This document shows, piece after piece, positions 1 through 64,000 of a stretch of DNA of 64,000 nucleotides. The stretch comes from Macrostomum lignano. Taxonomy: Eukaryota. A model generated the notes under the pieces. It was not told where the DNA came from. It ran no database searches and saw only the letters and a list, made by a program, of their open reading frames with translations. Position 1 is the stretch's first letter; each line of letters opens with the position of its first letter. The translations under genes and the position numbers were made by a program. The stretch lies in assembly GCA_002269645.1 (NCBI GenBank), contig NIVC01000639.1, forward strand, positions 234,173-298,172, given 5' to 3'.

Positions 1-455
1 CGGCGCGGGTGCATCAACAGCCTCATGGCGGGTGAATCAACAGCGTCATGGCGGGGCCCGCGTGTGCATCAACAGCATCAATGGCGGGTGCATCAACAGC
101 ATCATATCGGGTGCATCAACAGCATCATATCGGGTGCATCAATAGCCTCATGGCGGGTGCATCAATAGCATCATGGCGGGTGCATCAACAGCCTCATGGC
201 GGGTGCATCAATAGCATCATATCGGGTGCATCAATAGCATCATGGCGGGTGCATCAATAGCATCATGGTGGGTGCATCAATAGCATCATGGCGGGTGCAT
301 CAATAGCATCATGGCGGGTGCATCAATAGCATCATATCGGGTGCATCAATAGCATCATGGCGGGTGCATCAACAGCATCATGGCGGGTGCATCAATAGCA
401 TCATATCGGGTGCATCAATAGCATCATGGCGGGTGAATCAACAGCCTCATGGCGG
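1..455. repeat. ~23-bp minisatellite (GGCGGGTGCATCAATAGCATCAT)
   Basis: Direct tandem units, truncated by the window start. Confidence 0.95.
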
Positions 456-1167
456 TGTGCCATATCAGATGTACTGTCTCGCAATTCTGAGCTCTCACCC
501 TCCATCAAGCGCAGCTGCTTGCGCTAACCTTGTGAGTCAGTTAAGTGCGTCAACTTCGCTTGCCAGCATGCCTTGTCAAATAGTTAGACCGGCAGTTGAG
601 TCTTTGTTTGCTTCAGCAGAGGTTTATTGGTATAAGATTGAGGGAAATTCTGCAGGTTGTTTGAGCTGATTGACAGGTTTCAGAGTTGCAGGATTTCGCT
701 CGCATTCAGCAGTGCTGCAGCCATAAAAATGTTCAAGCAAGAAAAATAATTTTCTAGAAAAATGTTTTCACGACAGTTGACACAATTGTGCCGGAGCGCA
801 CCTGGGATTTGGATTTGCAGCTGTGGAGTCTTATTATCGATCGGAAGTGTTCCTAAAGATACAGAATGTCAATTTCAAGAGACGCTGTAACTGGGCGGCT
901 CCTGCGCTCGGGCTGGGGTATATCTGGCGCTTGACCCCTGAATGTACAATAATTCCCTCGTTATGCCCCTATCATTCCCCCTGTGGCGTTGTCTCATTCC
1001 CCTGCTTTCCCCTGTGCCCCTGATACTGAGTTATGCCGCTTATATTAATACATATTTCCTTCTGTCAACTATAGTAGGGAGAGGACGCTCTCCCTTTTCT
1101 CCCCTTAACATATTTGCGCCACCAGCTACACCGCCACATCGTTTATTCTCTTTCGCGGCCAATTTCC

Positions 1168-1545
1168 ATTTAGTATTTTTTATCAGAGGCGGGGCTGTGT
1201 ACCCCCTGAGGCACTTTAAGTGACATTGTCACACAATCGGCGAGAGACATTACCGCCCATTCCGCCGGCTCCCCTGAGCAGGCACACAAGCGCGCGATAA
1301 ATGCGTAGTCATACGCACAGGCACACACTCGCACAGGAGTGCACATCGGCCATAACTTTATTTATCGTTAGGTATGTACACTTCACTGTGCCTTGGGTTG
1401 GGCCCAAGGTAATTCCATGAGCAGACCCAAGCCGAGATTCCAATTTAGCCCCAAATTAATGACTGCACTTGGAATCGAGCCTGGGCGCTGGCCCATCACA
1501 GCGCCTCGATAGATCACTAGTAGTGCTGCTCTCCTATTGCTACTT
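1168..1545 (-). mobile_element. tRNA-derived SINE, copy 1 (diverged head)
   Basis: Colinear similarity to 28368-28721 (e.g. CCCATTCCGCCG-CTCCCCTGAGCAGGCA, ACTGCACTTGGAATCGAGCCTGGG); B-box GGCTCGATTCC and A-rich tail on the minus strand. Confidence 0.7.
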
Positions 1546-1719
1546 GTAGTACACATTCACGACTGCTGTGTTCCTGATTTGCTTTTTCCTCCAAATGCCT
1601 AGGCACTAGCCTCGTAGGTTAGTACGCCCTACCCGTTTTTCTACCCATTTTCTTGCATTTTCCACACGTGATCCGCGTGATAAGGCTATTTTTAAAAACA
1701 TTTCAGTGACATTTCTGAT

Positions 1720-2470
1720 TGCAGACCAGTACACACCTAAACTATAGACCAGTACACAGCTAAACTGCAGACAAGTACACACCTCAACTGCAGACCAGTA
1801 CACAGCTAAACTGCAGACCAGTACACACCTCAACTGCAGACCAGTACACAGCTAAACTGCAGACCAGTACACACCTCAACTGCAGACCAGTACACACCTC
1901 AACTGCAGACCAGTACACACTTCAACTGCAGACCAGTACACACCTCAACTGCAGACCAGTACACACCTCAACTACAGACCAGTACACACCTCAACTGCAG
2001 ACCAGTACACACCTCAACTGCAGACCAGTACACACCTCAACTGCAGACCAGTACACACCTCAACTGCAGACCAGTACACACCTCAACTGCAGACCAGTAC
2101 ACACCTCAACTGCAGACCAGTACACACCTCAACTACAGACCAGTACACACCTCAACTGCAGACCAGTACACACCTCAACTGCGGACCAGTACACACCTCA
2201 ACTGCAGACCAGTACACACCTCAACTGCAGACCAGTACACACCTCAACTGCGGACCAGTACACACCTCAACTGCAGACCAGTACACACCTCAACTGCAGA
2301 CCAGTACACACCTCAACTGCAGACCAGTACACACCTCAACTACAGACCAATACACAGCTACACTGCAGACCAGTACACAGCCAGAGTAAAGACCAGTACA
2401 CAGCCAGAGTAAAGACCAATACACAGCCAGAGTAAAGACCAGTACACAGCTAAACTGCAGATCAGTACAC
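1720..2470. repeat. 23-bp minisatellite (ACTGCAGACCAGTACACACCTCA)
   Basis: About 30 near-identical tandem units. Confidence 0.97.
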
Positions 2471-2776
2471 AGCCAACTGCTCCAACTCAGTCTGCTCGCA
2501 TCTACAGAACCTGAGTTATTGAGATGAGCAGCGCCAGTAAAATAAGCTGAAATTCAGAGTCGCGGTTAGCATTTGAATTTTTGGGATGCTCGAGGAAAAA
2601 GGGCCAGCTGGCGTTGTTTATTCGTGTCTGTCTCAGACCGGGACTTGCGTCAGGGATCAGTTTGTCAAGTCTGTCAGATAAACCTCTTGAATGAAGGATT
2701 TGCGCTGTTATTCAATCTTCAGGTGCGATCAGATTCTCAGTTCAACTGCACTGCTGGCTTCCATGGGGCCGCCGCT

Positions 2777-4281
2777 TCAAACCCGCTGGCACCAGCTGTC
2801 CAGCAGCGCGAACTCGGACTGGTTGAGCACTCGAGTGCTCAGACAGAAGCAGGAGATGCTGCCCTGGATGGAGTATCCGCTGACAGGGAAGCCCCCAAGC
2901 TGCAGGCATTGGAAATTCGCAGTGCTGAGGTCGGACTTCGAGTTTGTTTTATCCAGACTGGCAGCGCGGCTGCTCCCGTTGAAGAAGAAGCTAACGGCCC
3001 GGTCCGTGTCGTAGGAGACCCCGATAGAGACCAGGGCGACCGAGCTGCTCTTGTTGTACACGGTGCCGGAATTGTAGCGGTAGGATTTTTCGTCAGCGGG
3101 CCAGTACACCTCATGCCAGATTTCTCCTTCGTGAGTGTACAAGTCGTGAGCCACGGATGTCCAGGATGTCCCGGTGCAGTGCCGGAATGCTGCGTAGGTG
3201 CCGCTGCAATTAAAAGAGGGTTTGGAACTCTCAGCCCCATTCGCACAAAGGTCTCACTGCGGTGCACAGGATCTGGGACTCTCAGCCCCATTCGCACAAA
3301 GGTCTCACTGCGGTGCACAGGATCTGGGACTCTCAGCCCCATTCGCACAAAGGTCTCACTGCGGTGCACAGGATCTGGGACTCTCAGCCCCATTCGCACA
3401 AAGGTCTCACTGCGGTGCACAGGATCTGGGACTCTCAGCCCCATTCGCACAAAGGTCTCACTGCGGTGCACAGGATCTGGGACTCTCAGCCCCATTCGCA
3501 CAAAGGTCTCACTGCGGTGCACAGGATCTGGAACTCTCAGCCCTATTTGAACAAAGGTCTCACTGCGGTGCACAATGACTCAGCAAGAACCCGAGCTCTG
3601 CTCGAACTTTCATTGCCTCAGAGGCGACTCACTCGATGTCCAGCGGGTGCTTGGCCCGGACGAAGAAGGAGAACTTGTTGCCCTTGTTGACCACCGTCTC
3701 GTAGCCGGGCGTCTCCGCCATCAGGAAGGAGTCCGGGCTCTGCACAAAGTGCGCACCAGAGGCGTTCACCACCGTGGCGTTGCCGCTCCTCAGCCGGTGC
3801 TGGCACGGGTCGGCGACGTTCTCGAGGCCGTGGCTGGCGAACCTGTAGAGCAGCTTGAGGCCGAGTTGGCCCACAATGGGGTGCACGGAGGACTGCTCTG
3901 GAGTGGGTGGGTGGTCAGGGGGATTTGCAAGCATTCGGAAGGAACAGAGGAAATACAGCACCGGACTTCCGGCTCACGGAAGCTACCTGCGCTGTAGGAG
4001 TCGCAAGGTCCGTCGCTCCACAGCGCCAGTCCCTCACAGGTGGAGTTGCCATGGAAACAGAGACCGGCTGTCCGGTTGAAGTGGAACAGGTCGCAGTCCG
4101 GCCTGCTGCTGCACGCAGCGCCGCAGCGAATCTTCGACTTCTCGGCTCGGGCGGGCAGCGCGGAGAGCCGCGGGCACAGGGCGGTCGCTTTGAACTGCCG
4201 GCTGGTGGAGAGGCCGGGGCAGCCCCGCAGCAGCTGCAGGAGGACGGCGCAGCAGAGGAGGAGCTCGCGGTCGGGGCTCAT
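2777..4281 (-). CDS. Secreted PAN/apple + LamG/concanavalin-A-like protein; exons 4281-3987, 3897-3633, 3203-2777
   Basis: Signal peptide MSPDRELLLCCAVLLQLLRGCPG; PAN-type Cys pattern (CGAACSSRPDCDLFHFNRTAGLC); GT-AG introns in matching phases 1 and 2 join the exons; beta-rich C-terminus (FFFNG...LQLGG...IQGSISCF) resembles LamG. Confidence 0.75.
3224..3573. repeat. 51-bp intronic minisatellite (~7 copies)
   Basis: ACTCTCAGCCCCATTCGCACAAAGGTCTCACTGCGGTGCACAGGATCTGGG repeated within intron 2. Confidence 0.95.
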
Positions 4282-5401
4282 GGCTGCGGCGCGGGCGGGC
4301 GGAGCGGCGAGTCTGCAGGCCTTTAAATCGGCTGCCGCCCAGCCAGTCAGCGCAGGATTTGCTTGAGGCCCGCCAACAGAAACTCTTCTGTGAGAGAAAA
4401 ATTTTTTTGAATGGAAAATTTTCAATGGCAGTCAGGCAAACAGTTGCTAAGGAAAATGGGACTGCTCGAGCTTCAGTTTTCTACGAAGTAGAAGAGAATT
4501 GGGACACCTGTGGTATTGGTAATTTGACAGAAAGCCCCTTGAGATGGCTTTACTTGTTCAAACAGTTGACTTTGAAAAAGTGAAAAAGTGTGGGTTCAAA
4601 CAAATATGTGGCAAATCACCAGTCTAGGAGAGGTTGCGTCTCAAAATTGGCTTGGCTTCAGAGCAACAGATACTACTAGGTAACCTGGCCTAAGCCCAAT
4701 GCGACGGCTCCTACAAGTTGAGTAAATTGTTCTGAGCTGGATTGGAGACTCATCTCGGAAGCGAGACGGGTGGCTTCTCAAACCTGACCTTGGCGCCCGT
4801 CAAGAAAGCATCACAGACAGGTCGTGGTCCGCATCAGTTTAAGCTGGATGACTTCTTAAGTAGAAGGGCGCAGATCTTGTGACAGCCGATTCTCAAAGAG
4901 TTTCTAAGTATTGCAATGTTGAAGGCTCAGTATTATCCGTCCTGCCTTGCTGCTTGACTGGAAACTTTTTTCCAGAGTGGCAGCTTGTTGAACTGAGGTG
5001 ACCCGGCCATACCTTGAGAAATGTTTCTATGCATCCTCCAACTCTCTATCTGACTTCTGTTACTATTCTAGTGTTTCACAAAACCAGTTAAACCTTAGGA
5101 CTGAACAGCCGTACGCAGATGCGCCGCGCAATAGCTGCGGCTGAGCTGTCGGTTGTTGCTGTTACGTCCGGCTTCCGTAATCCAGCCGAAGTTTTTTATT
5201 CTTTAGCTCGGTAGCAGGCGCTCAGGCGTTTTCTTCTCTTTTTATTGCAATCGTTACTCTCTGAGTAAGGTGTGTTAGACGCGCCGGGGGGTGCCGCTGT
5301 ACATGCCTCTGTACTCTGGCCGGGGTTGAGGCGTGGGGATGTTGGTCGCGCCGCCCGGCTTGTCTCCGCCGCCATTTCTCAATTTTTGCTCAGCCACCGA
5401 C

Positions 5402-6518
5402 ATGAGTGCCAGCCCCAAAGCGACTCAACGTGCGCCAACTCAAGGCTGAGCTGCGAAACAGAGGCCTGCCTACCACGGGCCGCAAACAACGGCTCGCCAA
5501 GCGCTTGTCTACTGCACTCGGCTTAGAGCAAGCTGACGAAGACTTCAACAACTCCGAGATGACTTCTTCTGCTCCGGACGCCGAGGCCGGCATCGGCAGC
5601 GCGGGCGAGGCGCCTCCGGGGGCGGGAGCGACCGGCTGGCGGCGCTGCGGCAGAAGGCGGAGCTGCTCGAACTGCAAGTCCTGGGAGGCCGTGGTCGGGA
5701 TCTTCAGCAACGGCTTCACACTCAGCAGCGCTTGACGGCTCAGCTCCAGCCAGCATAATCATCAGGTGAGCAAAACGCACATACGCTCGTACCAGTCTGC
5801 AGTTGCCCGAGGTTTTTGAATCTGGGATGAGGGAGGCGGCTCAGCTTCAGGCCAGGCTTCGACTCGCAAGTTGCATTTGATCAGAGACCACATCAAGCTA
5901 GCCAGAGGACCCGGCTCAGCCGGTCAGGAGCACTGGTCGCCACAATGGAGAATGGCTCCCTCACATTCAGAAAGCAAGAGCCGAAGCTGTCCAGTATCTC
6001 TGCTGGTCAGTGGATCGCGGCCAATTCGGTCATCCTGCAAAAGCTGATCAAGGAGAAACTCCCGGCGGCTGCTGGAAAGCACTGATGGTCTCCTGACTGA
6101 CGTCCTTGGCTACCTGGACTACAATCGCAAGATTGGAGAGCTGCTGGCTGCTGACTACCCGGGGTCCGTAATCTGGGAGTTTGACGAGGACTACCGGAAG
6201 CTGGTGGCGGAGAAGGGCATGGCGTGGGGTGAGGAGCCCCCTCAGCTGTACCACAAGCACCTCAACTCACCCAGAAACCTGCGGTTAACGTTCGCTAAGC
6301 AGCCCAGCCAGCAGCAAATCCCGGCAGCAACCAGGCTGATCTGTCTGCGCTTCAACTCCGAGTCCGGATGCACCCGCCAGAACTGCAAGTTCCGCCACGT
6401 CTGCAAAATCCAAGGCTGCCTGGCAGCGCATCCGGCTCACGCTCACACGCAGTCGCCGCAGTCATTACTCACCGGACAGCTGCCGGGTCACGTGACCGGT
6501 GCGAGTGCAAAAAAATGA
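5402..6518 (+). pseudogene. gag-like ORF1 with N-terminal SAP domain and C-terminal Cys/His finger, frameshifted
   Basis: LNVRQLKAELRNRGLPTTGRKQRLAKRL (SAP consensus); WEFDEDYRKLVAEKGMAWG; CLRFNSESGCTRQNCKFRHVCKIQGCLAAH. Confidence 0.75.
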
Positions 6519-6559
6519 CGCCATTTTATCCAGCTGACTGCTCTGTTTTTAATTCCGAA

Positions 6560-8090
6560 TATTCTGCTTTTACTTCTTCGCTGCCCATCTCGTCTGATCT
6601 GCAACCTGACGCCTGGAGTGCTCTGCTCAGCGACGACCCAGACCACGACTTTCTGATGCAAGGCGTTGTCAACGGTTTCGCTCTCACCAATGCTGGCCAA
6701 CCGCCTTTGACTTCGTCCAAGAACACGCCTCCGCTCTGCTGCACCGCTCTGCTGTGGAAGCCCAGGTCGAGGAGGAGCTGCGCCTTGGAAGGTACATCTG
6801 GTGGAGCGGCCCGATCAAAGTCAACCCGATCGGCACCGTGCCCAAGTCCGACGGGCGGGTCTGCCTGATCCATGACCTGTCCTATCCGACCGGCCAGTCT
6901 GTCAACGACTGCTACGACCAGCAGAAGCACATCAAGTACTGCACTGTCCAGCAGCTGGTTCGTTATCTCCTCCGGGACACTACATGGCCAAGGTCGATCT
7001 CAAAAGCGCCTACAGGTCCGCGCCAATCAGGCCTGCTGACTACGGGCTCGTCGGCCTCGCCTGGCGGTTTGACTCGGACAGCCAGGACAGTCTGCTCTGC
7101 AACACCAGGCTTCCATTCGGCGCCAAAGCTGCTTGCGAAGTTTTCCACCGTCTTTCAGCCGCCGTTACCCGGAACATGCACCAGCTTGGCTTTTCTGCTA
7201 CAATGAACCACCTGGATGACGGGGCAGTCGCTGGGAAATCCGAGTCCGAAGCTTTCGCTGCTTTCGATTGCCTGCTGGACATCTTGCAGCGCCTCGGCTT
7301 TACCATCAACTGGGACAAGGTTGTCAGGCCTACGCAATGCATCGACTTCCTTGGCGTGCGCATCAACACCGCTACCGGCACCAAGTCGCTGCCAGAGGAG
7401 AAGGCTCTCGAGACGACGAAGCTGCTGACTCAGACCTGCTCGGAGACTCGGGTGCACCTGCGCTCTGCTCAGAAGTTGATTGGCAAGCGTGGCTGGTTCT
7501 GTCAGATTGTCCCTCATGTCAGAGTCTTCCTGCGTCCGCTCTTCGACTGGCTGACAACTGCTGTTGACTGCAAGCTTTGGGTGACCGATGAGACCCGCGC
7601 CAACCTGTCCTGGTGGCTCAGAGCCCTGGCTTGGCTCCCCTCGGTTGCTTTGTGGCCGCGCTTCGACGAGGAGTTTGCCGTGGAGACTGACAGCAGCCGG
7701 TCAGGCGCAGATGGAGTGCCATCGACTGGGAGCTGGACTGCGGTGGTGTGTTCAGGGATGCCCATATCAACTTCAAGGAGGCTCTGGCACCTTTGCTGAT
7801 CATCTTGCACCGGCGCTCTCAGCTCAACAACTGCAAATTGTCATCTACACAGACAGCACCGCAGCGGCTGGCATGATCAATTGGCTGAGCTCTCGTGACC
7901 CACGGTTCCTGCAGGTGTACCAGACTGTGGCTCTGCTGCGCATCCGGAACAGCATCAGTTTGGAGACCTTTCACCTGCCTGGTTGCATGCAGATTTTTGC
8001 TGATGCTGCCTCCCGTATGTTTGTCTCGCAGTCTGAGCTCATTAACTTTTGCTCCCGCTACTACCGTACGCTCGTGATCTGCCCGCTTGA
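6560..8090 (+). pseudogene. DIRS-type reverse transcriptase/RNase H, frameshifted
   Basis: RLIHDLS-like CLIHDLSYP; KVDLKSAYR; LPFG; HLDD (YLDD variant); FLGVRI; ETDSS; IYTDSTAA RNase H motif. Confidence 0.88.
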
Positions 8091-8800
8091 GTTCACGTCG
8101 CACGCGCTCTCTGCCACTTCTCTATCTTTTGCAGGTCGCCCTTCGGAGACGCCGCCCGCCCCCCGCGCTGTGTCCGCCGGACAGCTGTGCCGCCTCGGCC
8201 TGGTGGAGAACTCCTGGCGATCCTACCTCAGCCAGCTGCGCTCCTGGGAGGACTTCTGTGTTAGCGCAGGCCGCCCTTCATGTCCAGCTGACGGTGAGCT
8301 CCTCTGCCGCTACATCGCGCACCTGGTGAGCACCGGCTCCGGTCCCTCTTCAGCCTCCGAGCCTACGTCCATGCCGTCTCTTTTCTGCACCAAGCCACCG
8401 GCGCCCCCGACCCAGCGAAAGACTTCACCGTGCAGCTGGCCCTCCGAGGCGCCAAACGTCATCTGGGCCTGCGATGCAAACAGGCAGGTGACCAGATGAC
8501 CATCGAGCACCTCAAGAGAATCCATCAGCAGCTCCTGCGCTTCATCTCAAGCGCATATCTCCGGGCCACCTTCTGGGCGGCTTTTTTTGGTGGGCTGGTG
8601 GGGCATGTTGCGCCTTGGTGACTTCCTATCGGCCCGCGGCAACACGCTCTGTCTCGCGGGACTGCCTGTCGGCTTCATCTGGCTGCTGGAAGTTGGCAGT
8701 CCCAAAGTCCAAGACCAACCAGTTCGGCCACAGCATCCAGGGGGGGGGGGTGCCAGCTTCTGCCATCAAATCGGCTTGTCAGAATCGGACATTCGGGCCC
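8087..8800 (+). pseudogene. Tyrosine recombinase, N-terminal and first catalytic part only
   Basis: SWRSYLSQLRSWEDFC core-binding helix; AFF...LRLGDFL (catalytic Arg); PKSKTNQFG; no HxxR or catalytic Tyr region found downstream. Confidence 0.75.
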
Positions 8801-9438
8801 TTTGAGGCTGGAGATCGGGCCCTTTGAGGCTGGAGATCGGACGCTGTTCTCCTCTTCTTTTCCGCCAGCTCTACGCTGTCGCGCCGCCAGCGCTCCGCTT
8901 CTTTCTTGGCTTCGGCTTCGCAGCTGCAGGCTGCTACCAGGCTGCTACCACCTAGCTCTGGTTTCCCCTGCTTTTACTCCTCTTCCCCTTCGTTGGGTTT
9001 CTCGGCCGCTGCCGGCTTTTTCGCAACCGCTTTGTCTCATTTGGCTCCTTCCGATGTGTTTAATGCAATCGTTACTCACTGAGTAAGGTGTGTTAGGCGC
9101 GCCGGGGGATGCTGTTGTACGAGCTACATTTCCTCTGTACTCTGGCGGGGGTTGAGGTTTGGGGCCGGGGTGTTGGCCGCGCCGGCCGGCTTAAAGCCTC
9201 TGCACCCGGCCCGGCTTGTCTCCACCGCTATTTCTCATTTTTTTATTTTTCGTTTTTATGGACCAAAAAATACCCGTTTAAACAAGTAAATAAACGCTTC
9301 GCTTGATTCCGTTCGGATCCGCTTTCTCGGCCACTGCCGGCTTTTTCGCAACCGCTTTGTCTTCTTTGGCTCCTTCAAGCGTATTTAATTCTTTTTTATT
9401 TCTCTTGCATTTTCTTGAGCGCAAAGTGTGCGAGTATA

Positions 9439-9515
9439 GGGGGTTGTAGCCTAGTGGTTTAGAGCGTCGGACTCTCGACTTTAAGGTCGGGGGTTCGATT
9501 CCTGATTCAGGGACG
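9439..9515 (+). other. tRNA-like sequence (SINE head or tRNA pseudogene)
   Basis: A-box TAGCCTAGTGG and B-box GGTTCGATTCC at tRNA spacing; acceptor and anticodon stems do not pair. Confidence 0.55.
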
Positions 9516-9897
9516 TCTAGAGCTAGCACCACTGGACTAGTAGCTAGAATAAAACACCACCCATTTTACGCTAGTGTAGCAACAGCAAGGTGGCAGTTGT
9601 GCTAGCTAAGCAAACTAGGTAAATAAACTAAATAAACTAGTGCGTTCGAGTTGGGGCACTAGGGATAGGGGACTTGGGGGAGAGCAGTGAAACAGACAAA
9701 CGAGTAGAAATGCACAGGGCTTGGGCACCGAGCTCATGACACTGATATGTTCTCGATGCATATTCAGTGGTGTACAATTTAAGAAATTATTCACCCCACT
9801 ACCCCAGGTTTTCCTTGCTCTCTGCCAAGCACTGACAAAGAGTAAATGATGTCTTGCACTGTTATCATTTCCAGCAGCCTCTCAGTGCAAGCTTTCA

Positions 9898-11100
9898 ATG
9901 GTGCATGCATGTTCAGTCTACCAATGCTTAACTCGAGCAACCCAGGAATCTGGAGTGAACTTCCACAGCCAGCCTCTCCAAGACACTACTCTTCTTGAGA
10001 AATGGAAGAGAGCAAACCCGAGAAGACTTTGAGCAGGCAAAGTACTGCAAGATTTGCTCTCGTGATTTTCATCTCCATGACTTCACGGAAGCATCGGTGG
10101 ATCAACGCCACACGCAATAAGAGAGGCGAGTCGCTGTCAAGGAGGAGACTCAAGCCTACAGTGGTTCCATCCATCTGTCTGAACGCTCCCATGAGCTCCC
10201 ATCTAATTGTCATCTGACAATAAGGAACCGCGAGCAACGACAGTGACATTGTCTGAGCGATGGAGAGAGAGAGCAGAGAGAGCTGGAAGAAAGGGTTGGA
10301 GTCTCTGGAAGCAGACTCCACTGTTAGGACGGACCTAAAGGAGATTCAGCGCAAGCTGGAGCAGGAAGCGACCAAGCCAGCTGGACTTCAGACGGCTACC
10401 TAGGACAATAAGCTCTGCGTCCATATGCTAGAGACAGCCATTGTGCCGTGTTTCTTGCTACATCTGCCTGGCAGAAGACCAAGCCAATGGACTGCCGCTA
10501 AAAGCAAGCATTTTCACCTACTGACTAGAGGAAAAACTTTGACTCTCAGCCAGCTTGTGAATTTCATGTCGAGAATCAAGAATTCGACTGAGAATTGGCC
10601 GAGTCGTCACCTCAGACCAAGATCTCCAGGATGCCGTGGAAGACCTCTTGCCGTCTTGGAGGAAGCAAAAAGGCTGACGGACAATCGGACTGTGAGCTTT
10701 GCCTTGGAGCAGCTAAAGCTGAGCACGAAGTCATCGTGCACCAGAAGGTGTTCCAAGGATCTCCTTGTGTTCTACTTGATCTAATCCATCAGTGCCTCAG
10801 CCCTCAGCGTAACAAGACCTACGAGTACTTGGGCAGGATGCCGTCTGCCTCCCGTCTGATCTCACGCTGACGTCCATAACTGCACATCTTCAAGCGGCCT
10901 TGGGCTGAGAGCTTCAAAGCTGTCACGAATGGAGAAGGTAGTGACCCTGTTCATCGGCGAGATCTACATCGCAAGTAGGATTGAATCAATGCCAAAGCAA
11001 CAGGCCAGCAGTCTGTGTTCATGCTATTCAATCCAGTGCACGACTTGAAAACATATTTACAACTTTCACAGCTGAGGAGACCTCCATCTCCTTCCCTCCA
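9898..11100 (+). pseudogene. THAP-domain P-element-like (THAP9-type) transposase remnant
   Basis: MVHACSVYQC...GVNFH...W...CKICSRDF...RLKPTVVPSI (THAP, frameshifted); TYEYL..MPS; EKVVTLFIGEIYI (DEI motif with D to G change). Confidence 0.72.
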
Positions 11101-11231
11101 GCGTGTAGTGACTGGCTGCTAACTGGCTTTTCAGCAGCATTCACTAGCTGTTCCTAAGAGCGCTGTGATCCGCTGCACAGTGGCTCAGTCCACCTGATCT
11201 AGAGAGAGATTTACTCTGTGCTGGGCCTAAG

Positions 11232-11860
11232 TGTTTACTGCCCGATGACTCATCGCCTGAGCGGGCGCGGCAGTCACACTCAATGCCTTCCCCTCCCGCG
11301 CTGAGGAGACATAGCAGGATGACTCGTCACCTGCGCGGGGTGTAAAGGCTGCCTAGAGGGAGTAAACAGGATGACTCATCCGCCCAAGTTCTATTTTTAG
11401 CACAGAAAAGCACGTGACTGTGCACGCACACTGTGCGTGGCCACTGACCTTGAGTCACGCCACTGCTGCGTGATAGGCTTGCCTTATTAGAAAGTCGGCC
11501 TTGGATCACGCATCGCTCGAATGATTCTGAGGACCAAAAAAGGAAGTTTCACGCGCTCACCGCATGAAACTCACGTGACTTTTGGGGGTCTGCTCGGCTA
11601 TAAATACGGAGCATCTGTGAGCCATTTTTCTCCAGATCGCGTTCACTGCGTCGTCTCGCGGAGCATTGGCTAACTCGTGAAGCCTCCTCCGAGCTCTCCT
11701 CTCATCGTTTCAGGTTTTTCAGGTTTTCTGGTTCGAGCAGCATTCTACTAAGTCAATCGACTGTCGAGACATTTTTCAAATTTGCCTTTGCTCCGAGCGA
11801 TTTCGTTATTTTATTTCAGGTGACGGATAGACAACTCTGCCGACGCGTCGAGTCCGCACA
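11232..11860 (+). promoter_or_regulatory. Probable solo LTR / TATA promoter with clustered AP-1 and E-box sites
   Basis: TG...CA ends flanked by CTAAG/CCAAG; TGACTCA at 11246 and 11372, TGAGTCA at 11451; CACGTG at 11411 and ~11572; TATAAATA at 11599. Confidence 0.45.
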
Positions 11861-12119
11861 CCAAGGTGGCAGCAACCCTACCAAGTTAAGGCTAACGTTT
11901 TAGGTTCAATTACAGGCAAATCGATAGGTAGTACAACGGTGCTATCTAGCTACTTCCGGAGCAGCGAGTTCTAGCTCGTATTTATAGGATCATCTTCAAG
12001 AACTCGGGAAGGAGCCTAACAAGCTCTTGCAATGATTCTTAACAAGTTGGTTCAGAGCCAAGTCAGTATTTTTCTCCATTATTTCCATATATTCTCATCA
12101 TAAAGTCTAAATTTTTATA

Positions 12120-12870
12120 CTAGTAGCACACTGTCACCAAACGAATCGCTTTTGCATGCTGTTGCTTTTGTTCCTCTTGATTTTCGACGACTCGTTGCTC
12201 GGTGTCCTGGTGAAGATGGCTGAGCGTAGGCGAATATTTTAGCATCATCTCACTAGGCTTCTTGCCGTTGTAGCGTGCGGCTTGAGATGAAATGCATTCA
12301 GGCACTCTAGTACATCCCTCATCCCTCATGCCTATTCTCAACGCTCTCTTGGCGGTCTGAACCATTCGTTCAGCCAATTCATTTGGCCGCGGATGTCTCA
12401 CAGATGTTAGAATTTGCGTGGTTCGGAGCTTCGGAGATTTTTTAGTTCGTCCGAAGTGATTCATCCTGGATAACCGTATCGAATGATTGCTGCAGCTTGC
12501 CAATCGTGCCACGGGTACTCGCTGATCTCAGAAAAATTTCCACCCATTTTGTCGTGGCATCCTCAGTAATCAGCCACATGAACCCGTAGCAAGGACCGAA
12601 GAAGTCCAAACAGAGTGGTTAATTGGCTGAGCTTCTATGCAATTTTGACACACATCATCTTCGTGAACCCAGCATTCTCCAGTGGCAAGCTTGGAAATGC
12701 GTCTGCATTTTCATGTTCATCCGTCCGGCTCTATCGAATCTCAAATTGATAGGCTGACAGAATCACAGCCCAGAGCTGCAACCGACTGGCAGATATTCTT
12801 GAGATTTGTTCTCAGGACCAAATTCGTCACATGCGGTTTGTGGTCCGTGACCAGTATGAACCGTCGGCCA
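12120..12870 (-). pseudogene. Ty3/gypsy integrase remnant
   Basis: LDFFGP...EDATTKWVE; HPRPNELAERMVQTAK; multiple stops and frameshifts. Confidence 0.75.
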
Positions 12871-13489
12871 TAAGGTACTGGTGAAATTTCTTCACCGCAA
12901 CAACAACAACAACAACAAAGTACGCTGTCAGGTGGAAAAAAGCAGCGTCACAGGGCACGCTTCAGAGCCTGGGCGCGAACAAAGGCCGCACCGCCGGCAG
13001 AGTCCGGGGCGCCAGCGTCGGCCAGCAGGCAGTCGACGAAATGCCGAGTTCGGGCTTGACCTCGCCGGTAGGGTGCCTTCACCGCAAAAATTATCGCTAA
13101 TCATTCCTTCTCTATTTTTGAGTTGTTTCTTTCGGCCTTGGACTGGCCTCTGATTGCACAGCAGATTGGCTTCTCTGAATCCTGCAAAATGTGCGAAAGC
13201 ACTGCGCCTACGCTGTAGTATGATGCATCGGCATGAACAACCAACTCTTTGCTTGGGGTCATAGTGAATCAACACTCGATTAGAAGTCAGCTGATTTCTA
13301 ATGAGCAAATAGATAAATCAGACCTGTCAGTCCATCTCAACTCAGCGTCTTTCTGTAGTAGCGCATTTAGGACGCCAGGACGTCGGACAGGCCTCTGATT
13401 AATTTGTTATAGTATTTATCAGCCCAACTAGGGACCCGAACCTTCGAAATGCTAGTTGGCCTTGGGGCTTCAGTGATGGCTTTCATGAT

Positions 13490-14160
13490 TCGTGGCCTCT
13501 GCCCCCCGGCCCAGTCAGCCCTCTGCCCCTCCCCCCCCAGTCAGGCCTCTGCTGCCCCCCCAGTCAGGCCTCTGCTGCCCCCCCCCAGTCAGGCCTCTGC
13601 TGCCCCCCCCCAGTCAGGCCTCTGCTGCCCCCCAGTCAGGCCTCTGCTGCCCCCCCCCCAGTCAGGCCTCTGCTGCCCCCCCCAGTCAGGCCTCTGCTGC
13701 CTTCCCAGTCAGGCCTCTGCCGCACCCCCAGTCAGGCCCCTGCCGCACCCCCAGACAGGCCTCTGCGGCACCCCCTGTCAGGCCTCTGCTGCCTTCCCAG
13801 TCAGGCCTCTGCCGCACCCCCAGTCAGGCCCCTGCCGCACCCCCAGACAGGCCTCTGCGGCACCCAGGCCTCTGCTGCCTTCCCAGTCAGGCCTCTGCCG
13901 CACCCCCAGTCAGGCCTCTGCTGCCCCCCCCCTGTCAGGCCTCTGCTGCCCCCCCCTGTCAGGCCTCTGCTGCCCCCCCTGTCAGGCCTCTGCTGCCCCT
14001 CCCCCCTGTCAGGCCTCTGCTGCCCCCCCTGTCAGGCCTCTGCTGCCCCTCCTGTCAGGCCTCTGCTGCCCCCCCCTGTCAGGCCTCTGCTGCCCCTCCC
14101 CAGTCAGGCCTTCCCCCCCCCTTTGTCAGGCCTCTGCTGCCCCCCCCCCTTAGTCAGGCC
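13490..14160. repeat. ~23-25-bp C-rich minisatellite (CAGTCAGGCCTCTGCTGCCCCCC)
   Basis: Tandem units with variable poly-C length. Confidence 0.93.
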
Positions 14161-15269
14161 TTTTGCCACGGCCTTGCTTGCTTTGATTGACGTCGTTTCG
14201 CTCGATTAGTTTTTTTTCAGCAAAAGCAGCAGCATCAGCTTCTCCCGCTGGAGAACTTTTGTTTTCCTGGTCCTCTGGCTGCAGCAGACAGAAAATCGGC
14301 AATCGGAACGAGTTCCCAGCTCGCATTCTGTTCAGTCCAAAGCTGGGAAAACTCTGCTGGAGTTTTTTGCCGAAGCCGGTTTTGAATTCAAATGCAGCAG
14401 CCGCTTGCTGTAGTCACGCGTTGCCTCACTGCTGTGGGTCCGATAGACTCTTTATTTAATAGAAATCAAGCGTGCCATCTTCTCTGGCTTCTGCCATTTC
14501 AAAATCTGTTGTTTCGGCGCACAAAAGCAAGCGGCGCACAAGCCATTTCTGAGCAGCAGGGAGTGCTGTATCGCGACCTAAGGCTGTCTCGTACTTCAAG
14601 TAATTTGGACCAGTACCCGCCGTCAGAACTCTACTGCTGCCAATAACTACTGCTGCAACCAGCACCATCAACGCGTCGCAATTTAGATTTGCTAGTCATG
14701 AGAACAAGTATGGAACTAATTTGGGTCCAGTTCAAAATTCGACTTTCACGCACTGCAGTTATTTTTATCTTTGGTTATACAATAATCGGTTGTTCATCTT
14801 GGTCATCTAAGACAAAGTCTTAGCAATTCCGACGCTCTAGCAAACTACTATGGAAGCTTCTTGCTCCAGTGCAGTGCGTGATCCAGTGATCCTGTGATGT
14901 CACAGGCTGCTCGATTCTGCTTTACTGGCTGGCTCGAGTCAGTTTTACCAGAGCTGCTGCGGCACAGCCGCCGATAAAATTAATTTTATAAATAAGACGG
15001 CCGTCTGCCCTGAGGCAGTCGCATAATGTTTCCACCTGTTCTGATGCTTTGGTGCCTTTACTAGACCCATCGAGGACCTTCCCGCATGAAGTTACGATAC
15101 GTGGCCGGTGTAAGGATCAAGTAATGGTTTTGTTCTGTACAATGTCAGCAAAAACCAATGGGAAGCACCTCTGGCAGCTCTGCAGCCGTAGCTTCTTACA
15201 GTGCGAATGCGTACTCACCATTGGCTGAGGTCCAGTCCGTGAGGCCCAGTCCGTGACAACATGCTAGTG

Positions 15270-15470
15270 TTGGTGGTGGTGGTGGCGGTGGTGTGGTGGT
15301 GGTGGTAGTGCAGGTGGTGGTGGTGGTGGTGGTGGTGGTGCAGGTGGTGGTGGTGCAGGTGGTGGTGGTGTAGGTGGTGGTGGTGGTGGTGCAGGTGGTG
15401 GTGGTGGTGGTGCAGGTGGTGGTGGTGGTGGTGCAGGTGGTGGTGGTGGTGGTGCAGGTGGTGGTGGTGT
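15270..15470. repeat. (GGT)n microsatellite with periodic GCA interruptions
   Basis: Direct reading; gives poly-T/P/H ORFs on the minus strand. Confidence 0.92.
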
Positions 15471-15921
15471 GCATCCAACGGGCATGGGGCTTTCTGGGAG
15501 GACTGCAGTGCAGAGCTTAGAGTTGGCTAGAGAAGTTTTCCACATTCTGATTAACGGAACCCAAAGAGTAGCGATTCAGTGTCTTGCAATATTGATGTTA
15601 TCAACAATGCGCCACCTTCGAGTCTATTCGTTATAACTAAATCTGTGGATGTCAGCCAGTCAGTCAGTAAGCTGGCTTTCCACTACATGTACAAGAGAAA
15701 ACGCTGCTAATCCACTGGTTGCTTTTGATTAACAACTTAGCCAGCTTAGACAGACGTCAGTAGAGGGCGATCAGACATTGGGACAAGCGAGTATTCTGCA
15801 CCGCGGAAAATGTGCAGTTGCACTCATGCAGATGATTAATTTGTTTTGAATCTCTTTATTATGTACAGTAGCTCGTAAATGTTGTTAATTCAGCCAGTTA
15901 GATCATTCTTAGAATTGGCGC

Positions 15922-16665
15922 TTAGTTGAACGGCGAAACGCATTCGCACAGGCCGCTCCTGCCGCTGTCCGCGCCATCACTGTCGCCCAGCTTCGAGTAG
16001 TGGTGTCCTCTAACGACAACATTCTCCCTGCCAAGCGCGTCGTTAGGCTCGCCAGAGTTCCACAGGCTGCTGCTGCCGCTCAGGGGGATGCCGCAGGCTA
16101 CCCAGTACCAGCCGCCGTCGGGCTCCACGCTGCCGGGCTGCTGGAACCCGCCCAGGTGGAACGACAGTCCGTAGCTGCTCGACAGGGCGTCCACGTGGCT
16201 CATCTCCGTGCTGTCCACCACGTCAGCCATGATCACCTGGCCCGGGTCGGACTCGCAGATCTGCCTCTGAGCGGTCCAGTTATTCATTGCGCTGAGCACG
16301 CGGTACTTCACTCCGCACAGCTCGTGGCCGTAGCCGGGAGGACACAGCGAGCCCGCCGAGAGTCCCGGCTGCCGCTTCACGAACAGGCGGCCTCTCCTGG
16401 AGCAGCCGCAGTCCCGCACCGACTTGCTGCACCTGTCGAACACGAACAGCTGGCACGGACCGTCGGCCGTGGCGAAGGCCTGGCAGCGCTGGTTGCTGCT
16501 ACAGAGAGCGGCGCAGGTCAAGGAGTTGGTGTTCCAGTGACGGACGACGAACTCTGCGTTGATGCAGAGGCTGCCCTCGGTGCTGTGGTACTCGGCGAGC
16601 CCCCAACTGGCCCGGATTGGCGGTGGCAGCAGCAGCAGAGCGAGCAGCGCCACTGTCGATATCAT
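15922..16665 (-). CDS. Secreted PAN/apple + C-type lectin domain protein, single exon
   Basis: Signal peptide MISTVALLALLLLPPPIRA; CAALCSSNQRCQAF (PAN); CPPGY...NW...C...FHLGG...WYW...WNSGEPND...CEC (CTLD). Confidence 0.88.
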   Translation of the reverse strand: MISTVALLALLLLPPPIRASWGLAEYHSTEGSLCINAEFVVRHWNTNSLTCAALCSSNQRCQAFATADGPCQLFVFDRCSKSVRDCGCSRRGRLFVKRQPGLSAGSLCPPGYGHELCGVKYRVLSAMNNWTAQRQICESDPGQVIMADVVDSTEMSHVDALSSSYGLSFHLGGFQQPGSVEPDGGWYWVACGIPLSGSSSLWNSGEPNDALGRENVVVRGHHYSKLGDSDGADSGRSGLCECVSPFN

Positions 16666-16730
16666 CAGGGCTGCCGGTTGTCTAGAAAAGCCCCTCCTAC
16701 TGGGCCGGTTTCTCCCCACTACCCGATCCC

Positions 16731-16736
16731 TTTATA
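16731..16736 (-). promoter_or_regulatory. TATA box of the lectin gene
   Basis: TATAAA on the minus strand about 65 nt upstream of the ATG at 16665. Confidence 0.6.
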
Positions 16737-17189
16737 GAGGCCGTCAAGAGGTCGCAAAAAGCGAGGCGCAGCGGGTGTGACGCCACTCGAAGAGTCTGCT
16801 TCGAAATGCGCCGTGCCCACTCGTCTGCTGCCCCCCCTGGCAGCCTTTTTTTCACTTTTTAAACATTCCGCAGTCAGTCTCCATCGTTTCCGTTTCATTG
16901 TAAGGTCGTCCTGTTTGTCTGCCTTTTTCACAATTTTGGCTCCAGTCCTTCCTCAATGATTTTGAATGACGAACAAGGCAAAAAAGCAAAAAACGGGCCT
17001 TGATTGACGTGTGCTGTGCCAGCCAGTTGTTTCTACATGGTGGGGGATTGGTGGGCACGATACAGTAGAATTTTAGATGCGGGCGTCCGGCAATAGCCAG
17101 AATCCCAATCGTTTTGCTGTGACAGCCATGCCCTGCATGGGTTTTTTGCTCGACAATGTCATCTCTCATGTGGCTCACAGGCTGGCCCA

Positions 17190-17420
17190 GCAACTGAGGA
17201 TCTGAGAGGCTGGCCCAGCAAATGAGAATCTGAGAGGCTGGCCCAGCAACTGAGAATCTGAGAGGCTGGCCCAGCAACTGAGAATCTGAGAGGCTGGCCC
17301 AGCAACTGAGAATCTGAGAGGCTGGCTCAGCAACTGAGGATCTGAGAGGCTGGCTCAGCAACTAAGGATCTGAGAGGCTGGCCCAGCAACTGAGGATCTG
17401 AGAGGCTGGCTCAGCAACTG
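17190..17420. repeat. 28-bp minisatellite, inverted copy of the 53850-55020 family
   Basis: AACTGAGGATCTGAGAGGCTGGCCCAGC is the reverse complement of GCTGGGCCAGCCTCTCAGATCCTCAGTT. Confidence 0.93.
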
Positions 17421-18139
17421 CGGATCGGAGAAGGAAGTCAGAAGAGTAAGAGATTTGAAAAAATGAAGCAACTTGAAACTCATAAGAGCAGTGCAGCAGA
17501 TTGAAGCAAACGCAGTGTTTAAAACAGGTAAACAAAACATGTAGACAGCGCGCATAGCACTCAATGTATTTACTGTCAAAACATGTGACAGCAATTATAT
17601 TGTTCTGATATTAGTCATTTAAACGTGCGGAACGAGCAGAAACAATCGGCCTGGCTCGCTGTCAATCTAAATGATGCAAGATATCACAGGCTGCTGTACA
17701 CAGCTGTCCGGCGGTTTGGCACTTCCTGTGCTGTGCAGCTGCACTCGGCTGGTGCCAACGATCGCACAATAAAATTAGTGGCGACTTTGTACAAAATTAT
17801 TTCCAACCGGAAACTGGGCGGGAAAATGCGCGCGCAGATCGAACAGCGAATACGAAAGCTACTGCAACAGGCACAGGTAAAAATAATCTTTCCAGGAATC
17901 AGCCGACAATTCTTGAAGCCACAGGGTCAGAGAAATCGCTGGGGGGGAATTGTGTAAGAAAGGTCGCAGACTTAAAGTACATCAAACTACCAATAAATTT
18001 GCTAATCAGCTGTTGATTGAAACAAGCGCAATCGAGCTGAGCTGGGACAGTTTAAAGGAAGCTGAGAAAAGCATGGAAGCACAGTGTGAATACTGCTGTG
18101 GCTCACTGAATTCAGTGAGAACTGGATGAGCATGAGCAG

Positions 18140-18800
18140 TATTATCGTTGCTATGCACCCGGTAACTATGGAGAAAATATCGTTGCTATGCACCCGGTAA
18201 CTATGGAGAAAATATCGTTGCAATGCACCCGGTAACTATGGCGAAATTATCGTTGCTATGCACCCGGTAACTATGGAGACATTATCGTTGCTATGCACCC
18301 GGTAACTATGGAGACATTATCGTTGCTATGCACCCGGTAACTATGGAGAAATTATCGTTGCTATGCACCCGGTAACTATAGAGAAATTATCGTTGCTATG
18401 CACCTGGTAACTATAGAGAAATTATCGTTGCTATGCACCCGGTAACTATAGAGAAATTTTACTTGCTATGTACTCGGTATCCATGGAGACATTGTCGCTG
18501 CTATGCATCCGGTAACTATGGAGAAATTATCGTTGCTATGCACCCGGTAACTATGAAGAAAATATCGTTGCTTTGCACCCGGTAACTATGGAGAAATTAT
18601 CGTTGCTATGCCCCCGGTAACTATGGAGAAATTATCGTTGCTATGCACCCGGTAACTATGGAGACATTATCGTTGCTATGCACCCGGTATCCATGGAGAA
18701 ATTATCGTTGCTATGCACCCGGTAACTATGGAGACATTATCGTTGCTATGCACCCGGTATCCATGGAGAAATTATCGTTGCTATGCACCCGGTATCCATG
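18140..18800. repeat. 35-bp minisatellite (GAAATTATCGTTGCTATGCACCCGGTAACTATGGA)
   Basis: About 19 tandem units just downstream of the NACHT gene stop. Confidence 0.95.
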
Positions 18801-18825
18801 GAGAAATTTATCGATAGCGCCCCAG

Positions 18826-21800
18826 TCAGTCCCTCAGGGTCAGGGTAGCCAGCATGTCGCTGACAACTTCGTCCACTCCGTCATCGTCGGCCATTGCCGA
18901 GGCCGAAGCTGCGGTGCCGTCGCCGGACGCCTCGTCCTCCTCCGACGGCAGCTGGTCTTCGTCCAGCAGCACGAAGTCGTCCTCCGAAGCCGCCGCGGCG
19001 CCTTGCGACACCGACGAGGTGGCGAAGAAGCTGCCCAGCGGATTTCCCATGCCGCCGGAGTCGACGGCGCCAGCGCTGTCGTCGTCTTCCTGGAGCTCGC
19101 GCTGGCTGAACTCGGCCTCCTGCTCGGGCCCGACCTCGGCGGAGTGCAGGTGCCGCAGGTACAGCGCGGCTCGGCGGTAGCGAGGCTCCAGCAGCACGGA
19201 GGCCGCCCGGCAGGTCTTGGGGTGGTCGGGCCCGTACACCAGCTGAATCACTTCCGCCCAGCGCCGGAAGTACATGTAGGCGCGCAGGAAGCAGGACTGG
19301 ACGGGCGAAACGGAGGGGAGATTGGGGAAAACTACTGTGTAATCAGCATGCGGCATTTTACAGCAGCTGAACTTTTCACAGTACCTACTGGGACACCTGA
19401 TTGGTCCCGAACCATCATGCCCTCAGCCCATCAATCATCTGGTGACCCCAATACCCAATTGCTTCTGTGACCCCAATCATCAAGTGACCACCCGTGACAC
19501 CAATCATCAAGTGACCTCCGTGACCCCAATCATCAAATAACCCGCGACCCCAATCATCAAATAACCCGTGACCCCAATCATCAAATAACCCGTGACCCCA
19601 ATCATCAAGTGACCACCCGTGACCCCAATCATCAAATAACCCGTGACCCCAATCATCAAATAACCCGTGACCCCAATCATCAAGTGACCACCCGTGACCC
19701 CAATCATCAAATAACCCGTGACCCCAATCATCAAATAACCCGTGACCCCAATCATCAAATAACCCGTGACCCCAATCATCAAGTGACCACCCGTGACCCC
19801 AATCATCAAATAACCCGTGACCCCAATCATCAAATAACCCGTGACCCCAATCATCAAATAACCCGTGACCCCAATCATCAAGTGACCACCCGTGACCCCA
19901 ATCATCAAATAACCCGTGACCCCAATCATCAAATAACCCGTGACCCCAATCATCAAATAACCCGTGACACCAATCATCAAATAACCCGTGACACCAATCA
20001 TCAAATAACCCGTGACACCAATCATCAAATAACCCGTGACCCCAATCATCAAATAACCCGTGACCCCAATCATCAAGTGACCACCCGTGACCCCAATCAT
20101 CAAATAACCCGTGACCCCAATCATCAAATAACCCGTGACACCAATCATCAAATAACCCGTGACACCAATCATCAAATAACCCGTGACACCAATCATCAAA
20201 TAACCCGTGACCCCAATCATCAAATAACCCGTGACACCAATCATCAAATAACCCGTGACACCAATCATCAAATAACCCGTGACACCAATCATCAAATAAC
20301 CCGTGACAGCAATCATCAAATAACCCGTGACACCAATCATCAAATAACCCGTGACCCCAAATATTAACCCGTTGAAAAGAAAACTTTACCAAAGGACTCA
20401 AACGACTACAATGCGGCTGAGAGCGTTAGCGCTTAACTTTCTACTAACTCAAGTAGGCTAAATAGTTGTTATACCGGTAAATGCGAAATGCGATTATAAT
20501 TCACAATGTGATACACGTCGGCTTTAGACGCAACTCAGAGTGCTGCTACAGCGACCCTACGAGCACGCCTCAGATACGACTCTACGGCCCCCAGAGTGGT
20601 TTCAGAGACGCAGACAATAAAACGCCTCAACTTGACTCTTAGGCGACTTGTACCGCGACATCTCGTCGTTTTAGAGTCGTCTAAAGTCACTTCTTTCCTA
20701 CTGTATTTTACCTGTGTTACCTGCAACCACTCTGGGGGCGACGCAAATCACTTCATGGGGAGCCGACCCTCCAGAGCATCCGCTACCCATCCCCGCGGCT
20801 CCGGCCCACCTTGTCCTCGTAGGCGATGCCGATGTTGATGTACAGCCGGCCCACTAGCCTGTGGCAGTCTCCGAACAGCATCCTGGCCAGCCGCAGGGCC
20901 GCCTTGTACAGCCGCAGCTGCCGGTCGGAGCCCCGCTTGGCCAGCACGCCCTGCGTCATGGCGGCCTCGCTGGCCAGCTGCCTATCCAGCTGCCTGGCGA
21001 AGGCATCCGAAGCGGACTGGACGAGGCCGAGCGCCTTGCCGACGGCCTGCTCGGGGTGAGCCAGGAGTGGCCGCCGCTGCAGGCCCGCCAGGAGTCCAGC
21101 GCGAAGCTCAGGCGCATCTGCAGCACGGCGAGCCGGCGGCGCCCGCTGTCCCGGCGCATCCGGGCGTAGACGCCGATGGCAGCCTCGGCGAATTTGATGG
21201 CCCGGCGCAGCGTCGGCTTCTGGTCGCTGGTGACGAAGTCGGACAGTTTGAGCCGGTCATCGTACAGGTGGAACATCAGGCCGCACAGGTCGGCTGTGAT
21301 TGGCTGCGGCAGCCCGGCCGCCTTGGCCAGCTTGTAGGCCGACTTTGCCGCCTCCAGGCACCTGCGGGCGGCGAGGAATTGAGGGTCAGAAGGGATCTGG
21401 GATTGTGGCAGGGATGTTTGGGGATCAGGGGACAAGCAGAAATAATTTGAGGATCAGGGAGACGATCAGATGGGATTTGATTTGAGGATCAAGAAGACGA
21501 TCAGAAGGGATTTGATTTGAGGATCAGGGAGACGATCAGAGGGGATTTGATTTGAGGATTAGGGGACGATCAGAGGGGATTTGAGGATCAGGGAGACGAT
21601 CAGAGGGGATTTGAGGATCAGGGAGACGATCAGAGGGGATTTGAGGATCAGGGAGACGATCAGAGGGGATTTGATTTGAGGATCAGGGAGACGATCAGAG
21701 GGGATTTGATTTGAGGATTAGGGGATGATCAGAGGGGATTTGAGGATCAGGGAGACGATCAGAGGGGATTTGAGGATCAGGAAGACGATCAGAACGGATT

Positions 21801-24800
21801 TGAGGATCGGGGAGACTATCAGAGGGGATTTGAGGATCAGGAAGACGATCAGAAGGGATTTGAGGATCAGGGAGACGATCAGAGGGGATTTGCTTTGAGG
21901 ATTAGGGGACGATCAGAGGGGATTTAAGGATCAGGGAGACGATCACAGGGGGTTTGAGGATCAGGGAGACAATCAGAGGGGATTTGAGGATCAGGAAGAC
22001 GATCAGAAGGTATTTGAGGATCAGGGAGACAATCAGAGGGGATTTGAGGATCGGGGAGACGATCAGAGGGGATTTGATTTGAGGATTAGGGGAAGATCAG
22101 AGGGGATTTGAGGATCAGGGAGACGATCAGAGGGGATTTGATTTGAGGATTAGGGGAAGATCAGAGGGGATTTGCTTTGAGGATTAGGGGACGATCAGAG
22201 GGGATTTAAGGATCAGGGAGACGATCACAGGGGGTTTGAGGATCAGGGAGACAATCAGAGGGGATTTAAGGATCAGAAAGACGATCAGAGGGGATTTGAG
22301 GATCAGGAAGACGATCAGAGGGGATTTGAGGATCAGGGAGACGATTAGAGGGGATTTAAGGATCAGGAAGAAAATCAGAGGGGATTTGAGGATCAGGAAG
22401 ACGATCAGAGGGGATTTGAGGATCAGGGAGACGATTAGAGGGGATTTAAGGATCAGGAAGAAAATCAGAGGGGATTTGAGGATCAGGAAGAAAATCAGAG
22501 GGGATTTGAGGATCAGGGAGGTGATCAGGGGGGACACTAATTCTAATATCGATCAGAATCAGTGAAAAATGCTAAAAGCCGCTCACTTTCGATAGTGCCC
22601 GGCCAGCAGCAGCACCCGGCAGATCAGCAGGTGGCGGTGCAGGTCGCAGGCGGCGGGCTCGGCGGCCTCTAGCAGGGCGCAGTAGCGCTCGGCCATGGAG
22701 CTGTAGTCCCCGCACTGGGCGGCGTCCCGCCACAGCCGCAGGAGGCGGTCGCTGGGGTCGGGCGCGTCAAGCTGGTGAAAAGTTTCCAGCACGTCCCAGC
22801 GGCAGAGGAAATCTTCAAGGCGGCCGAGGGCACCGCTGGCCAAAGCGGCGGGCGGGAACTCGTCCAGGGCCCGGTCCAGGCCCGCGAGCTCCGGCCGCTC
22901 GAACTGATCGGCCAGCCGGGACAGCCAGAACTGGGCGCTGGGCTGCTGCAGGGAGCTGGGGGGGCGGCGGCTGGTGCGCTGGACTGGATTCATACATGCG
23001 CAACCTTGGAAATCACCCGGCCGTTTCTATTGGCAACACACACATGTAAGTCGCTATTGGCTGAGAGCAGTCACGTGACTATTATTCAGTCCAATAGCGA
23101 CTTACGTGTGTGTGTTGCCAATAGAAACGGCCGGGTAAATCCTAGGTTGCACCCAGGCCCAAGCATGACTGGATTGCCACTATTTGTGAATAGGGCGGAA
23201 ACTGTGGGTGAATGAGGCGGAAACTGGAGGGTGAATTGGGGGCGGAAACTGTGGGTGAATGGGGCGGAAACCGGAGGCTGAATAGGGCGGAAACTGTGGG
23301 TGAATGGGGCGGAAACTGGAGGGTGAATGGGGTGGAAGGTGAGGTTCAATGGGGCGGAAGGTGAGGTTGAATGGGGCGGAATCTGTGGGTGAATGGGCGG
23401 AAACTGGTGGGTGAATGGGGCGGAAACTAAGGGTGAATGGGGCGGAAAATGAAAAAAAAATGGGGCGGAAAATGAAAAATGAATGGGGCGGAAGGTGAGG
23501 TTGAATGGGGCGGAAAAGCGGGCTGAAGGGGCGGAAACTGGAGGGTGAATGGGGCGGAAAAGCGGGCTGATGGGGTGGAAACTGGAGGGTGAATGGGGCG
23601 GAAAAGCGGGCTGATGGGGTGGAAACTGGAGGGTGAATGGGGCGGAAGGTGAGGTTGAATGGGGCGGAAAAGTGGGCTGAAGGGGCGGAAACTGACCGAG
23701 CAGCCTTTCGCAGCGCCGGATGGCGAAACGCCAGCCAGCGGTCAGGCTCAGTTCTTATTGGCGCCGGCGGCGCTAACAAGGGCGCCAGAGCGCCGAGCAC
23801 GCCGGCCCAAAGCCGAGGCGACCAGCTCCGACGATAGGCGGGCGAATCGATACGATCGGCGCCGCTGCCGAGCCCCGCCGCGCTGCCGGCCTTCTCCGAC
23901 GCCTCTACGCCGTCCTTCTCTGCGAAGGGGCCTCCAGGCGCGGTCAGCGGGCCGCTGCTCAGCAGGCCGACGGCTTCGGACTCGAAGAGGCCGCCATGAG
24001 CTGAGTTGGCCAGCAGGCACAGCAGCGCCTCGGCGACTGGCCCGGACTTTCCATCGCCAGAGTCGAGTTTGGCCGCGTCCTCCACGGCGTCGGCGACAAC
24101 GGAGCGGCACAGCTCGGACAGCGAGTCGCAGTCGGCCAGGCGCTGGCACTGGCGCCGGCGGCTGCGGGCGGCGCTCAGCTGGAGGAACATCGCCTGGTCG
24201 GAGCAGCGGGCCAGCCGGGCCACCTCGGCGGCTGACAGCGGCGGCTGGGGACCCACCTGAGGAGATTATGGATCAGGGACTAGATGGATCAGGGACTAGA
24301 TGGATCAGGGACTAGATGGATCAGGGACTAGATGGATCAGGGACTAGATGGATCAGGGACTAGATGGATCAGGGACTAGATGGATCAGGGACTAGATGGA
24401 TCAGGGACTAGATGGATCAGGGACTAGATGGATCAGGGACTAGATGGATCAGGGACTAGATGGATCAGGGACTAGATGGATCAGGGACTAGATGGATCAG
24501 GGACTAGAAGGATCAGGGACTAGATGGATCAGGGACTAGATGGATCAGGGACTAGATGGATCAGGGACTAGATGGATCAGGGACTAGATGGATCAGGGAC
24601 TAGATGGATCAGGGACTAGATGGATCAGGGACTAGATGGATCAGGGACTAGATGGATCAGGGACTAGATGGATCAGGGACTAGATGGATCAGGGACTAGA
24701 TGGATCAGGGACTAGATGGATCAGGGACTAGATGGATCAGGGACTAGATGGATCAGGGACTAGATGGATCAGGGACTAGATGGATCAGGGACTAGATGGA

Positions 24801-27800
24801 TCAGGGACTAGATGGATCAGGGACTAGATGGATCAGGGACTAGATGGATCAGGGACTAGATGGATCAGGGACTAGATGGATCAGGGACTAGATGGATCAG
24901 GGACTAGATGGATCAGGGACTAGATGGATCAGGGACTAGATGGATCAGGGACTAGATGGATCAGGGACTAGATGGATCAGGGACTAGATGGATCAGAGAA
25001 TGAGGGATTAAATATTTGGGATTAGAGACAAGAAGTTCGAGATTGGGGATCACTCTAAAAGAAAGTTCAGCTCAACAACGCGGAAGAGTCCGTGGCGAGC
25101 TCACCGCATCTGCAGATGCTGCGGCAACGATGAGGCGTCTCTCCGGCTCGAACAGCGGCAGCACCAGCTCGCAGTCGATGCGCCCGCCGCCCACGTCACC
25201 GCCGCTGTTGCCGCCGCCGCCGCTGGAGACGCCGACATCGTCCCGGCTGCGCAGGGTCTTGGCGGGCTCGCAGTCTGGCGGGCAGGAGATGAGCACGCGA
25301 ACGAACGGGGCCAGGTTGCTGGGCAGCCAGTTGAGCAGGCGGGCAGCGCCGGGGTCGCCGCGCAGCTGGTCGCACCCAGGCAGGATGAGGTGCAGCGGCC
25401 GGCGGGGACCGGAGAACTCCAGCAGGAAGGCGACCGCATCGGCCAGCCGGGAGACGGGGGCGTCTTCGCGCAGCAGGTCGGAGCAGAACGGGGCCTGCGG
25501 GTGGGAGCGGCAGAAGTCACGTGATCTGCCTCTCTACTCAATTATCCCCCAAGAGTACCCGGTACTGATCCCGTGTGTGCGCCCAGTCCCTATACCTGAT
25601 AGGCCAGAAGCTCCGGCGGCAGCGGGCAGCCGCTGGGTGCGGAGGCGGCAGCCGCGGCGGAGGCAGCCGCAGCCCAGTCGACTCCGTCAAGCAGCTCGGC
25701 AAGCAGGCGGATGAGCAGCCAGCGCACGTCGCCGCTCTTGTAGTCGGCGCAGGGCGAGTGGTACAGCAGCACGGAGCCGCTGGCGGACGCCGCCTCAGGC
25801 ATGGACGGATCCCGCCGTCGTCCGCGCAGCCATCGGCGAAGCTGGCAGGCGACGCTGGCGAGCACGCAGGCTTTGCCTTCGCCCGGCTCGCCGACCAGCA
25901 GCACCGGCGAGTTGCCAGAGGCCGCGGCGGCGAGTCTCCCGCTGTTGTCCTCTGCTGCCCGGGCCTCGCCGTCATCGTCGTCTGTGTCGCTGCCGGGTTG
26001 GTGCAGCGTCGGGATGATCCATTGGCGCGGAAGCGGCGGTGGCAGCGGCGGAGCCCGAGTCGGCGACATCGTCATGAGGTGGGCGGCACTTTCGATGGGA
26101 GCACCGCCGGACCTGGGGATGCTAAGATTTAGGGCGGGTGCCAGAAGTCTTGTTGGGATGTCAGATGCCTTGGTAGGATGTCAGATGCCTTGTTGGGATG
26201 TCAGATGCCTTGGTAGGATGTCAGATGCCTTGTTGGGATGTCAGATGCCTTGGTGGGATGTCAGATGCCTTGTTGGGATGTCAGATGCCTTGGTGGGATG
26301 TCAGATGCCTTGGTGGGATGTCAGATGTCTTTTTGGGATGTCAGATGTCTTGTTGGGATGTCAGATGCCTTGGTGGGATGTCAGATGTCTTGTTGGGATG
26401 TCAGATGCCTTGGTGGGATGTCAGATGCCTTGGTAGGATGTCAGATGCCTTGGTGGGATGTCAGATGTCTTTTTGGGATGTCAGATGCCTTGGTGGGATG
26501 TCAGATGCCTTGGTGGGATGTCAGATGTCTTTTTGGGATGTCAGATGCCTTGGTGGGATGTCAGATGTCTTGTTGGGATGTCAGATGTCCTGGTGGGAGG
26601 TCAGATGTCTTGGTTGGATGTCAGATGTCTTGGCGAGGTGTGAGATGTCTTAGTGGGATGTCAGATGTCCTGGTGGGATGTCAGATGTCTTGGTGGGATG
26701 TCATGTGAGATGCCTTGATAGGATAACTGCTGCATTGTTGGGATGCCAGGTGCTTTGATAGGGTGTCAGGCACTTTGATAGGGTGTCAGGCACTTTGATA
26801 GGGTTTCAGGCACTTTGATAGGGTTTCAGGCACTTTGATAGGGTGTCAGGCACTTTGATATGATGTCAGGGGCACGGTTAGTGTGCCAGATACTCTGACG
26901 GTCACCTGGGCGCCGGATAGTCGGGGCAGAGCCGGCGCAGCAGGCGGTTCACCAGGCCGTTCCTGGTGCGCGGGTGCCGCTCGGCCGACCGCCTGTCGCA
27001 ATCGGTCGCCTGCGATTCGGCCAGGCCGGCCAAAACCCAGCGGCAGCGGCGGACGCGAAGCCGGAGGGCGGCCCAGTGCCGCAACGAGTCGGCCGGACTT
27101 GAGCTGTCCGATTCCTCCGGCCGGACAGGCAGAAGGCGGTTGTTCTGCAGTCAGCCATGAGAGCAACGTTTGCTTAGTCTCCGTAGCTGGATCACGTGAT
27201 TTTTATTCCGCTCACCTACTAGAGATTATGAAACTAAGAGATCTCCACATAAACTAAACTTCCAAGATTTTTAAGTCTGGAATGCCCTAGTCACGTGACT
27301 AAGTTCTAATTACCCCCCCCCTACAACACCTGATGAAATACCAAATTACCGCAAATCACGTGACGTGACATCCCAGCCAGCCGCTCACGTGACCCTGTTC
27401 AACTGCAAATCACGTGACACCCCAGCCAGCCGCTCACGTGACCCTGTTCAACTGCAAATCACGTGACACCCCAGCCAGCCGCTCACGTGACCCTGTTCAA
27501 CTGCAAATCACGTGACACCCCAGCCAGCCGCTCACGTGACCCTGTTCCCGCAAATCACGTGACACCCCAGCCAGCATCTCACGTGACCTTTTTGAACTGC
27601 AAATCACGTGACAACCCAGCCAGCCGCTCACGTGACCCTGTTGCCACAAATCCCGCGACACACCCGTGACATACGTGATAATACTGCAGCAGCAGGTCGC
27701 CGGCGGAAGCGCCGCCAGCGAATCTCCGCTGGGCGAATTTCCTCGCCCTCGGCGACAACTCGGCGGCGTCGTCAACAACGCAGACGGCGTCTTCGAGAAG

Positions 27801-29089
27801 CGGATGGTGCATGGCGGACAGGGCGGCCGCGGCCGACCGGCTTAGACGGAAGTGGCGGGCGAACTCGCTAGCGTAGGCCGGCTGTCCGGGAAACTCGTGC
27901 AGGATGCCCACGCCCTCGTGGACGAGATTCACGCACAGCGTCGTCCTGTCGCCATTCGGGTCCCCGACGCTGGCGTCATCGCGGAGGCGGGCCTCAAGAC
28001 CGTTGGTTCCGCCGCGGTCACCAATTTGGACCTCGTCGTGGTCCCCGTTGCATTCTTCCAGGCTTCGAGATTTCGTTCCCTGTAGGTGTTTTTCAGCTGG
28101 CTTGCTGACTATTCTGATAGTGAATATCTAGGCTTGCGGCGCCAGCTGAGGGATTGAGGCCGAGGGTTCGCGGCGCCAGCTGAGGGACTGAGGTTTAGTG
28201 GGGCCAGCTGAGGGACTGAGGGTTAGCGGCGCCAACTGAGGGACTGAGGGGAGGGACTGAGGTTTAGTGGCGCCAGCTGAGGGATTGAGGGTTAGCGGCG
28301 CCAGCTGAGGACTGAGGTTTAGTGGCGCCAGCTGAGGGACTGAGGTTTAGTGGCGCCAGCTGAGGGATTATTATTTTTATTAGAGGCAGGGGGGTTGTGT
28401 GCACCCTGGCGCGACATAGGCACACAACCGGCGAGAGGCATTACTGCCCATTCCGCCGACTCCCCTGAGCAGGCATACAAGCGCGCGGATACGTACGCAG
28501 GCACACACTCACACAGGAGTGTACAGCGGCCCTAACTTTATTTTATCGTTAGGCATGTACACTTCACTGCGCCTTGGGGGTTGGCTCTCAAGGCCGTTAA
28601 TTGCACGAGCAGAGCCAAGCCGAGATTCCAATTCAGTCCCAAATTAATGTGACTGCACTTGGAATCGAGCCTGGGTCGCTGGCACACCAGAGCAGCTGCG
28701 CTACCGCTGGGCTACGGCCCCCCTCAGCTGAGGGATTGAGGGTTCGCGGTGCCAGCTGAGGGACTGAGGGTTAGCGGCGCCAGCTGAGGTACTGAGGGTT
28801 CGCGGCGCCAGCTGAGGGACTGAGGGTTAGCGGCGCTAACTGAGGGACTGAGGGTTTGTGGGGCCAACTGAGGGACTGAAGTTAAGTGGCACCAAGGATA
28901 TGAAATGATTGCTATAAACCTCAATAGTGTAGACTGACTTACCCAAAAGATTTCTTCAGTGGACACAGATAGGCCAGGAAATTCAGCTTGCAAGAAGGGA
29001 ATGACACTGTTGGACAGGTCGAGCACCTGCAAGTCCAGCTCATCAAAGCAGGAAAGCTTGATAAGTAAAGATTTGCCACACCAGGTCAT
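18826..29089 (-). CDS. DUF4062-like / NACHT-type P-loop / TPR protein (NPHP3/TTC41/NWD-like); exons 29089-28943, 28079-27675, 27144-26906, 26112-25596, 25494-25105, 24256-23697, [23179-23170], 22978-22587, 21361-20810, 19296-18826
   Basis: All introns GT-AG with matching phases; VIPFLQAEFP...IFW|G N-terminal motif; LLVGEPGEGKA; NWLPSNLAPFVRVLISC; FRHPAL; TPR-like GRLYINIGIAYED and YGPDHPKT; one frameshift at ~21053. Confidence 0.8.
19445..20360. repeat. 24-bp intronic minisatellite (CCCCAATCATCAAATAACCCGTGA)
   Basis: Tandem units with a periodic 27-bp variant. Confidence 0.96.
21400..22530. repeat. 30-bp intronic minisatellite (GAGGATCAGGGAGACGATCAGAGGGGATTT)
   Basis: Tandem units filling the intron. 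Confidence 0.95.
22991..23167. mobile_element. 177-bp hAT-family MITE with 8-bp TSD ACTGGATT
   Basis: TSD at 22983-22990 and 23168-23175; left end CATACATGCGCAACC is the reverse complement of 42120-42134; long internal inverted repeat 23000-23150. Confidence 0.85.
23185..23695. repeat. Degenerate ~24-bp intronic minisatellite (GGGGCGGAAACTGGAGGGTGAAT)
   Basis: Repeated GGGGCGGAA core. Confidence 0.9.
24268..24995. repeat. 16-bp homogeneous intronic minisatellite (GATGGATCAGGGACTA)
   Basis: About 45 almost invariant units. Confidence 0.98.
26150..26870. repeat. Two adjacent 20-bp intronic minisatellites (GGGATGTCAGATGCCTTGGT; GGCACTTTGATAGGGTGTCA)
   Basis: Tandem arrays at 26150-26720 and 26750-26870. 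Confidence 0.93.
27350..27650. repeat. 49-bp intronic minisatellite with two TCACGTGA palindromes per unit
   Basis: CACGTGACACCCCAGCCAGCCGCTCACGTGACCCTGTTCAACTGCAAAT, about 6 copies. Confidence 0.92.
28135..28890. repeat. ~28-bp minisatellite interrupted by a SINE
   Basis: GGCGCCAGCTGAGGGACTGAGG units on both sides of 28368-28721. Confidence 0.88.
28368..28721 (-). mobile_element. tRNA-derived SINE, copy 2 (full length)
   Basis: Minus strand starts GGGGCCGTAGCCCAGCGGTAGCGC (A-box), B-box GGCTCGATTCC at 28661-28671, ends AATAAAAATAATAA; second copy at ~1168-1545. Confidence 0.85.
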
Positions 29090-31550
29090 GCTGTGTTGAA
29101 ACCACAGTATTGTTTATTCAGTTCAAGAATTACATGGGGTGTCTTAGAGATGAGAATCTCTCTGAAATGTTAATGAAATATTAGTTATTGATTTTAAAAT
29201 TATTTTACTCTTCTAAATGTAGCTTAGATAAACTAATAATATTTTAATAATTTCCCATCAAGAAATTAGTTCACTGTGTAGTAGGCAAGGCCTCCCACTG
29301 TTCCCTACTGAGTGTCTTTGCTCACCATGTGAAATGCTTTTACTTTAAGTATATTCATGTTATTTTCCTATGTGGAAATCACTATTTTGCCCCTTAGTGT
29401 ACTTTGGGTACCCACCCCCTATAATTTTTATTTTGCTATTAATTTAAAAAGGGTTACACCCAGTATTTAGTCCTTACCACCTAATATACTTCTATTTTCT
29501 ATTGTGTGAAACTCTTTCCACTTGGAGCAACCTTTTTTCTCTTAGTAGCTTATAACATTACTATTTAAGAGTCTAGGTGCCCTTTTTTCCCATTAGACTC
29601 TTGTGTGGAACCCATATAGACCTATTAAATGACCTCTTTCTAATATTCCTAACACAGGAGGACCTATGTATAATCCTAGTTTCTCCCTTGACCCAACCAA
29701 CTCTGTTTTTAAATAATTAATCAATGTATATATTACAATAATTTGTTATTTAAATATAATCTTATTTTATTAATAATTAAATTTTTATTTTACCTATCTA
29801 GATAAAAACAAAAAATGATAGTACAAAGCATATCAATATAGCTCACATCACAAATGGATGGTAGATAATAAGATAAAATGACTTAATGACTAAAATCCAT
29901 ACAACCAATGGCAACCAATCAAAAGGGCGACAGATGAAAAGGGCAACAGTTAAAAGGGTGACAGTCAAAAGGGCGACAGTCAAAAGGGTGACAGGGTATT
30001 AGACCAAGAACTACTTAAGTGGAAGGACGGGAAACCTTGTTTCTTAGAAAACCTTAGAATCTTAGCAATAACAATTTTTGTGCTCTACATTTTTGTTACT
30101 CTACATTAAAAATGCTATAATAAATTTTAACTATATATATACGAGTATATACGAATGAATATACGAACCATATATGAACCATATATATATATAAATTTTT
30201 TATATATGCCCAAATTAAAAAATTTACCTAGCTATGCAACCTAATTTTTGACAAAAAATGTGATTTACTTATGAAAGAAGCCCTAAAACAAAAAATAATG
30301 TAATTTTGAATAAACAACAAAAGTAACTTTGACTATAACTATATTATTAATTTAAATGTCTCATCATCTAATTAGTTAATATAATGCCTATATTTTTAGG
30401 TTAGCATTTTTGAGACTTACCTTGGCTAGACCTCTTGCTAACTGGCCAAATCAGCTCAGGTTGGCTGGGTATTAGGCATGTTGGGGCCTATGTATTTAAT
30501 TGAAAATTGTCAGTGACTCAACTGTGACAAGATCTCACCCAACCTCTAAAAATATCAATACATATATTGGATAGGGATTCTGAAGATTCCTGACCTAACT
30601 CACTTACTACCATAATTCTAAAACCCCTGGCTTGCAGCCAAGCCAAATTAAATTGTCTACAATACAATACCTCACAGTAAGTCGTGACCAAGTCTTGAAA
30701 AAGTCACAAAAAACGTCTGATGATGCATAAGCAAGAAGAATTGGGGGAAGTGTTTATTTATCAATTTATGTGGGTTTTTAATCCCATTCAATTAATAGGG
30801 CCTAGCTTAGGAGTCAAGATTTTGCGTTGTAGTACATAAGTACAAGAAGACGTAGCTGTAAAACTTGTAGACGTCATGCAGCTGAAGTTATAGAATTAGA
30901 GTATAAATAGGCCTAATACTAATAATAGGCTTGACTTGTTATGTATAAAAATAAAAAAATAAAAATTTATCATTTATTCATCAATCATGCTTGCAAAAAT
31001 GGTTATTATAAGCTGTTTAATTTATAAATAATTTTTATCAAAAAAAGTTTTCTGTCATATCTTATCTGCCTATCTATTAGCCTGATTGATCATCGATTTC
31101 CAAGAAAATTGTTTCTTCAATTCTAACAACTCTCAAACTCAAACGCGGTAATTAAAGTCTTTAGTACACTAAAGCAAATGTTTTCATTTTGGCAATAACG
31201 ATCTGCTTTTTATCAGCAAATATTTTTTTAATCTCAAACTAAAATATTAATTAGATTTTTTTTAGCCGACTGGTTTCTATAAAGCACTTAGTTCTTAAAA
31301 ATTGAACCAAATTATTAATTCTGTTTGTGGACGCGATCATTGAGCTCTTGACAATCCTTGGTATCAGTTGCAGGCGGATTTGTGTAGTGTCTTGATCGGT
31401 AGATAAAGTGAAACTTTTTTATATTTACTGTAAATTTATTCAATGTATGTATAGTCACCAGGTCTATTAATGTAAAGCCAAATTACTATTTTTATAGGGG
31501 CCTAGTTAGTCATTGTTTGAATTGGAATAGAATATATTTCATTAATATTA

Positions 31551-34074
31551 TTAGACTGTCCAGTGAGATTACCGTAAGTTGAAAAAAACACGAATTTTAG
31601 CAAAAAATGATATTTTTTGTTGGCGTACCAGAAAAAAAGTATTGCACATAAAGAAAAACCAAAGTATACCCTAAAAAGTAAAGAACACTGTTGTTATTTA
31701 AAAAAAAATGGAGACAAAACAATGCACTACAATTAATGCGGTGACCAGTCAAAGTGGATACATTTTACGGTAACGAATCGCATTGGCTCCATTTTGAAAT
31801 GAAAATCACATTTCAAAAAAAGTTTTTTTTTCCACAAAAGGGTACATTTTAACAAAGTTTCGCTACTAATATGCAATGTTCACATTTAAGACAAACCAGT
31901 AACTGTATTTTTGAAAGAAAAAAAGTTTTTTTATGGACTATATAAAGCGATAAAAAATTTTGTTGCCCAAAAAAAGTATTTAGTCGATCTCCGACGCACT
32001 AATTCAGTTTAATGTATGAAAGTGGCACTTCATACCAGCCGTTCGCAAAGAACTGCTTGTGCATCGGTGTTGTCCGAAAAAAGTTATTGAACTTTATATT
32101 TTTTATACTTCTACATGTATTTTGCCATTTAAAATAGAAAAAGGCTTGTCATTTTTTTTTAAACAGACCGACGCAGTTGTATTTGCACATTCTTCGCCCC
32201 TATTGAAATGTAAAATAGATGAAACGTGTGCAGCCCACTCATTGTGTGTCCGTTTTGAGAAACTTTTCTTTTTGTTTTTCCTGCATTCATGTGCATGCAA
32301 ACTACTTTGTACTACTTACATAGAAAATATGAAAAAAACGAATTTTTCATTACTTTTTAGTTCTTTATTGCAAAAAATAGAAAGGAGAAGTGAAACTTAA
32401 TGCAGTCATGATTTATTTCAGCCTTGGGGGTCACTGTGGAGGTCACCTCCTCATAGTGGCGCCGACGCAGGACCACAGCATTGCCCCTCTCACGTTCGAC
32501 CTTGCGCAGAAGGGCCTCCTTCGAACGCAAGCTGACAGCTGTGGGGGGAAGGCCCATGGCACGCAGGAGGCGGGTCGCTCGACTGGCGCCATTCTCGCCC
32601 TTGGCCTTGGCTTTATCGACAAATTTGATGGCTCTCTCAATGGAGATGGGGATCAGGCGATCCATTGGACTTGGACAAGTGGGAGTGGGGTCAAGGACAC
32701 GAGGACACTAAACTAAATAAAACAGTTCAGTTGACAATAAATCTGGCAATTGTAGAAAAGCAATTGTATCTTTTGTATCTTCACTACTTCAGTAGCATGC
32801 ATGCAGTAAAAAGAGCAGGGGTCAGAAAGGTAAATAATAATTATAATATGTAATTATAAATGGACTAAAATGACTAACCAGTTTGACTTTCACTGTCTCA
32901 GTTACAAGTACAAGATAGTATGAACCCTAGGCCTAGCCTGGCATAGGCCAGCCAGGACTATATATATAGCTATGAGACTGTATAACTATATGTTATAGTA
33001 TAAGTATAATATAATTAACATATATTATACATATAATTATATATAATGAATAATTGTTTCAACTTAACTTCTTGAGAGTTGACTGAAGTCCCCTGAGCCT
33101 AAATGACTATGTATGATATGACTATGAGTCTTGCACGAGTTATGACCATGCCTGAAGCCTGAGCCTAAATCTAGTAAATGATCTTTAACTTGTTTACTTT
33201 TAAGGTTAACTTAAATTTAAAATTAAATATACACTTTTGCAAAATAATTGTGTCTTGTGAACTGATGGACAAAATCAAACAGAAAATGTGCTGCAGATAT
33301 GCCAAAAAGCTAAAAAACAGTGATAAAAAGGCAACAAAAAAGTAGAAAATGTTTTCTATAACCTACATATAAAGAAAGAAGGTACACACAGTTGTAGAAA
33401 CAACTGTTTGTCATATAAATGTAAAGTTTCACTGCTGAAACCAAGATATTTTTCAACTTGTAGACAAAAAAGTTCTAAAAACTTGCCCGGATGAGCCAAA
33501 AAGCTAAAATAAGTGACAAAAATAGAGATAAAAAGTTTTTAAAAAATGTTCCACCCTAAATAGAAACTCCAAAATTTATCTATGAGTACAAACCACTGTT
33601 TACCTTTAATTTGCAAAGTCTCACTACAAAAGGCAGGATAGTTTCTAACTTACTGACAAAAGAATTAAAAAATCATGCTCCGGCATATGCCATTTTTTTC
33701 AACTTTTGTAACAACATGTAAGCATATTTTTCATATCCAACCATGTAATGACAGAAAAAGCATGGCAAAAGAAGCAAAACAAGTAGATCTTTGAAATAAG
33801 ACCAAAAGTAGCAAATTTGGACAAAAAATGACTATTTTACACTCTACTAAAGTACCTTTTTTCAAAACTGATATCAAAAAGGGAACAAGCCCATAGTGTA
33901 ATTTTTATATCTAAAAAAACGCAAATTTTGAATCTTTAAATAGCCATAACTTTTTTATCACTTGACCAATCTTAACAATCTTGGCCATTTTGGAAATCAC
34001 TCAAGACCCTCTATCATGCTAGACAAGAAAAAATAGGATACCATAAACTTTAGAAAACTCACTGGACAGCCTAA
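31551..34074. mobile_element. AT-rich non-autonomous TIR element, superfamily unassigned
   Basis: 17-bp inverted ends TTAGACTGTCCAGTGAG / CTCACTGGACAGCCTAA (1 mismatch), flanked by direct TATTA at 31546-31550 and 34075-34079. Confidence 0.6.
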
Positions 34075-35889
34075 TATTATGGTTAATATTAAGTTATTAG
34101 CTATGATCAATGACAATAACAAGGACCATTAGAAGTTACCACTGACATCGGCCTATCATTATTCTATGCTTCAAAACTTATAAATATAATGTATGATGGC
34201 AGAAAGCTATTGTATTAGTAGTAGTAGTAGTAGTAGTGGTAGTAATAGTATAATTATGGCCAAAATGTTTTATCATAGACAAACTCACTGACTAAAAGCT
34301 AAAACCTATCTAAGTAATGCTTTTTGAGAGTACCAGTCATTTCAATGACAAGTTGTTTTAGTGATAGATGTTTCAATGGCAAAAATCATTTTGGCATGAT
34401 TTTGCCATGCTTTTCTCTTTGACTTTGACACTTTGTGATAGACACACTTCATTTTTGATGGAAAATTAAATATTTCATAAGTATAATCATTTTAGTGATA
34501 AGAGGCACTTTATAATATTAGTGTGTAATTATTTTGTGAAGATTTATATTTTATACATATATTTATAAATTTCTATCAAAATATTAATATATTTAAAAAA
34601 AGAAATCAAACTAATTATATTGTTTTCTTTTGTGCAAATTGTTTTGAATTGTTCTAAATATTCAGAATATTCAAACATATACATATGCAACCCTGATTTA
34701 TACTGATTATATGACTTACTTTTTGACCAAAAATGTGATTTACCTATGAACGAAATGCTAATAAAAATTAATGCAATTTGGATAAATGGCAGAAATACTG
34801 CCTTATTAAGGCTAAATACCCCATCATATAATTAGTACTACTTAAGAGGTTCAACCCCTAGCTTTTTATAGGAAGTCACTGGAGACCTGGTTTAAGCAGC
34901 TAGAATCACAATTTACCCTATTGGAATAAGTTGACAAAATGCGGACGACTGTCTGTCGCATTTTTGGATTCTCCTGCTGTCGCGTTGCGTGACAGTGGTG
35001 TCAAGTGGTGTGTCACGTCGCGCGACACTGGAAACCTGGTGTCATCATGCGTCGTGTCGCGTGACACGACACAACGAGACGCGTAAGTGTGGCAACTTGG
35101 CGGCTAGTGTCATCATGTGTTGCATTGCGGCCTAGATCTGCATCCAAAACCTCGCAAACTGTGTTTCATTGTAATATGTTCACAGTTGTTTCTCGGTATT
35201 TAAATGTTTTAAACATGTTTGATAAAAACTAATTCTTGAATTGTTCTTTTTTATTTTGACTGTAAAATAACTAATACTTTAAATATAATTTCTAGAAAGG
35301 TTACTTGTTAGTTACAATGCATGCGCTGTTTTTCTAACTGTTGTACCTTTGTTGTTTTACTGTTTATTGTTTTTAAATTTCATTTCTTTTTCCGCAAAAT
35401 TGAAAGGAATACTCTTGTCCCTCGCTCCATGGTCTTGGTGTCGGGAGTGAACAGCAGAACAAGAATTGTCAATTGCAACGTGGCTGCTGTGCCGTCCTTC
35501 CCCCCCCCCCCCTAGTCATTCGGTCAACAGACATCGGTGTTGCGTCGCGCATCGCTGCCCCCAGTCAACAAAATTTGGTGTCGCGTCGCACTTTTGAGGG
35601 TACAATTTTGGCACCTGTGTCGCGCATCTGCAGGTTTTTGAAACTTATTCCAATAGGGACAATTCAGACTCGCCAACCTCACCATACATGCGCAACAGTC
35701 GGCCGAGTCGGCCGATCCGGCCGACCGATTTGGCGGCCAACCAAGTAAGTCGCAAAATTGATTAACCGCCAAAAAAAAACGAAAAAACAAAAGACGAAAA
35801 AGGGGAAAGGAAAAGGAAAAAATGAGAAAAAGGGAGCAAAGAGAAAGAGAAAAACACAAAAAGAGTTGTAAGTGCTGTAAGTTGCAGCA

Positions 35890-37420
35890 CTGAAGACAAG
35901 GTAAGTCGCACCGAGGGCAAGCTAAGTCGCACCGAGGGCAAGCTAAGTCGCAGCAGGACCGAGCTAAGTCGCATCGAGGGCGAACTAAGTCGCACCGAGC
36001 GAGAGCTAAGTCGCACCGAGGGCGAGCTAAGTCGCACCGAGGGCAAAATAAGTCGCACCGAGCGAGAGCTAAGTCGCACTAAGTCGCAGCAGGACCGAGC
36101 TAAGTCGCACCGAGGGCGAGCTAAGTCGCAGCAGGACCGAGCTAAGTCGCACCGAGGGCGAACTAAGTCGCACCGAGCGAGAGCTAAGTCGCACTAAGTC
36201 GCAGCAGGACCAAGCTAAGTCGCACCGAGGGCGAGCTAAGTTGCAGCAGGACCGAGCTAAGTCGCACCGAGGGCGAACTAAGTCGCACCGAGCGAGAGCT
36301 AAGTCGCACTGAGGGCGAGCTAAGTCGCAGCAGGACCGAGCTAAGTCGCACCGAGGGCGAACTAAGTCGCACCGAGCGAGAGCTAAGTCGCACTAAGTCG
36401 CAGCAGGACCAAGCTAAGTCGCACCGAGGGCGAGCTAAGTTGCAGCAGGACCGAGCTAAGTTGCACCGAGGGCGAACTAAGTCGCACCGAGCGAGAGCTA
36501 AGTCGCACTGAGGGCGAGCTATGTCGCAGCAGGACCGAGCTAAGTCGCACTAAGGGCGAGCTAAGTCGCACCGAGGGCAAAATAAGTCGCACCGAGCGAG
36601 AGCTAAGTCGCACTAAGTCGCAGCAGGACCGAGCTAAGTCGCACCGAGGGCGAGCTAAGTTGCAGCAGGACCGAGCTAAGTCGCACCGAGGGCGAACTAA
36701 GTCGCACCGAGCGAGAGCTAAGTCGCACTGAGGGCGAGCTAAGTCGCAGCAGGACCGAGCTAAGTCGCACTAAGGGCGAGCTAAGTCGCACCGAGGGCAA
36801 AATAAGTCGCACCGAGCGAGAGCTAAGTCGCACTAAGTCGCAGCAGGACCGAGCTAAGTCGCACCGAGGGCGAGCTAAGTCGCAGCAGGACCGAGCTAAG
36901 TCGCACCGAGGGCGAACTAAGTCGCACCGAGCGAGAGCTAAGTCGCACTAAGTCGCAGCAGGACCGAGCTAAGTCGCACTAAGTCGCAGCAGGACCGAGC
37001 TAAGTCGCACCGAGGGCGAGCTAAGTCGCACCGAGCGAGAGCTAAGTCGCACCGAGGGCGAGCTAAGTCGCAGCAGGACCGAGCTAAGTCGCATCGAGGG
37101 CGAACTAAGTCGCACCGAGCGAGAGCTAAGTCGCACTGAGGGCGAGCTATGTCGCAGCAGGACCGAGCTAAGTCGCACTAAGGGCGAGCTAAGTCGCACC
37201 GAGGGCAAAATAAGTCGCACCGAGCGAGAGCTAAGTCGCACTAAGTCGCAGCAGGACCGAGCTAAGTCGCACCGAGGGCGAGCTAAGTCGCACCGAGGGC
37301 GAGCTAAGTCGCACCGAGCGAGAGCTAAGTCGCACTGAGGGCGAGCTAAGTCGCAGCAGGACCGAGTAAGTCGCAGCAGGGCCGAGGTAAGTCGCAGCAG
37401 GACTGAGTTAAGTCGCAGAG
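35890..37420. repeat. Subterminal higher-order array of TAAGTCGCA-cored 21-bp units
   Basis: Several 21-bp variants plus a 10-bp spacer unit; 220-bp higher-order period (36383 vs 36603). Confidence 0.93.
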
Positions 37421-37621
37421 CATCTTTAGGATTATTAGGATAGGATTAGTTTAGGATGAATTTAATGTATCACTTACTAGGGTGTAGGCTACGTGTGCAT
37501 TAACGCATCAATTTGAAAAATTAAGAATTACGAAGCCAGAAATGGCTAAGGAATAGAAATAGGGATAGAATAACTTATAAGCAGTAATTTTTCAGCCCTA
37601 TTACAATTGCAAATCATACTT

Positions 37622-40600
37622 TTAATAATATTTAATTAGCAAATTAAAACTGCAAGATTCTAACGGTCTTATATATGAACTTAGAAGAACTGTAGTCTGA
37701 CCAGAGATTGTCCTTTCTGTAGCGCGTTCTGAAGCATCTGCATCTCTAGAGTCTGAATCAGAAAGATGGTCCTCTGTTTCAGATTCAGAGCTGTCATCTT
37801 CCATTCCAAACCGTCTAGCAAGAGGTATGATTCTCGAACTGTATGTAAAGACAGTATGTAATGTTTCAGCATTAGGCAATAACACTGGGTTGAGCACATT
37901 AAATATTGAGTAGTCATCCTCAGGAAAATAATTACGCAGCTGATCAATTATGCTATCAATGATTCGACTGCGAATCTCATCCAGTGCTGGATAAGCTCCC
38001 ATGTCAACAACACTGCCACGTCCACTAGCATCAAATAATCTATTTCTTAGAGATCTGTCTGCAGCAGAACCTGGTTGCTTCAACTCAAACCTCTCTGTTG
38101 GATCGCTGCTTCCAGGGCCGGAAGGACAAGCAAAGTTAGAATAAGATAGGTCTCTTGTGTGACATCCTGAATGGTATTCCAGCTGCGGATATCCATCTGC
38201 AGTTCCCAAAACTCGACGACACTTGCAGGAAGCCAAAAAGTCCACAATGCGAGGACCATTGTTCGTTTTTAAGGTTTCTAGTGAATGGATAAGGTTAGTG
38301 TGGCGTTCTTGCAAGCCAATAAATGTACCCTTGGCTCTTTGAAACTGCAAGGACTCAAATTCCAGTAATTTTAGAATGTCCATGAGAAATAGATGTAATG
38401 AATAATACCGGACATTTTGCAATGTTTTCAATAATCCAGAGGCAGTTGCTTTACTTTCGTCATCAAAGCCTGAGGAAGGTGATTTGATATTTTCTAAATT
38501 TGTCAGAAGCAAGTAGTACGACTTTCGAATCACATCAAGAGCAGACACTTCCGATGCAACCCACCTGATGCGATATATTCTTTTTAATTCATAGAAAACC
38601 AAGTTGAGTGCTTCCGAAGTTTGTGCCAAAGATGCCTTACGTTTAACAGCGTGGCTCATATAAAATTTGTGTAGAGAATTTATATTCTTATCGAGATGTT
38701 GCATAAATGGGAAGATTTCAAAGGCATGATAGATTGAAAGTTCTAACTTATGCGCTGCACAATGGTGCTGAAAAAATTGTTTGCTAGCCCAAGGCCTCAG
38801 TTGACTTATTAATCCCACTCGACTTCCTGTCATTACGGATGCACCATCAGTTGTCACCCCCAATAGCCTTCGTTTGATTTCATCTTCTAGCTTGTCATCC
38901 GAAAATAAACGGATGAGAAGTTCATAAATGCTTCGTCCAGTCTCTACTTCAGTCAGACGTTTAAACCGATAAAAAACATCAAATGTTGGCTGTTTTCAAG
39001 AACTCTGAAGTATATCATGACGTAGCTGTTTGAATGAATATCAGACGTTGTATCTAGTACAATAGAAATCGGAAGATTGTCAGCACTTTTAATGTAATTC
39101 ACAAATGTCCGATGCATTGTATTACTGATTGATTCCACCATTGCTGCGGCACTTTTGCGATGCTTATGATGGCTCCCCATATCCAACCCATTTTTTACTT
39201 GTAAATCAATCATATTTGGATGAGCACTGAATGGAATATTAGATTTGACTTCGGCATAAACTGTTGTCAAAACTCGGGCTGTTATTTCATCTCGTTTAGT
39301 TTTAGCTAGTCTAGCGGCCTCATTCATCTGTTTGAGTTGCTTTGCAAGAACTGAAGTATGTTTTTCCTTCATCCACTTTATGGCGTCACTGAAGTGTATT
39401 TGATGAATGTTCCTGTAGTTTTCTTCGTACGCTATCTTTTGCATGACCTTTGGGAATGTAGCCTTGTTCTGTTGCAAAAGTTAACTTACGTTGGCTCTCT
39501 AGATTTGTCTCCTTTTTCTTATGTGCATTCAAAAATTTTCTGCAGATCCGACATTGTATTCCAGATCTTGATAGATCTTCGGTGTTTTGAACATATTGAA
39601 ACCATGTCTTCATTTCTTGTGACACAAATTTTCTTGAAAATGATCTGCAATGGTCAAATTAGAGAATATTTTGGGATTTGGACTATTTGTGAGTATCTAA
39701 AAGCAATATGCTAATAAGTGCAATACACAATACACTATACATTAATTTACAGTTCGTCAGTTTCCATTTACTTACTGTGACTGGTGCATCTCCAAAGAAT
39801 GTAACCACTCCTCTCGAAAACCAGATGTATCCTCCCAGTCCTTTTTAGGGAAAACTTCAATATTTTCGCCCATCATAGAGGAAGACGAGGGCTTTGATGC
39901 TGAAGTGGCTAGACATGCGTCTGCAGATGTGCTTATGCATGGTATTTTTTTTTGCGATGGCCCTGCTTCTGCAGTATTTACTTGTACTATTTCAACATCA
40001 CCTGAACCCCTTGAGTCGCTCGAATCTAAATCAACAATAGGACTTTGGCAAAGTGATCGTTTCGTTGATTGTCTTTGAATATTTACTTGCCTAATAATTT
40101 CCACTTGTAGTTTGCTTGTTTGCTGGTCATTCTCCAACAACTCTCTTCTTTCCTGTACATTTGCAGCAGAGCAAAAATTAGAAGTTTCTGCAGCAGCAGT
40201 TTGAACAGCATGATCTCGATTAGCTGCTATTTGCTCTGAAAATTCATAGGACCTGGCCAATTCACTACGGTGTGAGCTTTCAGAACATGGAGCTGGAGCA
40301 GGAGCTAGTCGCATTTCGATTCTTTCTGTTGCTGATGAAGCAGATGCTAATGCTGAGTCTGCCAATGTACCTGCTTCTCTTGAAGGTGTATTTATGATGG
40401 CTTCAATATTGTCCTCTAAAATCCAATGAGCACCTGAGCAGTCATTTTCTCTACCTGGAGTCAACTGTCCAAGTTTCCACCTTGTAAAAAGCAAAGGCTT
40501 TCGTAACTCACTGCTGGATTCAGGGCACCGGTTTATTGAATAGTCCTCATGACCAAGTTCATCCCATTCTCTTGCTGGCTTTAAGATGTAGTTGGGCTTG

Positions 40601-41403
40601 TCTCTTAGCCTACGATAAATGGACTAAAAAAATGTGCACCTGTTATTTTGTGTACTTCGTGCATAGATGATCATGTCATGCACATTGTTCCTAATAATTT
40701 CAGCTAATGAGTTATCAATGATAATTTTATCTTCATAAACAGGTCTTCTTTGTGTTGCATGCATTTTAGCTAGTCGCAGTTTTCCAATGCTACTGGCAGT
40801 TGTGGAACTTGAACTGTCCGATTCTGATCTAGAAAAGTCTCGTTGATACAAGAGAACAATGGCCATAGCACTTTTACCATTCCCATTCTTTAATGCATTT
40901 GGTTCTGTTGGAATTGTCTTACTAGCAGACTTGAAAAAATCAATGATGGATGACTGCGATGATCCACTAGGAGCGGAACTTGGCAGCCCATGTCTAGTTT
41001 TTCCCTGATACCCAATAGATGTATCGGTAAAAAACATATCTGCTGCTTCCTGCTTCTCTTTTGATGCAATAACAAAGAAACTGCTGTCCGTTTTGAAGCC
41101 CGAGGACCGATAGAAGTCAGCAGAAAATGAAACCACAGGTCGTCTAAAATCGCCGCTATATTCTTGAACTCCAATCAGAAGAAAATCACGGAGTCTCACT
41201 GGCACTGATCCTAATAGCATTGCAGTTGTGGAACAAACTTTCTTCAGCTCAATGAACTCTGAAAATTCTTGAGATCCAATATTAGGCTCATCAGTATTTA
41301 ACTCATTTATAACAATTGAGCACTCACTCTCAGCTAGAATACCATTGATAGCTAGGATGCCACTTAGAATCAGTAGGCAAAGACAACTAAGGCTGTACAT
41401 CAT
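37622..41403 (-). pseudogene. Signal peptide + lamin-tail-like domain spliced to a hAT transposase; exons 41403-39776 and 39644-37622
   Basis: IVINELNTDEP...EFIEL and SINRCP...TPGREN.C in one frame broken by a single TAG (40624-40626); phase-2 intron 39775-39645; then WFQY..CRIC..H finger, SIVLDTTSD, TTDGASVM, HCAAHKLEL, RWVASE; frameshifts at ~39390 and ~39000; C-terminal catalytic Glu/dimerisation region not seen. Confidence 0.8.
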
Positions 41404-42142
41404 TCTGTGAAAGATTAAGTCGAGTATATGATTTTGGTGATAAAATAAAATTGATTTATGAGTATTACTATATAAATAAAACATTTAAAAGCCCTTACCT
41501 TTACCAATTCATGTACAGAAAGTAAGTGTAAATACAACCAATTGCCTTGGTAGTTTAGTTATATGCTCGTATCAGATGCAGGCAGACAGCATAGGCTGCC
41601 AAGGTGCTATAAGTTAAGGTTAACTTTCACTATTTGGCTTTACAGACTGCTTTTATCGCTGCATGCATTGACTTAGCCTTAGCTTGTGCCATCATACTCA
41701 TACAGCTATATATACATATGTATCTCTGCCACTCCCCACTTTTGCAACCTTACACTGTACAATCATGCCTAAAACACTCCGTGTCAAGTGTACTGTTCTA
41801 GTGCCACATGGGGTACAAATACGATTAGGAATGACAAGAGTCAAAACCATACATGCACAATAGTTGGCCGATATGGACGACTGATTTGGCGGCCAACCAA
41901 GGTAAGTTGCAAAAATGCCCACCCAAATAAATACCAAAGTAGTATTAAGTAGCTGACGAAGCATTTTGCCTTAATAAAGACAGTTATAGTTACTCCTGCC
42001 GTTTACCCAAAGTTGCGTTAATTTTGCTTTTAGGTTTTTTTCATGTAAGTCGCATTTTTGGCCGAAAACTACGTCGCATTTTTGTTAAAACTAAGTCGCA
42101 CGGCCGACCAAATTTTGGAGGTTGCGCATGTATGAACCTCAC

Positions 42143-45100
42143 TAGCAGCTCCACCAAGTACCATTATGCCTTAGCAACCCTCCCAAAGGACATCACATGC
42201 TAACTCAACCTCAATGGCAACAACTACAATGCATTGAAGAAGGTGGTGGGCAATAGCCTGCACTTTGCGCACTAATTGGCATCAGCTAATCAAGGAAGCC
42301 CTTTCTGCCATGGAACTTGGCCCTCGGAGACCAAGCCAACTTGTCAATGAGAAAATGCCAATTTACTGAGGTCAGCCTGAAGGTTGACGATGCCATAGTC
42401 AAGTCATGCCTCATCTCTGTGTTGCCGCCCCACATTTGCTCCGCACTCATTGGACATGAGCACAGCCTACTAGATAATTTTCCAAGATTGTGGACAGCAT
42501 GCTCGCTGTCTCTAGTCGACCCTCACTATTTGCTGACATCAATCAGTTGTCCACTGCTGCTAATGCAGAGCAGCAACTGGCCTGGCATCTCTCCTGGCGA
42601 CCTGACCCTCCGGCTCACAATGCCCAGCCTCACAGATGGCAGTGACCACTTGTCTGTAATTCACATATCTACTATGCTGGCAGAGCTCTAACTTGCCGAC
42701 CCTGGTGCAAGTGGCCAGGTTTAAAGCCATCGAACATACTCCACCAAGGTCAGCCAATACCTGCCCAGTCTCGCATGGCTTTGCCAACCCCAAATGAGTG
42801 AGTCATGTGCAGTGGCCGGGCCATGACAACGTACAGGCCCGCACACCTATCATTCCCACTCAAATACTAAGTTCCTCTGTTTTATTCCTTGTTGACACCA
42901 GTGCGGAAAAATCCTTACTGCCTCTGTGTTTCGTCCCATTTAACCTCATCACCCCCTGTAACGTTCAACTTTGTGGGGTCAGTGGACACAAGGCTGCACC
43001 CATGGGCAATGCAACGCTTCATTTTTGTTAAAAGGTTTACGCCGCACCTTTCAATTCAACTTCATCGTCGCAGACACAGCCCCCATTCTCGGATTGGATT
43101 TTTTATTTCATTATGGACTGTCCATCAACATGGGAGCCAAGTGCCTTCGAGATCCCCTGACTTCGCTGGTTGCGCCGCTCAATTTCGATGCCAAGCAAGA
43201 GTTTCGACCACTGTCAATCCACATTGTATCAGACGTTGACGGTAGTGCAATTTTCGGCAAATATCCTGGGCTGACCGAGCTCTGGATTACTCAATCCTGC
43301 CAACTACTCCGGTGCAGCATCGCATCATCACGTCAGGCGAACCAGTCTACTGCAAGCCGCGCCCTCTCTCGCCTGCAAAGTTCGATGTGGCCAAGGCAGA
43401 ATTTGACAAGCTCCTTCAGATGGGCATTGTCCGCCCGTCCTGCAGCCCTTGGGCGTCACCACTCCATATGGTCAAGAAGGCTGACGGATCATGGAGACTC
43501 TGTGGGGACTACCGCGCTTTGAACAGCATGACGGTGCCCGATAGGTGCCCGATAAAACCCACTCCGCATATCCGGCATTTTCACCACCAACTTCGTGGCA
43601 GCAGCGTGTTCAGCAAATTGGACTTGGTCAAGGCCTACCATTTCATACCAGTTGCCGAGGAGGATATTTCCAAAACAGCAATCTGCACGCCATTCGGCTC
43701 TTTTGAATACGTCCGGATGCCATTCGGGTTGCGCAACGCCGGCAGCACATTTCAACGCTTCATCGATTCGCTGTTTCGAAACCTGTCCTGTGGCATCACA
43801 TACGTTGACGATATACTGATTCAAAGCAAGTCAGAGGCAGACCATCACAACGACATTCAGATCGTGCTGCAACGCCTACATAAAGAGGGGCTCCGAGTTC
43901 AACCCGCAAAATGCCAGTTCTTTCAGAGTAGCATCGAATTTCTCGGTCATTTAGTCTCCAAAGACAGAGTCCAGCCACTACCATTCCGCGTGGAAGCGCT
44001 GCGACAGCTGTCACCTCCAGCAGACTTCAAGAGTCTTCAGCGCGTTCTCGGCATGTTCGGTTTCTACCTGTGCCACATTCCGAAATACGCAAGCAATGTG
44101 CAACCGCTGCGATCGCTCACCGAAATCGATTATCATTGGCAATCTGAACATGACGCCGCCTTCCGAGAGCTCCAGGATAGCCTAGCGGCAGCGGTGACTC
44201 TCGCCTTCCCGACCCCAACTGGTTCATTCACCATCACGTCGGATGCCAGCTCGTTCACATTGGGCGCCAGTTTGCACCAGAATATAGACGGCGATTCGGT
44301 CCCCATTGCGTTCTATTCACGGAAACTCACCAAAGCGTAAACGGCATACAGTACAGCGCGTTCGACCGTGAACTTCTAGGCGTGTTCGCTGCCGTCAAAA
44401 CATGGCGACACATCATTCACGGCCACCCCACGACCGTGTTTAGCGACCACAAGCCGTTAGTCGGTGCATTCAACAGCAATAAGGAGCGCCTATCCGATCG
44501 GCAGCAGCGCCAGTTGGCCACCATCTCAGAATATGTGATCGACATCATTTACATCCCGGGAGCCAAGAACGTGGTCGCCGATACCTTAACTCGTGACACC
44601 GTCAAACCTGGCAAGCACACAGTGAACACTGTCCAATCAGAAGACGTGTACACATTGCATTTGCCCGCAGATCTCCCTGCGATCGCCAAGGCACAGCGAG
44701 AAGCAGGGCTCACGAGCGGTGACCGTTACCGCCCATTCGATGTCGGATTATTAGATTGTCCCCTGTACTGCGAAACTTCGCAACCAAACCCGCGACCGCT
44801 CATACCAGAGCACATGCGCCGTCAGGTTGTGCTAGCACTGCACAACATCGCCCACCCAGGTGTGAAGGCCACGTAGCGTTTAGTCGCCCATCGTTTTTTC
44901 TGGCCATGCATGAAGTCAGACATACAGCGCTGGACGGCAGAATGCACACAATGTCAATCAGCAAAAATTGGTCGTCATGTTTGCCGTCCACTGCACCACC
45001 TGCCTGCACCTACACAGCGGTTCACAACGGTCTGCATGGATTTAGTCGGACCGCTCCCGGCGCCGGACCCAACCGAAACAGCTGTACCCCAGCCGCGATA

Positions 45101-46263
45101 TTTACTAACCATCGTGGACTCGTACTCCCGCTGGGTCGAAGCAATCCCATTGCAATCGATCACCAGTACGGTTGTTGCACAAGCCTTCGTTGCCCACTGG
45201 GTTTGTCGATTTGGCCCACCGTTAACACTCATCACAGACCAAGGAGCTCAATTTCGCTCGGAATTAATGGCAAACCTGGTGAAACTTCTCGGCGTCCATC
45301 ACATCCGCACGGCCGCATATAATCCTAAGGCCAACGGCATGATCGAGCGAGTTCATCGCACACTGAAGGTGAGCCTCAGAGCTCGCGGCCGGTGCTGGCT
45401 TAACCAGCTGTCCATCGATTTATTCGGATTGCTCATTAACCCGGACGACCAGAGTCACTCGCCATTCTCAATCGTCACAGGAGAACAGCCGCTAGTTCCA
45501 CCGGTTACAACTAATGACGTCGACCAGCGTCAGCTGTCGACTCAACTACACGACCTGTTTTTCCCGTACCGCCTGCCGCGGACCCGTCAGCAGCCTGTCC
45601 ACATACCTCCGGAGCTGGAGTCCTGCGAGTTCATGTGGCTCCGAGTTGACAGTGTTAAGCAATACTCGAGGCGCCATATCAAGGACCCTACAAGGTGTTG
45701 CGACGCTCAGCAACCACCGTGACGCTCGTCATAAAAGGCAAGCCCCAGGCCGTTTCTATCGAGAGAGTGAAGCCGGCAGTGCTACCAGGAGACAGTCAGC
45801 GCCAGACCCGAGCAATGACGAAAGAGGCACGGCCGGATAAGCCAACGACTAATACCCCTGCGACGAAACATCGTCCCGCGAAGGAAGCCCAATGAGTTCG
45901 TTTTTCCGAGAAGCCAACAGTTCACGTTATTGATTATTGATCAACAATCCCTTATCGAACAATCAACTAACAAACAGAAATTAAATTAACTTTACTGATC
46001 GCCAAACATCGTTTATAGTTGTTCGCTTTTCCATTGGGGGAAGTGTTTGTAGTGCCTTGTTTCCCACTGTCCTTGCGTAATAAAAGTACTTTTTGTTGAG
46101 TGCCCACAAGCTAGGTTGTCTATGACCCAAACTCCAACTTTCGGTTTCAGCCCCAAAGTAACTGTACTTTATTTTTATTAAATAGACGCGATCGCCCCCA
46201 GCCGAGGTTTAACATTCGCTCAACTTAATTAATCGTCTTCATCTTTTGGTAGCCAGCGCTACA
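42143..46263 (+). mobile_element. Ty3/gypsy LTR retrotransposon, decayed; 5' part disrupted by the hAT insertion
   Basis: gag remnant KYHYALATLP; protease FLVDTSAEKS; [18 protein letters not shown]; RNase H ITSDASS; integrase MDLVGP, ITDQG, NGMIERVHRTLK; several stops and frameshifts. Confidence 0.93.
46044..46263 (+). repeat. Probable 3' LTR of the gypsy element
   Basis: Follows polypurine tract GGGGGAAG (46036-46043); TG(TAG)...CTACA termini; no matching 5' LTR found. Confidence 0.55.
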
Positions 46264-47099
46264 CTACCTTTGTATTCCCTTGGGTAGGAATTTTGCAACT
46301 TATCCCTGATTACCACAATTTATAGTGGCTGAATTGGCAAGGTTGGCTAGCAGCTGCGCATGTATGTTTTGATGCAAACCATAAACCTATAGAGAACAGG
46401 AAATGCACGACCACAAGAAAAGCAGAGATATTCAATGGACATTGGATTTGGATCTGAAAACAATTTCAAAAGATTGCAACTCTGTATTTGTAAATAAACA
46501 AAATTAAGTAAAGCAATACTTAACTATTTCAGAAAGTTATAAAATTTTAAGTTGAATGAAAATATTCCTTAAGATTTGCAAAGTAATTTTCTATTTAAAA
46601 ACAGAATGGCTATCACTAAAAAGGTATTTTTCTTGTTACCAAAATGACTTGCTTCACACCAAAAGGACTGTCACCAAATGTCTTGTCACCAAAATGACTA
46701 TAATGCATTTTTTGGGCAAAGTTATTAATGGATTAGCCTTCAAATTTTATAGTTTCTAATCCCAAATATTCAGTTAGTCTGACTTGAATTAGTTTTTTTA
46801 ATTCTAAATCTAATTCTTTTAATATTATTATTTTCTTTTAGATCCTATTTAAAGGATAATAGAAAAAGGTTGATCATTTTTTGAACAATATACATTATTT
46901 AAATCAGAAGATTTAGGTTCAATGCACATATATTTTAAAGCATTTTTATATCTGCATTTACTATGAAAAATAAATGCTTCTATTGCTTTTAAAGATACAT
47001 TCTAATAAGGTTTTATTATCTAGATCGATATCCAATTTTGCTCTCTTGACCCTAGGTTGATGTCCTTCAAAACATTTTTTTATTTTTTGATCTAGGTTG

Positions 47100-47400
47100 A
47101 TACTCTTGTAATCCAGGTTAGGTTGATGCTTCTGACATCCACTTTGATGCTTCTGACACCCAGGTTGTTGCTTACTGACACCCATGTTGTTGCTTTTGAC
47201 ATCCGGGTTGATGCTCCTGACATCCAGGTTGTTGCTACTGACATCCACTTTGATGCTTCTGACATCCACTTTGATGCTTCTGACATCCACTTTGATGCTT
47301 TTGACATCTACTTTGATGCTTCTGACATCCACTTTGATGCTTTTGACATCCAGGTTGATGCTCCTGACATCCGGGTTTTTGCTTCTGACATCCAGGTTGA
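47100..47400. repeat. 21-bp minisatellite (TTGATGCTTCTGACATCCACT) just upstream of the DHHC gene
   Basis: Tandem units. Confidence 0.9.
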
Positions 47401-47410
47401 TATTCCTGAT

Positions 47411-49419
47411 ATGCACCCTGACAGCCCGCAGCCAGCAATGATGTCTGCACCAGCCAGCTCAGGTGCGGGTCAGCCAGCGCCTGAGACCGCCAATTCTGCT
47501 GAGCTCCCGCCACCGATTGGCTCACCAGCTTCACCCGCCGACACCGCGGTGTCCCTTGGCGATGACGAGCTCAGCGACGGAGAGCACCTGCTCGGTGGCG
47601 GCTCCGGTCAGCAGCAGCCGAAGATCATCGTACGGACTGCCACCAGCCGGAGTCGGCGAATGGCCGCAGGCGGCGCGCACGGCCTCGCCAGAGACGCCGG
47701 AGCAGCCAGCAGCGGCTGCGACTGCGGGCCCACCTGCCGCCTCATCGGCATCAGCCGCTTCCCACCGGCCGGCCTGTGGTTCGTCAAGGACGTCTGCGGC
47801 GTCTTCTGTGCCATGTTCACCTGGTTCCTCATCTTCTACGCGGAGTACGTTGTGCTGTTTATAGTGCTCATTCCGGCGCCCTCCTTCGCCTTCAAGTGGA
47901 TCAACGGGGTGATCTTTCACGTGCTCATCCTTCTAGCATTCTCTTCGCACTGCAAAGCTATGCTAAGCGACCCAGTGAGTGTATTGCTCTGATTTGATTG
48001 GGTTTGGTTTAATTTTGTTCATCCTGTGTAACCGTCTGACCTAATTTCACCTTATCCCATCTTTTATATGACATTTCGTGACCTTATTTGACCTCATTAT
48101 GCATAACCTTAACGGAATTGACTGGACTTCATCTTATCTGACCTTATTTGACCTCATCCTATTCTTGTTCAACCTATTTTGATGTGATCTCATTGCTATC
48201 TGATCTACTGTTTTGTGACCTTATTTGACCTTATTTGAACCTCCCTCGCAACGCAGGGCGCGGTGCCCATCGGCAACGCAACCAAAGAAAACATCCTGCG
48301 CATGGGCTACCGCGACGGCAAGGACAGGGTGATCTACAAGTGCCCGAAGTGCTGCTGCATCAAGCCCGAGCGCTCCCACCACTGCAGCGTCTGTCGCAGG
48401 TGCATCCGCAAGATGGACCATCACTGCCCTTGGGTTAACAACTGCGTTGGCGAGACCAATCAGAAGTACTTTGTACTGTTTACGGTAATCGCGCCGCGTT
48501 GATCTGATATTTAATCGCCAAATACGGAAGCTTTATAATATTTATGCTACCATTTTACCTTTGTTCCCAGCTGTACATCTGCATCGCCAGCTTCTTCGCC
48601 ATCTACCTGACCGTGCACTACTTTGTGCTGTGCGTCGGCTCGGAATGGGAGTGTGAGTTAATTTATGCTACTGATTGTACACCTAAACCTTTATATACTA
48701 CTGACAAGCTTTGAGTAGCAATGGGAGGAAATTTTTCTATTTACGCTGATATCGTTCTAACGCTAAGAGTATTCTCTTCAGCCTGCGCCTCCGGCTTCTC
48801 CCCGCCTGCCACCACCATATTCCTGGTGTTCCTGCTGGTTGAAGGCGTCCTGTTTGGCCTCTTCACCGCCATCATGTGCGGCGAGCAGCTGCACGGCATC
48901 ATCAACGACCAGACGGTATGCGGGATTTTAGGGATTTATGATTTGAGGATTCTGAGTTCATGCTATTGGGGTGTGAGCTCATGCTGTATTGGGATGTGAG
49001 CTCATGCTGTATTGGGGCGTGAGCTCATGCTGTATTGGGATGTGAGCTCATGCTGTATTGGGGTGTGAGCTCATGCTGTATTGGGGTGTGAGCTCATGCT
49101 GTATTGGGATGTGAGATCATGTATTTGGATGTGAGCTCATGCTGTATTGGGAAATGAGCTCATGCTGTATTGGGATGTGAGCTCATTTTTGGGATCTGAG
49201 CTCAGCTGTATTGAATCCACCGTGACCTGACCTGACCCCGGCGGGCGCCCGCAGGGCATCGAGAACCTGAAGCGGGAGCGGCACAGCTGGGAGAAGAAGT
49301 CCCGCCTGGTGTCCATGGAGGCGGTGTTCGGGCACCCGTTCTCCTGGCGCTGGCTCAGCCCTTTCAGCTCGCCTAACCTGAGCAATGGCAAGCACCAGCC
49401 CTACATGTACTCAGTGTGA
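47411..49419 (+). CDS. ZDHHC3: DHHC palmitoyltransferase, ZDHHC3/7 (GODZ) family; exons 47411-47974, 48257-48484, 48571-48652, 48782-48915, 49255-49419
   Basis: LWFVKDVCG; AMLSDP|GAVP; [47 protein letters not shown]; DQT|GIENLK; WLSPF; phases all match; start could instead be 47438. Confidence 0.93.
48960..49200. repeat. 23-bp intronic minisatellite (GTGAGCTCATGCTGTATTGGGAT)
   Basis: Tandem units in the last intron. Confidence 0.92.
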
Positions 49420-49809
49420 TGAAGGGGGACCATCCTCCCGAGGTTCCTCACTGTGTGCACATGCTGGAAAATTAATATTATGTTGTTAAACTTGCAAAAC
49501 TATTATATAACTGTTGGGCTCAGCCGATCGCTGTGTCTTGGTCTGTGGTCTTTGTGTACTCGAACACTGTCAGATTAAAAATTATATAATATTTACTCTT
49601 CATCAGCTCCCAGTTTCTGTTTTATACTGCGCTGAGATTCAAAGAATTGCTCGTAAATGCTAGGCTGCTTTGTTTTAGACTTATGTTCGCTCCTGTGTGT
49701 TGCCACCCACTCAGCACTCTTATCTATTATTATTAACATTATTACTATTATGTTCTTTAGTGCAGTCTCCAATATTTTATCTCGCTTTCAATGATGAGGT
49801 CTCATCTAT

Positions 49810-50240
49810 GTGGAGCTGACCCCATCCACTCAGACCTGACCCTATCCACTCAGAGCTGACCCTATCCACTCAGACCTGACCCTATCCACTCAAACCTGAC
49901 CCCATCCACTCAGAGCTGACCCCATCCACTCAGACCTGACCCCATCCACTCAGACCTGACCCCATCCACTCAGACCTGACCCCATCCACTCAGACCTGAC
50001 CCCATCCACTCAGACCTGACCCCATCCACTCAGAGCTGACCCCATCCACTCAGAGCTGACCCCATCCACTCAGAGCTGACCCCATCCACTCAGAGCTGAC
50101 CCCATCCACCCAGATCTGACCCCATCCACTCAGATCTGACCCCATCCACTCAGAGCTGACCCCATCCACTCAGATCTGACCCCATCCACTCAGATCTGAC
50201 CCCATCCACTCAGAGCTGACCCCATCCACTCAGACTTTAC
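49810..50240. repeat. 20-bp minisatellite (CAGACCTGACCCCATCCACT)
   Basis: About 21 tandem units. Confidence 0.95.
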
Positions 50241-50699
50241 TCCATCCAATCTCAGTCTCGCACTCAAGAGTTGTCGAGTTAAAAAAATTAATTTATTCAC
50301 TGAAGGCGCATCAGAGCTCTGCTATGTTGAAAATTTGGATTCCTCAATCAACCTGTACGCGGTTATCGCTGAGACGCGCATACATCAGTAATGCATGTCT
50401 CTTATCTCTTAAACCTGAATTTCTGATTACTGCCATCCAAGCTCGTGAGTTTCAACTTTGAACTTTTTGTAATTCCCTCTTGTTCGATGTAGACAAAATT
50501 CTGCGCTAAAACTTGTAGATTTATTAATAATTGTTATTCGTGTACAGAGCGGCATAAGCTGAGCTTTGATCAATCCTCTGTTTTTTTAGCTTTCTTGGTC
50601 TTTTTTAAATGCAGAGCCTCACTTGTGACGCATTGACTGTACTGGCGCTGGTGGCTTCGCTCTGATTTTTTTGTTTAACTACTCACTGGGCCCGTAGCT

Positions 50700-50960
50700 A
50701 CTCGGGAGTCACTCTATACCCACTCATGAGTCACTCTATACCCACTCAGGAGTCACTCTATACCCACTCAGGAGTCACTCTATACCCACTCATGAGTCAC
50801 TCTATACCCACTCATGAGTCACTCTATACCCACTCAGGAGTCACTCTATACCCACTCAGGAGTCACTCTATACCCACTCATGAGTCACTCTATACCCACT
50901 CATGAGTCACTCTATACCCACTCAGGAATCACTCTATACCCACTCAGGAATCACTCTATA
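50700..50960. repeat. 22-bp minisatellite upstream of KDM4 (GAGTCACTCTATACCCACTCAT/G)
   Basis: Tandem units; the CAT variant creates TGAGTCA. Confidence 0.93.
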
Positions 50961-51064
50961 TCACTCCACCCCACACCCAACAATGAGCCACCCCACACCT
51001 AACAAGGAACCGCCCACTTCCCCGCAGCAGCTCGGCCCCAAGCCTGGCAGCTGCCCCCTCCGCC

Positions 51065-52729
51065 ATGTCCTGCCCGCCCACCTCGGCCGTCCGCATCCGC
51101 ACCTACCGGCCTACCGAGGCTGAGTTCGCCGACTTCGCCGCCTACGTGTCGGACACCATCGAGGCCACCGGCGGTCACCTGGCCGGCATCTGCAAGGTGG
51201 TGCCGCCGGAGTCTTGGCGGCCCCGCCAGGCCGGCTACGAGGACCTCAGCCGGATGTCCATCCCGCAGCCAATCCGGCAGCGGATTGTTGGCACCGACGC
51301 GGGAGCCTACCAGCTCTGGAATGAGACTCTCAAGTCTCTGACGCTTGAGCAGTACAAACTGCTGGCTGAGAGCGATGTTCACAGGTGAGACCCGCGGTGC
51401 TGCTTTTCCCTCACAGTCCCCCTCCCCGCAACCCGGGTCTCCGCCCCCCCCCCCCGCAAACCGCATCTCCTGCCCTCCGCAACCCGCATTTCCGCCCCGC
51501 AACCCGCATCTCCTCCCCCCTCACAACCCGCATCTTCATCGCTACAAACCGCAACTCTTAGGCCGCCGGCCCGCTGCAGCAGCCCGGAGCAGCTGGAGCG
51601 CAAGTACTGGGCCAGCCTGACGCTCAACCCGCCAATCTATGGCGCCGATGTCAGCGGCTCGGTGACGGACGCGGACCAGCCGCTGTGGAACATGCGCCGT
51701 CTGGGCACCCTGCTGGACAGTCTGGACCAGCGCATCTCCGGGGTGAACACACCCTACCTGTACTTCGGCATGTGGAAGAGCACCTTCCCCTGGCACACGG
51801 AGGACATGGACCTGTACTCCATCAACTACCTGCACTTCGGCGCCGCCAAGCACTGGTACGCCGTGCCGCCGGCCAACGGACGCCAGTTCGAGCGCCTCGC
51901 TGAGGCCTTCTTCGGCTCCTACAGGGCCGACTGCCCGGCCTTCTTGCGGCACAAAACCTCCGTGCTCAGCCCGCAGCTGCTGCGCCGCCATGGCGTCCCG
52001 TTCGACTCGGTGGTGCAGCGCCAGGGCGAGTTCATCATCACCTTCCCGTTCGGCTACCACTGTGGCTTCAACGCCGGCTTCAACTGCGCCGAGAGCACCA
52101 ACTTTGCCAGCCGACGCTGGATCGACTTCGGCCTGGCCGCCCGACTGTGCCGCTGCCAGCCCGACAGCGTTGTCATCGACATGGCCGCCATCGTGCGCCG
52201 GTTTGGCGGCGCCGCCAAATGTGACTCCGGCAGCCACAAGCGGCCGCTGCCTCAGGGCCGGCACCCCGCCGAGCTGGAGGCCGCTTCGAGTAGTCGCCGG
52301 TGTCCGCGGCAGCGAGTCGGCTCCACTGACGGTGGGGACAGACCTGCCGCTGAAGCAGTCCGCTCAAAGCGGCGTCGGAAAGTACAGTCATCTTCCGGTG
52401 CCGACACTTCAAAGGATGCCGACATTTCAAAGGATGCCGACACTTCAAAAGATGCCAACATTTCAAAGGATGCCGACACTTCAAAGGATGCCGATATTTC
52501 AAAGGATGCCGACATTTTGAAGGATGCCGACATTTCGAAAGATGCCGACACTTCAAAGGATGCCGACATTTCAAAGGATGCCGACATTTCAAAGGATGCC
52601 GACACTTCAAAGGATGCCGACATTTCAAAGGATTCCGACACTTCAAAGGGTGCTGACATATCTGTGCCATCGGAAGCGCCGCGGAAGGCCGTCGCAATGA
52701 ACCTGTTTGACAGGCTGCGCTCGCTCTGA
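51065..52729 (+). CDS. KDM4: KDM4/JMJD2-family histone demethylase, JmjN + JmjC only; exons 51065-51384 and 51562-52729
   Basis: Jmj[12 protein letters not shown]...GICKVVPP; phase-2 intron; [63 protein letters not shown] with intact Fe ligands. Confidence 0.95.
52399..52660 (+). repeat. Coding 18-bp repeat giving (AD[T/I]SKD)n in the KDM4 tail
   Basis: About 14-15 in-frame units inside the ORF. Confidence 0.9.
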
Positions 52730-53059
52730 GGGCAATCGGAAATCCGGAGCACCAGGATCCGCACTTTGCCCTTTTATGACTGCATTTTCATCCACAGATT
52801 TGTGATTGCCGTTGTTTGGATTGTGTTTAATAAGAATATAGTGTTAAAATATTTTAGTGCATTTGTTTATACACATTTAGTGTATTTTTCTGCACATGTA
52901 TGCCTGTCTTACTGTCAGTAGTGAGATAAGCACTTATTAATACCGTTTTAGTACCTTATTTAAGCATGTAATTTTCTGTAAAAGATTTGTCAGATGTCAA
53001 GATTGTATTTGTACAAACTAGATTATATTATGTGCTAAGCTGCTAACCCTCCCAGATAC

Positions 53060-53450
53060 TCGGCCCTCCGCAATACCAGCTCCTCAGGCAGCTCACCTCA
53101 ATACCAGCTCCTCAGGCAGCCCACCTCAATACCAGCTCCTCAGGCAGCTCACCTCAATACCAGCTCCTCAGGCAGCCCACCTCAATACCAGCTCCTCAGG
53201 CAGCCCACCTCAATATTAGCTCCTCAGGCAGCCCACCTCAATACCAGCTCCTCAGGCAGCTCACCTCAATACCAGCTCCTCAGGCAGCTCACCTCAATAC
53301 CAGCTCCTCATACCGCCCATCTCATTACCAGCTCCTCATACCGCCCATCTCATTACCAGCTCCTCAGGCAGCTCACCTCAATGCCAGCTCCTCAGGCAGC
53401 TCACCTCATTACCAGCTCCTCATACCGCCCATCTCATTACCAGCTCCTCA
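53060..53450. repeat. 28-bp minisatellite (AATACCAGCTCCTCAGGCAGCTCACCTC)
   Basis: Tandem units. Confidence 0.93.
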
Positions 53451-53849
53451 GTCTGGGTAAAGCTGGAGTTGATCAATTCTGATTAGTTTTTTGTCCTGCT
53501 TTTGCACTGTTCTATGCAAGAACTCCTTTGTTTTGTATAATAAGATTTTATATCGTTTGTACATAATTGCACCGTTTGATTTCTGCCAAATCGAACGTGT
53601 GCAGTATCGTGCTTGTTTTACAAATTAAACACTTCTTACTGATAATATCGGCCTACAGAGGTCTGGTCGCTTGTTGTACAAGTTATGAAACTTTTTGCAT
53701 CAATTTGTACGAGCGTGTTTTTATTTTTTAAAACAGCTACTCTTGCCTCAAAGTACATTCAGAGTAAAGTACATTTAGAGTATATACCATTCTACATGTA
53801 AGACAGGGGAAGTTTATAAACTAAGCCTTTGTGGAGTTGCATCTGTCAG

Positions 53850-55020
53850 CCTCTCAGATCCTCAATTGCTAAGCCAGCCTCCCAGATCCTCAGTTACTGG
53901 GCCAGCCTCTCAGATCCTCAATTGCTAAGCCAGCCTCCCAGATCCTCAGTTACTGGGCCAGCCTCTCAGATCCTCAATTGCTAAGCCAGCCTCCCAGATC
54001 CTCAGTTGCTGGGTCAGCCTCCCAGATCCTCAGTTGATGGGCCAGCCTCCCAGATCCTCAGTTGATGGGCCGGCCTCCCAGATCCTCAGTTGATGGGCCA
54101 GCCTCCCAGATCCTCAGTTGCTGGGCCAGCTTCCCAGATCCTCAGTTGCTGGGCCAGCCTCCCAGATCCTCAGTTACTGGGCCAGCCTCTCAGATTCTCA
54201 GTTGCTAAGCCAGCCTCCCAGATCCTCAGTTGCTGGGTCAGCCTCCCAGATCCTCAGTTGATGGGCCAGCCTCCCAGATCCTCAGTTGATGGGCCAGCCT
54301 CCCAGATCCTCAGTTGCTGGGCCAGCCTCCCAGATCCTCAGTTGCTGGGCCAGCCTCCCAGATCCTCAGTTGCTGGGCCAGCCTCCCAGATCCTCAGTTG
54401 CTGAGCCAGCCTCCCAGATCCTCAGTTGCTGGGTCAGCCTTCCAGATCCTCAGTTGATGGTCCAGCCTCCCAGATCCTCAGTTGATGGGCCAGCCTCCCA
54501 AATCCTCAGTTGCTGGGCCAGCCTCCCAGATCCTCAGTTGCTGGGCCAGCCTCCCAGATCCTCAGTTGCTGGGCCAGCCTCCCAGATCCTCAGTTGATGG
54601 GCCAGCCTCCCAGATCCTCAGTTGCTGGGCCAGCCTCCCAGATCCTCAGTTGCTGGGCCAGCCTCCCAGATCCTCAGTTGCTGGGCCAGCCTCTCAGATC
54701 CTCAGTTGCTGGGCCAGCCTCCCAGATCCTCAGTTGCTGGGCCAGCCTCCCAGATCCTCAGTTGCTGAGCCAGCCTCCCAGATCCTCAGTTGCTGGGCCA
54801 GCCTCCCACATCCTCAGTTGCAGGGCCAGCCTCCCAGATCCTCAGTTGCTGGGCCAGCCTCCCAGATCCTCAGTTGCTGGGCCAGCCTCCCAGATCCTCA
54901 GTTGCTGGGCCAGCCTCCCAGATCCTCAGTTGCTGGGTCAGGCTCCCCAATACTCAGTTGCTGGGCCACCCTCCCAGATCCTCAGTTGCTGGGCGACCCT
55001 CCCAGATCCCCAACCGGGCC
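53850..55020. repeat. 28-bp minisatellite (GCTGGGCCAGCCTCCCAGATCCTCAGTT)
   Basis: About 40 tandem units. Confidence 0.97.
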
Positions 55021-55058
55021 TGAGGATTAGTCCCTCACTGAGCACTCAGCAAAGAAGT

Positions 55059-58000
55059 TCAAGAGTTCAACTTCGATTCCTCGCTCGACTTCTCGGTCGC
55101 CTCCTCCGCTGACGCCGCGCGGCCCTGGCAGAAGCCCAGCTGACAGGCCTGGCAGCCGGTCCGGTCGTGCTTCCGGTTCGGGTTTCCGGCGCGGCGCCAC
55201 AGCTGCACCCGCTGGTCGCCCAAACTGACCCGGTACAGGGTCTGGCCTATGCGCCAGAACACATTGTACATAACCTGAATTGGAGTTTGGCAGGGCTCGG
55301 AGCCTTCACCTCCTGGATGACCCGTGCTCTGATCCTTCACCACCTGTATGACCCGTGCTCTGATCCTTCACCACCTGTATGACCCGTGCTCTGATCCTTC
55401 ACCACCTGTATGACCCGTGCTCTGATCCTTCACCACCTGTATGACCCGTGCTCTGGTCCTTCACCACCTGTATGACCCGTGCTCTGATCCTTCACCACCT
55501 GTATGACCCGTGCTCTGATTCTTCACCACCTGCATGACCCGTGCTCTGGTCCTTCACCACCTGTATGACCCGTGCTCTGGTCCTTCACCACCTGTATGAC
55601 CCGTGCTCTGAGCCTTCACCACCTGCATGACCCGTGCTCTGATCCTTCACCACCTGTATGACCCGTGCTCTGGTCCTTCACCACCTGTATGACCCGTGCT
55701 CTGGTCCTTCACCACCTGTATGACCCGTGCTCTGAGCCTTCACCACCTGTATGACCCGTGCTCTGATCTTTCACCACCTGAATGGCCTGATTCTTCACCA
55801 CCTGAATGACCCGTGCTCTGGTCCTTCACCACCTGTATGACCCGTGCTCTGAGCCTTCACCACCTGTATGACCCGTGCTCTGATCCTTCACCACCTGTAT
55901 GACCCGTTCTCTGAGCCTTCACCACCTGTATGACCCGTTCTCTGATTCTTCACCACCTGCATGACCCGTGCTCTGATCCTTCACCACCTGTATGACCCGT
56001 GCTCTGATCCTTCACCACCTGCATGACCCGTGCTCTGATCCTTCACCACCTGTATGACCCGTGCTCTGATCTATTACGACGTGCAGTTCATCTCCCTGCC
56101 GCACCTTCTCGATCTCCTCCGGGTACCACTGTGGCTCCTCAAACACGGTGTCGGCTCCGCCGCGGTGACCTGCGGTCTCGTGGCAGCGCTGCTTGAACAG
56201 GCGGAACAGTAAGTTGTAGCCACGCTGCAACAACGGCCGCCCGTTGTCCGGGTCCAGCAGTCCGGGCCCCGCGCCGTCCACCCGGAACAGGTGGAACACG
56301 ATGCGGCCCTTCATGGACGTCCACTCCTTTGGACATTGCTGGCGAGGGGTTTCGGGCTGTGGTTACGCTTCTGAGAAGTCTATCTAATGAGTTCGAATAG
56401 GTTCAGTTAACGATTCTGAATAGGTTTCAGTTGAGGATTTTGAAGAGGTCCAGTTGATTTCGTACAGATTTATTTGACATAAAAAATCGAAGGCCCTGGC
56501 AACAGATGGCCTGCTAATCACGCACGCTACCTACACATTGCACTGCTTTACTCCAACTCTGTGTCCAAACAGTTGGCCCGGAGCATCCCCTCGTCAGCTA
56601 AAAGTTCATTCCCAGTCATTGATCGAGCGGGCTGGCTGCCTGTCACCCCTCTGGGAGTTTATTATTGTCTTCAACTATTCAACTATAGCAGGTAAAAACT
56701 AAAGAGACTTCGCGCCTCGCCCAGGTCTCGAGAGTTCAGCGGGAAAAAGCGGAACAAAAATGGGATCAGAACTTTTTCGGCAAGAAGCGATGGGGGATTA
56801 CACTGCATCGCGTGTCAGCGAGCCTGCCAAGCCATTGAAACCATGCTGGCAGTGTCTGGAAAGCCACGGAACACAGCCTTACAGACTGTCTGAACAGCCA
56901 CAGAACACAGCCTTACAGACTGAATGAACAGCCACAGAACACAGCCTTACAGACAGTCTGAACAGCCACAGAACACAGCCTTACAGACTGGCTGAACAGC
57001 CACAGAACACAGCCTTACAGTCTGAATGAACAGCCACAGAACACAGCCTTACAGACAGTCTGAACAGCCACAGAACACAGCCTTACAGACTGACTGAACA
57101 GCCACAGAACACAGCCTTACAGTCTGAATGAACAGCCACAGAACACAGCCTTACAGACAGTCTGAACAGCCACAGAACACAGCCTTACAGACTGACTGAA
57201 CAGCCACAGAACACAGCCTTACAGTCTGAATGAACAGCCACAGAACACAGCCTTACAGTCTGAATGAACAGCCACAGAACACAGCCTTACAGACAGTCTG
57301 AACAGCCACAGAACACAGCCTTACAGTCTGAATGAACAGCCACAGAACACAGCCTTACAGTCTGAATGAACAGCCACAGAACACAGCCTTACAGACAGTC
57401 TGAACAGCCACAGAACACAGCCTTACAGTCTGAATGAACAGCCACAGAACACAGCCTTACAGTCTGAATGAACAGCCACAGAACACAGCCTTACAGACTG
57501 AATGAACAGCCACAGAACACAGCCTTACAGACTGAACAGCCACAGAACACAGCCTTACAGACTGTCTGAACAGCCACAGAACACAGCCTTACAGTCTGAA
57601 CAGCCACAGAACACAGCCTTACAGACAGTCTGAACAGCCACAGAACACAGCCTTACAGACTGACTGAACAGCCACAGAACACAGCCTTACAGACAGTCTG
57701 AACAGCCACAGAACACAGCCTTACAGACTGACTGAACAGCCCAGAACACAGCCTTACAGACAGTCTGAACAGCCACAGAACACAGCCTTACAGTCTGAAC
57801 AGCCACAGAACACAGCCTTACAGACAGTCTGAACAGCCACAGAACACAGCCTTACAGACAGTCTGAACAGCCACAGAACACAGCCTTACAGTCTGAATGA
57901 ACAGCCACAGAACACAGCCTTACAGTCTGAATGAACAGCCACAGAACACAGCCTTACAGACTGAATGAACAGCCACAGAACACAGCCTTACAGACTGAAC

Positions 58001-59286
58001 AGCCACAGAACACAGCCTTACAGACTGTCTGAACAGCCACAGAACACAGCCTTACAGTCTGAACAGCCACAGAACACAGCCTTACAGACAGTCTGAACAG
58101 CCAAAGAACACAGCCTTACAGACTGACTGAACAGCCACAGAACACAGCCTTACAGACAGTCTGAACAGCCACAGAACACAGCCTTACAGACTGACTGAAC
58201 AGCCCAGAACACAGCCTTACAGACAGTCTGAACAGCCACAGAACACAGCCTTACAGTCTGAACAGCCACAGAACACAGCCTTACAGACAGTCTGAACAGC
58301 CACAGAACACAGCCTTACAGACAGTCTGAACAGCCACAGAACACAGCCTTACAGACAGTCTGAACAGCCACAGAACACAGCCTTACAGACTGAATGAACA
58401 GCCACAGAACACAGCCTTACAGACAGTCTGAACAGCCACAGAACACAGCCTTACAGACTGGCTGAACAGCCACAGAACACAGCCTTACAGACAGTCTGAA
58501 CAGCCACAGAACACAGCCTTACAGACTGAATGAACAGCCACAGAACACAGCCTTACAGACAGTCTGAACAGCCACAGAACACAGCCTTACAGACTGAATG
58601 AACAGCCACAGAACACAGCCTTACAGACTGACTGAACAGCCACAGAACACAGCCTTACAATCTGAATGAACAGCCACAGAACACAGCCTTACAGTCTGAA
58701 TGAACAGCCACAGAACACAGCCTTACAGACAGTCTGAACAGCCACAGAACACAGCCTTACAGTCTGAATGAACAGCCACAGAACACAGCCTTACAGACTG
58801 ACTGAACAGCCACAGAACACGGCCTTACAGACTGAATGAACAGCCACAGAACACAGCCTTACAGACTGAATGAACAGCCACAGAGCACAGCCTTACAGAC
58901 AGTCTGAACAGCCACAGAACACAGCCTTACAGACTGAATGAACAGCCACAGAACACAGCCTTATATCCCGGTGACTCACAGAGCAGCGGAATCGAACCTT
59001 GGCCCCATCATAGAATGAGCAGCCCACAATGTTCAGTCGCAGGTTGTTGCTCAGTGGCTCCCGCGGGCTCCACAGGCAGCCGTAGTCGCCCCCGGCTGGC
59101 GGCAGACCGCCCGTCAGTCGGCGAAGCTTCGCCTCGGTGGCGTCGTCTAGCGGTGACGGCCCGTCCGGCGGCGACTCCCGCCAGAGCTGCGCCTCGCCGA
59201 GGTAGGCGGAGCTGCCGGCCAGGGCGGTCAACAGCCGGTGGCGCTGCAGATGGAACTGCGCCTGCCAGACCCTGCGGATCTCCGCG
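55059..59286 (-). CDS. zf-3CxxC (receptor-transporting protein-like) protein; exons 59286-58980, 56338-56078, 55274-55059; an upstream exon probably ends at ~63676
   Basis: Spliced AKVRFRCS|QCPKEWTSMKGRIVFH, LFKQRCH, EEPQW.PEEIEK, HDRTGCQACQLGFC match the 3CxxC pattern; intron phases match; start not resolved. Confidence 0.75.
55317..56070. repeat. 31-bp intronic minisatellite (TGACCCGTGCTCTGATCCTTCACCACCTGTA)
   Basis: About 24 tandem units. Confidence 0.96.
56870..58965. repeat. 30-34-bp intronic minisatellite (ACAGCCACAGAACACAGCCTTACAGACAGTCTGA)
   Basis: About 2.1 kb; constant core with a variable TGAA/CTGA/AGTC segment. Confidence 0.97.
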
Positions 59287-59339
59287 CTTTTGAGGGAGAA
59301 GGGAATGAGAGTATGCTGAGAGTAAATGCGAGAGTGGGC

Positions 59340-59555
59340 TGAGAGTAGAGGGAGAGTAGACTGAGAGTAGAGGGAGAGTAGACTGAGAGTAAGGGTGGGA
59401 GTAGGCTGAGAGTAAGGGTGGGAGTAGGCTGAGAGTAAGGGTGGGAGTAGGCTGAGAGTAAGGGTGGGAGTAGGCTGAGAGTAAGGGTGGGAGTAGGCTG
59501 AGAGTAAGGGTGGGAGTAGGCTGAGAGTAAGGGTGGGAGTAGGCTGAGAGTACAT
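59340..59555. repeat. 23-bp minisatellite (CTGAGAGTAAGGGTGGGAGTAGG)
   Basis: Tandem units next to a splice acceptor. Confidence 0.93.
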
Positions 59556-60114
59556 TTAGAGTGGGCTTTGAGTGAGAGCAGAGTTGGGCCTGTCAGCCGA
59601 AGCGGTTGATTTTGGGATTTCGTGGTTTTTTGCTTCCCAAAATCATCCCTGCTCAAACAATGCGCTGCCTGGCTGGCAACCGGAAACCGGCCGGCTGTTC
59701 CGCTTCACACAGCGCGGGCAGGTTGCTCCCGAGCCCCGCTTTGTTCCCAGGAAATGCGAGATGGGAGAATGGGGATTCTTCGGCCAGCGCGGGACTGGGG
59801 ATCTGGACGGGAGGCTGGGACGAGGCGGTGAGAAAGGAAGACGGGACGAAAAACATTCCGGGTCCGGCTTTTTGAGAGGCGCAGGCCGGGGATGCTGGGA
59901 GCAACAACTGATGGAGCTGGCAGTCCTTGTCCCCATTGTTCCCCAGTCGGATTGCGACGTCTCTTCTGGAAGCAGAAAAAAATCTTTCAGGTAGAGCGCG
60001 GAACAATTTTCGGCGGCAAACAGGGCTTGGATTTCCCGAACAGGGGGGTGGGAGATTTATCCCCTGCGATCTGACAGCTGCGTGACTTCGTGCGGCTGAA
60101 TTCCTCAGGGCGCG

Positions 60115-62806
60115 GCTGGGGACTGATTGAGAACCTGTTTTGGACATGGCTGGGGGCTGATTGAGAACCTGTTTTGGACATGGCTGGGGGCTGATTGAGA
60201 ACCTGTTTTCGACATGGCTGGGGGCTGATTGAGAACCTGCTTTGGACATGGCTGGGGACTGATTGAGAACCTGCTTTGGACATGGCTGGGGGCTGATTGA
60301 GAACCTGTTTTGGACATGGCTGGGGGCTGATTGAGAACCTGTTTTGGACATGGCTGGGGGCTGATTGAGAACCTGTTTTGGACATGGCTGGGGGCTGATT
60401 GAGAACCTGTTTTGGACATGGCTGGGGACTGATTGAGAACCTGTTTTGGACATGGCTGGGGGCTGATTGAGAACCTGTTTTGGACATGGCTGGGGGCTGA
60501 TTGAGAACCTGTTTTGGACATGGCTGGGGGCTGATTGAGAACCTGTTTTTGACATGGCTGGGGACTGATTGAGAACCTGTTTTGGACATGGCTGGGGGCT
60601 GATTGAGAACCTGTTTTGGACATGGCTGGGGGCTGATTGAGAACCTGTTTTGGACATGGCTGGGGGCTGATTGAGAACCTGTTTTGGACATGGCTGGGGG
60701 CTGATTGAGAACCTGTTTTGGACATGGCTGGGGGCTGATTGAGAACCTGTTTTGGACATGGCTGGGGGCTGATTGAGAACCTGTTTTGGACATGGCTGGG
60801 GACTGATTGAGAACCTGTTTTGGACATGGCTGGGGGCTGATTGAGAACCTGTTTTGGACATGGCTGGGGGCTGATTGAGAACCTGTTTTGGACATGGCTG
60901 GGGGCTGATTGAGAACCTGTTTTCGACATGGCTGGGGGCTGATTGAGAACCTGTTTTGGACATGGCTGGGGACTGATTGAGAACCTGTTTTGGACATGGC
61001 TGGGGACTGATTGAGAACCTGTTTTCGACATGGCTGGGGGCTGATTGAGAACCTGTTTTGGACATGGCTGGGGACTGATTGAGAACCTGTTTTGGACATG
61101 GCTGGGGGCTGATTGAGAACCTGTTTTGGACATGGCTGGGGACTGATTGAGAACCTGTTTTGGACATGGCTGGGGACTGATTGAGAACCTGTTTTGGACA
61201 TGGCTGGGGCTGATTGAGAACCTGTTTTGGACATGGCTGGGGGCTGATTGAGAACCTGTTTTGGACATGGCTGGGGACTGATTGAGAACCTGTTTTGGAC
61301 ATGGCTGGGGCTGATTGAGAACCTGTTTTGGACATGGCTGGGGGCTGATTGAGAACCTGTTTTGGACATGGCTGGGGCTGATTGAGAACCTGTTTTGGAC
61401 ATGGCTGGGGACTGATTGAGAACCTGTTTTGGACATGGCTGGGGACTGATTGAGAACCTGTTTTGGACATGGCTGGGGGCTGATTGAGAACCTGTTTTGG
61501 ACATGGCTGGGGACTGATTGAGAACCTGTTTTGGACATGGCTGGGGACTGATTGAGAACCTGTTTTGGACATGGCTGGGGGCTGATTGAGAACCTGTTTT
61601 GGACATGGCTGGGGGCTGATTGAGAACCTGTTTTGGACATGGCTGGGGACTGATTGAGAACCTGTTTTGGACATGGCTGGGGGCTGATTGAGAACCTGTT
61701 TTCGACATGGCTGGGGACTGATTGAGAACCTGTTTTGGACATGGCTGGGGGCTGATTGAGAACCTGTTTTCGACATGGCTGGGGACTGATTGAGAACCTG
61801 TTTTGGACATGGCTGGGGACTGATTGAGAACCTGTTTTGGACATGGCTGGGGGCTGATTGAGAACCTGTTTTCGACATGGCTGGGGGCTGATTGAGAACC
61901 TGTTTTGGACATGGCTGGGGACTGATTGAGAACCTGTTTTGGACATGGCTGGGGACTGATTGAGAACCTGTTTTGGACATGGCTGGGGGCTGATTGAGAA
62001 CCTGTTTTGGACATGGCTGGGGACTGATTGAGAACCTGTTTTGGACATGGCTGGGGGCTGATTGAGAACCTGTTTTGGACATGGCTGGGGACTGATTGAG
62101 AACCTGTTTTGGACATGGCTGGGGACTGATTGAGAACCTGTTTTGGACATGGCTGGGGCTGATTGAGAACCTGTTTTGGACATGGCTGGGGGCTGATTGA
62201 GAACCTGTTTTGGACATGGCTGGGGACTGATTGAGAACCTGTTTTGGACATGGCTGGGGGCTGATTGAGAACCTGTTTTGGACATGGCTGGGGCTGATTG
62301 AGAACCTGTTTTGGACATGGCTGGGGACTGATTGAGAACCTGTTTTGGACATGGCTGGGGGCTGATTGAGAACCTGTTTTGGACATGGCTGGGGACTGAT
62401 TGAGAACCTGTTTTGGACATGGCTGGGGACTGATTGAGAACCTGTTTTGGACATGGCTGGGGGCTGATTGAGAACCTGTTTTGGACATGGCTGGGGGCTG
62501 ATTGAGAACCTGTTTTGGACATGGCTGGGGACTGATTGAGAACCTGTTTTGGACATGGCTGGGGGCTGATTGAGAACCTGTTTTCGACATGGCTGGGGAC
62601 TGATTGAGAACCTGTTTTGGACATGGCTGGGGGCTGATTGAGAACCTGTTTTCGACATGGCTGGGGACTGATTGAGAACCTGTTTTGGACATGGCTGGGG
62701 GCTGATTGAGAACCTGTTTTGGACATGGCTGGGGGCTGATTGAGAACCTGTTTTCGACATGGCTGGGGACTGATTGAGAACCTGTTTTGGACATGGCTGG
62801 GGGCTG
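60115..62806. repeat. 34-bp minisatellite (GGCTGGGG[G/A]CTGATTGAGAACCTGTTTTGGACAT)
   Basis: About 79 units; stop-free on the minus strand, which explains the 873-1035 aa ORFs. Confidence 0.98.
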
Positions 62807-62959
62807 AGAAGGTAGAGCCCAGCTGAACAGAATACTGCGACTAGGCTCCTATGCGCTGAGTATGGGAGTAATTAGCGTTGAATGAAGTAGATAACTTAAA
62901 GTGGGTTATCTTTTAGTATAGGTAGAGCGCTGCTGTAGCTTATGAGAGCAGGGTCACTT

Positions 62960-63685
62960 GGGGGCGGGCAGTGGCACTCACTCAGAGTAGGGCAGGGCAC
63001 TCAGCAGCACTCACTCAGAGTAGAGCAGGGCACTCGGCGGCACTCACTCAGAGTAAGAAAGGACACTCAACGGCACTCACTCAGAGTAGGGCAGGGTACT
63101 TAGCGGCACTCACTCAGAGTAGGACAGGGCACTCAGTGGCAGTCACTCAGAGTAGGACAGGGCACTCAGCGGCACTCACTCAGAGCAAAACAGGACACTC
63201 AGCGGCACTCACTCAGAGTAAGACAGGACACTCAGCGGCACTCACTCAGAGCAAGACAGGGCACTCAACGGCACTCACTCAGAGTAGGACAGGACACTCA
63301 GCAGCACTCACTCAGAGTAGGACAGGGCACTCAGCAGCACTCACTCAGAGTAGGACAGGACACTCAGCAGCACTCACTCAGAGTAGGACAGGGCACTCAG
63401 CAGCACTCACTCAGAGTAGGACAGGGCACTCAGTGGCACTCACTCAGAGTAGGACAGGGCACTCAGCGGCACTCACTCAGAGTAGGACAGGGCACTCAGC
63501 GGCACTCACTCAGAGTAGGACAGGGCACTCAGCGGCACTCACTCAGAGTAGGACAGGGCACTCAGTGGCACTCACTCAGAGTAGGACAGGGCACTCAGCG
63601 GCACTCACTCAGAGTAGGACAGGGCACTCAGCGGCACTCACTCAGAGTAGGACAGGGCACTCAGCGGCACTCACTCAGAGTAGAA
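62960..63685. repeat. 33-bp minisatellite (GGCACTCAGCGGCACTCACTCAGAGTAGGACAG)
   Basis: About 21-22 tandem units. Confidence 0.96.
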
Positions 63686-64000
63686 GCCGACAGGCAATGT
63701 CGATGACAGCGCAGGCTTTGGCTGGTCCGCCACAGCTGCCGCCGCTGCCGCAGCCGCCACCGTTGTAGAAGCTGTCGCCGTCCATGGTGTTTCAAAAGCA
63801 TCTGGTCGAGCCCAGGCTGCAGAAGCCAGAAGCTGCTGCTGCTGCAGTTGCTGCTGCAGCCAGAAGTGCTGCAGAAGCAGCAGTTGCTGTTGCTGTTGCT
63901 GCAGCAGCGCCAGGGGAATCGGCACCGGTCTTCTTGGAGGCTTTGCCACCCGGCCGCCGGACACGCCGCGACACCTGATGAAGGCCGGCGTCTCTTCGGG

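Follow-up and report, generated by a model that had tools for sequence, protein, structure and literature searches.

A decayed hAT element of Macrostomum lignano and its family of transposases, which probably carry a leader peptide and a lamin-tail-like domain

DNA transposases are nuclear enzymes and the accessory domains known in them are DNA-binding fingers. Transposases with acquired N-terminal BED or THAP fingers represent modular addition to a conserved catalytic core; these additions are nuclear DNA-binding fingers, whereas what has been added in the family described here is a module of secretory type, leader peptide included. With the hAT transposons of the DUF4371/FAM200-ZBED5/KIAA1586-like (Buster-like) group the family shares an 8-bp TSD, short TIRs, a putative N-terminal zinc finger and a DDE/RNase-H-like core with an insertion domain, as well as hATC, which is found in sister copies of the locus. 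It differs from these in having approximately 540 extra N-terminal residues, comprising a leader, a lamin-tail-like domain (LTD) and a linker. The nearest relatives without this N-terminal domain (P0008, P0014, P0015 and the KIAA1586-like P0011; about 25% identity) start at the usual zinc-finger/DUF4371 region.

Lamin tails bind chromatin (PMC2120604). The bacterial nuclease ExeM possesses a signal sequence, an LTD and a nuclease; its LTD improves nuclease activity in vitro, and activity is lost without it (PMC6085458). ExeM, NucH and Xds (signal sequence, LTD, OB-fold, EEP nuclease) resemble the transposon protein in the order of signal, LTD and DNA-cutting enzyme. However, they are prokaryotic, truly extracellular and have an unrelated catalytic domain, and homology is claimed here only for the LTD superfamily. 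The extracellular LTD-repeat protein LOC118427361 of the amphioxus Branchiostoma floridae has a signal peptide, eight LTD units and a TM segment. Shared with the transposon protein are a signal peptide (signal-peptide-like in the transposon) directly before the (V/I)INE(L/V)N.D.P..(E)(F/Y)IEL domain start and a 183-aa unit with LVDxxVY, SxxRC and PTPGxxNDC blocks. The transposon, however, has one LTD unit instead of eight, with two insertions (~30-40 aa each) and extra conserved cysteines, and its protein lacks a TM anchor, the LTD being followed by transposase.

The window, that is the whole stretch of 64,000 nucleotides analysed here, contains the following element.

35683..42134, gene on minus strand: entire hAT element of 6452 bp, decayed and with an internal deletion
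42121..42134, minus strand: TIR CATACATGCGCAAC at the gene-5' end, exact 14-bp match
35683..35696, plus strand: TIR CATACATGCGCAAC at the gene-3' end, exact 14-bp match
42135..42142, unstranded: TSD AACCTCAC on the gene-5' side, 8 bp and perfect, with its twin at 35675-35682 (read directly)
41848..41861, plus strand: internal inverted TIR copy with 2 mismatches
35902..37417, plus strand: subterminal array of a 21-bp repeat (unit CTAAGTCGCACCGAGGGCGAG, ~72 units)

Sequence CATACATGCGCAAC has five matches in the window, with 0.4 expected, and all three copies inspected (window, L006, L007) have it as a perfect 14-bp TIR at either end. Each of the two sister copies is flanked by a perfect 8-bp TSD of its own, CTTGGGTT (L006) and AATTTAAA (L007), giving TIRs with 8-bp TSDs at three independent insertions. 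The window element is collinear with L006 (7113-11518) at 98.5% identity and, with only 23 substitutions in ~4.5 kb on direct alignment of these two copies, the Macrostomum family is young. The 21-bp repeat contains TAAGTCGCA and its array is native to the element, that of the window being about three times the length of the L006 array. The internal TIR copy and the 5' TIR bound a MITE-like unit of 287 bp at the 5' end of the element, an arrangement also present in L006 (7117..7402).

The gene within these ends is in two exons, of which the upstream one and the intron have the following features.

41403-39776, minus strand: exon 1 (leader, LTD-like domain and linker)
41332..41403, minus strand: signal-peptide-like hydrophobic leader MMYSLSCLCLLILSGILAINGILA, 24 aa
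40414..41331, minus strand: LTD-like domain (ESECSIVINELN...EFIEL...NRC...TPGRENDCSGAHWILE), assigned by profile-profile comparison
41331-41245, minus strand: motif IVINELNTDEP...EFSEFIEL
40624..40626, minus strand: premature stop TAG within the LTD-like domain (GAG, G>T)
40539-40522, minus strand: motif SINRCP
40464-40438, minus strand: motif LTPGRENDC
39776..40413, minus strand: linker, the remainder of exon 1, predicted to form long helices
39960-39937, minus strand: decayed basic cluster PSQKKIPC in the linker (RKR or KKKR in relatives)
from 39843, minus strand: conserved KDWEDTSGFREEWLHSLEMHQ motif in the linker
39645..39775, minus strand: GT-AG intron of phase 2, 131 nt (CA/GTAAGT...TTGCAG/A)

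The two ORFs of exon 1 (40624-41484 and 39772-40494, minus strand) are in one frame and are split solely by the TAG at 40626-40624. At the position of this codon, GAG is found in L001-L003 and GAA in L004 and L007. An 18-nt intron around the TAG (AG/GTGCAC...TTTTTAG/) was considered and rejected, being too tiny and absent from the relatives, which carry the plain GAG or GAA codon. Homologues of exon 1 number 184 at E<=1e-3, and its dN/dS is 0.22 between the window and L001 and ~0.13-0.2 between L001 and L004. Given these homologues and dN/dS values of 0.13-0.22, exon 1 is more than a chance reading frame, and there is little doubt that it is under purifying selection (dN/dS ~0.2).

An equivalent of the leader was detected in 53 of 74 N-complete family members, compared to 0.3% of internal control segments, the criterion being a 12-aa Kyte-Doolittle mean >= 2.0 just before the domain. 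These leaders typically end in ...A/G/S-x-x-C. The hydrophobic leader is a family trait and has the layout of a secretory signal peptide, with small residues in a short polar stretch after the hydrophobic core; this rests on hydropathy, with ER targeting and cleavage inferred and no SignalP or experimental data available. No TM or stop-transfer segment was found on searching the stretch from the LTD to the zinc finger. Within the linker, an NLS-like cluster is present in roughly half of the members checked, and a WEDTS-HQ motif always adjoins the zinc finger in the family, with profile module c (positions 505-552) recurring across it immediately before the zinc finger.

Assignment of the N-terminal domain rests on profile comparison. 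With hhalign, the family profile matched the amphioxus LTD repeat units with a probability of 99.6% (E 2.1e-24, 182 aligned columns), the alignment spanning the whole 183-aa unit including its LVDxxVY, SxxRC and PTPGxxNxC blocks, with two insertions in the LTD-like domain relative to these units. The family profile also matches the amphioxus protein P0144 (8 x PF00932) with HMMER, and the amphioxus LTD-repeat protein itself scores E 7.5e-95 on PF00932. The window protein gave no match to Pfam PF00932 (LTD) and no family member reaches its gathering score; it occurs below threshold in 5 of 56 members (best E 0.008), LTD being the most recurrent sub-threshold Pfam match in the family. An AF2 model of the domain consists mainly of beta strands with pLDDT >90 over most of its length (from four sequences alone, pLDDT was 34). 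Foldseek of the whole 576-aa model, as opposed to the isolated domain, against the PDB returned weak Ig-V matches (E ~0.01, probability <=0.5) with no lamin tail among them, while the same search against BFVD returned no matches. PDB sequences were also searched with a profile from the family alignment, without a match, and phmmer of the amphioxus LTD protein against PDB sequences gave one insignificant, unrelated match (E 0.79). On the profile-profile homology we consider the domain very likely to be an LTD, albeit one lying below the Pfam threshold.

The predicted splice joins the last base of exon 1 (39776) to the first of exon 2 (39644), with the junction reading ...TCACA / ATCATTTTC... 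and the spliced frame continuing into ...HQSQSFSRKFVSQEMKTWFQY...CRIC. The stop codon of the exon-1 frame, TAA, is embedded in the splice donor (window, L001 and L004), and an unspliced message would therefore yield the LTD protein alone. Phase and splice sites are the same in L006 and L007 (where the intron is 105 nt), while for L004 this applies to the donor only. The intron and its phase-2 position are also retained in a 70%-identical subfamily, in which intron length differs and the coding sequence from the acceptor to the first exon-2 Met (S/YFSRKFV) is conserved. In the predicted product HQ and W-x-Y are 15 residues apart, the same spacing that P0006 and P0028 show without an intron. In L008 an LTD ORF is followed, directly after the HQ motif, by an in-frame 68-nt intron and then a complete transposase, this intron sitting 4 nt upstream of the window intron position. 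In Macrostomum, the half from leader to HQ is one exon spliced in frame to the transposase exon, and other lineages have one ORF; for the splice itself there are no transcript data, and no junction-spanning or spliced full-length Macrostomum protein was found in the protein collection.

The downstream exon has the following features.

37622..39644, minus strand: exon 2 (zinc finger and DDE/RNase-H-like core)
39604-39521, minus strand: zinc finger (zf-BED match sub-threshold)
39057-39040, minus strand: core motif LDTTSD
38860-38831, minus strand: core motif GVTTDGASVM
38764-38738, minus strand: core motif HCAAHKLEL
38572-38549, minus strand: core motif RIRWVASE

With M. lignano BOX15_Mlig001790g1 (P0003), an annotated protein, the transposase part of the window copy shares 98% identity. 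A Pfam search with the window pieces and the frame-repaired transposase returned no significant match, that of the window protein to zf-BED (E 0.064, 13.7 bits) falling below the 20.6 cut-off, and the W-x-Y...C-R-x-C motif is conserved across the family. Dimer_Tnp_hAT (PF05699) is detected in P0003/L006 with 27 bits (cut-off 21.4), with hATC also found in P0028, P0032, P0061 and P0071. The transposase is also homologous to proteins that carry DUF4371 and Dimer_Tnp_hAT (P0014: E 3e-18 and 4e-12). PF27073 was not matched in P0003 with the local Pfam copy, though the precomputed record lists this family. The transposase belongs to the DUF4371/FAM200-ZBED5/KIAA1586-like hAT group. A first-pass annotation, made from the sequence alone, had termed it ZNF862-like; the ORFs, motifs, leader, intron and TIR/TSD bounds which it had described all held.

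Two small deletions, of 2 bp near 39392 and of 1 bp near 38977, break the transposase frame of the window copy, and a larger one of 506 bp at ~37699 has taken away the C-terminal hAT dimerisation domain (hATC); tblastn found no match to hATC in the window, the domain being present in the family and lost from this copy. It is worth mentioning that the two frameshifts, the 506-bp deletion and the origin of the TAG as a G>T change of GAG/GAA go beyond the first-pass annotation, in which only a 'repaired' product was mentioned. The window copy is almost certainly a recently inserted and now dead element of autonomous type and, because both ends and the subterminal repeats are kept, it could at best be mobilised in trans. 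Its near-identical relatives carry lesions that differ from copy to copy.

The joining of LTD and transposase is seen across the family. All 25 N-domain relatives of at least 700 aa carry a hAT transposase in the same uninterrupted ORF, and among the 153 N-domain homologues examined (of 184 found) 47 have transposase homology in the same ORF. Single ORFs of 1000-1250 aa with N-domain, zinc finger, DDE and hATC are represented by P0006, P0022, P0028, P0031, P0032 and P0061, both parts being encoded in one ORF in P0006/L005. Absence of the upstream ORF from sister copies would have refuted the fusion; this is contradicted by L006 and L007, which at other loci carry exon 1 inside their own TIRs and TSDs. 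At E<=1e-3 the clade numbers 184 sequence clusters or more. No TIRs or TSDs were identified near L005, L009 and L010, distant members with a single ORF, the sequence there being AT-rich and the search weak; that such members are mobile is inferred from homology. The fusion therefore very likely belongs to the family and is not peculiar to the window copy. Of the two possibilities raised in the first-pass annotation, an LTD-transposase fusion or a captured cargo gene, the former is supported and a separate cargo gene is not favoured, while its lamin-tail motif claim held by profile-profile comparison, with Pfam LTD not reached and the fold search giving weak Ig-V matches. That annotation was not aware of a description of such a protein; the literature searched contained nothing relevant, neither name nor paper, on an LTD combined with a transposase or hAT, and none of the source records of 29 family members is descriptively named, two being labelled just 'hypothetical protein'.

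Three other explanations may be weighed against this reading. The N-terminal domain might not be a true LTD but an unrelated beta-rich domain in which INE..EFIEL and TPG..N are convergent. Such a reading could point to the lack of a Pfam LTD match at gathering score (best E 0.008, 5/56 members), the absence of a PDB sequence match and the Foldseek list headed by weak Ig-V matches instead of lamin tails. It is very unlikely given that the hhalign match (99.6%, E 2e-24) takes in the complete LTD unit of amphioxus, from a protein which scores E 7.5e-95 on PF00932 and which HMMER alone links to the family. That the whole is a host-gene artefact, a cellular secreted-LTD gene with a chance hAT insertion beside or within it, has nothing beyond adjacency in its favour and is all but excluded by the presence of the exon within TIRs and TSD at three unrelated loci and by the 23 substitutions in ~4.5 kb that separate the window and L006 copies.

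More can be said for a two-gene transposon, with the leader and LTD as a separate secreted cargo, the transposase starting from the exon-2 Met and the in-frame layout in Macrostomum incidental. In the window, L001 and L004 the TAA of exon 1 is part of the donor, the two parts are given as separate proteins by gene callers and in the M. lignano annotation (P0001; P0003 and P0004), a signal peptide suits a secreted protein, and there is neither a junction-spanning protein nor transcript evidence for the splice. This explanation is nevertheless unlikely, as the long relatives are single ORFs in 25 of 25 cases, the linker contains an NLS-like cluster, WEDTS-HQ always adjoins the zinc finger, and the 70% subfamily, in which intron length varies and phase is retained, conserves the residues from acceptor to Met at the protein level.

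The likely explanation overall is that of a dead hAT copy from a clade whose transposase natively carries a leader and LTD, captured once and kept as a useful module. The native protein would be a transposase of ~1100-1250 aa, its LTD having near-invariant cysteines, in the order leader, LTD, helical linker with NLS-like cluster, WEDTS-HQ, zinc finger, DDE/RNase-H-like core and hATC. It is inferred that a single acquisition early in the clade supplied the leader and LTD, the source being a gene that encoded a secreted or cell-surface protein with LTD repeats, like the amphioxus type. It is likewise inferred that the module, being kept by selection, serves the element.

How it would do so can only be suggested. 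Were the signal peptide cleaved, with no stop-transfer segment, the entire transposase would end up in the ER lumen, at odds with its being a nuclear enzyme, and how it could act from behind such a peptide is unexplained. In the top-ranked reading the LTD would be an accessory binding module, comparable to that of the bacterial signal-LTD-nucleases, which aids in engaging DNA, chromatin or a membrane-associated structure; the leader would provide inefficient or dual targeting, and the NLS-like cluster would guide only a fraction of the protein into the nucleus. This reading is inferred by analogy without functional data, and we hold it tentatively, as it may well prove wrong. Ranked below it is the possibility, also inferred, that the leader chiefly sequesters the transposase in the secretory pathway, limiting its activity. 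In a bolder reading, which we think unlikely, the signal peptide works and the transposase, or the LTD half from an unspliced message, passes through the secretory pathway; secretion and uptake, for instance from somatic to germ cells or between individuals or species, would then belong to the life cycle of the element. Capture of an envelope or fusogen is seen in retroelements and Mavericks, and the bolder reading would be the DNA-transposon counterpart.

Throughout this hAT clade a leader and a cysteine-rich LTD of extracellular type share one polypeptide with an NLS-like cluster and the catalytic core, and are maintained there by purifying selection. M. lignano is transformable and experiments are therefore feasible. 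If the leader works, where and how the transposase becomes active or moves between cells becomes a testable question. If it is inactive, the LTD fold, whose function in the bacterial LTD-nucleases is unresolved, would still gain a eukaryotic DNA-cutting partner in parallel to those enzymes.

The minus strand of the hAT element (35683-42134) has two ORFs, 41484-40624 and 40494-39772, in the same frame, with only a lone TAG (40626-40624) between them. The element's ends and the start of its first exon are marked by the following features:

35683 (+) and 42134 (-): TIR CATACATGCGCAAC, at both element ends
flanking both TIRs: 8-bp duplication AACCTCAC, a perfect match
41403-41332 (-): leader MMYSLSCLCLLILSGILAINGILA, starting at Met 41403

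In the exon 1 product (41403-39776) the leader is followed by ESECSIVINELNTDEP...EFSEFIEL, with SINRCP and LTPGRENDCSGAHWILE further along. The frame terminates as ...HQSQ-TAA, the TAA sitting within a CA/GTAAGT donor, and an acceptor (TTGCAG/) is found 131 nt downstream of this donor. With 39776 spliced to 39644 (phase 2), the reading frame stays open into the transposase zinc finger (QSFSRKFVSQEMKTWFQYVQNTEDLSRSGIQCRICRKF...). In the spliced window product 15 residues lie between the HQ motif, the conserved end of the linker, and the W-x-Y of the finger, and this spacing is equal in the intronless homologs P0006 and P0028. The first-pass annotation had described the shared-frame ORFs, the single TAG, the leader, the motifs and the phase-2 GTAAGT...TTGCAG intron; all held on direct reading, and every one of its coordinates is correct.

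The element is a hAT transposon, an assignment made because its M. lignano homolog BOX15_Mlig001790g1 (P0003) has a hAT dimerisation domain scoring above the Pfam cut-off, while more distant relatives possess DUF4371 and the C-terminal dimerisation domain hATC. Identity of the transposase part to P0003 is 98%, and to BOX15_Mlig021755g1 (P0004) 68%. The loci of these two proteins hold sister copies, L006 (5895 bp, 98.5% identity to the window copy) and L007 (5245 bp, from a subfamily with roughly 70% identity); their TIRs match those of the window copy, and each is flanked by a perfect 8-bp TSD of its own, CTTGGGTT and AATTTAAA. Absence of the upstream ORF from sister copies would have counted against the LTD-transposase fusion proposed in the first-pass annotation; both retain the LTD exon, though damaged, inside the TIRs and upstream of the transposase.

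A subterminal array of 21-bp repeats (35902-37417) belongs natively to the element and is about three times longer in the window than in L006. Of the 9-mer TAAGTCGCA the window has 74 copies, where 0.3 would be expected; all of them lie within the hAT element, 71 in the array, one near the 3′ TIR (35746) and two near the 5′ end (42046-42100). They are candidates for subterminal repeats bound by the transposase, judged from sequence alone. A MITE-like unit is also built into the 5′ end of the element, since the element's first 287 bp (41848-42134) close with an inverted TIR copy (two mismatches) and about 55 bp of 3′-subterminal sequence; a matching arrangement is present in L006 at 7117-7402. 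Further copies of this TIR, likely MITEs or fragments from this hAT family, lie at 46366 (-), with one mismatch (46353-46366), and at 22991 (+), where a 46-nt, 98% hairpin (23015-23060/23091-23136) comes after it.

The N-terminal domain had been described as lamin-tail-like (lamin-tail domain, LTD, PF00932). A Pfam search of the window protein did not match LTD, and the claim is instead upheld by profile-profile homology. LTD is the commonest sub-threshold Pfam family among 56 members (5/56, best E-value 0.008). The family profile also matched the amphioxus protein LOC118427361 (P0144), in which a signal peptide and a TM segment accompany eight PF00932 units (E-value 7.5e-95). Its 183-aa unit and the transposon domain share (V/I)INELNADNP..EYIEL, FVIGS, LVDAIVYSR, SLSRC and PTPGxxNDC, and comparing 69 transposon domains with 11 amphioxus units in hhalign gave 99.6% probability (E-value 2.1e-24) over 182 columns spanning the entire amphioxus unit, relative to which the transposon domain has two insertions. 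The AF2 model (56-sequence alignment) is mostly beta, with a mean pLDDT of 76 and values >90 over most of the domain; Foldseek of this model returned weak Ig-V matches and nothing stronger. We regard the domain as very probably a divergent LTD, by homology and not by Pfam membership.

Searching with exon 1 identified two homologs, P0001 (92% identity) and P0002 (53% identity), both genomic ORFs ending at the same GTAAGT. The transposase search matched P0006 (924 aa, 35% identity), where the N-terminal domain, HQ motif, zinc finger and DDE core form a single uninterrupted ORF, and on whose contig (L005) the INE...EFIEL start and hATC are present in neighbouring frames. An exhaustive HMMER search with the exon-1 profile matched 184 proteins at E<=1e-3; same-ORF transposase homology was found in 47 of the 153 examined, including all those of >=700 aa (25/25), and several possess a C-terminal Dimer_Tnp_hAT. 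Contig L008 shows a third gene structure: a small intron separates its LTD ORF from an exon ending ...WATTSYFNPDWLNQIQMHQ, and a 68-nt intron, in frame, lies between this exon and a complete 751-aa transposase. The phase-2 GT-AG intron persists in the 70% Macrostomum subfamily (105 nt versus 131 nt in the window), as do the residues from acceptor to first Met (YFSRKFVTNEM versus SFSRKFVSQEM). Exon 1 is under purifying selection, with dN/dS between the window and its relative L001 of 0.22 overall (LTD part 0.17), and between L001 and L004 of about 0.2 (whole exon) and about 0.13 (LTD part), dS being saturated in this second pair. Because of the single-ORF relatives, the L008 structure, the kept intron, residues and spacing, and this selection, we conclude that the family natively encodes the fusion. 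The fusion reading is thus supported at family level, with the splice itself inferred without transcript evidence. Subject to this, a leader-LTD-linker module forms part of the hAT transposase gene; in Macrostomum it is joined by splicing, in other lineages it is contiguous with the transposase, and it is conserved by selection.

A strongly hydrophobic 12-residue stretch directly precedes the domain in 53 of 74 N-complete members, compared with 0.3% of control segments. After it there is usually a short polar segment and then a Cys 2-3 residues before (V/I)INE, which recurs among family leaders; the near-invariant columns include three more (C275, C312 and C341, P0001 numbering). Scanning the LTD-to-finger interval revealed no hydrophobic segment. 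Roughly half of 19 members checked have a basic cluster in the linker (RKR in P0001, KKKR in P0002), decayed to KKI in the window. Given the hydrophobic leader and this cluster, putative secretory-pathway and nuclear signals would therefore share one polypeptide, a paradox inferred from sequence alone.

Comparison with L006 and other relatives identified four lesions in the window copy, which is non-autonomous. These are GAG>TAG at 40626-40624 (GAG or GAA in L001-L004 and L007), two small deletions, of 2 bp near 39392 and of 1 bp near 38977, which result in the three-frame pattern of the transposase part, and a 506-bp deletion at about 37699 which takes out the hATC coding region, for which tblastn gave zero matches across the whole window. 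The family is young, as the window and L006 differ by just 23 substitutions in about 4.5 kb; lesions are private to each copy. L006 has a 39-bp deletion and frameshift in the LTD (8563-8578) and a 2-bp insertion before MIDLQ (9957-9958), and in L007 (8079-8990 and about 9560) the LTD exon is missing its first half and the linker is interrupted by a stop, inactivating lesions which differ from those of the window copy. It may be possible to infer an intact element from the three.

LTR-retroelement pol remnants (43312-45722) directly adjoin the insertion:

43312-44340 (+): RVT_1 and RNase H, LTR-retroelement pol remnant
44910-45722 (+): integrase core, LTR-retroelement pol remnant

An ORF at 51662-52729 with a strong JmjC hydroxylase domain (E-value 9e-42) is likely an exon of a host gene. 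On the minus strand, 59653-62794 has three overlapping long open frames (1035, 935 and 873 aa), the longest without a match in a Pfam search; strong GC and AT skew suggests that this is a repeat array and not a gene.

We infer that the leader-LTD-linker module derives by capture from a gene encoding an LTD-repeat protein of the secreted or surface type, and, with low certainty, that the LTD would serve as an accessory binding module. Lamin tails bind chromatin (PMC2120604). For the leader-LTD-enzyme order, the closest working analogy comes from bacteria: the extracellular nuclease ExeM (signal sequence, LTD, nuclease), whose LTD is needed for full in vitro activity and whose authors cite a previously proposed role in membrane association (PMC6085458). 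The leader may direct partial ER targeting, the NLS carrying the remaining protein into the nucleus; another possibility is that the leader restrains transposase activity via sequestration. A bolder reading, true secretion or intercellular delivery, is unlikely.

None of the database records of 29 family members has a descriptive name, two bearing only 'hypothetical protein', and the M. lignano annotation includes the transposase half only. No paper connecting LTD with hAT or any transposase was found in the literature searched, within which a hAT clade with a secretory-type N-terminal module is probably unprecedented; the window copy is a dead member of this LTD-bearing clade.
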